In this document: one piece after another, positions 1 to 46,985 of the stretch | How positions within the stretch are numbered: position 1 is the stretch's first letter | How the letters are laid out: each line of letters starts with the position of its first letter | IMG/VR virus record: IMGVR_UViG_3300020042_010196 | Span: 1-46,985 of that record | DNA length: 46,985 bases | From: a virus | Lineage: Duplodnaviria > Caudoviricetes | Strand: one strand, 5' to 3' | Program-made: the position numbers and the translations under genes | Notes under the pieces: generated by a model | Told to the model about the DNA's origin: nothing | The model's database searches: none | The model's input: the letters and a program-made list of their open reading frames with translations, nothing else

Positions 1-1
1 G

Positions 2-2035
2 CATAATGCCTCTTTTGACTGTCGTTACACTAAGAACTTTTATGCAGTAGACCTATTAGAGGATCTTTGGGTTGATACAGCTTTGCTTGTGCACACAGTA
101 CAAGAAGAAGGATCAGGCATGGGTGTATTTGGATTGAAACCCTTAGCTATCTCAATCCAGGAACACATTGGGTTAGATGTACAAGAAGCAGCCAATAAAG
201 AACAGATTGAGTTAAAAGAATCAATCAAAGCTAATGGTGGTTCAATTACAAAAGACAACTACGAGATCTTCAAAGCAGACATGGACATTCTTTCTAAGTA
301 TGCTGCTGCCGATACTGATTTAACTTTAAGACTTTGCAATCACTTTTTGAAAGTACTTAAAGAAGAAAACCTAGAACAATTCTTTTTTGAAGATGAGGTT
401 ATGCCTTTATACAAAGAAGTAACAATTCCAATGGAAGAGTTGGGAGTTGATTTAGATATTGCACTTTTAGAAAAGACAAGAGATGATATTACAAATGACT
501 TACAAAGCAACAAGAAAATTGTAATAGATAGTATCCTAGCAATCCCAGAAGCAAAAGAGTGGGTAGTAGATACAGCATTATCAACTTACCCACCTTCTAA
601 CAAAGGTAACTGGGCACAGAACTTAGTTGCACTACACTCACTTTGTTTACCAAGAAGTGATAAGACTGGTAAGTATTCACTAACTAAAAAAGAGATTGAC
701 AACTTAGATAATAGTAATCTAAAACAATTTTTACTGACAGGAGATTTAAAACTACTAGATGAAATGGAAGTAGTTAGAATCTCTATGTCAATGTGGAAGG
801 ATGACAATGATGGTGACTACCTAAACATACAATCTAAGAAACACTTAGGTGAGATTGCTTTCAAGTATATGGGAATCAAACCTCTTACTCAAACTAAGAA
901 GGGTCAAGACCAATTTGATATGGATATGTTAGAGGAGCTATCAAAAACATACGAATGGGCTGAGAATCTACGTATCTACAACAAGTTAGTTAAGATTAAG
1001 TCTACTTACATAGATAGGTTCTTAGATGGTCAGGAAGACGGTAAATACTACTTCTACTTCAAGCAACACGGTACAGTATCAGGACGATATGGTTCAGATG
1101 CTCAACAGCTACCTAAACCTAAAGAACAGGGAGAGGATGCACCAATTATTGTTCACTACAACAATATGGTTAGAGCATTCCTAACAGCAGGTCCAGGTAG
1201 AAAGATTGTAGATGCGGATTATGAATCACTAGAACCTCATTGCTTTGCTTCGGTAACAGGAGACGTTGCACTACAAGAAATCTTTAACAATGGATGGGAT
1301 TTTTATTCTACAGTTGCAATCAAAACTGAGAAGTTAGATCAAGACACCAAACGTTTTCCTAACGGAGTATCACCAGATAAGAAAGCACCTAACTACTTAA
1401 AGAACTTAGATGCACCTGCTCGTAATAGAGCTAAGCCCTATTCATTAGGAATTGCATACGGAATGGAAGCCTATGCTCTAGGTATGACATTGGGGATCAC
1501 ACAAAAGGAAGCTGAGAAACTTGTAGAAGGTTACTTAAATGGATTCCCACAACTAAAAGAGTGGAGAGTTAATTCTAGGAATCAAATCAAGACTCATGGA
1601 TACATTGTCAATAAGGTAGGACGTATTCGTCATTTACCTAAAGTAAAACAGATCTTTGATAAGTACGGTGATCAGTTAATGGATTGGAAGTTTAGAAAAG
1701 AGCTTGAACAGCGTTATGGAAAGGAAGCAGTAACTCAAATGTATCGAGACTATCGAAATGGATTGAACAACTGTTTAAACTACCAACTACAATCACTAGC
1801 AGCTGCGGTTGTAAACAGAGCAGCAGTAAAAATAAACAGAAAGCTAAAAGAGTTAGGAATAGATGGTAGAGTACAGGCTCAAGTTCATGACCAGTTGATC
1901 ATAAATGTACCTGAGCACCAAGCAAAAGAGGTAGCTCCAATCATCAGAGAGATAATGGAAACAACAACAAAGCTTCCAGGAGTAACACTCAAAGCACCAC
2001 CAGAAATTGCAAACAATTGGTATGAGGGACATTAA
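2..2035 (+). CDS. polA: Family A DNA polymerase (phage Pol I), 5'-truncated by window edge
   Basis: Frame open from nt 2 (HNASFD = ExoII motif). Also YAAADT (ExoIII), TVSGRYGS, motif A DADYESLEPH, motif B RNRAKPYSLGIAYG, motif C QVHDQL. Confidence 0.97.
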   Translation, partial: HNASFDCRYTKNFYAVDLLEDLWVDTALLVHTVQEEGSGMGVFGLKPLAISIQEHIGLDVQEAANKEQIELKESIKANGGSITKDNYEIFKADMDILSKYAAADTDLTLRLCNHFLKVLKEENLEQFFFEDEVMPLYKEVTIPMEELGVDLDIALLEKTRDDITNDLQSNKKIVIDSILAIPEAKEWVVDTALSTYPPSNKGNWAQNLVALHSLCLPRSDKTGKYSLTKKEIDNLDNSNLKQFLLTGDLKLLDEMEVVRISMSMWKDDNDGDYLNIQSKKHLGEIAFKYMGIKPLTQTKKGQDQFDMDMLEELSKTYEWAENLRIYNKLVKIKSTYIDRFLDGQEDGKYYFYFKQHGTVSGRYGSDAQQLPKPKEQGEDAPIIVHYNNMVRAFLTAGPGRKIVDADYESLEPHCFASVTGDVALQEIFNNGWDFYSTVAIKTEKLDQDTKRFPNGVSPDKKAPNYLKNLDAPARNRAKPYSLGIAYGMEAYALGMTLGITQKEAEKLVEGYLNGFPQLKEWRVNSRNQIKTHGYIVNKVGRIRHLPKVKQIFDKYGDQLMDWKFRKELEQRYGKEAVTQMYRDYRNGLNNCLNYQLQSLAAAVVNRAAVKINRKLKELGIDGRVQAQVHDQLIINVPEHQAKEVAPIIREIMETTTKLPGVTLKAPPEIANNWYEGH

Positions 2036-2048
2036 TCAAAATGTCCCA

Positions 2049-2055
2049 TATTTAT
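2049..2055 (+). promoter_or_regulatory. TATTTAT late-type promoter motif (one of about 9 copies)
   Basis: Same motif is intergenic at 5391, 9519, 26921, 32197, 39966, 40035, 45356 and 45651, often just after a terminator and shortly before an ATG. Late function is inferred. Confidence 0.55.
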
Positions 2056-2089
2056 TAGATATTAACATACAGCAAATTAAAATAATATC

Positions 2090-2320
2090 ATGGCAGGAGC
2101 AGCAGCATTTTATTCAGGAAGTTTTAACTTTAGTACCGAAGGAGGCTTTGGAGGATTCATAGCAACACAACAAACAGTAATAGATGCAGTAACTTGGGGA
2201 CTAGTATCTGGAAGTGCTCCAGTAGTATTAAATCCAAAACTAACAATTGCAGCCGGAGTGAACATGTCAGTTACTTTTGCAACATTAGTTGGTACAGGTT
2301 CCATTGTAGCTTACAAATAG
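2090..2320 (+). CDS. Small Gly/Ala/Thr/Val-rich protein, possible virion component
   Basis: 76 aa ORF with A-rich leader, downstream of TATTTAT motif. Confidence 0.7.
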   Translation: MAGAAAFYSGSFNFSTEGGFGGFIATQQTVIDAVTWGLVSGSAPVVLNPKLTIAAGVNMSVTFATLVGTGSIVAYK

Positions 2321-2350
2321 TTGCATTATTAAAATAAGTTTCGTATATTA
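2321..2350 (+). promoter_or_regulatory. TTGC-N19-TATATTA promoter for groES/groEL
   Basis: Same spacing as copies at 8272, 12914 and 46078; resembles Bacteroidota -33/-7 promoter. Confidence 0.7.
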
Positions 2351-2380
2351 TTAAAATAAGTTATTAATTAAATTAAGTTT

Positions 2381-2686
2381 ATGACAAAAGTGTTACAACC
2401 ACAGAACGATCGAGTTCTGATCAAACCTGTTGAATCAGGTGAAGAAATGTACGGATCAATCATTATTCCGGACATGGGAAAAGAAAAGCCCGAAATGGGA
2501 GAAGTTATTGCAGTAGGTCCAGGCCGACAATCTGAGTTCGGTGGATGGTTAGAAGTTAAAGCTAAAGTAGGTGACGTAGTATTGATTCCCAAGATTGGTT
2601 CAATGAGAATTGATTTTGAAGGACAAGAGTACTTTATTACACCAGACCGAGAAATTTTAGCAACAGTTGTAGAATCACAAAATTAA
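2381..2686 (+). CDS. groES: Co-chaperonin GroES (Cpn10)
   Basis: LQPQNDRVLIKP, GSIIIPD, GEVIAVGPGR, KVGDVVL; directly upstream of groEL. Confidence 0.97.
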   Translation: MTKVLQPQNDRVLIKPVESGEEMYGSIIIPDMGKEKPEMGEVIAVGPGRQSEFGGWLEVKAKVGDVVLIPKIGSMRIDFEGQEYFITPDREILATVVESQN

Positions 2687-2688
2687 TT

Positions 2689-4320
2689 ATGGAAAAGAAA
2701 ATCAGTTTCGGAAAAGAAGCCAGAGAGAAATTACTTTCAGGAGTAGATCAGTTAGCAGATGCTGTAGTAGCAACCTTAGGACCTTCAGGTAGAAATGTAT
2801 TCATTGAAAAGCAAGGAGAACCTATCTCAACAAAGGATGGTGTAACAGTTGCAGAAGAAGTACATTTATCTGATCCAATTGAGAATGTAGGAGCACAAGC
2901 AGTTAAACAAGTTTCAATCAAGACAGCAAAGAATGCTGGAGATGGAACAACAACAGCAACTTTACTTGCAAGAGAAATTTACAAACAAGGTCTTTCAGAA
3001 CTAGAAAGTTCAAATGCAGTAGAAGTTAAAAGAGGTATTGATATTGCAACCAAAGCAGTAGTTACTTACCTAAAAAAAGAATACTCAAAAGACATTACCG
3101 AGGAAGAGCAATTGAAACAAGTAGCTACCATTTCAGGTAACAATGATACCGAAGTAGGTAGTTTAATTGCAACAGCAATGGATAAGGTAGGTCGTGATGG
3201 TGTAATCACTATTGAGGAATCTAAAACAGGAGAAACATATCTTGAGACAGTTGAGGGTATGCAATTCAATCGAGGATACAAATCTCCTTACTTTGTTACA
3301 GACAACAACACAATGACCTCAGTATTGAATGATCCTTTAATTCTTATCACAGATAAAAGAATTCAAACAATCAAAGAGTTACTTCCATTACTAGAATCAG
3401 TATCACAACAAAACAAAGCACTTCTTATCATTGCAGATGATATTGATGGAGAAGCTTTATCAACATTGGTTGTAAACAAGATGCGAGGTATCCTAAACGT
3501 AGTAGCAGTTAAGGCTCCTGAGTTTGGAGATAGAAAGAAAGCTATGTTGGAAGACATTGCAACCTTAACAGGAGGTGCAGTAGTATCAACAGAGAAAGGA
3601 ATGAAGTTAGATAAATTCAATCCAGAATGGTTTGGTAAAGCACGAAAAGTAACAGTAGGTAAAGATGAGACAACCATTATCGATGGTAAAGGATCAGAAG
3701 AAGCTACTACACAACGTATTGAAGAGTTGAAAGAACAAATTGACAATACAGTTTCACCTTACGAAAAAGAAATCTTACAAGACAGGTTAGCAAAACTTAT
3801 TGGAGGAGTAGCAATGATTCATGTTGGAGGTCATACAGAAGTTGAAATGAGAGAGAAAAAGGATCGAGTAGATGATGCTCTTCATGCAACTAAAGCTGCC
3901 TTAGAGGAAGGCATCCTTCCAGGAGGAGGAGTAGCACTACTCAATGCAGCATTCCACTTAAGAGAGAATCCACTAGTAGCATCACATCCAGATCAGGAAA
4001 AAGGATTTGATATTGTGATGCGAGCAATCAGAAAACCTTTTGAACAAATCCTACTTAACGCAGGAGAGACTCAAGAGACAATCGATGAGCGTGAAGAGTA
4101 CCTAGTGAATGGAGATAAGTGGGTAGGATTCAATCCAAGAGTAGGACAATACGTTGACATGCTTAAGGAAGGAATCATTGATCCAACCAAAGTAACACGA
4201 TTGGCTTTAGAGAATGCAGCATCTGTTGCAGGAACAATGTTAATCACAGAATGTGTTATATCAAATGTAAAACAAAAAGATGAACCAAAAGGAGAAGTTA
4301 ATCCTATGGACTTCATGTAA
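2689..4320 (+). CDS. groEL: Chaperonin GroEL (Cpn60)
   Basis: TLGPSGRNV, TKDGVTVA, AGDGTTTAT, EGMQFNRGYKSPYF, GIIDPTKVTR. Confidence 0.98.
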   Translation: MEKKISFGKEAREKLLSGVDQLADAVVATLGPSGRNVFIEKQGEPISTKDGVTVAEEVHLSDPIENVGAQAVKQVSIKTAKNAGDGTTTATLLAREIYKQGLSELESSNAVEVKRGIDIATKAVVTYLKKEYSKDITEEEQLKQVATISGNNDTEVGSLIATAMDKVGRDGVITIEESKTGETYLETVEGMQFNRGYKSPYFVTDNNTMTSVLNDPLILITDKRIQTIKELLPLLESVSQQNKALLIIADDIDGEALSTLVVNKMRGILNVVAVKAPEFGDRKKAMLEDIATLTGGAVVSTEKGMKLDKFNPEWFGKARKVTVGKDETTIIDGKGSEEATTQRIEELKEQIDNTVSPYEKEILQDRLAKLIGGVAMIHVGGHTEVEMREKKDRVDDALHATKAALEEGILPGGGVALLNAAFHLRENPLVASHPDQEKGFDIVMRAIRKPFEQILLNAGETQETIDEREEYLVNGDKWVGFNPRVGQYVDMLKEGIIDPTKVTRLALENAASVAGTMLITECVISNVKQKDEPKGEVNPMDFM

Positions 4321-4341
4321 TATTAATTAAATTAAACAAAA

Positions 4342-4509
4342 ATGAACAAACAAGAATTATTCGAAAAGATCGATGCATTGTATCAAGAATTTGTTGCAGA
4401 GCATAGTGGTACAACCAAAAAGTCTCAGGCCAACGCACGTAAGGCAATTGGAGAGGTTAAGAAATTAATCACAGAGTACCGACAAGTATCAGTAGCAGAG
4501 ACAAAGTAA
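4342..4509 (+). CDS. Histone H1-like (Hc1-type) small basic protein, not in ORF track
   Basis: 55 aa MNKQELFEKIDALYQEFVAEHSGTTKKSQANARKAIGEVKKLITEYRQVSVAETK with A-rich leader. K-x5-ARKA-x3-[VL]KK-x4-[YF]R-x2-S pattern as in Bacteroidota Hc1-like proteins. Confidence 0.7.
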   Translation: MNKQELFEKIDALYQEFVAEHSGTTKKSQANARKAIGEVKKLITEYRQVSVAETK

Positions 4510-4527
4510 TCAGCACAACACTAGAGT

Positions 4528-4575
4528 TGAGGGGCGCGCAATCTCCCCTCACCGAAGGTGTGACGCGCAAATTTT
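4528..4575 (+). promoter_or_regulatory. GC-rich structured leader (hairpin plus CGCGCAAATTT motif)
   Basis: TGAGGGG/CCCCTCA stem, loop CGCGCAATCT, downstream GACGCGCAAATTTT; related element at 34496-34540. Confidence 0.45.
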
Positions 4576-4582
4576 AACAATT

Positions 4583-4852
4583 ATGACAGAATTAATAGTA
4601 AAAGTAAGCTTTGGATTGGCAATATTTTTTATTGCAATCTACTACAGTACAAAGTTCCTAGCCAAGAAAGCCCACCCCGAGACTCAACTTACCGATGTAA
4701 CACCACAAGTAAACGAAGATCTTCACAAGGAAATTGAGAAGGAATTATTCAATACCGAGCAACGTAAGGTAGAGAAGAAGGAATCAAAACCAGAATTCCC
4801 TATTGACAAACCAAAGAAAAAGAGAAAGTACTACCCTAAAAAGAAACAGTAA
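4583..4852 (+). CDS. Membrane-anchored hypothetical protein with basic C-terminus
   Basis: N-terminal hydrophobic helix; tail KPKKKRKYYPKKKQ. Confidence 0.75.
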   Translation: MTELIVKVSFGLAIFFIAIYYSTKFLAKKAHPETQLTDVTPQVNEDLHKEIEKELFNTEQRKVEKKESKPEFPIDKPKKKRKYYPKKKQ

Positions 4853-4853
4853 C

Positions 4854-5096
4854 ATGTCTAATTCAAGAGCAAAGTATTTGGAATTGATGGAGCAAGATGC
4901 AACAGTACCTCAATCGGATCACCAAAGAGGTGTCACAAGAATTGTGGAGATATTGCAAAGAGCTAAGAAAGCTAAAATGAGATCAGACTTGCTAAAGCAA
5001 GTGGTTAAGATATCTAGTGAGGCACCACAACTATCACCAGTCACCGTGTTTCAAATCGCAGCCGATGTGATAAAGGTAGATGAAATATGTAATTAA
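4854..5096 (+). CDS. Hypothetical protein
   Basis: ATG at 4854 just after upstream stop (MSNSRAKY...); preferred over TTG at 4803. Confidence 0.7.
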   Translation: MSNSRAKYLELMEQDATVPQSDHQRGVTRIVEILQRAKKAKMRSDLLKQVVKISSEAPQLSPVTVFQIAADVIKVDEICN

Positions 5097-5112
5097 GTAA
5101 ACTAATAAACAA

Positions 5113-5340
5113 ATGGAACAACAACCTAGATTAAATCTAACGATCGATCAAACATTACCAGTGGAGTGTGAGAAATGTAACCACACTTACTTTGAAGAGG
5201 CTTTGCATATTCGAAAAGCATCAGGGCTCTTGACAGGTACTGGACAGACAACATACATGCCCATCCCAGTATTTGCTTGCAAGGCCTGCGGCCATGTTAA
5301 TACTGAGTTCTTGCCCAAAGAGCTAAAAGACTTGGGTTAG
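5113..5340 (+). CDS. Zinc-ribbon protein
   Basis: CEKC...CKACGH. Confidence 0.8.
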   Translation: MEQQPRLNLTIDQTLPVECEKCNHTYFEEALHIRKASGLLTGTGQTTYMPIPVFACKACGHVNTEFLPKELKDLG

Positions 5341-5361
5341 TACTTGTGTACAACATACTAC

Positions 5362-5385
5362 AAAGAGCCTTCGGGCTCTTTTTTT
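5362..5385 (+). terminator. Rho-independent terminator
   Basis: AAAGAGCC-TTCG-GGCTCTTT plus T run; cUUCGg tetraloop. Confidence 0.9.
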
Positions 5386-5479
5386 GTTACTATTTATAGT
5401 AGATCAATATAAATTAGTTTCTATGAAAAATTTGTTATCCGTAATTGGTTTTAAGTTAAACAACTTAATAAAATATATT

Positions 5480-5728
5480 ATGGCATTTAAAGACATTTTT
5501 AAGGACAACAATGACTACAATGAGAAAACTATCATTGGGTTTATCTCATTTGTAATGATGGTAATTGCAATGGCAGTTGATTTAGTAACAGGATACATGG
5601 GTAAGGAATTAGTATTAAATGAATACATCTTCAATGCATTCCTATATACAACCCTAGGATCCTTTGGTATTGCAGGATTGGAAAAGTTTGCTCCTAAGAA
5701 AAAAGATTCTGACTCATCTGAACAATAA
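5480..5728 (+). CDS. Two-TM membrane protein, holin/antiholin candidate
   Basis: Two hydrophobic helices, charged tail, heads the lysis module. In-frame alternative ATG at 5423. Confidence 0.65.
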   Translation: MAFKDIFKDNNDYNEKTIIGFISFVMMVIAMAVDLVTGYMGKELVLNEYIFNAFLYTTLGSFGIAGLEKFAPKKKDSDSSEQ

Positions 5729-5746
5729 CACCAAAAACAACAAGAC

Positions 5747-6067
5747 ATGTTCTCAGAAGGTGGAATAGTAATGATAGCAGGAATCCTATTAGGATTAGCT
5801 GTAATAGGTGCTTCAGTCTATTTTGTAAATAGACTATTTGCAAGTCATACTCAAGAAATTTTAGTACGATTTATCTTATTAGTATTTACTTCACTCGTAG
5901 CACTATTTATAGTAGATAAGGTGATAGCATGGCAGGTAAAGCTACTATCAGAGGAACAGAACAGCCAGTTATTTGATTTGATAAAGACCCTAGTACTAAT
6001 GATATTCTCATATTATTTTGGAACAAAAGAGGGTGTTGAGACTAATGAAGGTAAAAAAAATAAGTAA
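5747..6067 (+). CDS. Three-TM membrane protein, holin-like
   Basis: Three hydrophobic segments, FSYYFG, basic C-terminus, directly before endolysin. Confidence 0.65.
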   Translation: MFSEGGIVMIAGILLGLAVIGASVYFVNRLFASHTQEILVRFILLVFTSLVALFIVDKVIAWQVKLLSEEQNSQLFDLIKTLVLMIFSYYFGTKEGVETNEGKKNK

Positions 6068-6077
6068 AAATTAAATT

Positions 6078-6689
6078 ATGAGTTTAAAGAGTTTACAAGA
6101 AAAAATTGGAGTAACAGCCGATGGAGCTTTTGGCCCAGGTACAATGAAAAAAGCAATGGAGTTTTACAAACTAACTCCAGTTAGAGCAGCACACTTCTTT
6201 GCTCAAACAGCACACGAGACAGGTGGATTCAAAGCCTTCTCAGAAAATCTTAACTACTCAGCACAAGGCCTTCAAGGTATCTTTGGAAAATACTTTCCAG
6301 GTACCTTAGAAGAATGCTATGCTAAAAACCCTGAAAAGATTGCCAATAGAGTTTATGCCTCTAGAATGGGTAACGGTGATGAAAAATCAGGAGATGGTTT
6401 CAAGTTTAGAGGAAGAGGAGCTCTTCAATTAACTGGAAAGGATAACTACGCAGCATTTGCTAAATACTTACAGAAGCCTGAGATCATGACACATCCTGAG
6501 TTAGTTGCTACAACTTATTCATTTGAGTCAGCAATGTTCTTCTTTGATAAAAATAAATTGTGGGACATTTGTGATAAAGGAATCAACGATGCTGCTATCT
6601 TAGCTCTTACAAAAAGAATTAATGGTGGTACTCATGGATTGGAAGATCGAAATACAAAAACTAAAAAGTATTACGAATACGTGAAATAG
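6078..6689 (+). CDS. Endolysin, glycoside hydrolase family 19 with short N-terminal peptidoglycan-binding helix
   Basis: LQEKIGVTADGAFGPGT; AHFFAQTAHETGGF; ENLNYS; FRGRGALQLTGKDNY; TKRINGGTHGLEDR. Confidence 0.92.
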   Translation: MSLKSLQEKIGVTADGAFGPGTMKKAMEFYKLTPVRAAHFFAQTAHETGGFKAFSENLNYSAQGLQGIFGKYFPGTLEECYAKNPEKIANRVYASRMGNGDEKSGDGFKFRGRGALQLTGKDNYAAFAKYLQKPEIMTHPELVATTYSFESAMFFFDKNKLWDICDKGINDAAILALTKRINGGTHGLEDRNTKTKKYYEYVK

Positions 6690-6692
6690 GCT

Positions 6693-7184
6693 ATGGATAA
6701 TTTTGACTTGAGAAAGTTCCTAACAGAAAACAAACTAACAACTAGTTCAAAGCAATTAGAGGAGGGTGTTGTTCAAAATATAGTAGCAGCTGCTCTCATG
6801 TCACTAGGTATTGTAGGAGGTGTAAAAGGTCAAGAAGCTCCAAAAAGTGTACAGGATACAAATCAAATAACTTGGCAACAGATGACCCAACCACAAAGGG
6901 CTGCGGTTAAAACAGCATTAGTATCCAAAGGTGGATTTCAACTATTTCAAAAATATAAGGATTCAATAAGTACAGATGCTACAAATAGATTGAATGCTGA
7001 TTTTGCTAGAAGTGCTAATATGAAAGGTATGACAGTACCAGAGTACCAAAAGTATTTAAGACAGAATGCTGGGAAGAAAGATCAACCTGTAGATGGATTA
7101 AACACTTGTAAGAGTGATGGAGGTAAGGGTAGTTGTACAACAGGAATTAAATCCCAAAAACGCACAATAAAAGATATACAATGA
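6693..7184 (+). CDS. Probable virion-associated protein with N-terminal propeptide and internal signal-like segment
   Basis: MDNFDLRKFLTENKL...QLEEG, then hydrophobic VVQNIVAAALMSLGIVGGVKG/Q. Confidence 0.7.
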   Translation: MDNFDLRKFLTENKLTTSSKQLEEGVVQNIVAAALMSLGIVGGVKGQEAPKSVQDTNQITWQQMTQPQRAAVKTALVSKGGFQLFQKYKDSISTDATNRLNADFARSANMKGMTVPEYQKYLRQNAGKKDQPVDGLNTCKSDGGKGSCTTGIKSQKRTIKDIQ

Positions 7185-7606
7185 AAACTTCCCTAACACT
7201 AACACTATCCTTGTCAACAGCATTAGCCTTTGTAGGTACATATTTTTTTAACCTTACAGTAGACAATGCTGAGCAATTCTTATCAGTTGCACTCATTATA
7301 TTTGTAGATGGGTTCTTTGGGGTGTGGGCAGGAATTAAAAGAGAAGGTTTTCAAACTTGCAAAGCAATTAAAGTACTAAAGACATTTGGTTTTTGGACAC
7401 TAATGCTTGGTTGTATCTTATCAATCGAAAAAGGATTTCAAGGAACAAGTTGGTTAAGTGAAACAATCATGGCACCATTTATGGTATTCCAATTAATTTC
7501 TATTCTAAAAAATGCTTCGATGGTTGGAATAATAAAAAATGAATTAGTAATTAAGATCCTAGATAAATTAGATCAACATAAAGGAGAAAGAGATGTTACA
7601 GAATAA
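7181..7606 (+). CDS. Phage holin family protein
   Basis: Multiple TM helices with D-x3-G-x2-A (VDGFFGVWAG) and LISILKNA patterns; lysis context. Confidence 0.75.
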   Translation: MKTSLTLTLSLSTALAFVGTYFFNLTVDNAEQFLSVALIIFVDGFFGVWAGIKREGFQTCKAIKVLKTFGFWTLMLGCILSIEKGFQGTSWLSETIMAPFMVFQLISILKNASMVGIIKNELVIKILDKLDQHKGERDVTE

Positions 7607-7946
7607 ACAAAACATACTACTGGTTGTAATAGCGTTGCTACTTTGTTATAACCTATTTACTACAAATGGAATTAAGACTGACGTAAAAGGTTATAAAGAT
7701 AGGATAGAAGCTATCAAAACCAAAGTAGACTCAGCCCAAGTAGTAAACAAACAAATTGATACTAAGATCGACTCAGTAAAAGAGAACGTGGTTGCAATTA
7801 CAAAAGAAATCCACCACATAGATAATACAATAACAATCGTAAAAAATCAAACAAATGAAAAAGCTAATAGTGCTGGTAAGTTTTCTAATGTTGAGCTTGA
7901 ACAGTTTTTCGCAAGTAGATACAACCAAAGTTTGTATACCTACTAA
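7593..7946 (+). CDS. Inner-membrane spanin-like protein
   Basis: N-terminal TM then coiled-coil-like periplasmic region; follows holin. Confidence 0.6.
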   Translation: MLQNKQNILLVVIALLLCYNLFTTNGIKTDVKGYKDRIEAIKTKVDSAQVVNKQIDTKIDSVKENVVAITKEIHHIDNTITIVKNQTNEKANSAGKFSNVELEQFFASRYNQSLYTY

Positions 7947-8259
7947 GACAGCAAGACTTGTTGCTCAAGACTTAATCCGATATGATGGATGTAAGCAAGA
8001 GGTAAAACTTCTAGAAGAAAAAATAGTTAAGTTGGATGAAAGAGATGAACAGAAAGATACTATCATCGATCTATTAAATACTAAAGACGACAACAATCAG
8101 TACATCATCCACCAACAAGAATTACAAATAGGTCAGTACGAACATCTAACAGATGATCTACAAAAAGAATTAAAAGGACAGAAGGTCAAATCGTTCTTAT
8201 GGAAGGCAGGAACCTTTGTAGGAATTTTAACTTCATCGTACCTCCTCATTACAAAATAA
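7855..8259 (+). CDS. Overlapping spanin-partner-like secreted coiled-coil protein
   Basis: Overlaps previous gene by 92 nt; signal peptide MKKLIVLVSFLMLSLNSFS/Q, coiled coil, C-terminal hydrophobic segment. Confidence 0.6.
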   Translation: MKKLIVLVSFLMLSLNSFSQVDTTKVCIPTKTARLVAQDLIRYDGCKQEVKLLEEKIVKLDERDEQKDTIIDLLNTKDDNNQYIIHQQELQIGQYEHLTDDLQKELKGQKVKSFLWKAGTFVGILTSSYLLITK

Positions 8260-8266
8260 ATCAATT

Positions 8267-8301
8267 AAGGCTTGCTTTCGCAAGTCTTTTTTATTATATT
8301 A
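8267..8301 (+). terminator. Terminator hairpin fused to a TTGC-N19-TATATTA promoter
   Basis: AAGGCTTGC-TTTC-GCAAGTCTT plus T run; TTGC 8272, TATATTA 8295. Confidence 0.75.
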
Positions 8302-8323
8302 TAGTTATACAAAATTAGTTATT

Positions 8324-8590
8324 ATGAATCAAAGAGAAGTGATATACACTATTGATGAAATCGAGCCAAAGAAAGAATTGGTGTACCATCCTCAACACTA
8401 CGGAGGAAAGAATAATCCCTACGAAGCAATTAAAGTTATTGAAGCCTGGAACTTAGGTTTCTGTTTAGGTAACACAGTAAAGTATATTGCAAGAGCTGGA
8501 AAGAAAGACAACACAATCCAGGAGCTTGAAAAGGCTTTATGGTACCTCCAACGAGAAATCAAAAGACTAGAAGATGAAGAAGATTCTTAA
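8324..8590 (+). CDS. DUF3310 family protein (T7 gp1.7-like nucleotide kinase domain)
   Basis: HPQHYGG...EAIKVIEAW...FCLGNTVKYIARAGKK...LEKALWYL. Confidence 0.85.
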   Translation: MNQREVIYTIDEIEPKKELVYHPQHYGGKNNPYEAIKVIEAWNLGFCLGNTVKYIARAGKKDNTIQELEKALWYLQREIKRLEDEEDS

Positions 8591-9509
8591 TCAGGTAAAG
8601 CTGATTAGGTTTCATGAACCACATACTATTGATTACACTATTGAGAAATCAATCTCGTATAGTCAAACCCTAGCTTACAACACTTGTCCACATCAATGGG
8701 CTTTGAAATATGTTAAAGGGTTACAGGTTTACAAACCTTCAATTCATACAGTATTTGGTACAGCCTTTCATGAGACTTTACAAGAGTGGCTTACAGTTCT
8801 TTATGAAGAGACTGTAAAGAAAGCCATAGAGATAGATTTGGATGCACTACTACTCAGTAAGATGCAAACAGTCTATGCTTCTGAAAAGGAAAAGAGTGGA
8901 GAGCATTTCTCCACCTCTAAGGAGTTATCTGAGTTTCATAATGATGGGGTTGAAATTTTAAAGTACATTAAGAAGAAACGCTCTGTTTTCTTTGGAACCA
9001 AGTTCACTAAGCTGGTTGGAGTAGAGATTCCTCTCATCCACCAAATAGCTCACAATGTATTCTTCAAAGGGTACATCGACTTAGTTCTTTATGATGAACA
9101 ACAGGACAGGTACTTGATCCTAGACATCAAGACATCAACATCAGGATGGAACCAATATGCTAAGAAAGATGACAAAAAGTTAGCACAGCTACTTCTTTAT
9201 AAAGAATTCCTAGCCAAACAATTCCAGATTGATATAGAAAAGGTAGATGTCAAATACTTTATCGTTAAAAGAAAAGTACCAGACGATCCAGAGTATGCTG
9301 CAATGGGTAAAAGAGTTCAAGAGTTTGTTCCACCTTCAGGTAAAATAAAAAGAGGACAAGCCACAACTGCACTAGGTAAATTTATCCAAGATGCTTTTGA
9401 TGATCAAGGAAAGTACATAGACAAAGACTATGAGCAAGTACCTTCAAGATCTAACTGTATGTTTTGTGAATTTAGACAAACAGAGCACTGTAATGTAGGA
9501 GTTTCCTAA
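8574..9509 (+). CDS. PD-(D/E)XK exonuclease, RecB/Cas4-like with Cys staple
   Basis: ISYSQ...TCP, GTAFHETL, KGYIDLV, ILDIKTS, QLLLY, C-terminal CMFC-x6-C. Confidence 0.88.
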   Translation: MKKILNQVKLIRFHEPHTIDYTIEKSISYSQTLAYNTCPHQWALKYVKGLQVYKPSIHTVFGTAFHETLQEWLTVLYEETVKKAIEIDLDALLLSKMQTVYASEKEKSGEHFSTSKELSEFHNDGVEILKYIKKKRSVFFGTKFTKLVGVEIPLIHQIAHNVFFKGYIDLVLYDEQQDRYLILDIKTSTSGWNQYAKKDDKKLAQLLLYKEFLAKQFQIDIEKVDVKYFIVKRKVPDDPEYAAMGKRVQEFVPPSGKIKRGQATTALGKFIQDAFDDQGKYIDKDYEQVPSRSNCMFCEFRQTEHCNVGVS

Positions 9510-9518
9510 ATTAGTATA

Positions 9519-9540
9519 TATTTATATGTATATATAAATA
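9519..9540. promoter_or_regulatory. Palindrome TATTTATAT-GTAT-ATATAAATA, candidate promoter/operator
   Basis: 9-bp inverted arms containing the late motif, 7 nt before a small DNA-binding-like ORF. Confidence 0.45.
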
Positions 9541-9547
9541 ACTAATT

Positions 9548-9730
9548 ATGGACACAAAAAAATTAACATCAGTTAAAGTGGAACAGGAATTGTTCCAAGA
9601 ATTCAAAGGAGAATGTGTTAGGTACAAATTTACTCTACAAAAGCTTGTAGACAGAGCAATTTTTTTGTATCTTACTGAAGAGGAGTTTAAACAAAGACTT
9701 CACAACCAAACAAATATTAAATTAAAATAG
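9548..9730 (+). CDS. Small ribbon-helix-helix-like DNA-binding protein
   Basis: KLTSVKV strand followed by two amphipathic helices, 60 aa. Confidence 0.6.
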   Translation: MDTKKLTSVKVEQELFQEFKGECVRYKFTLQKLVDRAIFLYLTEEEFKQRLHNQTNIKLK

Positions 9731-9734
9731 TTAC

Positions 9735-11177
9735 ATGAAAGAAAATTTTCGTTATGTTAAGAAAGAGGATCGTAAAAAGATTCTTTTGTTATGCGACGAT
9801 ATTAGGATGCATTCCGGTATCGCAACTATGGCCAGAGAGATTGTTGTAGGTACAGCACATCACTTCAATTGGTTAAATGTAGGAGCAGCTATCAATCACC
9901 CTGAAGCAGGAAAGGGATTGGATATCTCACATGAGGTAGACAAACTAGCCAATATCGATGATGCTTGGGTAAGAGTATTTCCAAACAATGGTTACGGTGA
10001 TGCAATGCTCATTCGTAATTTAATTGCACAAGAGAAGCCTGACGCTATCTTTATCTTTACAGATCCAAGATACTGGGTATGGTTATTTGAAATTGAAAGA
10101 GAGATTAGAAACAACATTCCATTATTCTACTTGAACATCTGGGATGATTACCCAGCACCTCTTTACAACAAAGCATTTTACGAATCATGTGATTTGTTAA
10201 TGGCTATCTCAAAACAAACTAAAAATATTAATGAGATTGTTTTAGGTGAAGCAGCTGAAGGTAAACTTATCAAGTATGTTCCTCATGGAATAAATGACAA
10301 GCACTTCTTCCCAATTAGAGAAGGACATGAGAACTTTGGACTACTTCAAGAGTTTAAAAAGAATATGTTTAAAGATAAAGAGATTGACTTTGTAGTTATC
10401 TTCAACTCTAGAAACATTAGAAGAAAATCTCCAGGAGATGTAATTCTATCTTATAGAATGTTCTGTGATATGATTGGACAAGAAGCAGCCAAGCGTTGTG
10501 CTCTTGTAATGCATACACAAGCCGTTGATGAGAATGGTACAGACCTTTACGCAGTAAGAGAAGCTGTTTGTGATGATAGTTACGTGAATGTATTTTTCTC
10601 ACAAGATAAGTTAGAAACTCCTCAAATGAATTTACTCTACAACATAGCTGATGTAGGAATGCTTATCACTTCAAACGAAGGATGGGGATTATCTCTAACT
10701 GAAACTATGATGGCAGGTAAGATGATTATTGCCAACGTAACAGGAGGTATGCAAGATCAAATGAGATTCGAACACAACGGTGAATGGATTGATTTCACAC
10801 CAGACTTTCCTTCTAACCATAGAGGTACAGTTAAGGATTGTGGTGATTGGGCAGTACCAGTCTTCCCTTCAAACATGTCAATGGTAGGTTCAGTACCAAC
10901 TCCGTACATCTTTGATGATAGATGTGCACCTGAAGACGTAGCAAAAGCTTTATGCGATGTATACGATATGGGTAAAGAGGAAAGAGATAGAAAAGGTTTA
11001 CTTGCAAGAGAGTGGGTAACTTCAGATGAATCAGGAATGTCAGCACGTATGATGTGTGAGAATGTAATTGATTCGATGAACGAAGCATTCGAAACATTTG
11101 TTCCTAGAACAAGATACGACTTGTACACAGTTACAGACAGGCCTAAAAAATATGTTAACCACAAATTAATTTACTAG
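9735..11177 (+). CDS. Glycosyltransferase, GT-B fold (GT4-like)
   Basis: SGIATMARE, VPHGIN, NSRNIRRKS, LYNIADV, EGWGLSLTETMMAG. Confidence 0.92.
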   Translation: MKENFRYVKKEDRKKILLLCDDIRMHSGIATMAREIVVGTAHHFNWLNVGAAINHPEAGKGLDISHEVDKLANIDDAWVRVFPNNGYGDAMLIRNLIAQEKPDAIFIFTDPRYWVWLFEIEREIRNNIPLFYLNIWDDYPAPLYNKAFYESCDLLMAISKQTKNINEIVLGEAAEGKLIKYVPHGINDKHFFPIREGHENFGLLQEFKKNMFKDKEIDFVVIFNSRNIRRKSPGDVILSYRMFCDMIGQEAAKRCALVMHTQAVDENGTDLYAVREAVCDDSYVNVFFSQDKLETPQMNLLYNIADVGMLITSNEGWGLSLTETMMAGKMIIANVTGGMQDQMRFEHNGEWIDFTPDFPSNHRGTVKDCGDWAVPVFPSNMSMVGSVPTPYIFDDRCAPEDVAKALCDVYDMGKEERDRKGLLAREWVTSDESGMSARMMCENVIDSMNEAFETFVPRTRYDLYTVTDRPKKYVNHKLIY

Positions 11178-11179
11178 TT

Positions 11180-12472
11180 ATGAGCAAACCAACATTAGTT
11201 GTAAGCTGCCCCATTGACACTTACTCAGGGTATGGGGCAAGATCAAGAGATTTTGTACAATCAATTATAGATTTAGATAAGTATGAAGTAAGTATTCTTC
11301 CACAACGTTGGGGTAATACTAGATTCGGATACTTACAAGATCACAACAACACTTCACTAAGTTCTAGAATTACACAACAACTTACGCAACAACCTGATGT
11401 GTGGATTCAAATTACTGTACCGAATGAATTTCAAAAGGTAGGTAAGTACAACATTGGACTCACAGCAGGTATTGAAACAACCATGTGTGATCCTTCTTGG
11501 ATACAAGGTTGTAACAATATGGACTTAGTTTTGGTTTCATCTAAACATGCTAGGAAAGTATTTATGGAAAGTAAGTTTGATATGCAAGACAATCGAACAG
11601 GTCAAGTTACTGAACACATTGAACTACAAACCAAAGTAGAAGTTTTATTTGAAGGAGCTGATATTGAAAAGTACACACCATTAGCACTTCCTGTTAGGTT
11701 AGACTTATCTGACGTATACGAAAACTTTAACTACTTAGTTGTAGGTCATTGGCTTCCTGGAGAGGTTGGAGAGGATAGAAAGAACATTGGATACACAATC
11801 AAAGCTTTCTTAGAAACATTTAAGAACAAACCTAAAAACAAACGTCCAGGACTTATTTTAAAAGTCCAAGCAGGTTCAGGAACATCTATCATGGATAGAG
11901 ATGCAGTATTAGATAAGATCGATGCAATTAGAAAGACAGTCAAGGGAGACTTACCAAACATTTATGTACTACATGGTGATTTGTCTGATGCTGAGGTTAA
12001 CGAATTGTACAACCACACTAAGGTAAAAGCAATGGTAACTTTAACAAAAGGAGAAGGATTTGGAAGACCTTTACTTGAATTCAGTTTAGTAAACAAGCCA
12101 ATTATAGCAAGTGCATGGTCAGGTCATATGGACTTTTTAGATAGTCAATTTGTTAAATATATAGGTGGAAACCTAACACCAGTACACCCATCAGCATCAG
12201 TTGAGAAGATGATCTTAAGAGAAAGCCAATGGTTCACACCGGATGCAATTGAAGTAGGTAGAGCATTGAAGGATGTTTACGATGATTATGATAAATGGAA
12301 GACTGCAGCTAAAAGACAAGGACATAAATCAAGAACACTATTCTCCTATGAAAGCATGAGAGAAACGCTAGATAACCTACTTACACTGTACGTTCCTGAT
12401 TTTCCTAAGCAGGTTCAACTTAAGTTACCACAATTAAAGAAAATAGAATTACCTAAACTTAAAAAAGTATAA
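11180..12472 (+). CDS. Glycosyltransferase, GT-B fold (GT4-like)
   Basis: SGYGARSR, RKNIG, KGEGFGRPLLEF, WSGHMDFL. Confidence 0.9.
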   Translation: MSKPTLVVSCPIDTYSGYGARSRDFVQSIIDLDKYEVSILPQRWGNTRFGYLQDHNNTSLSSRITQQLTQQPDVWIQITVPNEFQKVGKYNIGLTAGIETTMCDPSWIQGCNNMDLVLVSSKHARKVFMESKFDMQDNRTGQVTEHIELQTKVEVLFEGADIEKYTPLALPVRLDLSDVYENFNYLVVGHWLPGEVGEDRKNIGYTIKAFLETFKNKPKNKRPGLILKVQAGSGTSIMDRDAVLDKIDAIRKTVKGDLPNIYVLHGDLSDAEVNELYNHTKVKAMVTLTKGEGFGRPLLEFSLVNKPIIASAWSGHMDFLDSQFVKYIGGNLTPVHPSASVEKMILRESQWFTPDAIEVGRALKDVYDDYDKWKTAAKRQGHKSRTLFSYESMRETLDNLLTLYVPDFPKQVQLKLPQLKKIELPKLKKV

Positions 12473-12930
12473 TGGAAGAAAAACTTATAGACTGTCCACA
12501 TTGTGGTAGTAATGCTTGCTACGAACAGCAAGTAAGTGAAGAAGTGAGTACTAACTTTTGTTTTGGATGTGGATTCACAACCTCAACATTGATGGTAGAA
12601 GGTTCAAAGCTAGTAGCAGACTCACTAGAAAATTCACCTGAGTTGTACAAGGACCTAATGTTTATTGATGAGAATAAAAAAGTATGGTTCCCATCAACAA
12701 TTACAATTCCAAATAAAGGAATGGTGTTCTTAGATGGTACAGCAAAGGATAGTTGGAGATGGGCTGCAGCTAAGTCAATTGAGATCTTAGAGGAAGAAAA
12801 AGCTAAGTTTCCAAAAGAGCAAACACATAAAATGGATATGAAAAACATCCAGTACTATGCTCAAAAAGATTTCATGGATGCATTAGATACCATTGGATTT
12901 TTTGACATAGAAGTTGCTCAACCGGAATAG
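12472..12930 (+). CDS. Zinc-ribbon hypothetical protein
   Basis: CPHCG...CFGCG. Confidence 0.75.
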   Translation: MEEKLIDCPHCGSNACYEQQVSEEVSTNFCFGCGFTTSTLMVEGSKLVADSLENSPELYKDLMFIDENKKVWFPSTITIPNKGMVFLDGTAKDSWRWAAAKSIEILEEEKAKFPKEQTHKMDMKNIQYYAQKDFMDALDTIGFFDIEVAQPE

Positions 12931-12943
12931 TTTTCGTATATTA
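12914..12943 (+). promoter_or_regulatory. TTGC-N19-TATATTA promoter inside glycan island
   Basis: TTGC 12914, TATATTA 12937; ATG at 12949. Confidence 0.6.
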
Positions 12944-12948
12944 GTAGT

Positions 12949-13566
12949 ATGAAAATAAGTTATGCAATAACAGTTTGCAACGAATTGGAGGAAGTGAAAA
13001 GACTAGTCAACTTCCTCCTTTCGAACAAACGAAAAGAAGATGAGATAGTTATCTTGTTTGATAAACAGAATGGTACTCAAGAAGTAAGACAGTATGTAGC
13101 AGACCTACCAAGGAGCATTAAAGTTGCAAGAGATACTTTTAAAGGACACTTTGCTGACTGGAAGAACCTACTCACATCATTCTGCAAAGGAGATTACATC
13201 TTTCAAATAGATGCAGATGAAGTTCCTTGTACACCTCTTATAGAATCCTTACCATACATTTTAGAAGTTAACCAAGAGTTAGATGTGCTGTTAGTACCTA
13301 GAGTCAACACTGTAGAGGGACTAACACAGGAGCATATTCATAAATGGGGATGGAATGTAAACTCAGAAGGATGGGTCAACTGGCCAGATTTCCAATGGAG
13401 AATCTACAGAAACACTCCTGAGATCAAATGGGTTAATAAAGTTCACGAAAGGTTGGAAGGGTTCAAAGCATATACAACTTTACCTATGGAAGAGGACTAT
13501 TCTCTATATCATCCAAAGACAATTGAAAGACAGGAAAAACAAAACAACTACTATGACACACTCTAG
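12949..13566 (+). CDS. Glycosyltransferase family 2
   Basis: ISYAITVCNE, YIFQIDADE, WPDFQWRIY, KVHE. Confidence 0.9.
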   Translation: MKISYAITVCNELEEVKRLVNFLLSNKRKEDEIVILFDKQNGTQEVRQYVADLPRSIKVARDTFKGHFADWKNLLTSFCKGDYIFQIDADEVPCTPLIESLPYILEVNQELDVLLVPRVNTVEGLTQEHIHKWGWNVNSEGWVNWPDFQWRIYRNTPEIKWVNKVHERLEGFKAYTTLPMEEDYSLYHPKTIERQEKQNNYYDTL

Positions 13567-14443
13567 CCCAATAACCTTCTGCTTATCTACATTTAATACA
13601 CTAAACTACCTCAAGCTAGCTGTATACTCTGTTAGACAAAATAGTTACTACACAGATGCTCCATTTGTTGTACATGCTGAGAATTGTACAGATGGAACTA
13701 ATGAGTGGTTGTTAGATAATAGGGAACAGTACAACCTAGAAGTATATATAGAAAGTAACGAAGTACCTCGAGGAATTGGAGGAGGAATGAACTTTTGTGC
13801 TAGTAAAGTCAACACTAAGTATATAGGTTTTCTATCATCAGACTTTTATGTTGCTAAGGATTGGGATAAAGAGTTAGTAGCAATATGTGAAAACAATCCT
13901 GATAAGAAACTCTGGACATTTAGTTACAGAATAGAGCCTGACATCTTCAACGATCCAAATAGTAGATTAGGTACATTCAAAGTACCAGTTGATACTTTTG
14001 GTGAATTCCATAACAACTTTAATGAGGAATTGTTTCTAGAGTGGTGTGCAGAGTTTTCATCACTAAACAAAATTGAAGCTAAGAAGCCTGAAGGAGTGAG
14101 TGGGGTTATTAAAAAAGAGGATTGGGACTATATTGGAGGTAATGATGATAGATTTGCACCAATGTATTGGGAAGATGCTGACATTTTTATTAGAATGCTG
14201 AATGAAGGTTACGACTTTGTACTTACTAGCAAATCAGTACTGTACCACTTTGCATCTAGGACTAGCAGATTTCCAGACGATAACTTTAAGCAGCGTCCTA
14301 AGCACTTAGAAAATTATGAACAAAGAAGCATTCAAAGATTCTTGGAGAAGTACGGTAAGCTACCCTCTTACGATTCAACCGGATGCTACTTACCAATGCA
14401 ACCAATTGATGGTTCAGCAAATAGAATAAACCAAAACAACTAG
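13553..14443 (+). CDS. Glycosyltransferase family 2
   Basis: NCTDGTNEW, IGGNDDRF, WEDADIF, LYHF; ATG 13553 chosen. Confidence 0.88.
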   Translation: MTHSSPITFCLSTFNTLNYLKLAVYSVRQNSYYTDAPFVVHAENCTDGTNEWLLDNREQYNLEVYIESNEVPRGIGGGMNFCASKVNTKYIGFLSSDFYVAKDWDKELVAICENNPDKKLWTFSYRIEPDIFNDPNSRLGTFKVPVDTFGEFHNNFNEELFLEWCAEFSSLNKIEAKKPEGVSGVIKKEDWDYIGGNDDRFAPMYWEDADIFIRMLNEGYDFVLTSKSVLYHFASRTSRFPDDNFKQRPKHLENYEQRSIQRFLEKYGKLPSYDSTGCYLPMQPIDGSANRINQNN

Positions 14444-14444
14444 C

Positions 14445-15425
14445 ATGAATAAAGTAGCACTGATAACAGGAATAAACGGAATGGATGGAAGTCATCTAGC
14501 AGAGTTCCTATTAGATAAAGGGTATACAGTATATGGATTAGAGAGACGAAGTTCAGGAGAAACTCGAGCAAACATACTGCACATACAAGATAGGATTAAA
14601 TTTATTAAAGGAGATCTAACAGATCAAAATTCACTAGTACGAGCTTTAAAAGAATCAAATCCTGATGAGGTGTACAACTTGGCAGCACAATCGTTTGTTG
14701 GAGAAAGTTGGAATACACCAGAACACACTTCTGAAGTGACAGGATTGGGAGTACTTAGAATGCTTGAAGCAATACGAGAGTACGGATCAAGTAAGATAAA
14801 ATTCTATCAAGCAAGCAGTTCGGAAATGTTTGGAAGGATGGTAGAGAATCCATCTAAAGAAACAACTCCATTCTATCCACGATCACCTTATGGTGTAGCA
14901 AAGCTATACGGTCATTGGATAACAAAAAACTATAGAGAGTCTTATGATATGTTTGCTTGCTCTGGTATACTATTTAATCACGAATCTGAAAGGCGAGGTC
15001 TTGAATTTGTAACTCGAAAAATTACAAATGGTATAGCAAAGATCCATTTAGGATTAGCAGATCACATTGCACTAGGAAACCTTGACGCTAAACGAGATTG
15101 GGGGTACGCTCCAGACTATGTAGAGGCAATGTGGTTAATGCTGCAACAGGATCAAGCAGATGACTACGTCATAGCAACTGGTGAGACAAGATCAATTAGA
15201 GAATTTCTTGATGAGGCATTTAGTTGTGTAGGTATTTCGGATTGGAGTACTTATGTGAAGTTGGATGAACAATTTGTTAGACCTGCAGAGGTTGATGTTT
15301 TGCGAGGAGACGCAACAAAAGCTCGAATAGAATTAGGATGGCAACCAAAAACATCTTTTAAAGAAATGGTAAAAAAAATGGTTACAAACGATATAAAACA
15401 ATTACAAAATAGAAATTATGAATAA
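14445..15425 (+). CDS. gmd: GDP-mannose 4,6-dehydratase
   Basis: ALITGINGMDGSHLAE, YNLAAQSFV, FYQASSSEMFG, PRSPYGVAKLY, GILFNHES, RDWGYAPDYV. Confidence 0.96.
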   Translation: MNKVALITGINGMDGSHLAEFLLDKGYTVYGLERRSSGETRANILHIQDRIKFIKGDLTDQNSLVRALKESNPDEVYNLAAQSFVGESWNTPEHTSEVTGLGVLRMLEAIREYGSSKIKFYQASSSEMFGRMVENPSKETTPFYPRSPYGVAKLYGHWITKNYRESYDMFACSGILFNHESERRGLEFVTRKITNGIAKIHLGLADHIALGNLDAKRDWGYAPDYVEAMWLMLQQDQADDYVIATGETRSIREFLDEAFSCVGISDWSTYVKLDEQFVRPAEVDVLRGDATKARIELGWQPKTSFKEMVKKMVTNDIKQLQNRNYE

Positions 15426-16656
15426 AATAGGTGAAACATTATTTAGTTTAGGAGATTTATACGTGTCAGATTTCATACGAGAAGATTCTGAGGCAAGAGC
15501 AGGAAAACATGATATGACTTTAGTATTTGATCAAAGATACGGAGCAGCTAGGTTAAAAAAGAGTACTCCTATTCATGCAATGTTTGGTAAGTACTGGTAT
15601 AGAAGTGGAATAAACAGTACCATGACTAAAGAGTTGCAGAATATCGTAGAAAGCATATGCTCAGTACACAAGCTTCAAGAAAATGATGTATGGCTGGATA
15701 TAGCTTGTAACGATGGAACTCTTTTAAAAGCAGTACCAAACCATGTAAAAAAAATAGGAATAGATCCGGCAGAAGACTCGTTTGTGCAAGAATCTTCCAA
15801 AGTTGCAGACTGTATCGTGCAGGATTACTTTTCAAAAAATGCTTATAAAAGTAGTACAGCGGGCGATCAAAAAGCAAACATTGTAACATGCGTAGCAATG
15901 TTCTATGACCTAGATGAACCTGCAGAGTTTTTAAAAGATGTATATGAAGTGTTAGATGATGATGGACTTTTTGTACTACAGATGAGTTACACACCGTTAA
16001 TGATTAAGCAATTAGCTTTTGATAATATATGTCATGAACATGTATACTACTGGTCACTTTCAACCATAGAACGATTATTGACTGAAAGTAAATTTAATAT
16101 AGTAGACTGTCAACTTAACGATGTGAACGGGGGAAGTTTTAGGCTGTACATAAAGAAAGACATAAGCAATGTGACTTCCTTTGGAACTGCTCCTTATAGA
16201 GATGTAGCAGCTACAAGAGTAGAGTCACTACTAAAGTGGGAAAAAAGTTTACAAATTGATGCTCCACAAATTTGGTTAGACTTCTACGATAGAATACAAA
16301 AACTAAGACAAGAAACTGTTGACTTTATTAAACAGGAAAAAGCAAAAGGAAAAATAATATGCGGGTATGGTGCTTCAACAAAAGGAAACACACTACTTCA
16401 GTGGTTCGGATTAGATAATACAGTTATTGACGCTATCGCAGAAAGGTCTCCATATAAGTTTGGACTTAAGACAATAGGTACAAATATCCCAATTCGGTCT
16501 GAAGAAGAGGTACGGGCAATGAAGCCAGACTACATGCTAGTACTTCCTTGGCACTTTATTTCGGAATTTATAGAAAGAGAGAGTACTTTTTTAGAAAATG
16601 GAGGTAAGTTTATTGTACCATGTCCTACTTTTCAAATAATACAAAAGCAAAAGTAA
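15418..16656 (+). CDS. NDP-hexose C-methyltransferase (SAM-dependent, TcaB9/NovU-like)
   Basis: LDIACNDGTLL, FDNICHEHVYY, GGSFRLY, GYGASTKGNTLL, LVLPWHF, GGKFIVP. Confidence 0.88.
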   Translation: MNKIGETLFSLGDLYVSDFIREDSEARAGKHDMTLVFDQRYGAARLKKSTPIHAMFGKYWYRSGINSTMTKELQNIVESICSVHKLQENDVWLDIACNDGTLLKAVPNHVKKIGIDPAEDSFVQESSKVADCIVQDYFSKNAYKSSTAGDQKANIVTCVAMFYDLDEPAEFLKDVYEVLDDDGLFVLQMSYTPLMIKQLAFDNICHEHVYYWSLSTIERLLTESKFNIVDCQLNDVNGGSFRLYIKKDISNVTSFGTAPYRDVAATRVESLLKWEKSLQIDAPQIWLDFYDRIQKLRQETVDFIKQEKAKGKIICGYGASTKGNTLLQWFGLDNTVIDAIAERSPYKFGLKTIGTNIPIRSEEEVRAMKPDYMLVLPWHFISEFIERESTFLENGGKFIVPCPTFQIIQKQK

Positions 16657-16681
16657 TAACTACACATACAGGTCGGTCAAT

Positions 16682-18121
16682 ATGAAACCATACATTATAG
16701 GTATTGCAGGAGAGTCTGGGGTTGGAAAATCTACAATAACAAAGATAATACAGCTTTTTTATAATGCAAAAAATACAACAGTAATAAGTACAGATGATTT
16801 ACATAAGTGGGAACGTACAAATCCTATTTGGAACAAAGTAACACACCTAAATCCCGAAGCTAATAATTTACTTTTAGGAGATGTGCATTTAAAATGTTTA
16901 GCAGAAGGAACACCCATTTACAGATCTGGATATAATCACAACACAGGAGGCTTTAACCCTCCTGTAGAAGTGGTTCCTAAACAGGTTGTGATAAACCAGG
17001 GTTTGCATGCTTTTTATACAAAAGAAACACAAAAATATACAGACTTAAAGTTATTTATAGATACAGATGATACGTTAAGAACTCATTGGAAAATTATACG
17101 AGATACAGAAAAGAGAGGGTATAAGTATAACGAAGTATTAAAAGCAATAGATAGGAGAAGGGTTGATGCTGAATTAATTACTCAAGAGCAGTTAAAAGTG
17201 GCTGATGTAATAATAACAATTAAGCCTACAGCACCTATACAGAAGGTAGGAGATAAGCATGAAAAAATACAAGTTGTTGTTGAAACTAAAGTTGTAAGAA
17301 ATTTAAACGAAGAACTACTTTGTTTTATAAAAGAGTATAGTAATGCTATCCAAGACTTTGTACAGCTTTCAAATAGTATAGGGCAAAAAGTTGAAAACTG
17401 TCAAGCTGCTGGAGGAAATATATCAATTAAGGTAGGTGATAAAATGGTAATTAAATCCTCAGGATTTCTAATGAAAGATGTAAGTTATGAGGAAGGACAT
17501 ACAACAGTGGAATACAACTATATCAACGAGGTATGTACCGAAGATGGTTACAACAAATTACTACGCTCTGATCACTTCTATACAGAAAGAAGACCTTCGA
17601 TGGAAGTAGGGTTTCATTCAATACTGAAGAAGTATGTAGCACATAGTCACCCCGTATACCTAACAGCTATACTAAGTCACAAAGCTTCCGAAAAGATAAT
17701 AAAAGATCTATACTCAGATTTTAACTACATATACATTCCATACTCACTACCTGGATATGAGTTGTTTGCTTCAATTAGGAAAGCGGGAGGTACCTATGAT
17801 ATATACTTTTTAGAAAACCATGGAGTAATAATTAATTCAGAGACCCTTGTTGGATTAGAAGAAAAATTTAACTATATTACTAATATAGCTCAGGAGTACA
17901 TTGTAGCAGATTTAGAACCTTTTAACCTATCCTTTGCAGATAAAATAACCACAGAGGAGCTCATGTTTCCAGATGCAGTAGTTTTAAACAGTAATTTAGA
18001 AGTTACTGCAGCAAATAAGTATATAAATTATATAGTAGCAGGTAATGGAAGACCACTACCAAAAGATAGTATAGTGCAGCTATTAATGATGGAATCTGAA
18101 AAATATAGAAGAAGTATATGA
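16682..18121 (+). CDS. Fusion: phosphoribulokinase/uridine-kinase-like P-loop domain plus class II aldolase-like domain
   Basis: IIGIAGESGVGKST...WKIIRD; C-terminal AGGNISIK, RPSMEVGFH, HSHP, LENHGV. Confidence 0.85.
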   Translation: MKPYIIGIAGESGVGKSTITKIIQLFYNAKNTTVISTDDLHKWERTNPIWNKVTHLNPEANNLLLGDVHLKCLAEGTPIYRSGYNHNTGGFNPPVEVVPKQVVINQGLHAFYTKETQKYTDLKLFIDTDDTLRTHWKIIRDTEKRGYKYNEVLKAIDRRRVDAELITQEQLKVADVIITIKPTAPIQKVGDKHEKIQVVVETKVVRNLNEELLCFIKEYSNAIQDFVQLSNSIGQKVENCQAAGGNISIKVGDKMVIKSSGFLMKDVSYEEGHTTVEYNYINEVCTEDGYNKLLRSDHFYTERRPSMEVGFHSILKKYVAHSHPVYLTAILSHKASEKIIKDLYSDFNYIYIPYSLPGYELFASIRKAGGTYDIYFLENHGVIINSETLVGLEEKFNYITNIAQEYIVADLEPFNLSFADKITTEELMFPDAVVLNSNLEVTAANKYINYIVAGNGRPLPKDSIVQLLMMESEKYRRSI

Positions 18122-18948
18122 AAGTAGTAATACCAATGGCAGGTACAGGTAATAGGTTTGTAGAGGCAGGCTACAAAGATCCTAAGCCACTAGTTAAAGT
18201 AAATGGAAAAAGAATTATAGAATACATCTGTGAAATGTTCGACTTAGAACAAGACCAGCTAATATTTGTATGCAATGACTACCACATAGAACATACAGAT
18301 ATGAAAAACATTCTCCAGACAATAGCTCCAAAAGCTACAATTCTTACAGTAGAGCAGCATAAAAAAGGACCAGTACATACGTTAATTGGCATAGATAAGT
18401 ATATTAAAGACGATGAGGAAGTCATTATTAGTTACTGCGATAATCCATATCTTTGGGATTATAAACATTTCAAGACCTGGGTAAGGACTGAGCAAAGTGA
18501 TGGTTGTATTTTAAGTCACGTTGGGTTTCATCCACATAGGTTGAATAGTACTTATATGGCTTACATGAAGCAGAATAATTTACAAGTAAGTGAGATAAAA
18601 GAAAAAGAACCGTATACAGACACTCCTATGGAGGAACACGCATCCACAGGAACGTACTACTTCAAAAAAGGATCTTACATAAAAAAGTACTTTAAGGAAT
18701 TAATTAGTAGAGATATTAATCACAAGGGAGAGTTCTATGTAACACTTGTATACAATCTTATGGTAGAAGAAGGATTATCAGTACACTGCTATCCAACAGA
18801 ACATGTAACAGTATTCGGAACTCCAGAAGAAGTAGAAAATTTTGAAGCATGGCAAGTATTGCTAAAAGGTAGCCAGATTACTAATGAAGAAGATTTAATT
18901 AATGCATATAGATACTGGATAAGTTATAATGAAAAATCAAATACATAA
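18118..18948 (+). CDS. Sugar-phosphate nucleotidyltransferase (capsule-biosynthesis type)
   Basis: VIPMAGTGNRF...PKPL, ISYCD, EKEP, GTYYFKKG, GEFYV, FGTPEE. Confidence 0.88.
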   Translation: MKVVIPMAGTGNRFVEAGYKDPKPLVKVNGKRIIEYICEMFDLEQDQLIFVCNDYHIEHTDMKNILQTIAPKATILTVEQHKKGPVHTLIGIDKYIKDDEEVIISYCDNPYLWDYKHFKTWVRTEQSDGCILSHVGFHPHRLNSTYMAYMKQNNLQVSEIKEKEPYTDTPMEEHASTGTYYFKKGSYIKKYFKELISRDINHKGEFYVTLVYNLMVEEGLSVHCYPTEHVTVFGTPEEVENFEAWQVLLKGSQITNEEDLINAYRYWISYNEKSNT

Positions 18949-19279
18949 CAAAAACAATACAACACCTGTAGCATTTGTAGATATTGATGAAACCATTTGT
19001 TTTTATGAAAACGAAAGAATCTACGAACAAGCAACACCTTCCCCAGGTAACATAGAGAAAATTAACAAACTCTACCAAAGTGGGTGGAAAATTGTATACT
19101 GGACTGCAAGAGGAAGTGCTTATCCTGAAAATAAAGAAAGGTTAGAGTACTATAGAAATTTAACACTAACCCAACTGGTAGAATGGAATGCTAGCTTTCA
19201 TGAACTGCAAATAGGAGATAGTAAACCTTTATACGATATGATAGTAGATGATAAAGCAGTAAGAATTGAAGAGCTATGA
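18929..19279 (+). CDS. HAD-superfamily capsule-biosynthesis-type phosphatase
   Basis: DIDETI, YWTARG, KP, VDDKA. Confidence 0.85.
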   Translation: MKNQIHNKNNTTPVAFVDIDETICFYENERIYEQATPSPGNIEKINKLYQSGWKIVYWTARGSAYPENKERLEYYRNLTLTQLVEWNASFHELQIGDSKPLYDMIVDDKAVRIEEL

Positions 19280-19731
19280 AACTAATCGCACACAGAGGAA
19301 ACATTGCAGGAAGACTCCTGGAAAAAGAAAACACACCAGAGTACATCGATAGTGCAATAAATTTAGGGTACGAGGTTGAGGTAGATGTTAGGGAGAAGGA
19401 TGGTAGTCTATACTTAGGCCATGACACTCCGGACTATGAAGTATCATTGGAGTGGTTATTAGAGAGGAGGGATATGTTGTGGATTCATGTAAAAAATTTC
19501 AAAGCTCTAAATATGTTAATTAGCACAGAGTTGCGAATATTTTTTCACGAAAAAGAAAATCAAACTATAGTAAACAATTGCGGAATAATTTGGTCTCACG
19601 ATCTTGAAAATTATAGCAGTAAATCTATCATACCACTTCTCACTTTAGAAGAAAGTAGTAAAGCTTCTACCTGTAAACAAGCGTATGGTATTTGTTCCGA
19701 TTATGTGGAGATAATAAAAAGTTGCTTATGA
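19276..19731 (+). CDS. Glycerophosphodiester phosphodiesterase-like (short GDPD fold)
   Basis: LIAHRGN, ENT, VEVDV, LGHD, WIHVKN, GICSDY. Confidence 0.82.
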   Translation: MKLIAHRGNIAGRLLEKENTPEYIDSAINLGYEVEVDVREKDGSLYLGHDTPDYEVSLEWLLERRDMLWIHVKNFKALNMLISTELRIFFHEKENQTIVNNCGIIWSHDLENYSSKSIIPLLTLEESSKASTCKQAYGICSDYVEIIKSCL

Positions 19732-20537
19732 TTCCTTTTGACATAGTACTACAAGGACCTTTTTATCCATACACTTTAGAGGTAGCTAATTCCTATTCAA
19801 GTTTACCTTTTGTAAACTGCGTAATAATTTCATGCTGGGACTCCTGCAGTATCCCCGAATACAACAATCCTCGAGTTTTTGTAATAAAGAACAGAGACGT
19901 AGATTACCCAGGAAACTGGAACAGAAATAGGTTGATAAAATCTTCTCTGGCAGGGATAGATGTAGCACCTTCGGAGTTTGTAGTAAAGATGAGGACAGAC
20001 CAAATAGTATCACTATCTAGTATGTCTAAGATGTATGAGTACTATCTAGAGAAGAGAAGTATAACTAGTACATTATTGAGTAATTATCCTAATTTTAAAA
20101 TAGGAGTTATGGGAATTTGTTTGGACTTTCCATACCATCCTATAGATCACATTTTTTGGGGAAACAGACAAGACATATATACGTTGTTCGATATTCAATA
20201 TGATATGACATATCATGATGAAAGTAGTACAGACAAGGCATATGACGATTTATACATAAGATCAGAAGTATACATAGCATCACAGTACGTAGCGAAATAT
20301 AATACACTGGCTGAAAAACAATTACAAGAGTCGGAATTATACTTAAAAGGAAACTCACCAAACATAAGTGAGAGTTTGGAGAACAGTAAGTACATTATGG
20401 ATGAATTGTTTTTAACATTTCCTCCCATCCGAATGCAGTGGCCAAAGGCAGGGTTATACCAATACCACTACGACGTAATGTCTACAGAACGAGGAGGACA
20501 TACCTACTGGGATAGTACCCAGGATTTTAGAGAATAG
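19728..20537 (+). CDS. WavE-like polysaccharide synthesis protein
   Basis: IVLQGP, IISCW, N-x-N-x5-LAG, VKMRTDQ, YHPIDHIFWG; ATGA overlap start at 19728. Confidence 0.72.
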   Translation: MIPFDIVLQGPFYPYTLEVANSYSSLPFVNCVIISCWDSCSIPEYNNPRVFVIKNRDVDYPGNWNRNRLIKSSLAGIDVAPSEFVVKMRTDQIVSLSSMSKMYEYYLEKRSITSTLLSNYPNFKIGVMGICLDFPYHPIDHIFWGNRQDIYTLFDIQYDMTYHDESSTDKAYDDLYIRSEVYIASQYVAKYNTLAEKQLQESELYLKGNSPNISESLENSKYIMDELFLTFPPIRMQWPKAGLYQYHYDVMSTERGGHTYWDSTQDFRE

Positions 20538-20560
20538 TAATAAATAGAAATTAAATAAAT

Positions 20561-21190
20561 ATGTTAAACAATTACACAGTAACTCAAGATGGAGTTATTA
20601 AGCAGGAAAGTTCAAATCCTTATAACTACGATAAGGAGTACTCTGACAGTAGGTATTCTTTTTTTAGTGATAGAGGGAATATCCTCAATCTAAGATTAGG
20701 TTACGTGATAGGGAGTATAGGAAGTATCCCACAATCCTTAATGGATGTAGGGTATGGCAATGGAGATTTTTTAGAAGCCTGTGAAGGAGCTATTGGTACT
20801 CTGTACGGAAATGACATACAGCCCGCATATCCATTGAAGCAAGGAATAGAGTTTGTAGAGAATATCACAGAGCAATACGCAGATGTCATTACCTTCTTTG
20901 ATAGTCTAGAACATTTTCCGGACATTGAATTTGTTAAAGATTTAAAATGTAAGTATGTAGTAATCAGCCTACCATGGTGCTATAACGGAGAGGACGACAC
21001 TTGGTTTGCAGACTGGAAGCACAGAAAGCCAGATGAACATTTATACCACTTTACTGATAAGAGCTTAACTACTTTTATGGAAAGACAAGGGTTTGATTTA
21101 GTTAATTTCTGTAACCTCGAAGACAAAGTTAGAGTTGATAAAAATCTATCTCCAAATATATTAACCGCTTGTTACAAGAAAAGAATTTAA
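20561..21190 (+). CDS. Class I SAM-dependent methyltransferase
   Basis: MDVGYGNGDFL, DVITFFDSLEHF, PDEHLYHF. Confidence 0.85.
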   Translation: MLNNYTVTQDGVIKQESSNPYNYDKEYSDSRYSFFSDRGNILNLRLGYVIGSIGSIPQSLMDVGYGNGDFLEACEGAIGTLYGNDIQPAYPLKQGIEFVENITEQYADVITFFDSLEHFPDIEFVKDLKCKYVVISLPWCYNGEDDTWFADWKHRKPDEHLYHFTDKSLTTFMERQGFDLVNFCNLEDKVRVDKNLSPNILTACYKKRI

Positions 21191-22002
21191 TGAGAACGCA
21201 AAATTTCACAATTTGTGGTAAGTTGGGAGATTTCACACATATGATGTTTGGAGTGAAGTCTATATGCGAAAGGGATAGTGTAAAAGCGAACCTATACCTA
21301 TATCATGTAGATGGTGGTTTCGAGCTAGGAACAGACACAGCATACAGGGAATTATACCAAATAGTGATGGATCAGCCCTTTGTGAATTCTTTTCAGATGT
21401 TAACAGACTACAAAGTAGTACCTAACTCAAACGTAATAAGTGGTCCAATTGAGGTTTATAACCAGAAATTAGTAGAGGAAGGGTATATACATATGGAAGA
21501 TTTTATGAGATCCCCACTACTATACCAAACATGCTGGTCTGAGATATTTAGTAGATTGTTTAATTTTGAGATAAAAGCACCCTATAGGTGGTTGACTTTC
21601 GATAAAATTGATCCATATTTTTCTGACAAGGTGGTCATAAACAGAAGGTATAGTACTTCTAGAATTAACTCTCAATTTCCTTATGAGGATATTATCAATG
21701 CATATAAAGGAAATCTAGTTTTTATAGGAACAGAGAAGAAAGATTATGATATATTTCCATTCAAAGACAGTTGTGACTTCTACCAAATTACAGACGTAGA
21801 TAACTGGTTTACGGTAATTAACTCAGCAGCACTGTACGTGGGTAATTTATCTGGACCATCTTCAATTGCATCAGCACTTGACAAGCCTCGTATAATAGAA
21901 CTACCCCACACAGGAGATGCATATCACTGGATAGGAGAAGAAAAGTATTCAGGTAATATAGGGTGGTATGTTACTCCTGGATTGTATTATATAAATTTTT
22001 AA
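21190..22002 (+). CDS. GT9/heptosyltransferase-like glycosyltransferase
   Basis: GKLGDF near N-terminus; INSAALYVGNLSGPSSIASALDKP. Confidence 0.7.
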   Translation: MRTQNFTICGKLGDFTHMMFGVKSICERDSVKANLYLYHVDGGFELGTDTAYRELYQIVMDQPFVNSFQMLTDYKVVPNSNVISGPIEVYNQKLVEEGYIHMEDFMRSPLLYQTCWSEIFSRLFNFEIKAPYRWLTFDKIDPYFSDKVVINRRYSTSRINSQFPYEDIINAYKGNLVFIGTEKKDYDIFPFKDSCDFYQITDVDNWFTVINSAALYVGNLSGPSSIASALDKPRIIELPHTGDAYHWIGEEKYSGNIGWYVTPGLYYINF

Positions 22003-22024
22003 AACAAGGTATTATTAAAATTTT

Positions 22025-22834
22025 ATGAAGAACTTACTAATAGGAGCTATAAGTGGAAACTACTCCATTGATGATATTAAAAACTGGGTAGTGTCTGCAA
22101 AGAAGGTACTAACAGATAAAGATCAGATATATATACTGGCATATAACTACGAAAGCGGTGACCCTGTTATAGAGTACTTGATCGGTAATAACATAGAGGT
22201 ACTAATGCCAGACATTGATATGTGGGGGCATTCTATTGAGAAGTTTGAAACAAATACTGGATTGATGAATAGTCAGAACAGTTACAAACTAATACACAAT
22301 GTAAGGTTTTTACATATATGGTGGCTATTGAGTAGTATTGAATATAACCAAATACTTATCACAGATGTAAAAGATGTTATAATAAACAAGAGACCTTTCA
22401 AAGATGAAGATATGGAAGACTGCATTGTAGCATCGAGTGAGGTAATCAAGTACGGAGAACATCAGTGGAACAAAGAACACATCTTACAAACTTTTGGATT
22501 AGCAGGAGTACAGTTGTTAGAGGAAGAAGTAAATAATGTAGGAGTGCTATTTGGTAAAGGTTCCGTAGTAAAAGAATTGTGCTTAGACATATATCTCAAT
22601 GCAATTAATAAAACTAAAGTAGCAGACCAGACAGCTTTCAATTATTTAATTAGAAATAGCTACAAAGACAAAACAATATTCACAGGTTTAGCAGATAAGT
22701 GGGCAGTACACCTTCATGTTGTTAACGAAGGGTTAGTACCTTTTGATCTACACCAGCTACAACATTACACAATTATTCACCAATACGATAGATTAGGAAA
22801 TGAAATATTCGATTATTATACCATACCGCAATAG
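22025..22834 (+). CDS. GT-A fold glycosyltransferase-like protein
   Basis: ITDVKDV, NNVGVLFG, DQTAFNYL, IIHQYDR. Confidence 0.7.
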   Translation: MKNLLIGAISGNYSIDDIKNWVVSAKKVLTDKDQIYILAYNYESGDPVIEYLIGNNIEVLMPDIDMWGHSIEKFETNTGLMNSQNSYKLIHNVRFLHIWWLLSSIEYNQILITDVKDVIINKRPFKDEDMEDCIVASSEVIKYGEHQWNKEHILQTFGLAGVQLLEEEVNNVGVLFGKGSVVKELCLDIYLNAINKTKVADQTAFNYLIRNSYKDKTIFTGLADKWAVHLHVVNEGLVPFDLHQLQHYTIIHQYDRLGNEIFDYYTIPQ

Positions 22835-23531
22835 AGAAGAGCATCTACAGATAATGCTTCCAAGATTGCAGGAATTCTTTAAAGACGAGTCCTATGAAAT
22901 CATAGTTTCAGAACAAAACGACACCGACAACTTTAGAATAGCTTGTGTTGAAAACATAGGATTTCAGTATGCAAAAGGAGATATAATAGTACTACAACAA
23001 GTAGACTACTATCCAACAGAGGATGCAATTTACGACGTAGTAGATTGTCCAATCCTCCCAGCTAGGAAAGGAATCTTTTTGGGTAAGGATAACCAATCTC
23101 CTAGAGAATTTCTAGACATACCAGGAGGATACAGAAAGTGGTCAGAAGAAATAGACCCAGCATTCTATGGAGGAGTTATTTCAATGAAGAGAGAACATTT
23201 TGAAGCTATTAATGGACTAAATCCACTATACAAAGGATGGGGCAATGAGGATGAAGATTTAAGAGAAAGATTTGTTTGGGCAGGTATTCCTGTTAAGAGA
23301 AATGAAGTAGGAACTTTTCTATGCCTCTACCACGAAGACAACGGTGATATGAGCAAGAAAGAAGCAGATCACCAGAAGGACTTCTTTGAGGGAAAGCAGT
23401 ACTATATGACACAAGCATATAATGACAGAAACATAGGATACAAAAATCTAACAGCTGATGTTGAGGAACTTCTTACAGGTGATGAGAATATTAGATGGAT
23501 TAAAAGTACAAATTATAAAATAAGTAGATAA
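22800..23531 (+). CDS. Glycosyltransferase family 7 (beta-1,4-galactosyltransferase-like)
   Basis: IIIPYRNREEHL, FYGGV, INGLNPLYKGWGNEDEDL. Confidence 0.88.
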   Translation: MKYSIIIPYRNREEHLQIMLPRLQEFFKDESYEIIVSEQNDTDNFRIACVENIGFQYAKGDIIVLQQVDYYPTEDAIYDVVDCPILPARKGIFLGKDNQSPREFLDIPGGYRKWSEEIDPAFYGGVISMKREHFEAINGLNPLYKGWGNEDEDLRERFVWAGIPVKRNEVGTFLCLYHEDNGDMSKKEADHQKDFFEGKQYYMTQAYNDRNIGYKNLTADVEELLTGDENIRWIKSTNYKISR

Positions 23532-24179
23532 ATGAAAAATCAAGAAATTATAGAGAAGGCAACAAGCCTTGGATTTGGTTATGACCACCATCAACATGAT
23601 TTGTTAATGAGCACAGCTAGGGATATTAAAGGGGTGCCTGGTATTGTATGTGAGATTGGATTACGCGAAGGAGGTGGTATGGCAGGTATGATGCTTGTGT
23701 GTATTGACAATGAAGACACTAACAGACTGTTTCTAGCCATAGATCCTTACGGTAACATCACACACAAGCTATCAGAACATGATCATAGGAAGTTAGACTA
23801 CAACAACGATATGAAATGCAGAGCATTGAAATCTTTTGGATCCTTCTGTTTAGACTATAAGATTAACTTTGTCCACATGTGTTTGGATGATTTAGAATTT
23901 TTTAAGAGATTCGAAGACGGAGTACCTACATACTCAGAGGATAAGTATATAGAAGAAAACTACGCGTTAGTACATCTAGATGGACCACATGCTGTAAAAG
24001 AGTTAATTGACGAGATTAACTTCTTCAGAAGCAGAGTTAGTGTTGGTGGATACATTGTGTTAGACGATGTCCAGGGGCACTATGACCTGACTCCTGCCGA
24101 GCAATCTCTACTGCAGAATGGACAGTATAGTCTAGTTAAAAACGATGGTAAAAAAGCTTCCTACAAAAGAGTAATTTAA
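23532..24179 (+). CDS. SAM-dependent O-methyltransferase (Methyltransf_24/TylF-like)
   Basis: CEIGLREGG, AIDPY, LVHLDGPH, VGGYIVLDD. Confidence 0.8.
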   Translation: MKNQEIIEKATSLGFGYDHHQHDLLMSTARDIKGVPGIVCEIGLREGGGMAGMMLVCIDNEDTNRLFLAIDPYGNITHKLSEHDHRKLDYNNDMKCRALKSFGSFCLDYKINFVHMCLDDLEFFKRFEDGVPTYSEDKYIEENYALVHLDGPHAVKELIDEINFFRSRVSVGGYIVLDDVQGHYDLTPAEQSLLQNGQYSLVKNDGKKASYKRVI

Positions 24180-24189
24180 AAAAAACAAC

Positions 24190-24573
24190 ATGCAAATAGA
24201 GACATCAGTAGGTGAGATAGTGGATAAATTATCAATACTACATATAAAAAAAGAAAAGATATCTGACGAAGCAAAGCTTGGCAATATAACAAAAGAGTAT
24301 GAGTACTTACACCAGGTAGTATTTACACAGCTAGCAATACAGGAGGAGGACTATGATAAGTTACTTGCAGTTAACAAGGTTTTGTGGAATATAGAAGATG
24401 ATATTCGAGTAAAAGAGTATCAAAAGGAATTTGATGAGCAGTTTATTGCTTTGGCTAGAGACATATACACTACCAACGACAAGAGGGCTGAAATTAAAAA
24501 GAGTATAAATAATAAATACAACTCAACCTTTGTTGAGGAAAAAAGTTATGTAGATTATGGAAATACACACTAA
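24190..24573 (+). CDS. DUF6165-like protein
   Basis: SVGEIVDKLSIL, VNKVLWNIEDDIR, NDKRAEIKKSIN, VEEKSY. Confidence 0.8.
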   Translation: MQIETSVGEIVDKLSILHIKKEKISDEAKLGNITKEYEYLHQVVFTQLAIQEEDYDKLLAVNKVLWNIEDDIRVKEYQKEFDEQFIALARDIYTTNDKRAEIKKSINNKYNSTFVEEKSYVDYGNTH

Positions 24574-25456
24574 CAGTAAATGCTTGGTTATAACTTGCGG
24601 ATTCTTTGGAGACATAGTTTTTGCTAGCTCCTTAGCAGACAAACTCCAATACAGTGAAGTGGAATATTTGATAGGATTTCCTCAAATGCAAAAACTTTTA
24701 CAGAATAATCCTAACATAAGTAAAGTACACGTTTCACAAATACCAGGACCATTTCCAGTACACTATGGTATAGACCTTACCCAATATGAACGTGTTATTA
24801 CGCTAAAGCCACTAAACTACAACACAACACCATGTGAAGAGTACCAGCAGTTCGCAGGAATAGGTAACGCTACTTCAGACTATAAAGTGTACACTGAGTC
24901 TGAATTTGATAGGGTAGCCTACGATTTGTGCAGGGATTTTAGAGAAACTACCAATAAACCTGTCGTGGCAGTTTTAAGTAATTGGGAGGAAAAAACCTAT
25001 AAGTTTACAGAAGAACAGTATCGAGAAGGTATTGATGTTCCCAATCTGGGATATGGTGGAGCTCATAGAGATATTAACTACATTATAGAAAAATTAGAAC
25101 CATACATAACAATGATCCCAGTAGGAGTGGGAGAGCTTAATCAGCAACAAACATTAAACATCCCAGATGAGGATACGAAGTCCCTACTTTTTGAAGCTTC
25201 TTTAATGAAGTATTGTGATGCTTTTATAGGAACAGACGGAGGCTTAGCAACTATAGCAGCAGGAGTGGGCACAAAAACCATCATCACAGGTGATTTCAAT
25301 TTACAACTATACGGATGGAATGGGGTACTAAAAAAACTTGAAAATCCAAAATTAGGTCCTTACGAGTATTTTGGGAATCCTCATGAAGTAGTTAATCCAT
25401 ATGCAACAGATCAGGAAGTTGCTGAACATATAATAAAAAGTCTTACTACAACATGA
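24557..25456 (+). CDS. GT9/heptosyltransferase-like glycosyltransferase
   Basis: GFFGDIV, LLQNNPNI, CDAFIGTDGGLATIAAGVGTKT. Confidence 0.78.
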   Translation: MEIHTNSKCLVITCGFFGDIVFASSLADKLQYSEVEYLIGFPQMQKLLQNNPNISKVHVSQIPGPFPVHYGIDLTQYERVITLKPLNYNTTPCEEYQQFAGIGNATSDYKVYTESEFDRVAYDLCRDFRETTNKPVVAVLSNWEEKTYKFTEEQYREGIDVPNLGYGGAHRDINYIIEKLEPYITMIPVGVGELNQQQTLNIPDEDTKSLLFEASLMKYCDAFIGTDGGLATIAAGVGTKTIITGDFNLQLYGWNGVLKKLENPKLGPYEYFGNPHEVVNPYATDQEVAEHIIKSLTTT

Positions 25457-26151
25457 GAATATTATACAGAATATCAGACGCAGGTTACAGCAAAGTAAAA
25501 CCTACCTACATAGACAATGAAATGTGTTTAAAGAACTTTTGCAATGTATTTTTTGATCACATCCATGACATTCGAATCATAGCAGACAATTGTAGTGAAG
25601 ATACTTTAAACATGATTGCAAAGTATATCGATCCAGTAAACACAGAGAAAGTATCTGTAGGACATGGAGCAGGAACTTTTAACCTAGCATTGGACAAAGC
25701 ACTAACTTACGCAGATGATGAGATTGTATACTTTGTAGAAAATGATTACTTGCACAAACAACAATCTCCAAAAGTTATTAAAGAGGGTTTAAAGTTGGGA
25801 GCTTCTTTTGTATCTTTGTATGATCATCCTGATAAGTACTTGGATCCTTCTAGAGGAGGAAATCCTTTTTGTGAAGGAGGAGCAGAAGATACTAGAGTGT
25901 ACTTAACAGAATCTACTCATTGGAAGATGACAAACTCAACTACAATGACATTTGCATCCACAGTAGAAACTTTAAAAAGAGTTGAACCTATCTTAAGAAA
26001 ATGGACTAACCAAGGACACTATCCAGATGATTTTAAAATGTTTCTAGAACTAAGAGAGCAGTTAGAACTCTTAGTTACGCCACTACCAGGATATGCAACA
26101 CATGGAGAGTCAGCTTGGCTATCACCACTAACAGATTGGAGTAACATATGA
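25453..26151 (+). CDS. GT-A fold (GT2-like) glycosyltransferase
   Basis: IIADNCS, VYFVENDYLH, SLYDHPDKY, STTMTFA, PGYATH. Confidence 0.78.
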   Translation: MRILYRISDAGYSKVKPTYIDNEMCLKNFCNVFFDHIHDIRIIADNCSEDTLNMIAKYIDPVNTEKVSVGHGAGTFNLALDKALTYADDEIVYFVENDYLHKQQSPKVIKEGLKLGASFVSLYDHPDKYLDPSRGGNPFCEGGAEDTRVYLTESTHWKMTNSTTMTFASTVETLKRVEPILRKWTNQGHYPDDFKMFLELREQLELLVTPLPGYATHGESAWLSPLTDWSNI

Positions 26152-26918
26152 TATCAGTAATTATACCTACATACAAATCACCTCAAGCATTAGATCTTTG
26201 CTTAAGATCAGCTGTCGAAGGTCAAGTAAATACAAATCAAATTATTGTAGTGGTAGATGGTTTCTATGATCTAAACAAAGAAGTGTTGGAGAAGTGGAAA
26301 GATTCTATCGAAGTATTAGATCTGCAGGAGAATGTAGGACTGTGCAGAGGAACAAATCTAGGAGTATACAATGCTACATCAAATAAAATACTAATTGTAA
26401 ATGACGACAATGTATTCCCATCAGGATGGGATGAGACATTAGAACTAGAGTGGCAGGAAGGATTGGTAATAACACCAAACCAAATTGAACCATTCCCCAG
26501 TATGTTCCCACAAATGCACATTAAAGATTTAGGAAGAGATCCCAATACATTTGATTTAGAAAACTATTGGCGATATGATAAAACAAACGCATCTACTGAT
26601 AAAAGGGATGAGTGTGGATCGACACTACCTTTATTCATGTCTAAGTTAGATTATTTGAGAGTTGGAGGTTGGGATGAAAATTATGATCTTGGTGTAGTAG
26701 CTGATTGGGACTTCCTACTCAAATGCCAACTATCAGGATTAAAGATGGTACGAACATATAACCTACACTTCTACCACTTTGTATCACTATCGACAAATGA
26801 CACAGAAGAAAAGAGAGTTAATAGACAGCAAGCAGAAGTTGCTGGGCATGAGTATGCAAGGTATAAATGGGGAGACTACATTAAGCACAATCCACATAAT
26901 AACTTAAAGTACATTTAA
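26148..26918 (+). CDS. Glycosyltransferase family 2
   Basis: ISVIIPTY, VVVDG, IVNDDN, VGGWDE, ADWDF, FYHF. Confidence 0.9.
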   Translation: MISVIIPTYKSPQALDLCLRSAVEGQVNTNQIIVVVDGFYDLNKEVLEKWKDSIEVLDLQENVGLCRGTNLGVYNATSNKILIVNDDNVFPSGWDETLELEWQEGLVITPNQIEPFPSMFPQMHIKDLGRDPNTFDLENYWRYDKTNASTDKRDECGSTLPLFMSKLDYLRVGGWDENYDLGVVADWDFLLKCQLSGLKMVRTYNLHFYHFVSLSTNDTEEKRVNRQQAEVAGHEYARYKWGDYIKHNPHNNLKYI

Positions 26919-26939
26919 ACTATTTATAATAAAAACAAT

Positions 26940-27311
26940 ATGCAAACAAAAGGTAGAGTAACAAAAGTACTCCTAAACGAAATCAAACAAATGCTGTCAG
27001 AAGTAACAGCAGTTAACTTTGCAGGACAGAAGTTTATGCTAAAAGTAGATGTGAACGAAGATCCAAATAAGAAAGGAATCAAAGTTCAGTTCCTACCTAC
27101 CCAATACAAAGGAATGTCTAAACAACAACAAGACGAACTTGCAATGGAGCTAGAGAGCAAATTAGATCAAGGACTACAGTCAATGGGAATGAAAGTTGAA
27201 AGAGACAGACAACTTAAAGACAAAACCATTATTGGATTCTTTATCTATATTGAGTACCTAGATAAAATTATTAGACAAGCACTATCACAATCAGATCAAC
27301 CAGAAAATTAA
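26940..27311 (+). CDS. Hypothetical protein, possible virion protein
   Basis: TATTTATA at 26921; N-terminal LLNE/MLSE propeptide-like motif. Confidence 0.75.
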   Translation: MQTKGRVTKVLLNEIKQMLSEVTAVNFAGQKFMLKVDVNEDPNKKGIKVQFLPTQYKGMSKQQQDELAMELESKLDQGLQSMGMKVERDRQLKDKTIIGFFIYIEYLDKIIRQALSQSDQPEN

Positions 27312-27317
27312 TTACAT

Positions 27318-27521
27318 ATGAAGTTTTGTTTTTACAGTAAGCAGGATCCTAAACAGGAAGCAATTGGTGCATGCGAAGCACTATCAATACAAGAAGCAAT
27401 CAAGTTCTTTTCTTTAACAAAAATGTTACCAATGGATCAATTCCAAATATTGTTTGGAGTAAAACAATTTACGTATGAAGAAAGCAATCAGGGAAATAAT
27501 AAACAGCTCCTTACAGACTAA
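27318..27521 (+). CDS. Hypothetical protein
   Basis: 67 aa ORF in operon spacing. Confidence 0.65.
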   Translation: MKFCFYSKQDPKQEAIGACEALSIQEAIKFFSLTKMLPMDQFQILFGVKQFTYEESNQGNNKQLLTD

Positions 27522-27897
27522 AGTAAGGTTAGTAGAAAAGGACATAGCAACAGACATTATGGAAAAGAAACTATTCATAGATTCCATACTGCTCCTAAAA
27601 GAAATAGATGATAGGAGAGACTTTATGGAGTCTGAGTTAGGATTGGATATGTCTGTGTACGAAGAAAAGTTTTTACAAGTAGTAGAGAACCTATTAAGAA
27701 TCCACTACAGCAAAGAACAACTAGCACTGATCCAGTTCTACTTATATCAAGTACCACTAATAGATGGTTATGATGGTAAGATCGATCTTGCAGATGGTAA
27801 GGAAGTTATCACTGTTGAGTTTGAAACACCTGAGGATGTTTATAAAATTATAAATTCTATAAAAAAACCTGAGGTAAAGTTTGGTAGAAACAAATAA
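27475..27897 (+). CDS. Hypothetical protein
   Basis: 140 aa ORF with phage-typical codon usage. Confidence 0.75.
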   Translation: MKKAIREIINSSLQTKVRLVEKDIATDIMEKKLFIDSILLLKEIDDRRDFMESELGLDMSVYEEKFLQVVENLLRIHYSKEQLALIQFYLYQVPLIDGYDGKIDLADGKEVITVEFETPEDVYKIINSIKKPEVKFGRNK

Positions 27898-27939
27898 AGT
27901 TCCTATCTTTACCAATATAAATAATAAATCAAATAAGTT

Positions 27940-28344
27940 ATGGAATTAGAAAAGATTAAATGTAGTAGATGTAAATCCGATATGCCTAAGTTACGATTAG
28001 ACAATTACGGATATGATTTTTGTATTAACTGCTCAGATGTTAAACCTAAGGTAGGACGTATTAGAGTAGTAGGTGAAGGAGATTACACAGCTACAGAATT
28101 AGATGTACTAGATCAGGACACTGCAAGAAGACTTCAAGAGATGGAAAATACTTCAAGAGGAGTACGAAATGTTCCACTAGAGATTCTAAACTTTGATGAG
28201 GATGAGTTAGTTGATAGTGACAAAGCTATTGTAGCTGCTACCGACAAAGCATTAGATGATGAGTTAGAGGAAGAAATTGTAGAGGATGAAGAACCACTAG
28301 AAGAAGTTGAAGAGGTTGAACTAGAAGAGGACGAAGACGAATAG
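27940..28344 (+). CDS. DksA/TraR-like C4 zinc-finger protein with acidic tail
   Basis: CSRC-KSDMPKLRL-x7-CINC; C-terminal E/D tract. Confidence 0.6.
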   Translation: MELEKIKCSRCKSDMPKLRLDNYGYDFCINCSDVKPKVGRIRVVGEGDYTATELDVLDQDTARRLQEMENTSRGVRNVPLEILNFDEDELVDSDKAIVAATDKALDDELEEEIVEDEEPLEEVEEVELEEDEDE

Positions 28345-29004
28345 ATGCCAGCAGCTAAATTCTTATCGAAAGAAGATGTATTGAGAGCCATGCAGAACAC
28401 CAAGAGCAATCGAGGTGCTGCAAGGTTCCTCAGATGCTCACTCAATCACTATAAGAAGTTTGCAAGAGTTTATGTTGATGAGGCATCAGGTAAGACGTTG
28501 TACGAACTCCACATGAACCTATCAGGTAAAGGTATTCCAAAATTCCTACACAACAGAGGCAAACAAGCTCCACTAAAAGATTTGATAGAAGGTAGGTTAG
28601 CAGTAGAAAGTTTCGAACCAGCCAAGATCAAACAACGATTAGTGTTTGAGGGATACCTAAAAGAGGAATGTAGTCGTTGTGGCTTTCATGAGGAAAGGAT
28701 CACTGACAGTAAAATTCCTTTGATCTTACAATTCAAAGACAAGAACAAAAAGAACTACGAACTAGATAACATAGAACTTATGTGTTACAATTGTTCGTAC
28801 CTGTATGCAGTGTCACCAATAACTGAGAAGCAAGTTATCAAGATGGAAGATTTTATTGATAAGCAAGGAGCAGATGTTGATTGGGAAGTTGATGATGCAA
28901 TGAAAGAACATCTACAGTCATTAGGATTGTGGGAACAAGATGTTAAGCCTGGATCTGAGTACATATCTCAAACTTATAAAGACAATGTACAAGAAAAAGA
29001 ATAA
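28345..29004 (+). CDS. HTH plus degenerate HNH/zinc-finger protein
   Basis: SNRGAARFLRCS (HTH-like); CSRCG...LILQFKDKNKKNYELDNIELMCYNC. Confidence 0.7.
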   Translation: MPAAKFLSKEDVLRAMQNTKSNRGAARFLRCSLNHYKKFARVYVDEASGKTLYELHMNLSGKGIPKFLHNRGKQAPLKDLIEGRLAVESFEPAKIKQRLVFEGYLKEECSRCGFHEERITDSKIPLILQFKDKNKKNYELDNIELMCYNCSYLYAVSPITEKQVIKMEDFIDKQGADVDWEVDDAMKEHLQSLGLWEQDVKPGSEYISQTYKDNVQEKE

Positions 29005-29113
29005 GACCCGTGAGAGACAAGTTGCAGACAAGTTAGTCAAGCAACATGAACAAAACGAAAAGTTAAGAGAGAAAACTATTTCTAATAATTTTTGGAAACT
29101 TTTTCCAAAATAG
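28985..29113 (+). CDS. Small basic hypothetical protein, not in ORF track
   Basis: 42 aa MYKKKNKTRERQ...FWKLFPK, fills gap before next promoter. Confidence 0.55.
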   Translation: MYKKKNKTRERQVADKLVKQHEQNEKLREKTISNNFWKLFPK

Positions 29114-29162
29114 TTGCTAGTGTGAATCTTTCTCAGTATCTTTACGTATAATTAAAAAGGTT

Positions 29163-29492
29163 ATGGCAGAGAAAACAGGACACACAACAAAGAAGCTACA
29201 TGACTTCAACACAGCAGGAGCACTTGAGGTTTGCATTAAAGGCAACTGGTACAGAGTAACTTGCAACGAATTCAGATCATTTGATGGATGCAGAAGGATA
29301 ACTGAACCATCCCACCCAGTTGGACAAGGTGCAGATATGTCTAAGATTGTAATGAAAACATATGACTACAACGGTCCTGTCTATGTATTACAGACGAACC
29401 AAGAGGTAATTAGAATGGACACACAAACAATTGTGACCAACCCACACATGCCAGTTAAACAACAATCAGTAGAAAATAGTAGTAGGATATGA
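29163..29492 (+). CDS. Hypothetical protein
   Basis: Own promoter at 29114; WYRVTCNEFRSFDG. Confidence 0.78.
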   Translation: MAEKTGHTTKKLHDFNTAGALEVCIKGNWYRVTCNEFRSFDGCRRITEPSHPVGQGADMSKIVMKTYDYNGPVYVLQTNQEVIRMDTQTIVTNPHMPVKQQSVENSSRI

Positions 29493-29791
29493 GAAAACTT
29501 CAAATAGATTCAATAGATGAGTTAGAAGCTATCTTCAGAGAGAAGACAGTTGACATGACAAACAATATCAAAGAGAGCATCCAAGAAGCCCATCAGGCTA
29601 AAAAGAAAACAGCTATGTTGTTTGAGATAGAGGCTGAGGGGATGGATACTTCTTTTGAGATATCAATCACAACTAAGGAATGGCTCACAGCTCTAGAGAA
29701 TTGCTTGAAGCATTATGAGGAGTGGGAGATGGCTGACGATGCAATAGATACCTACCTATTGATAAAAGAGTTGAAAGAAAATAAAAAATAA
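29489..29791 (+). CDS. Hypothetical protein
   Basis: ATGA overlap with previous gene. Confidence 0.75.
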   Translation: MRKLQIDSIDELEAIFREKTVDMTNNIKESIQEAHQAKKKTAMLFEIEAEGMDTSFEISITTKEWLTALENCLKHYEEWEMADDAIDTYLLIKELKENKK

Positions 29792-29862
29792 CTTGTAAAA
29801 AAGTTGTCTCGTATTACTTTTTACAGTATCTTTAGGTATTATTAATTCAAACATCAAATGTT

Positions 29863-30111
29863 ATGGCAAAGATCACAAAAACTTTTACCTGTGAGCACAC
29901 AGGAATTAAAACAACCTACACTTATCAAGACAGTATCGTAAATGGTATGCAGTCTGTTGATATTGAATATCCAAAAGGATACTTAGACAAATTTGCTAAA
30001 GAGCAAGAGAGAGCTAACAATCTACCTAAGACTAAGAGACTATACTACAATCCTGCTACAGGTAAGGATGTAAGCTATGCTAGAGCAAGAGCAATTGGAT
30101 TGCTAAAATAA
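29863..30111 (+). CDS. Hypothetical protein
   Basis: Own promoter at 29804, GTTATG start. Confidence 0.78.
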   Translation: MAKITKTFTCEHTGIKTTYTYQDSIVNGMQSVDIEYPKGYLDKFAKEQERANNLPKTKRLYYNPATGKDVSYARARAIGLLK

Positions 30112-30193
30112 TTTAAAAATAAATACAAAAAAAGTTGCCTAGGAGGTATTAATTGAGTATCTTTAGGTATTATTAATTTAAACAATAAAGGTT

Positions 30194-30571
30194 ATGAAAA
30201 AAAATCAAATCAAAGTAGGAAGTAAAGTAGTAGTTGTTGACAGTGGTAGAACTTACACAACATATTCACAAAAGTTTGAAGAGTTAGGATTTAGAAACAC
30301 TAAACTGAATGAAGAAATTCCAAATGGAACAATATGCGAAGTGTTTGCAATAACACAACACAGTCCAGAATCTGAGACTATTGTAGTTGCAATACAAGAT
30401 CAAACTGGAAACCAAGCACTAGTAGGTTTAGTAGGATTGGAAAAGCTAGGTCAAGAAAAACTTACTGGTGAGGAGAAGTTTGAGTTGTTGAAAGATTTCT
30501 GTGATGAGTTAGAGTTAGATGTCACTACAGAAGAAATTTTTACATATTTGTTAAGAAAGTTGGAAAAATAG
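30194..30571 (+). CDS. Hypothetical protein (SH3/KOW-like start IKVGSKVVV)
   Basis: Own promoter at 30135. Confidence 0.78.
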   Translation: MKKNQIKVGSKVVVVDSGRTYTTYSQKFEELGFRNTKLNEEIPNGTICEVFAITQHSPESETIVVAIQDQTGNQALVGLVGLEKLGQEKLTGEEKFELLKDFCDELELDVTTEEIFTYLLRKLEK

Positions 30572-30632
30572 TTGCTTAGTAAGAATAAAAAGAGTATCTT
30601 TAAGTATTATAAACAACCAAAAACAATTAGTT

Positions 30633-31475
30633 ATGTCAGAAGATGTTATGCAAAAATTCGGAACAGGTTTAGATTCTTACCTTACAAAAGAACAAATCAG
30701 AGAAGTAGCACCAGTTGTGTTTGCTACAGAACCTACTAACAAACGAGTTAGTGACAAGTACCTACATGTTAATACTGAGACAGTTATCGATGACTTAGCT
30801 AAGTTAGGATGGCTTCCAGTAAGTGCAGCACAAAGAAGAACTAAGGCACGTAAGGATGGATCACCCAGTATTAGATCTAAGCACATAGTGTCATTCCAGA
30901 ACCCAGACCTTATCATTAAAGGTAAAGATGGTGATGATGCTTACCCAAGAATCATTGTAACAAACTCTCACGATGGATTAAGTTCATTCCAATTTAGAGT
31001 TGGTATCTACAGATTAGTTTGTTCTAATGGATTGGTAGTTGCTGATGAAGAGTTCTCAGCATTCAGTATCAAGCACAAAGGTTACACCTTTGAGGAGTTA
31101 CAAACAGTAGTAGCTCAGGCAGTTGCTGATCTTCCTAACAAGATCCAAGTGTTGAATAAAATGCAACAGAGAATGCTTACTCCAGAGGAGCAACGACAAT
31201 TAGCAATCGATGCTATGGCTTTGAGAGCTACCAATCCTGATGCAAAGTATACTGAGGCTAGTATCCAAGAAGTGTTGAAGGCTACTAGAAAAGAGGATGA
31301 AGGAGATAGCTTGTGGTTAGTATTCAATAGAGTACAAGAGGCTATCATCAACGGAGGTTACTCAGCAGCATTGCGAGGAGCTAAAGTAAGAAAGGTTAAG
31401 AAGATTAAATCATTTGAGAAAGATCTTCAAGTTAATCAAGAGTTGTTTAAGTTAGCAACAGCATTTGTTAACTAA
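30633..31475 (+). CDS. DUF932/DUF945 family protein
   Basis: APVVFA, SDKYLHV, IIVTNSHDG, GIYRLVCSNGLV, LWLVFNRVQE. Confidence 0.88.
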   Translation: MSEDVMQKFGTGLDSYLTKEQIREVAPVVFATEPTNKRVSDKYLHVNTETVIDDLAKLGWLPVSAAQRRTKARKDGSPSIRSKHIVSFQNPDLIIKGKDGDDAYPRIIVTNSHDGLSSFQFRVGIYRLVCSNGLVVADEEFSAFSIKHKGYTFEELQTVVAQAVADLPNKIQVLNKMQQRMLTPEEQRQLAIDAMALRATNPDAKYTEASIQEVLKATRKEDEGDSLWLVFNRVQEAIINGGYSAALRGAKVRKVKKIKSFEKDLQVNQELFKLATAFVN

Positions 31476-31711
31476 TGAACAGAGACCAATACATACAAAT
31501 GAGAAAATCAGGCCAGTACGATCTGGCCTGGTTCTATCAATACTACTTGGAGAACAAGGATCCAAACAAACCTACACCTCCCTTCGAAGCATTTCATCAG
31601 GCATTCAATATGTACTTTCAGATGAATGGAGGAGGGGTTATTGAGTACATGGACAAGAAGATGGAAGTAACAAAAATAGAAAAAGAAGGAAATTTAATTT
31701 ATATAAACTAA
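31475..31711 (+). CDS. Hypothetical protein
   Basis: TAATG coupling with upstream gene. Confidence 0.72.
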   Translation: MNRDQYIQMRKSGQYDLAWFYQYYLENKDPNKPTPPFEAFHQAFNMYFQMNGGGVIEYMDKKMEVTKIEKEGNLIYIN

Positions 31712-31712
31712 G

Positions 31713-31943
31713 ATGGTACAAACAGCAAAAGAATTGATGGGGAAGTTAGATGGTAACTACATACAAGTTATTAAAAAGAATGGTAAGACTTACGAAAAGT
31801 TATTTAAGGATCCACAACGAGCTGTACGAGCTGTAGGAGGAATTGATAATGTAAAGTACCTACGAGAAGTATTGAAAGAGCAGGTATTGTCTAAGTATAC
31901 TGAGACAGATTCATTAACAGGAACACCAGAGAACGAACTTTAA
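31713..31943 (+). CDS. Hypothetical protein
   Basis: Operon spacing. Confidence 0.7.
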   Translation: MVQTAKELMGKLDGNYIQVIKKNGKTYEKLFKDPQRAVRAVGGIDNVKYLREVLKEQVLSKYTETDSLTGTPENEL

Positions 31944-31953
31944 ATAAAATAGC

Positions 31954-32166
31954 ATGAGTGGTAAAACAAATTCAAGTGGACTAGGAATAGGTACACTAAT
32001 CTTCTTAATCTTCTTAACACTAAAGCTAGCAGAGATTGGTCCAGTAGCTAAATGGTCATGGTGGTGGGTAACAGCACCTCTTTGGATCCCAGTAGGGTTG
32101 ATTGGACTAATTGCACTTGTAGTAGGAGCAGTAGCATTGGGATATGAAATGAGCAAAAGAAAGTAA
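31954..32166 (+). CDS. Two-TM membrane protein (WSWWWV-x-PLW motif)
   Basis: LFLxLKL...WSWWWVTAPLWIP-type pattern common in phage small membrane proteins. Confidence 0.8.
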   Translation: MSGKTNSSGLGIGTLIFLIFLTLKLAEIGPVAKWSWWWVTAPLWIPVGLIGLIALVVGAVALGYEMSKRK

Positions 32167-32170
32167 CATG

Positions 32171-32204
32171 GGTGAGTAGTTCTAGGACTGCTCACCTATT
32201 TATA
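32171..32204 (+). terminator. Terminator hairpin followed by TATTTATA motif
   Basis: GGTGAGTAGTT-CTAG-GACTGCTCACC (two G-U pairs) then TATTTATA 32197. Confidence 0.75.
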
Positions 32205-32220
32205 TTATATAAGAACATCA

Positions 32221-33435
32221 ATGAAGAAAGTATCAAGAGAGGAAGCCAAGCAAATCCTCAACCAACTAACTCCACAAGAGCTTGAACAATATAAACAACT
32301 CAATGCAGCAGCACAGGGTGTGAACGAAGCTGACGTAAAGTCAGTAGTACAGAACATAGCTAAAGGATGGAAGGGATGGTCAACAGCAATGTTGATGGCA
32401 GTGATGATGAATAGTAACATAGCTAGTGCTATGAACACATACTCTCCTGAAACTTACAATGCAATCAATACAGAACTTAGCACAAGCTCACTCAAGGATA
32501 AGGTTATAAACTCTACAGACTTCTCTCAAACATTTAAGAGTGGTGCTATCTCCTTACAAAACTCAGAAGGTATTAAAGAAAAGATCACTCAGTTGAAGAA
32601 GTGGGCTGATGATAATAAAGGTACCAACTACAAAGTAACAATTGTAGCTGGAGAGTCCAATGTGACTAATCCTGCTGGGTACGAACAAAAGGGATCATTA
32701 GCACAAGCTAGAGCTGAGATGATCAAGCAGTTAGTAGGACAAGTTCTTACAGGTCCTATTGATGTTAAAGTAGTTAAGGGTACTGAGAAGTATGTGAAGG
32801 GAAAGGACAAGGCAGATGATCCTAAGTACTCTAAAGAACAATTCATACGAATTGATATCTCTGTAGAGGCTGATGACTTATGTTCATTCCAACCTAAAGA
32901 GAAGGACATTAAACAAGGAGAAGCACGTACACAGTTTGTTACATTCAACAAAGTTGTATCAGGAGAAGGCACAGTAACAATCACTCCAGGACGAGTTCCA
33001 GACAGATTAGTTATTCTAGATGGTAATGGTAATGTAAAGCAAGACACAGGATACATAACAACAACAAAGAGTGTACATGGAGATTGGAAGTTCACTCCTA
33101 AGTATGTATATGAACTTACAAAGGCAGCTAGCTTAGGTAATCAAAAAGGATTGAAAGGTGTTCAGACAATACAAGCAAGTACGTATGAGGAGCTACTAAG
33201 CAAGCTACAACAGAATCCTCAAGACACATCACCAGACTTCAAACACGAAGAGGTTGGACCATACCTCAAGCAATTGCAGAATATGATTAATAAAGGTACT
33301 CGTGAATTTGTAATCTACACAAACATGGGTAGTGGTGTAGTACCCTTCAATGATAGTAAGGGAGATGTTAGAGCAGTAGTGTACTCTCCACTAGGTAAGA
33401 CAGGATACGACTTAGTTGGGCAATGTAACAACTAA
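32221..33435 (+). CDS. OmpA-C-like domain protein, probable virion protein with internal signal-like segment
   Basis: F-x-SG, VTIVAGES, GSLAQARAE, EQFIRIDI resemble the OmpA/MotB peptidoglycan-binding domain; late motif upstream. Confidence 0.65.
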   Translation: MKKVSREEAKQILNQLTPQELEQYKQLNAAAQGVNEADVKSVVQNIAKGWKGWSTAMLMAVMMNSNIASAMNTYSPETYNAINTELSTSSLKDKVINSTDFSQTFKSGAISLQNSEGIKEKITQLKKWADDNKGTNYKVTIVAGESNVTNPAGYEQKGSLAQARAEMIKQLVGQVLTGPIDVKVVKGTEKYVKGKDKADDPKYSKEQFIRIDISVEADDLCSFQPKEKDIKQGEARTQFVTFNKVVSGEGTVTITPGRVPDRLVILDGNGNVKQDTGYITTTKSVHGDWKFTPKYVYELTKAASLGNQKGLKGVQTIQASTYEELLSKLQQNPQDTSPDFKHEEVGPYLKQLQNMINKGTREFVIYTNMGSGVVPFNDSKGDVRAVVYSPLGKTGYDLVGQCNN

Positions 33436-33522
33436 AAAAAATATAAAAATAATTGACAAAAGAGTTGCCTAGGTGACTCTTTTTCCGTATCTTTAAGTAT
33501 TAGAAACAAACAAATAAAAGTT

Positions 33523-33909
33523 ATGAAAAAGTTATTAGTAGTAGGATTAACATTAGCAAGTGTAGTGTGTAGTGCACAATTAAAAGGTAACAAAGCATAT
33601 GATCGTAGATACTATGGTCATTGGGAAACAAACGTACCACAACAAGACAACATTCAACTTATCATTTACAAAGGTAGTAAACAAACTACTCATGTACAAG
33701 AGATGATCATTGATCATAAGAAGTGTTTAGGTAGTGGAGTGTTGCAACTAACCACATACGTATGTACAAGCCGTAAAGGTATGATGGTAGCTGAGATAGT
33801 TAATCCAGAAACATTTGCAATCACTCAGAGTGAGTACATTGTAGTGAGTAGAGAGAAGTTACTAAAGATAACAGACAATGATACAATAACATTAACTAGA
33901 AAATACTAA
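33523..33909 (+). CDS. Secreted protein with Sec signal peptide
   Basis: MKKLLVVGLTLASVVCSA/Q; YYGHW lipocalin-like start. Confidence 0.8.
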   Translation: MKKLLVVGLTLASVVCSAQLKGNKAYDRRYYGHWETNVPQQDNIQLIIYKGSKQTTHVQEMIIDHKKCLGSGVLQLTTYVCTSRKGMMVAEIVNPETFAITQSEYIVVSREKLLKITDNDTITLTRKY

Positions 33910-33912
33910 GCA

Positions 33913-34017
33913 ATGGATATAGCACACACGATCGTAGGATTGATAGCAACAGTATGCGTTACAGCAGGATTTACTTTAGGGATAATCTTTATCATCGAGA
34001 ACATTAGAAACAAATAA
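33913..34017 (+). CDS. Single-TM micro-protein, not in ORF track
   Basis: 34 aa MDIAHTIVGLIATVCVTAGFTLGIIFIIENIRNK. Confidence 0.6.
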   Translation: MDIAHTIVGLIATVCVTAGFTLGIIFIIENIRNK

Positions 34018-34027
34018 ATTTAATACA

Positions 34028-34135
34028 ATGGGACATTTAGTAGTAGGATTAGTAGGATTAGGAGTAATAGTAGGAGCAGTAGGTATGGTACTTGGTGACA
34101 TGGTCGTAACAATTTACAAACACATAAAGAAATAA
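34028..34135 (+). CDS. Gly-rich single-TM micro-protein, not in ORF track
   Basis: 35 aa MGHLVVGLVGLGVIVGAVGMVLGDMVVTIYKHIKK. Confidence 0.6.
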   Translation: MGHLVVGLVGLGVIVGAVGMVLGDMVVTIYKHIKK

Positions 34136-34137
34136 AC

Positions 34138-34500
34138 ATGAAGAAGATCATCACAGCAATAGTATTGCTAGCAACCTTAACAGGTACAGCACAATCGAAA
34201 GTTAAAATGAACTCTGACGACCTTATTGGGTATTGGGAACCAGACCAACATGCAACACATATGGTTATTTGGAAAGACGTAGAAGGGTATTACCAAGTAA
34301 TGCAATTTAGTACCAACTCCGGAATACCATTAGAGATATTAGAGTTCACAATGTACTACGATGCTATTGTACTTAAAACATTATTCACCAGTACCAATTG
34401 GACAACAAATCAAGTATTCAGATTTATTGATAAGAATACACTACAGTGTGAGATATCAGGAGACGGTGAGGGAATAGTAACATTCACGAAGGTAAAGTAG
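34138..34500 (+). CDS. Secreted protein with Sec signal peptide
   Basis: MKKIITAIVLLATLTGTA/Q; LIGYW lipocalin-like motif. Confidence 0.8.
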   Translation: MKKIITAIVLLATLTGTAQSKVKMNSDDLIGYWEPDQHATHMVIWKDVEGYYQVMQFSTNSGIPLEILEFTMYYDAIVLKTLFTSTNWTTNQVFRFIDKNTLQCEISGDGEGIVTFTKVK

Positions 34501-34544
34501 GTTGCGCTGCCTACTAATCTTGACCGCGCAAATTTGACAATCTT

Positions 34545-34706
34545 ATGGTAATATATCTAGAACAAACAATCCTACTACTATCCAAGAGTGACCCTCAACT
34601 AGTACAAGACTTGATAGACACAGGACAAATCAAACAATCACTAGACAATAAACCTTATTTAGTTATATATGATGGACAAGATAGTATTGTACCACAAGAG
34701 GTATAA
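34545..34706 (+). CDS. Small hypothetical protein, not in ORF track
   Basis: 53 aa MVIYLEQTILLLSKSDPQ..., follows the CGCGCAAATTT leader element. Confidence 0.5.
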   Translation: MVIYLEQTILLLSKSDPQLVQDLIDTGQIKQSLDNKPYLVIYDGQDSIVPQEV

Positions 34707-34860
34707 AGGACACAAAGTAACTTTCAATAGTAGAAAGGGTAGTGGTATAGTGATAGAGGGAATAGCAATACAAGTAGTCCCAGAGAGCAATGTAGTATTG
34801 TTGAGGGATTCTAATCAATACTTACATGCAGTTCACGTTAGTACAATTGAGCAGATATGA
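34669..34860 (+). CDS. Hypothetical protein (Sm/SH3-like beta)
   Basis: 63 aa; ATGA overlap with next gene. Confidence 0.65.
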   Translation: MMDKIVLYHKRYKGHKVTFNSRKGSGIVIEGIAIQVVPESNVVLLRDSNQYLHAVHVSTIEQI

Positions 34861-35078
34861 AGACTATCATCCATGTCAACCAACATGTAGTTAAGTCCAA
34901 TAGGAAGGAAGAGAAGGAAGACCCTGTCCTAACTATAAAGACATATAAAGAAAACACATATGCACATGAGGTAGAAATCTTAGGACCAAGTAAAGTTATC
35001 TACAGTCCAGACAAACCTTTAAGTTGTGGAGCACATGTATGGATAGAGACACAGGGAGAAATAAAAATAATAAAATAG
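34857..35078 (+). CDS. Conserved phage hypothetical protein
   Basis: IHVNQH...PVLTIKT...YSPDKPLSCGAHVWIET. Confidence 0.8.
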   Translation: MKTIIHVNQHVVKSNRKEEKEDPVLTIKTYKENTYAHEVEILGPSKVIYSPDKPLSCGAHVWIETQGEIKIIK

Positions 35079-35084
35079 AAAGAT

Positions 35085-35645
35085 ATGACTCACGATACAT
35101 TTAAGCCAAACTTAACTCCAACCCAAGTGATTGAGGCAGGAGCATTTGGTGGTAGCTATTTTGGAATTGTTGTTGATGGTTATGAGGATGATTACAATGA
35201 TTTGTTCGAGGCTTTGTTTGCCAACATAGATACAAAGCTATACTTAGGAGATAAGTATATTGCTAAGTTAAATAAGTTTGGTATACGTAGTGGTAAGGAT
35301 TACAAGTATTGGAAAGACAATCAATGGATACGTTCACAGGATCCAAGAGGATGGTTTGCTTGGTATTGCAACTACTACCTAGGAAGAAGATCATCAGATG
35401 ATGATAGACAAATCAAGAGATGGTTGGACTTTTGTGGACCTAATGGTAGATGGAGAAATAACATATACAGTAGAATATACAGTACAGGTGATTGGGATGT
35501 ATCTCCAAGAATACAGCAAAGCTTACTTCATTGGGGGTATGCAGTCAATGAGAATGATTACTATGCTTGGACAGAAGATAAACACTATCCAGAAGAGAAG
35601 TGGTGTCACTATGCAGGACTACCTTCACCTAGAGCATATGAGTAA
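35085..35645 (+). CDS. Conserved hypothetical protein (FxPNLTP...GAFGG...DPRGWFxWYC family)
   Basis: FKPNLTP, GAFGGSYF, DPRGWFAWYCNYYLGRR, DDRQIKRW, QSLLHWG. Confidence 0.82.
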   Translation: MTHDTFKPNLTPTQVIEAGAFGGSYFGIVVDGYEDDYNDLFEALFANIDTKLYLGDKYIAKLNKFGIRSGKDYKYWKDNQWIRSQDPRGWFAWYCNYYLGRRSSDDDRQIKRWLDFCGPNGRWRNNIYSRIYSTGDWDVSPRIQQSLLHWGYAVNENDYYAWTEDKHYPEEKWCHYAGLPSPRAYE

Positions 35646-35661
35646 TAATAAAACAAATAAG

Positions 35662-36042
35662 ATGAAACTAGCAGTAATAGCACACGATGGAAAGAAAGCA
35701 GATATGGTTGCTTTCATAATGAAAAGACTAGAGTTCTTTGGTAGGGTTGAAATAATTGCTACAGGTACTACAGGTAAACATATTGAACATGCAGGACTAA
35801 AAGTACAATGCTTAAAATCAGGACCATTAGGAGGAGATGCTCAAATTGCTTCTTTGATAGCAGATGGCCAAGTTGATGGAGTTATTTTCTTCATTGATCC
35901 CTTAGATGTTCACCCACATCAGGTAGATGTACATATGTTACTTAGAATTTGTAACGTATACAATATCCCATTAGCAACTAACTACAAAACAGCAGTCTAT
36001 GTTATAAACGGATTACAAACAAAATTAAACAAAAAGACATGA
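35662..36042 (+). CDS. mgsA: Methylglyoxal synthase
   Basis: IAHDGKK, ATGTTG, SGPLGGDAQI, FFIDPL-x2-HPH-x2-D, LLRIC, PLATN. Start 35662 (alternative 35638). Confidence 0.93.
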   Translation: MKLAVIAHDGKKADMVAFIMKRLEFFGRVEIIATGTTGKHIEHAGLKVQCLKSGPLGGDAQIASLIADGQVDGVIFFIDPLDVHPHQVDVHMLLRICNVYNIPLATNYKTAVYVINGLQTKLNKKT

Positions 36043-36275
36043 CAGTACAGCAACTAATAGACAAGCTAAATACTATACAAGATAAAGATAGTATAGTAGT
36101 AATGACAAATGGATACGAAGGAGGATATAATGACGTAGGTGATACAATCCCAGAACCTGTAGCAATGGCTATAAATGTAAATAGTGAATGGTACTATGGT
36201 AAACATGATAAGGTAGATAATCTATATGATGTTCCCAATAGTAATTACATAGTAGTAAAGGCAATAGTATTATAA
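36039..36275 (+). CDS. Hypothetical protein
   Basis: MTVQQLIDKL...GYEGGY; ATGA overlap. Confidence 0.78.
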   Translation: MTVQQLIDKLNTIQDKDSIVVMTNGYEGGYNDVGDTIPEPVAMAINVNSEWYYGKHDKVDNLYDVPNSNYIVVKAIVL

Positions 36276-36276
36276 T

Positions 36277-36480
36277 ATGCAAGTGTGGGGAAAAAATAAG
36301 TTAAAAGATCCAAACTCAAATCATATTATACGAAAGGTAATCAAAAGGACAGAGCAATTGCTTACTAGGGAACAAACACCTAAAGTAATAAAAGAACTAG
36401 CATACCTAAAAGATAGGCTGAGGATAGGACAAATGCTCCTGGAGAGGTGGAAAGAAAACCATCTAGAAAACCGTTTGTAA
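36277..36480 (+). CDS. Basic hypothetical protein
   Basis: 67 aa; ends inside first 12-bp array. Confidence 0.55.
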   Translation: MQVWGKNKLKDPNSNHIIRKVIKRTEQLLTREQTPKVIKELAYLKDRLRIGQMLLERWKENHLENRL

Positions 36481-36552
36481 AACCGTTTAGATAACCGTTT
36501 GTAAAACCGATTGGCTAACCGATCACAAAAGCGATTACCTAACCAATAAACA
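36457..36552 (+). repeat. 12-bp-period tandem array I (8 units, AACCG core)
   Basis: Units start at 36457, 36469, 36481, 36493, 36505, 36517, 36529, 36541, e.g. AACCGTTTGTAA, AACCGTTTAGAT, AACCGATTGGCT. Confidence 0.9.
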
Positions 36553-36585
36553 TTGGTAAGAAACAGGGAGAATTGGTAAGAAACA
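36552..36585 (+). repeat. 14-bp direct repeat ATTGGTAAGAAACA x2
   Basis: Copies at 36552 and 36572. Confidence 0.8.
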
Positions 36586-36808
36586 TATGTGAATGATATG
36601 CGATAGGTACGAAAAGCAAATATATAAAACAAAATGCAAGTGTAGAAAACATATAGTACTAGGTGATACAACATACTAGGTTACATATGGTAATGCGTAT
36701 AAAATGTACGAGGGAAGGGTGTAGGTATATATAGATATAATACACCTGTGTGTGTCCCTCCTAATGTTTTTCCTATAGGGGGAAAGATTCCTGGACAGAT
36801 ACACTGAG

Positions 36809-36988
36809 AACTACCTAGAGAACCGATCCGTAAACCGATTAGAAAACCGTCTAGTAAATCGTTTGGTAAACCGTCCTGGAAACCGATTAGGGAACCGTTT
36901 GGCTAACCGCCTAGAGAACCGATTGGAAAACTGATCCGTAAACCGATTAAAAAACCGTTTGGTGAACCGATAGGGAAACTGTTTTGGC
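36809..36988 (+). repeat. 12-bp-period tandem array II (15 units, AACCG core)
   Basis: Exact 12-nt phase from 36809 to 36977, e.g. AACCGATCCGTA, AACCGATTAGAA, AACCGTCTAGTA, AACCGTTTGGCT. Confidence 0.92.
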
Positions 36989-37112
36989 TACCCAAACAAA
37001 AAAACAATCCCTCCCTAGGAATTCCCTCCTGGAAAAAACTTTAAAAAAAATTGATCAAACTGTTGCCTAGAAGGAACAAAAGGAGTATCTTTAGGGTCTA
37101 AAGATCAAACAT

Positions 37113-37328
37113 ATGGAAAAGGTTTCGGAATTAAAGACAGTGGTAGGGAAAGATTGCTCATGCAACTACTCACCTACCCACAGATCAAAGTTAATCCAGG
37201 TAGGAAAAGAATTGTGTATCCTGGAAGTAACTCCAGCCCAGCATGGGGATTTGTCTAGGGGGGAAGACTCAGTAGGGGTTCAGTTCACCCTGCCTATTTA
37301 CATTACACACAACCAATATTTTTTCTAG
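37113..37328 (+). CDS. Hypothetical early protein
   Basis: Promoter at 37063. Confidence 0.65.
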   Translation: MEKVSELKTVVGKDCSCNYSPTHRSKLIQVGKELCILEVTPAQHGDLSRGEDSVGVQFTLPIYITHNQYFF

Positions 37329-37331
37329 GCG

Positions 37332-37457
37332 ATGAAAGTAATCCAGGTAACACTACAGGAAAGGTGGGCCGCCACAAGAGGGGTGGCTCACAAGTCAAAA
37401 AAATCCTACACCAGGAAACCTAAGCACAAGGGTAAGGGTTCAGGCTCAAATTGTTAG
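37332..37457 (+). CDS. Small basic protein with ArfA-like KKSYxRKxKH motif, not in ORF track
   Basis: 41 aa MKVIQVTLQERWAATRGVAHKSKKSYTRKPKHKGKGSGSNC. Confidence 0.6.
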   Translation: MKVIQVTLQERWAATRGVAHKSKKSYTRKPKHKGKGSGSNC

Positions 37458-37638
37458 CCTCCCTTACCTAAAGCATCACTTTAGATAGATTTTACTTAAA
37501 GCAACACTTTAGATAACACGACGTAAAGTTATCCTCCCTTACCTAAAGCTTTACTTTAGATAACGAGTATAAGGCGCTCTCCGGTCTACTCTTCCGGTTT
37601 AGAGAAACCAGGCCCCTTGATAAGCGCTTTGCTTTTTC
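37458..37638 (-). ncRNA. Candidate ~180-nt non-coding RNA with three repeated hairpins
   Basis: No credible ORF; directly downstream of a perfect minus-strand promoter; GC-rich 5' stems and three (C)TAAAG-N5-CTTTA(G) hairpins. Confidence 0.55.
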
Positions 37639-37644
37639 AATACC

Positions 37645-37675
37645 TAAAGATACGCTAAAAGATCTTTGTAGGCAA
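37645..37675 (-). promoter_or_regulatory. Minus-strand copy of the early promoter (divergent from 37729 copy)
   Basis: Reverse complement AAAAGTTGC-N19-TATCTTTAGGTATTG. Confidence 0.85.
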
Positions 37676-37783
37676 CTTTTTTTTCATTTATTTTGTTATT
37701 TATTTTCATTCTAAATAAGCCCTACTTGTTGTCTCGTATATCCTATAGGGGTATCTTTACCTCATTAATCAAAACAAACAGCT

Positions 37784-38017
37784 ATGAAAGCATCAATCTC
37801 AGAATTAGTAGTAGGTGAAAAATATCTTATAGGTCCTAATCAAGGAATAAACTCAGAAAATGTTATAGGAGTTTTTCAAGGAGATGTATTGGGGGGAGTA
37901 GCTGTTCAGTTTAAAGTAAAGCATCATCCAGGAATTGCTCTATATAAAGGAATGATTGTTTTCAGTAAGGATAGTAAATTATTATTCGAAAAAGTTGCAC
38001 ACAAAGAATTAAAGTAG
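37784..38017 (+). CDS. Hypothetical early protein, paralog of 38514 (LVVGEKY)
   Basis: Own promoter; shared N-terminal motif. Confidence 0.78.
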   Translation: MKASISELVVGEKYLIGPNQGINSENVIGVFQGDVLGGVAVQFKVKHHPGIALYKGMIVFSKDSKLLFEKVAHKELK

Positions 38018-38047
38018 TATCTTTATCAAAATTAAAACAAACAAGTT

Positions 38048-38437
38048 ATGATAAACAAGATTAAAGATTTAGCGTTAGTAGATTTTATAGGAGACAGAAA
38101 AGGTACATTCCAAGCTATCACCAAAGTACCAGCAGGGTATATGGTAGCCTACAACTTAGGAACAGGGGTACCTTCCCTTAATGGTTGGAAGAAGGGAGCT
38201 CTTCAAACAATTCAATTTCAGCCTGAGGGATTAAATGCTTGGCTTACAGTGTTCGCTAAGAAGGGTACTAAAGTAATTCTTATGGATGAGCAGATAGCAG
38301 CTACAGTGGAGGTAGGTACTGTTAATCAATTGTTCTACAACACTAACTTAATGGACCATGCACAATACAAAGCAGTAGGTGCTAAGACATGGGCTGATAA
38401 AGTATTTGTGGAGAATAAAATTAATGAATTAGTTTAA
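38048..38437 (+). CDS. Hypothetical early protein
   Basis: Own promoter and CAAGTTATG leader. Confidence 0.8.
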   Translation: MINKIKDLALVDFIGDRKGTFQAITKVPAGYMVAYNLGTGVPSLNGWKKGALQTIQFQPEGLNAWLTVFAKKGTKVILMDEQIAATVEVGTVNQLFYNTNLMDHAQYKAVGAKTWADKVFVENKINELV

Positions 38438-38513
38438 AAATAATTGGAGAAAGAGTTGTTTATTCAGTTCTTTCTCCTTATCTTTACCTCATTAATAATA
38501 AAAACAACAAGTT

Positions 38514-38738
38514 ATGTTAGTAAACAGAAAAGATTTAGTAGTAGGTGAGAAGTATTTCATGGATGGTTCTCGTAGAGTTGTAGGTACATTCACTAAGAGA
38601 ATTGACGATTCAATCTACTTTGATTGTGGAGAAGATTGTGGAAGTTACATACCATCAGCTAAACCTGAGTGTGAGGGATTGATTGGGTTTTGGGGAGATT
38701 TCGGTACGGGGTTTGAACCTGTAGAGGAAATTAATTAA
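38514..38738 (+). CDS. Hypothetical early protein, paralog of 37784
   Basis: DLVVGEKY; own promoter. Confidence 0.8.
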   Translation: MLVNRKDLVVGEKYFMDGSRRVVGTFTKRIDDSIYFDCGEDCGSYIPSAKPECEGLIGFWGDFGTGFEPVEEIN

Positions 38739-38810
38739 AAAAATATGGAGAAAGAGTTGCTAGGTTAATTCTTTCTCCGTATCTTTAGGTATAATTAAAA
38801 ACAAACAGTT

Positions 38811-39089
38811 ATGAAACAAACAGTCACTTCAGAATTGAAGAAAAGTATTACGAAAGTAACAGGGCACATTGTTCAGGAAATTACTTATTCGGATCCTAGA
38901 AAAAATGGATTAGCAGTAGGAGTTAAACTTTGTTATGCAGAATACTCTCAACCTATCATCAATCAAATAGTTGAAGATATGGAGAGTAAAGGGTTTAAAC
39001 TTGCTTATGTTCGATTGAATAAAGTCAAGTACGATTATGGTGCATATGGTACAATTCCTGGTACAAGATTCTGCTTCTATAAGAAATAA
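38811..39089 (+). CDS. Hypothetical early protein
   Basis: Own promoter and leader. Confidence 0.8.
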   Translation: MKQTVTSELKKSITKVTGHIVQEITYSDPRKNGLAVGVKLCYAEYSQPIINQIVEDMESKGFKLAYVRLNKVKYDYGAYGTIPGTRFCFYKK

Positions 39090-39169
39090 TTAAAAAAAAT
39101 ATGGAGAAAGTGTTGCATACTAAATGCTTTCTCCGTATCTTTAGGTATTAATAATAAAAACAACAAGTT

Positions 39170-39904
39170 ATGAAAACATTAGAACAAATTGAATTGCAAG
39201 AAGTGGAGTTAACTAACAGGAGAGCTGACATCCACTCAAAACAACAATCAGCAATCAGAAGAGAAGTTCTCCCTTTCTTCCAACACCTTACTCCAGAAGT
39301 CGAGATAGAATTTAACACAGGTTCAATCTACTTCAAGATGGTTCATCCTGATAGAGGGTACAGCAAAGAGTTGTTTAGTGTTTACTTGAAGCAAAGTTGG
39401 AGTGATGATACTCACTACAGTGGTCTTGATTTGTCTTATTACACTACTTCTGTATCAGGAGAGGATAAGTGGGAATTGAAAAGACTTCAGATATTGGGTT
39501 CTGTTGCTGGGATTATTCACGAACATGGTGACATTATTCTAGGTAGAATAAACAGTGTTTGTAATGGACTTCGGGTTGTGTATGATGGATTGTATGAGGA
39601 GATGGGTGAATTGCATAAAGAGAAAAGTGAAGTACTAAATGCTGCCCATGCTGAACGTCGAGCTAAGGTACAGGCTGAGCTCTTTGAGGGAGGAGTTTCA
39701 TTTCCAGGGTGGGCACATATCAAGTTGAAGTACAACTATACTGCAAGAGTGACTTGGTTAGCAATCACTAAGGTATCAAAGACTAAGTGTGTAGCTGTGT
39801 TCAAGTACCCTGACCATGATAAAGTTTATACAGAAGAGAGAGTTGATTTAGAGAGTTTATTAACTCAAGTAATCGCTCAGCAAAATTTCGCACAGTCTTC
39901 ATAA
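39170..39904 (+). CDS. Hypothetical early protein (244 aa)
   Basis: Own promoter and leader; followed by antisense element and terminator. Confidence 0.82.
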   Translation: MKTLEQIELQEVELTNRRADIHSKQQSAIRREVLPFFQHLTPEVEIEFNTGSIYFKMVHPDRGYSKELFSVYLKQSWSDDTHYSGLDLSYYTTSVSGEDKWELKRLQILGSVAGIIHEHGDIILGRINSVCNGLRVVYDGLYEEMGELHKEKSEVLNAAHAERRAKVQAELFEGGVSFPGWAHIKLKYNYTARVTWLAITKVSKTKCVAVFKYPDHDKVYTEERVDLESLLTQVIAQQNFAQSS

Positions 39905-39925
39905 CGCTGTTGTTTTAATTATTGA
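39898..39925 (+). promoter_or_regulatory. 3'-UTR element complementary to the shared early leader and ATG
   Basis: Reverse complement TCAATAATTAAAACAACAGCGTTATGAA vs leader TTAATAATAAAAACAACAAGTTATGAA. Confidence 0.6.
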
Positions 39926-39931
39926 ATGGAT

Positions 39932-39959
39932 AGGGGGCTTCGGCCTCCTTTCCTATTTT
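39932..39959 (+). terminator. Rho-independent terminator
   Basis: AGGGGGC-TTCG-GCCTCCT then T-rich tail. Confidence 0.82.
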
Positions 39960-39978
39960 CTGCCCTATTTATATATGT

Positions 39979-40265
39979 AACAGGAAGTGAGACTCTTGTT
40001 GGAAAATAGCTTTTTATTTAGTACATTATACTAATATTTATAAAAGAATATCCTACTCTGAGTCTCACCAAGGGGGTAGGTATCTCAAAAGAAGGCCTAT
40101 CTCTTAACTGAGGTAGGCTTTTCTCGTTTACTTCAATTCCTTTTACGCACTTAATGATAACCCCTATGCGTAGAAGACTTTCAGTACCCACTCTTGATTG
40201 GACCAGGTACATTTTATTAGTTATTAATTACGCTGAAGTTTTGTTATCTTTGTTTCTTCAGTATG
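39979..40265 (+). ncRNA. Candidate structured non-coding RNA (kissing-loop 5' domain plus further hairpins)
   Basis: After TATTTATA 39966; no credible ORF; six predicted stems; GTGAGACTC 39987 complementary to GAGTCTCAC 40060. Confidence 0.55.
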
Positions 40266-40373
40266 GGGGGGAAAAAATCAATGTATGTTTATTAAAAAAT
40301 AATTGTTAGAATAGTTGCTGGGTATGTATTAATTAAGTATCTTTAGGTATTAATAATTAAAACACTAAACACC

Positions 40374-40556
40374 ATGTACAAAATTAACATTCCAGCAGGT
40401 TACATTAAAAAATTTACTTCAGTATTAACTAACAAATTATCTAATACTTATAACATTTTAAGTACAGGTATATTAGTTAAATCTGAAGATTTAGAAAAAG
40501 TTCTAGATATTTCAGAAAAACTTCAGTTAAAAATAACTTATAAAAAAGTTGCTTAG
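40374..40556 (+). CDS. Hypothetical early protein
   Basis: Own promoter at 40315. Confidence 0.7.
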   Translation: MYKINIPAGYIKKFTSVLTNKLSNTYNILSTGILVKSEDLEKVLDISEKLQLKITYKKVA

Positions 40557-40602
40557 GTAACTTTTTTTTATTATCTTTAGGTAAATAAAAAAACAACAAG
40601 TT

Positions 40603-40863
40603 ATGACACAGTATCAAAAATTAGTTCAAGGGTTAGAGCAAGCCAAAGTGCCTTGCAATGTTAAATTATTCAACACAGGAGATATTGCTGTTGAATGTGG
40701 TTTCAACTATCCAGACGAAGTATTCTCACAAGTATGGGATGTAGCTGAGGCTGTAGGATTAAATACTCATAGAGGCTTCAGCATATGTGCTGATGTTCAC
40801 GGAGGAGTTGTTGAAATTCAGCAACGAGTGTGTGGAGGTCCTAAAAGATATTCATACGTTTAA
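40603..40863 (+). CDS. Hypothetical early protein
   Basis: Own promoter and leader. Confidence 0.8.
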   Translation: MTQYQKLVQGLEQAKVPCNVKLFNTGDIAVECGFNYPDEVFSQVWDVAEAVGLNTHRGFSICADVHGGVVEIQQRVCGGPKRYSYV

Positions 40864-40946
40864 TTAAAAAAAAGTTGGAGAAAGAGTTGCTAGTTCGATT
40901 CTTTCTCCGTATCTTTAGGTATTAATAAATAAAAAAACAACAAGTT

Positions 40947-41048
40947 ATGAAAAAAGATCCAGTTCAGTTAGCAGCTAATGTTGCAAAAGTAGGTTTAGTG
41001 TTAGTGTGGGGAGTGTTCATGTATTGTTTAATTAAATCATGTATTTAA
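40947..41048 (+). CDS. Single-TM micro-protein, not in ORF track
   Basis: 33 aa MKKDPVQLAANVAKVGLVLVWGVFMYCLIKSCI after consensus promoter and leader. Confidence 0.72.
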   Translation: MKKDPVQLAANVAKVGLVLVWGVFMYCLIKSCI

Positions 41049-41049
41049 G

Positions 41050-41229
41050 ATGACAGAAGTACAAACAGCATTGGTAGAGTTGAATGAGGAGGGATTTCAC
41101 ATTGAACAAGTTGAAGCAGATAAGTTCATGGTTTTCGATAATGGTAAGTTTGGATTTGCAAATGACGAAGATCCATTTATTGTTGATGGGGATGGAGTGT
41201 TAGAGATTTATGAAATGTACTTAAACTAA
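41050..41229 (+). CDS. Small acidic protein, not in ORF track
   Basis: 59 aa MTEVQTALVELNEEGF... Confidence 0.7.
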   Translation: MTEVQTALVELNEEGFHIEQVEADKFMVFDNGKFGFANDEDPFIVDGDGVLEIYEMYLN

Positions 41230-41235
41230 TTAAAG

Positions 41236-41343
41236 ATGACAGAAGTAGAAAAGTTTTACGAGTGGATGTTGAAAATAGGATCCATCCACTTAGCTGACAA
41301 TCAGCAAATGTCTAAAGCCTTTGAACAATTTAACAACAAATAA
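41236..41343 (+). CDS. Micro-protein, not in ORF track
   Basis: 35 aa MTEVEKFYEWMLKIG... Confidence 0.6.
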   Translation: MTEVEKFYEWMLKIGSIHLADNQQMSKAFEQFNNK

Positions 41344-41345
41344 TC

Positions 41346-41516
41346 ATGAGTAGAGCAAACGCAATTGCCTTAAAAGAAGAGTTGATGGATTTAGGTATCT
41401 CAGCTGAGAGTATTTTAAATTATTTATTGAGTGATCACATGTCTGGAATGGAGGCCTACTACGCAATGGAAGATGCCATGGAGGAGTTCTTTCCCAGTGA
41501 CCAGGACGAAGACTAA
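41346..41516 (+). CDS. Small acidic protein, not in ORF track
   Basis: 56 aa MSRANAIALKEELMDLG...SDQDED. Confidence 0.7.
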   Translation: MSRANAIALKEELMDLGISAESILNYLLSDHMSGMEAYYAMEDAMEEFFPSDQDED

Positions 41517-41532
41517 CTAAAAACAAACACAC

Positions 41533-41709
41533 ATGCAAGACACACAATATAGTATTCACCAGTACAAAGATCCAAACTCCAATAATGATTGTGAGTTGTT
41601 TGAAGTGATAGTTAATGGTGTTCTGGTCTACGAGAGAGACTACGGATCCCAAACCTCAGACATCAAAGAGTACATTGAAGACTACGAAACATTCCTATCA
41701 AATAATTGA
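41533..41709 (+). CDS. Small acidic protein, not in ORF track
   Basis: 58 aa MQDTQYSIHQYKDP...; A/C-rich leader. Confidence 0.7.
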   Translation: MQDTQYSIHQYKDPNSNNDCELFEVIVNGVLVYERDYGSQTSDIKEYIEDYETFLSNN

Positions 41710-41772
41710 TAAAAAAGTTGTCTACAAAGTGGTAAAGGAGTATCTTTAGGTATCAATTTAAAACAACAAGTT

Positions 41773-42021
41773 ATGAAAAATTTAAACGAAGTATATCTTA
41801 GAGATGTAAAAGAAAATGGTACTTACTTAGTTCACCAAGTTATGTACGAAAGATTTGGTGATAGTGAAAGTTACTTACTACAAGGTAGTGGTAGTGAAGT
41901 TTTGAAGTTTATAAAAGAACATGTAAACTTTTACGAGGATGAGGATATTAATGATTTGTTTGATTGGTATAATGAATGTAATGGTGATGGTGGTGATTTA
42001 ATTAGTATATTTGAATTGTAA
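41773..42021 (+). CDS. Small acidic early protein
   Basis: Own promoter; NGDGGD motif. Confidence 0.8.
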   Translation: MKNLNEVYLRDVKENGTYLVHQVMYERFGDSESYLLQGSGSEVLKFIKEHVNFYEDEDINDLFDWYNECNGDGGDLISIFEL

Positions 42022-42109
42022 AATAATTTAAAAAAAGTTAGGAGATTAGTTGCTAGTCTCCTTTCTTTTTATTATCTTTAGGTATTAATAATTAAAACAA
42101 CAACAAGTT

Positions 42110-42517
42110 ATGATGGACATTAATTACTTTTTAGACGATGCACAAAATTCTAGACAAGGTCAATTCGAATTAGACTTTGCAGATGTTATTACTTGCTTCG
42201 ATTTATTCGAGACTACATTAGTCACTGAGTGTGGTAGAACATTGGTCATTAATTGGACTGATGCAGGTTTCTTTAAGTCTTACCATATAATGTACGAGAC
42301 AGAGCAAATGGAAAGTGTAGTCAACAGAGACATGGTATTGAAGGTTATTGACTTACTTGAGACAATAGATGTTGATGGAGAGACAATGCAATACATTCTA
42401 CAAAGAATAGGAATGGAAGAACAAATGTTACGTCAGTTAGTAATGTCAAGTCCTTACACTGACACTTCAGACTTATTAGAGGAGAAAGTTAGATTGAGTG
42501 ATGCAGGAATTTTTTAG
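42110..42517 (+). CDS. Acidic early protein
   Basis: Own promoter and leader. Confidence 0.8.
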   Translation: MMDINYFLDDAQNSRQGQFELDFADVITCFDLFETTLVTECGRTLVINWTDAGFFKSYHIMYETEQMESVVNRDMVLKVIDLLETIDVDGETMQYILQRIGMEEQMLRQLVMSSPYTDTSDLLEEKVRLSDAGIF

Positions 42518-42582
42518 TAAAAAAGTTGCCTCGTAAGTATTAAAAGAGTATCTTTAAGTATTAATAATAAAAACAACAAGTT

Positions 42583-42804
42583 ATGACAAAAGACGTTCAA
42601 GAGATTTTCGCAATCGAGTTCAAAAGATTACAAGGTGGATTAGTAGCAACTCCAGACTCAAGAGAGGACTTGGAATCATTTGCAAGATCTAATCAAGGTT
42701 CAATGGACATTGTGTTAATGCAAATGGCCATTCAGTTCGGATACAAGATTGCTCTTGAGAATGTTCAAGAGAGTTTAGAGTTGTTAGATATAGTAGCAGT
42801 ATAA
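42583..42804 (+). CDS. Hypothetical early protein
   Basis: Own promoter and leader. Confidence 0.8.
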   Translation: MTKDVQEIFAIEFKRLQGGLVATPDSREDLESFARSNQGSMDIVLMQMAIQFGYKIALENVQESLELLDIVAV

Positions 42805-43034
42805 TGGGTGAAAGAGATTTAAGAGGAACGTGGAAAGGAAGAGGAAGGGACGTACCTACGTCCTCCTCTCCTATAATAGGAATGGTGTACAGAGGGAAAA
42901 GTATTGATGGGGTTAGTAACGTAATTGGTATGTTACAAATCTTTGACAATGAGCAAGCCCAATTAGTTGACAGAGATGGAGTGATGCATATAGTAACTAT
43001 CAAATCCCTAAGTACTGTTTATGATGATGATTAA
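42804..43034 (+). CDS. Hypothetical protein (true start may be ATG 42882)
   Basis: 5' part holds a strong hairpin and atypical codons. Confidence 0.5.
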   Translation: MGERDLRGTWKGRGRDVPTSSSPIIGMVYRGKSIDGVSNVIGMLQIFDNEQAQLVDRDGVMHIVTIKSLSTVYDDD

Positions 43035-43140
43035 AGTAGTATTACTCTCAGCAATGTTGCTTCACCCTCCAGTGAAGAAGCCAAGGTGCTTGAAGTACCT
43101 GGATAAGAAAATAGAAAGAAGACTAACACAAATAGCTTAA
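43021..43140 (+). CDS. Small basic protein, not in ORF track
   Basis: 39 aa MMMIKVVLLSAMLLHPPVKKPRC...; fills gap. Confidence 0.5.
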   Translation: MMMIKVVLLSAMLLHPPVKKPRCLKYLDKKIERRLTQIA

Positions 43141-43144
43141 CAAG

Positions 43145-43336
43145 ATGAATCAAGATAGATTAGCAAGATTACTCAACACAGCCCTGGAGCTACTTACTGT
43201 ACTAGAACATTATGCAGATGAAAAGACTCAGAAGGAAATAGATGCTTTGTTTGATGAGGTAAACTTTGAAGATGATAATATCTTAGCAGACCTAGAGGCT
43301 CAGGAGTGGGAAATGTTTGGTGAAAATAAAGTATAA
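43145..43336 (+). CDS. Small acidic protein
   Basis: 63 aa, D/E rich. Confidence 0.72.
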   Translation: MNQDRLARLLNTALELLTVLEHYADEKTQKEIDALFDEVNFEDDNILADLEAQEWEMFGENKV

Positions 43337-43396
43337 AAAAGTTGCCTACGAAGTATTAATTAAGTATCTTTAGGTATCAATTTAAAACAACAGCAC

Positions 43397-43594
43397 ATGA
43401 CATTAAAACAAATTATTGCCCAGGCCAAACAAGTTGATGCAGTAGACTTCAACAAATTCTTAGACGCTAATAACATCCGCAACTCTTGGCTTGATGTTAC
43501 TTTAACAGACTTCAACGATGGACCTTACAACATTACTCTAGATGATTTCGACCAGTATAATATTTCCTTCTACGATGGAATTTATGAAGAATAA
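43397..43594 (+). CDS. Small acidic early protein
   Basis: Own promoter at 43342. Confidence 0.78.
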   Translation: MTLKQIIAQAKQVDAVDFNKFLDANNIRNSWLDVTLTDFNDGPYNITLDDFDQYNISFYDGIYEE

Positions 43595-43652
43595 AGTTGC
43601 TTCGTATTAATGAAAAGAGTATCTTTAGGTATCAATAATTAAAACAAACAAC

Positions 43653-43925
43653 ATGAAAAATTTATTAAGTACTGCAAAGCAAATTTTAATTGAAGGAGCA
43701 CAACTTCTTTACAATGATGGAAGAACAGGTTTAAAAGCAGACCTTGTTGCTTACCAAGATCACTATAAGAATTTAGGGGCTATGATTTTTCAAATTGATT
43801 CTTACAAATCTTTAGGTGACATCTTAAATGATATTGAGAATGACAATTTAGCTGAGCTAGGTTACTGTAGTGGAGATGATTATGTTGTTGCAGAATTTTT
43901 ACAAGCAATTGAAGAAAGTAGATAA
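43653..43925 (+). CDS. Small acidic early protein
   Basis: Own promoter at 43597. Confidence 0.8.
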   Translation: MKNLLSTAKQILIEGAQLLYNDGRTGLKADLVAYQDHYKNLGAMIFQIDSYKSLGDILNDIENDNLAELGYCSGDDYVVAEFLQAIEESR

Positions 43926-43990
43926 AAAAGTTGCTTCGTAATATAATCTTCAGTATCTTTAGGTATCATTAATTAAAACAACAACAAGTT

Positions 43991-44317
43991 ATGAGAAAAA
44001 TCACACAGCAAGCAATTCAAAGTTTCATCAACAAACAATCTTTCTTCAAAGATAATACAATGGTTGAAGTTACTGAAACAAGTACTACATTAAAGTTGTT
44101 CAACAATCCTATTGCTGGAATAGATTACAAAGGGATGTGGATTACAGATGCAGGTTGGCCCACTAGGACTACGTTCGATAGATTGAATGGAATTGATGGA
44201 GTGTATATCTTCAAGAAGAAAGGACAAGTATATCTTAATGGATTTCCTTGGGATGGTGAGAAAGAGTATGTGATGAGGACTACTTTCTTTTACGAAGATG
44301 TACTAAAAGTTTATTAA
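43991..44317 (+). CDS. Conserved phage early protein (GWxTxTTxxRLN motif)
   Basis: MRKIT...NT...NPIA...ITDAGWPTRTTFDRLNG. Confidence 0.82.
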   Translation: MRKITQQAIQSFINKQSFFKDNTMVEVTETSTTLKLFNNPIAGIDYKGMWITDAGWPTRTTFDRLNGIDGVYIFKKKGQVYLNGFPWDGEKEYVMRTTFFYEDVLKVY

Positions 44318-44385
44318 AAAAAAGTTGCACACAAACAATTAAAAGAGTATCTTTAAGTATTAATAATAAAAACAAACAACAAGTT

Positions 44386-44814
44386 ATGAAAAAAGAAAAT
44401 GTATTAGAAGTAGTTCAAAATTCAGTTAGTTCTATCTTTACTAAAGATGATGTACTAAAACTTATTACTAGTATTGAACAAGAACAAACAAATCAAGTTT
44501 ACGATTTGATTAAAAGATTACAAGACTTACAAGAAAAAATTAGTTACGACTTTCAAAACTTAAGTAGTGATGAGGTAGTTGATTTAGATAGTGCTGAGTT
44601 TAACATTGGTTATAATAACAGACTTGAAGTTGAAGACATTAGTCTTAACATTGATAACTTGACTGATATAGTTGAAGATAGTTTCTCAAGTTTGATTAAT
44701 GAGTTGAGAGAATTAGAATTGAATAAAGAAGAAGAAGAAGTAGTAGGTTCAGAGTTTGAAGATGGACAAGTTACTAGTTCAGAATACACTCCAGTAGAAG
44801 AGAACGAGTTGTAA
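44386..44814 (+). CDS. Highly acidic early protein
   Basis: SIFTKDDV...DSAEFNI; E/D-rich C-terminus. Confidence 0.82.
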   Translation: MKKENVLEVVQNSVSSIFTKDDVLKLITSIEQEQTNQVYDLIKRLQDLQEKISYDFQNLSSDEVVDLDSAEFNIGYNNRLEVEDISLNIDNLTDIVEDSFSSLINELRELELNKEEEEVVGSEFEDGQVTSSEYTPVEENEL

Positions 44815-44903
44815 TAATTATTGATGAAAAGTTAGCGAGGCTGTTGTCTCGCTTTCTTTTTTTATTTATCTTTAGGTATTAATAATTAAAACAACAACAA
44901 GTT

Positions 44904-45176
44904 ATGACAAAAGAACAATTTTTAAATGGTACAACTTTTAGAGTAGGCTTCTTATCTTATAAAGGAGCAGAGACTTATTCTTACAATCAAAAAGACAATT
45001 ATATATCTAAGCAGATCAGATCATCTATAGATGAAAGAGTAGTACTTAGGGATTATGTTTGTAATGTTTTAAAGGTAGGGAGAGTAGGTTTCACAGGTTT
45101 TACCTTTATATTAAAAAAGAGAGTAGTAGTTAAATATCGATTTGAAGATCTAGTAGAATTTAAAGAGGAGGCTTAG
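44904..45176 (+). CDS. Hypothetical early protein
   Basis: Own promoter and leader. Confidence 0.8.
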   Translation: MTKEQFLNGTTFRVGFLSYKGAETYSYNQKDNYISKQIRSSIDERVVLRDYVCNVLKVGRVGFTGFTFILKKRVVVKYRFEDLVEFKEEA

Positions 45177-45191
45177 GCCTCTTTTTTTTTT
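45168..45191 (+). terminator. Rho-independent terminator closing the early cassette array
   Basis: GAGGC-TTAG-GCCTC plus T10. Confidence 0.88.
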
Positions 45192-45215
45192 GGTCACTTT
45201 TTGTAACGACATCAG

Positions 45216-45248
45216 GGTGAGGTCATGGTGATGTCATGGTGATGTCAC
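45216..45248 (+). repeat. 11-bp tandem repeat GGTGA(T/G)GTCA(T/C) x3
   Basis: Units at 45216, 45227, 45238; inverted core GACATCA at 45208. Confidence 0.8.
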
Positions 45249-45544
45249 TTTGATATAAAGTTGACAGTTAATTTAACCCAACGGTTTTCCACGTCGGTTT
45301 TCCGAGGTATATAGTATTGTATATTTCTGATGAAAATTTAAGGTAAAGGAGTATATATTTATATACTTAAGAGCTGGAAAGATGTAGTTATGAACCCTAC
45401 GGTCCAACGTTGGTCAAAATTCAAGGTGTTGCTCTCACTTATCTCTCAAGCGGTTCCATCGAACACAATACCACCTATACTCCCTACCCTATGCCAATAT
45501 GTCAAATAACGAATGTATATTGAACCTCCTGTTGTTGTCTCTAG

Positions 45545-45575
45545 TAATATACAAAAACTAATATACAATTTGCAA
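45545..45575 (-). promoter_or_regulatory. Minus-strand TTGC-N20-TATATTA promoter candidate
   Basis: Reverse complement GTTGC...GTATATTA; spacer one nt longer than in other copies. Confidence 0.45.
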
Positions 45576-45663
45576 CATACATTTTCGACATAATTTCCAG
45601 GTAACCGTAAAAAATTTTTTTGGACAATTTTCTGTTATATAAAACATATATATTTATTTATGT

Positions 45664-46095
45664 ATGAAGCAATTAGATGCAGATAAGTTATTTGATATTC
45701 TACTAGTGGGGGATCACCAGGTATACCAAGAACATGGTGTGGAGCAACTAGTTGACGATACATATATATTATTCGGATCAGTTATCAAGGGAGTGGAAAA
45801 CTACTATATCATTGATCAGATGTATACAAACAGGTATGGTGAGGCTTATAACTCCGTAAGAGAAAAACTACGAGTGAAGTATTTCACCAACCTTATGAGA
45901 TACCTTGTTACAATCGATATGTCACAGTCAGATACAAGACAAAACCTTGTTGATGAATTTGGTTTACAAGCAATATCGTATGCATTAAATGAAATGATAG
46001 ATTGTTTTGTGCAGGTTGAGCAATATGAAAAATGTGCAATACTTCAAAAATTTCTTGACATTTTTAACGTAATAAATTTGCAACCAACGCAATAA
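45664..46095 (+). CDS. Hypothetical protein with C-terminal UVR-like motif
   Basis: FVQVEQYEKCAIL; TATTTAT at 45651. Confidence 0.75.
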   Translation: MKQLDADKLFDILLVGDHQVYQEHGVEQLVDDTYILFGSVIKGVENYYIIDQMYTNRYGEAYNSVREKLRVKYFTNLMRYLVTIDMSQSDTRQNLVDEFGLQAISYALNEMIDCFVQVEQYEKCAILQKFLDIFNVINLQPTQ

Positions 46096-46107
46096 TTTTG
46101 TATATTA
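46078..46107 (+). promoter_or_regulatory. TTGC-N19-TATATTA promoter
   Basis: TTGC 46078, TATATTA 46101. Confidence 0.65.
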
Positions 46108-46127
46108 GTACTATAAATCAATCAGTT

Positions 46128-46337
46128 ATGTATCCAGTTATTTTTACCCACATCTCGTGGTATTTGTGTGTAGGGTTTGCAGTAGCATTCGTTATCGATC
46201 GTTCAATTAGGTTTACCAAGCAGGTAGAACCGTACACTTTTAAGGAAATTGCAGTTGCAATTGCTTTATGGCCTTTAATGGCTATTATTTTTGTCATAGG
46301 TGTACTTAAAGGTTTTTTCGATAATGAATCAAATTAA
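46128..46337 (+). CDS. Two-TM membrane protein
   Basis: GTTATG start at 46128; two hydrophobic helices, LWP motif. Confidence 0.75.
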   Translation: MYPVIFTHISWYLCVGFAVAFVIDRSIRFTKQVEPYTFKEIAVAIALWPLMAIIFVIGVLKGFFDNESN

Positions 46338-46962
46338 CCTGCCACTAAACAAGGCTTTGCGTATGCAAAGCAAGGGACAAATCACTTTAGTCGATGCGTC
46401 ACCCAATCAATTACAATCAATTGACCATATTGATGGATTATTGTGGAAGGATAACTTCCAACAACTTCTATTCAAAGCATCTCATGTTTCACCTGAAAGG
46501 ATTCCTTCTTACTTCACTGCAAAGTACAGAGTGTGTATTCCTTCTACAATTACTGAGGGAGAGAATGAAGTTTATGTTTGGAGATACTTACATGGAATAG
46601 AAAATAATAGTATCCAGAATAAGACTACCGATAATGTAGAGTATATTTATGTACTCACTAATGATCATTACAAGGGAATGGTTAAAATAGGTATGACAAC
46701 AAGTACTGTAGATAAACGTGTGGGATCAATTAATAGTTCTGGGGTAGTGGATGAGTGGCAACCTGTATTTGCCTTAGGGGTAAAAAAGGGAAGTGCTTAT
46801 AAGATTGAGCATGCTGTTCATAAATTCTTTGCTGATGTAAGAGTTGATAGTAGTGGTGGATCTAGCCGTGAATTCTTTAATGTAACACCGTTTCAAGCTT
46901 TTGATAAAGTACGAGAGGTAGGTGCTCTTTTCCAAGTGGGAGAACCGATTTATTTTAATTAA
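46324..46962 (+). CDS. T5orf172-type GIY-YIG domain protein
   Basis: YIYVLTN, MVKIGMTT, KRV, IEHAVH, REFF; ATG 46324. Confidence 0.85.
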   Translation: MNQINLPLNKALRMQSKGQITLVDASPNQLQSIDHIDGLLWKDNFQQLLFKASHVSPERIPSYFTAKYRVCIPSTITEGENEVYVWRYLHGIENNSIQNKTTDNVEYIYVLTNDHYKGMVKIGMTTSTVDKRVGSINSSGVVDEWQPVFALGVKKGSAYKIEHAVHKFFADVRVDSSGGSSREFFNVTPFQAFDKVREVGALFQVGEPIYFN

Positions 46963-46985
46963 CTTAGTTGGTGGATTAGGTAGGA

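What the first reader, a model, noticed from the sequence alone, without database searches (positions are those of the whole stretch)
39898..39959. 3'-UTR element antisense to the common early leader and start codon: a possible master off-switch
Seen: TTCATAACGCTGTTGTTTTAATTATTGA spans the stop of 39170-39904 and runs towards a UUCG terminator. Its reverse complement matches the gene's own leader and ATG at 24 of 28 positions. It also has 16-nt perfect matches to the leaders of 42110, 43653 and 44904 and a 13-nt match to that of 43397. No minus-strand promoter lies behind it. Known: 3'-UTR-derived sRNAs and 5'-3' fold-back in type I toxin mRNAs block initiation. Inference: a cis lock on a toxic gene, or one trans RNA silencing many early cassettes, which would explain why the leaders are kept so alike.
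Basis: partly seen in the sequence, partly recalled or inferred. Interest (0 to 1): 0.85.

Follow-up and report, generated by a model that had tools for sequence, protein, structure and literature searches.

The report
Phage RNA mirroring its early leaders
A family of large phages of aquatic Flavobacterium-type bacteria keeps one folded RNA segment whose sequence mirrors the shared start region of about 15-20 of its early genes and changes in step with it, so it likely acts as a single RNA switch that turns those genes down together; this is untested, but a cultured phage and host exist to test it.

Summary
Observation confirmed and extended. The window is a phage close to Flavobacterium phage immuto_2-6A (DNA polymerase 80% identical). 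At 39892-39959 lies a hairpin whose loop reads the AUG context, an unpaired tail complementary to the 5' end of the shared early leader, and a terminator. The element follows the same gene in 60 of 76 loci (window included, some redundant; proteins mostly 29-42% identical). Its hairpin shows compensatory changes, and its tail tracks the leader type of each phage group. Most genomes have one copy against 4-15 sense leaders. It is not tied to one gene: it also sits behind two other genes, often directly after a tRNA-like sequence, and in one complete genome that lacks the protein. The own leader is not the preferred partner (best in 4 of 28). The 33-aa antisense ORF is not conserved. Best reading: a 3'-derived trans-acting RNA that represses early translation. 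A cis 5'-3' lock is predicted to be feasible and is the main rival. There is no RNA evidence. The scan noted similar anti-leader RNAs on other phage DNA (unchecked notes); my nine paper searches found none in print.

The parts
39112..39143 (+). Host-sigma (Bacteroidota -33/-7 type) early promoter, GTTG ... TATCTTTA, predicted to drive the parent transcript; overlapped by a hairpin
   Evidence: -7 consensus TANNTTTG from PMC6847099
39147..39169 (+). Own A-rich leader, one member of the shared early-leader family; departs from the element at two of the first 14 positions (one a G.U pair, one a mismatch)
39170..39904 (+). 244-aa early protein of an unnamed phage family (homolog immuto26A_136); confident model with a long helix and two beta regions, no known fold or family; usual carrier of the element
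39892..39910 (+). Hairpin with a 9-nt loop CUUCAUAAC (39897-39905), complementary to GUUAUGAA of the leaders; contains the stop codon; stem kept by compensatory change in relatives
39909..39925 (+). Unpaired U-rich tail complementary to the first ~15 nt of the early leaders; most conserved part of the element
39932..39959 (+). Intrinsic-terminator-like UUCG hairpin, predicted 3' end of the RNA
   Evidence: a terminator-like hairpin follows in the relatives
42084..42112 (+). Predicted target leader of 42110 (strongest, -25.6 kcal/mol)
43965..43993 (+). Predicted target leader of 43991 (-21.8 kcal/mol)
44878..44906 (+). Predicted target leader of 44904 (-21.8 kcal/mol)
42560..42585 (+). Predicted target leader of 42583 (-20.6 kcal/mol)
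41752..41775 (+). Predicted target leader of 41773 (-18.8 kcal/mol)
43376..43399 (+). Predicted target leader of 43397 (-17.8 kcal/mol)
43631..43655 (+). Predicted target leader of 43653 (-15.2 kcal/mol)
37752..45176 (+). Cluster of promoter-leader-small-gene early cassettes (16 leaders counted at 36900-45000, 14 predicted to bind at -10 kcal/mol or better)

Best explanation
The element is a conserved hairpin, anti-leader tail and terminator at the 3' end of an early transcript, and it likely works in trans as a stable RNA of about 60-70 nt that pairs with the shared leader of most early mRNAs and would block their translation, ending the early phase. Shown: structure, conservation, complementarity, co-variation with leader type, one copy in most genomes, and independence from any one carrier gene. 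Inferred: (1) it is made from the carrier's early promoter, since no promoter of its own is conserved; (2) it is freed by mRNA decay, or by tRNA-type processing where a tRNA-like sequence precedes it, and is protected by the two hairpins; (3) the tail zips onto the first ~14 nt of the leaders and, in the window-type form, the loop reads GUUAUGA; (4) this hides the upstream adenines and AUG that Flavobacterium ribosomes need; (5) because it also pairs with its own leader, it gives delayed negative feedback, a timer.
For: Directly behind the gene in 60 of 76 loci with a complete 3' end, and in a more distant homolog group. Hairpin: 95% of cells paired with 5 of 7 pairs changed on both sides, 99% and 6 of 9 in the second type; RNAalifold found the first hairpin unprompted. 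Ten-genome cross matrix: elements bind leaders of their own group better, in two blocks. 0 of 100 shuffled elements reach the observed median in each of 5 genomes. Binding at -10 kcal/mol or better: 15 of 17 early leaders against 0 of 135 other gene starts in G001, 14 of 16 against 6 of 40 in the window, 10 of 18 against 5 of 146 in G010. One antisense copy against 15, 9 and 4 sense copies in three near-complete genomes, and 1 against 15 in the 18.7-kb early region of cultured immuto_2-6A. For trans: own leader best in only 4 of 28; in L009, L014 and L022 the carrier's leader has drifted while the element matches the others; it lies behind a 62-aa gene, a 123-aa gene and an HNH-like gene; a T-arm motif lies just upstream in 7 of 24 loci, two of those tRNA-like sequences passing the Rfam tRNA threshold; G010 (100% complete) has the element but no homolog of the protein. 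In F. johnsoniae, adenines at -3, -6, -12, -13 promote initiation and structure reduces it (PMC6847099); FopS-10 blocks translation by pairing next to the start codon (PMC11697453).
Against: No transcript, processing site or repression has been observed. Full-length mRNA folding predicts 5'-3' fold-back in cis (probability 0.75-0.97 in 6 of 7). The own leader ranks somewhat better than average (mean relative rank 0.33 against 0.5). The element followed a paralog of the carrier in L040 and stays with this family in distant phages, which suits a cis role. One promoter must titrate 15-20 strong promoters, so the RNA must be much more stable than its targets or be recycled. Most loci (53 of 66 elements), including immuto_2-6A, have no anti-AUG loop and pair only 14-15 A/U-rich bases (about -12 kcal/mol), which stop short of the start codon. 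In the second phage group the complement runs about 3 nt (in some, more) upstream of the predicted start site. The two-block co-variation is about one deep split, not ten independent events. ARAGORN called none of the tRNA-like sequences in 10 loci.
Confidence: 0.55

Rival explanations
1. Cis lock: the 3' end folds back on the 5' end of the same mRNA once transcription is complete and shuts off (or stabilises) only the carrier unit, as in aapA1 or icaR. The match to other leaders would be a by-product of leader similarity.
For: Predicted fold-back 0.75-0.97 in 6 of 7 full-length mRNAs; a second copy behind a paralog in L040 and two copies behind two units in L087; deep linkage to one protein family; in six loci a different loop (AGUUGUUA) matches UAACAAC of the own leader, though L044 has that loop without the match.
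Against: The own leader is not preferred, and mismatches to it persist where other leaders match better (L009 fold-back only 0.11-0.22). tRNA-like sequences between carrier and element would, if processed, cut the link. Three or more unrelated carriers; G010 lacks the protein. ViennaRNA under-penalises an 800-nt loop (own knowledge).
Confidence: 0.22
2. Trans pairing with a positive or protective role: the tail caps the 5' ends of early mRNAs against 5'-end-dependent decay, or marks them as phage RNA, rather than blocking ribosomes.
For: The invariant part is the tail against the very 5' end, and 53 of 66 elements have no anti-AUG loop.
Against: The form found across the most distant groups also covers the AUG, which should block initiation; even the tail alone reaches about -12, where adenines matter (PMC6847099).
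Confidence: 0.12
3. DNA-level feature or relic: an inverted leader copy kept alike by recombination or gene conversion among cassettes, or a protein-binding or inversion site, with no RNA function.
For: Cassette homogenisation by recombination is known for PeSLs (PMC2839356); in some class-B phages the complement runs into the promoter's last bases.
Against: The complement is split by a non-complementary hairpin arm that co-varies. It is followed by a terminator-like hairpin on the transcribed strand. No locus shows the gene inverted. G, which pairs with both the C and the U leader variants, is kept in 56 of 57 class-A tails.
Confidence: 0.07
4. It is the leader of an expressed 33-aa minus-strand ORF (39801-39902).
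For: The ORF exists in the window and in the 91%-identical relative L027.
Against: In 12 elements with the anti-AUG loop the ORF is 5-36 aa with unrelated sequence; 53 of 66 elements have no ATG there; a minus-strand -7 box lies within 120 nt in only 2 of 66; TATTTATA precedes genes in the sense orientation (14-18 against 1-5 reversed in four genomes), so the motif at 39966 points away from the element.
Confidence: 0.02

Closest known systems
FopS and GibS sRNAs of Bacteroides thetaiotaomicron (PMC11697453: abstract, passages, section 8; PMC7366714: passages)
   Same: Bacteroidota host type, ~65-70 nt, single-stranded seed plus terminator, pairs near start codons of many mRNAs and blocks translation; FopS-14 is 3'-UTR-derived.
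   Different: No Rfam match; one or two copies, not 12-15; has an extra 5' hairpin; targets are the phage's own leader family and co-vary with it; no promoter of its own.
C4 antisense RNA of phages P1/P7 (as described in PMC5320573, passages)
   Same: Phage RNA cut from a longer transcript by a tRNA-processing enzyme, two-part recognition with a loop covering the ribosome-binding site.
   Different: C4 has three stem-loops and serves immunity and lysogeny; no Rfam match here; this RNA is complementary to 15-20 separate early mRNAs.
T4 RegB and RegA (PMC3014915, passages)
   Same: Same proposed job: functional inactivation of many early mRNAs at their initiation regions, own mRNA included (RegB).
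   Different: They are proteins; here the specificity is base pairing.
5'-3' fold-back in aapA1 (PMC5416894, passages) and icaR (PMC3868564, passages)
   Same: A 3' end complementary to the own initiation region; fold-back is predicted here too.
   Different: Those act on one mRNA; aapA1 encodes a 30-aa toxin with an opposite-strand antitoxin. Here the protein is 244 aa, no antitoxin unit is seen, and the element is detachable from its gene.
PeSL cassettes of T4-type phages (PMC2839356, passages)
   Same: Describes the target array: repeated early promoter plus overlapping stem-loop before small unknown genes.
   Different: The words 'antisense' and 'leader' do not occur in that paper's main text; no anti-leader element is described.

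Membership tests
3'-derived trans-acting base-pairing sRNA (general class) | Unpaired seed followed by an intrinsic terminator at the 3' end of an mRNA | tested here: met
3'-derived trans-acting base-pairing sRNA (general class) | Conserved complementarity to initiation regions of other mRNAs | tested here: met
   (in silico)
3'-derived trans-acting base-pairing sRNA (general class) | Accumulates as a separate RNA species | not testable with these tools
   only assembled contigs were available
3'-derived trans-acting base-pairing sRNA (general class) | Regulates targets by pairing (compensatory mutants) | not testable with these tools
   needs experiment
FopS/GibS | Match to the family's sequence and structure model | tested here: not met
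   no such Rfam hit at gathering or at permissive E-values
FopS/GibS | 12-15 paralogs per genome, mostly from own sigma-A promoters | tested here: not met
   one copy, at times two; no conserved own promoter
FopS/GibS | Binds RbpB | not testable with these tools
   needs experiment
P1/P7 C4 antisense RNA | Three-stem-loop C4 fold | tested here: not met
   one hairpin plus terminator; no Rfam hit
P1/P7 C4 antisense RNA | Matured by a tRNA-processing nuclease | tested here: inconclusive
   tRNA-like sequences directly upstream in some relatives, none in the window; cleavage not observed
Type I toxin mRNA fold-back (aapA1, hok) | 3' end pairs with the own 5' UTR in the full-length mRNA | tested here: met
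   predicted only, 6 of 7
Type I toxin mRNA fold-back (aapA1, hok) | Small toxic peptide | tested here: not met
   244-aa two-domain protein; toxicity itself untested
Type I toxin mRNA fold-back (aapA1, hok) | Antitoxin RNA from an opposite-strand promoter | tested here: not met
   no minus-strand early promoter at the locus

The most novel reading that the evidence does not exclude
A lytic phage family runs its early-to-late switch with RNA instead of a RegB-like protein. One 3'-derived RNA, freed by decay or by tRNA-like processing signals, silences a whole regulon of 15-20 early mRNAs that keep a common leader in order to be addressable. In its widespread form it presents a loop with the letters of a Met-tRNA anticodon loop (YUCAUAAC, as in the phages' own tRNA-Met) to read the AUG. 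With look-alikes noted in unrelated phages by this scan, this would be a recurrent, undescribed mode of phage temporal control.
Probability: 0.4. Interest if true: 0.9.

Novelty: new variant of a known kind. Interest (0 to 1): 0.77.

Why it matters
How phages that use the host polymerase turn off dozens of strong early cassettes is only partly known; for T4 the review read here names RegB plus a promoter shut-down that is not fully understood (PMC3014915). An RNA that addresses all early leaders at once would be a new solution and would give a function to the uniform leaders of early cassettes. It is directly testable: the cultured phage immuto_2-6A (host Flavobacterium sp. LMO8) has 15 leaders with an identical 14-nt start and exactly one exact complement. 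It would also provide a short programmable translation switch for Bacteroidota, which lack Shine-Dalgarno pairing.

Tried and rejected
Sequencing runs: 7 runs with small shares, all assembled contigs. Contigs of related strains cover parts of the carrier gene, none covers 39864-39959; this says nothing for or against a small RNA. Protein function: no Pfam or PHROGs family; Foldseek PDB nothing at E<=0.001, the viral library gave one full-length uncharacterised homolog; VIA-align best Z 7.8 on helical hairpins only; ESM Atlas hits 0.79-0.84 to hypothetical clusters; the domains were not folded separately, so a known fold is not excluded. No relative in GTDB genomes. The single-sequence locus search gave one false hit, L001. 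The tree of the carrier protein is a quick, unfinished search with long branches; I use it only to note that loci without an attached element are scattered. Seven of the 16 loci without an attached element showed none elsewhere, but six are contigs of 1-10.5 kb and one is a 26%-complete record. G.U-compatible substitutions in tails (5 of 7) were considered weak evidence because transitions give them by default. An internal promoter for the RNA was looked for and is not conserved (14 of 66 loose -7 matches, none in the window). The genome-wide k-mer scan put the element first among sense-strand sites in the window, G001, G003, G010 and G014, but not in the top 7 of G004, and unmasked leader complements ranked above it in several genomes. 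Host mRNA targets were not tested. Paper searches found no description of this element; the library lacks most subscription journals and I opened no supplements.

Full report
Setting. The window is a 47-kb piece of a virus record. Its DNA polymerase A is 80.5% identical to that of Flavobacterium phage vB_FspM_immuto_2-6A and its two sister isolates; all other phages are below 30%. From about 37 to 45 kb lies an array of small unknown genes, each behind GTTG-N17-TATCTTTA and a nearly identical A-rich leader ending in GTTATG. This resembles the Bacteroidota -33/-7 promoter. With 4-5 nt between the -7 box and the start site (PMC6847099, passages), transcription is predicted to start within about 2 nt of the ATCAAT/ATTAAT that opens the leader.

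Observation. The 24-of-28 match to the own leader needs one gap. The 16-nt matches (42087, 43632, 44881) and the 13-nt match (43382) are real, with further 14- and 13-nt matches at 43970 and 40352. The core occurs 7 times with at most one mismatch, against 0 in 100 shuffles. Folding shows a small hairpin at 39892-39910 with CUUCAUAAC in its loop, an open tail and a UUCG terminator hairpin. No Rfam family matches.

Conservation. The 244-aa protein has 53 relatives. Profile searches fetched 90 loci. Twelve end before the stop and three with broken or chimeric ends were dropped. Of the other 75 plus the window, 60 of 76 carry TTTT(T)AATTAT(TGA/AC) within 45 nt of the stop, between a hairpin and a terminator-like hairpin. 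Some loci are the same contig found twice or close strains. Most proteins are only 29-42% identical to the window's. A pattern scan of IMG/VR returned 20 matches, 17 behind this family and 3 unrelated. A further lineage with distant homologs (E 5e-30, 7e-33) has the window-type element with the stop codon in the loop. The named record of immuto_2-6A has it right after immuto26A_136, as 1 antisense copy against 15 sense copies of the 14-mer in the 18.7 kb fetched. Three near-complete records gave 1 against 15, 9 and 4; two partial records had no exact match to that pattern because their element differs. Two loci have two copies (L040, L087).

Structure. In 12 window-type elements the loop UCAUAAC and the tail UUUUAAUUAU are invariant while the stem changes: 95.2% of cells pair, 5 of 7 pairs change on both sides, and slid controls reach at most 64.7%. 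RNAalifold returns the same hairpin. In 18 elements of the commoner type the loop is not anti-AUG but the stem is kept: 98.8% paired, 6 of 9 pairs with double changes. Relatedness inflates these counts, but there are at least five quite different stems. The loop has the same letters as the anticodon loop of these phages' tRNA-Met genes. This may simply follow from reading UAUGA, and the three G-C pairs of initiator tRNA (recalled) are absent.

Co-variation with the leaders. Phages whose leaders begin ATCAATAATTAAAAC have tails ending TTATTGA(T); those with GTATAATTAAAAA have TTATAC, and G010, with several GCATAATT leaders, has TTATGC. A 10 x 10 co-folding matrix splits into these two blocks. 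This is roughly one deep event plus a few small ones, so the permutation P there overstates it. No shuffled element of 100 reached the observed median in any of 5 genomes. Predicted binding at -10 kcal/mol or better: 14 of 16 early leaders against 6 of 40 other starts in the window, 15 of 17 against 0 of 135 in G001, 10 of 18 against 5 of 146 in G010. Host-type promoters outside the cluster have other leaders and bind less well. In the first group the complement ends at the predicted start and never includes the -7 box. In the second it runs about 3 nt further upstream, more in L019 and L021, which a pure 5'-end model does not explain.

Cis or trans. Fold-back within the full mRNA is predicted in 6 of 7 cases (0.75-0.97; L009 0.11-0.22), and the element has a deep link to this protein family, including a paralog. 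But the own leader was the best partner in only 4 of 28 distinct cases (three more could not be parsed), with a mean relative rank of 0.33. In the window, L009, L014 and L022 the carrier's leader deviates where other leaders match better. Nine of the 16 loci without an attached element have it elsewhere: behind a 62-aa gene (L014, L022, L023, L066, L084, L069) or a homolog of window gene 44386 (L003, L008, L031). In L003, L008, L022, L031, L066 and L138 it begins within about 15 nt of a tRNA-like 3' end, and L003 and L008 use different tRNA-like sequences in the same slot. Rfam scores two of these adjacent sequences above its tRNA threshold; ARAGORN calls none. If processed, they would release the element from any mRNA. 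G010, 173 kb and rated 100% complete, carries the element after two tRNA-like sequences and has no homolog of the protein by two searches. I therefore favour trans action, with the own mRNA as one of the targets.

Mechanism. Shown: anatomy, conservation, complementarity and mobility. Inferred: synthesis from the carrier's early promoter (no conserved internal promoter), release and stabilisation as a 60-70 nt RNA, pairing of the tail with leader positions 1-14 and of the loop with GUUAUGA, and loss of initiation. The last step rests on the role of upstream adenines and low structure in F. johnsoniae (PMC6847099, passages) and on FopS-10 blocking translation next to a start codon (PMC11697453, passages). 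The result would be a delayed shut-off of the early array, the job RegB does in T4 (PMC3014915, passages). Weak points are the 1:15-20 promoter ratio, the short A/U duplex in the common form, and the lack of any RNA data.

Rivals. The minus-strand 33-aa ORF is not conserved (5-36 aa in 12 elements; no ATG in 53 of 66) and has no promoter. A relic inversion does not explain a co-varying hairpin inside the complement or a fixed place before a terminator. A protective role on 5' ends remains open. The protein's function is unknown: the model is confident (pLDDT 90.8) but has no clear structural match.

Comparison and novelty. It works like a FopS-type or 3'-UTR-derived sRNA and, in biogenesis, perhaps like P1 C4 (PMC5320573, passages), but fails membership of FopS, C4 and type I toxin fold-back (aapA1, PMC5416894; icaR, PMC3868564; passages). 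The target array resembles PeSL cassettes (PMC2839356, passages). Nine paper searches found no report of such an element, within a library that lacks most subscription journals; no supplements were read. This scan's earlier, unchecked notes describe similar anti-leader RNAs in other phages, one of them a lake phage of Bacteroidota; look-ups by place and by protein found no look-alike of this locus. They gave me the FopS, PeSL, C4 and icaR leads and are not counted as support.

Verdict. A real, conserved RNA element under selection to pair with the phage's own early leaders; most likely a trans-acting repressor (0.55), with a cis lock the main rival (0.22). New variant of a known kind, interest 0.77, testable in a cultured phage-host pair.

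Noticed in passing
window 39966-40123 (+); also L004, L005, L027, L040, L048, L052: A gene-free stretch starting at a TATTTATA motif right after the terminator is conserved in 7 loci. It ends in a terminator with compensatory changes, and by eye has a long-range stem whose arms differ but stay complementary. A likely separate non-coding RNA; only a weak Rfam hit (BTnc231, E 0.06, far below threshold). A conserved CCTATGCGTAGAAGAC block follows.
   Followed up: partly
window 37430-37665 (-); G001 67521, G003 154843: A divergent early-type promoter drives a conserved gene-free region with a shared GGGGCCTGG...CGGAAGAGTAGAC block and repeated dyads that resemble the promoter's -7 box back to back. 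Candidate non-coding RNA, polymerase decoy or DNA site at the edge of the early array.
   Followed up: partly
window 38447-38478, 38748-38779, 39103-39135, 40878-40909, 42040-42066, 44835-44860: Hairpins enclose the -33 box of the next early promoter, as in PeSL cassettes.
   Followed up: no
L022 6550-6695, L066 4254-4350, L003 10659-10731, L008 10590-10648, L031, L138 2197-2265 and 2383-2482: Degenerate tRNA-like sequences with tRNA ends but odd or long middles inside early operons; several share the GTCAGG/CCTGAC acceptor stem. Possible processing signals.
   Followed up: partly
window 36470-36545 and 36820-36985: Gene-free stretches with many short AACCG repeats, next to the early array; possible origin or packaging region.
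   Followed up: no
window 9735-26918: Large cluster of glycosyltransferases, methyltransferases, GDP-mannose dehydratase and nucleotidyltransferase; also DNA polymerase A (83-2035), GroEL-like chaperonin (2689-4320) and a GH19 enzyme (6078-6689).
   Followed up: no
L026 6220-6310, L050 1467-1560: Two anti-leader tails in tandem, each followed by a hairpin.
   Followed up: no
L087 6433-6972: An HNH-like gene sits between the 62-aa gene and the element, which stays at the end of the unit (HNH label from a recalled motif).
   Followed up: no
G001, G003, G004, G010: TATTTATA precedes 14-18 genes per genome in the sense orientation; a likely late-promoter motif of this phage group.
   Followed up: partly
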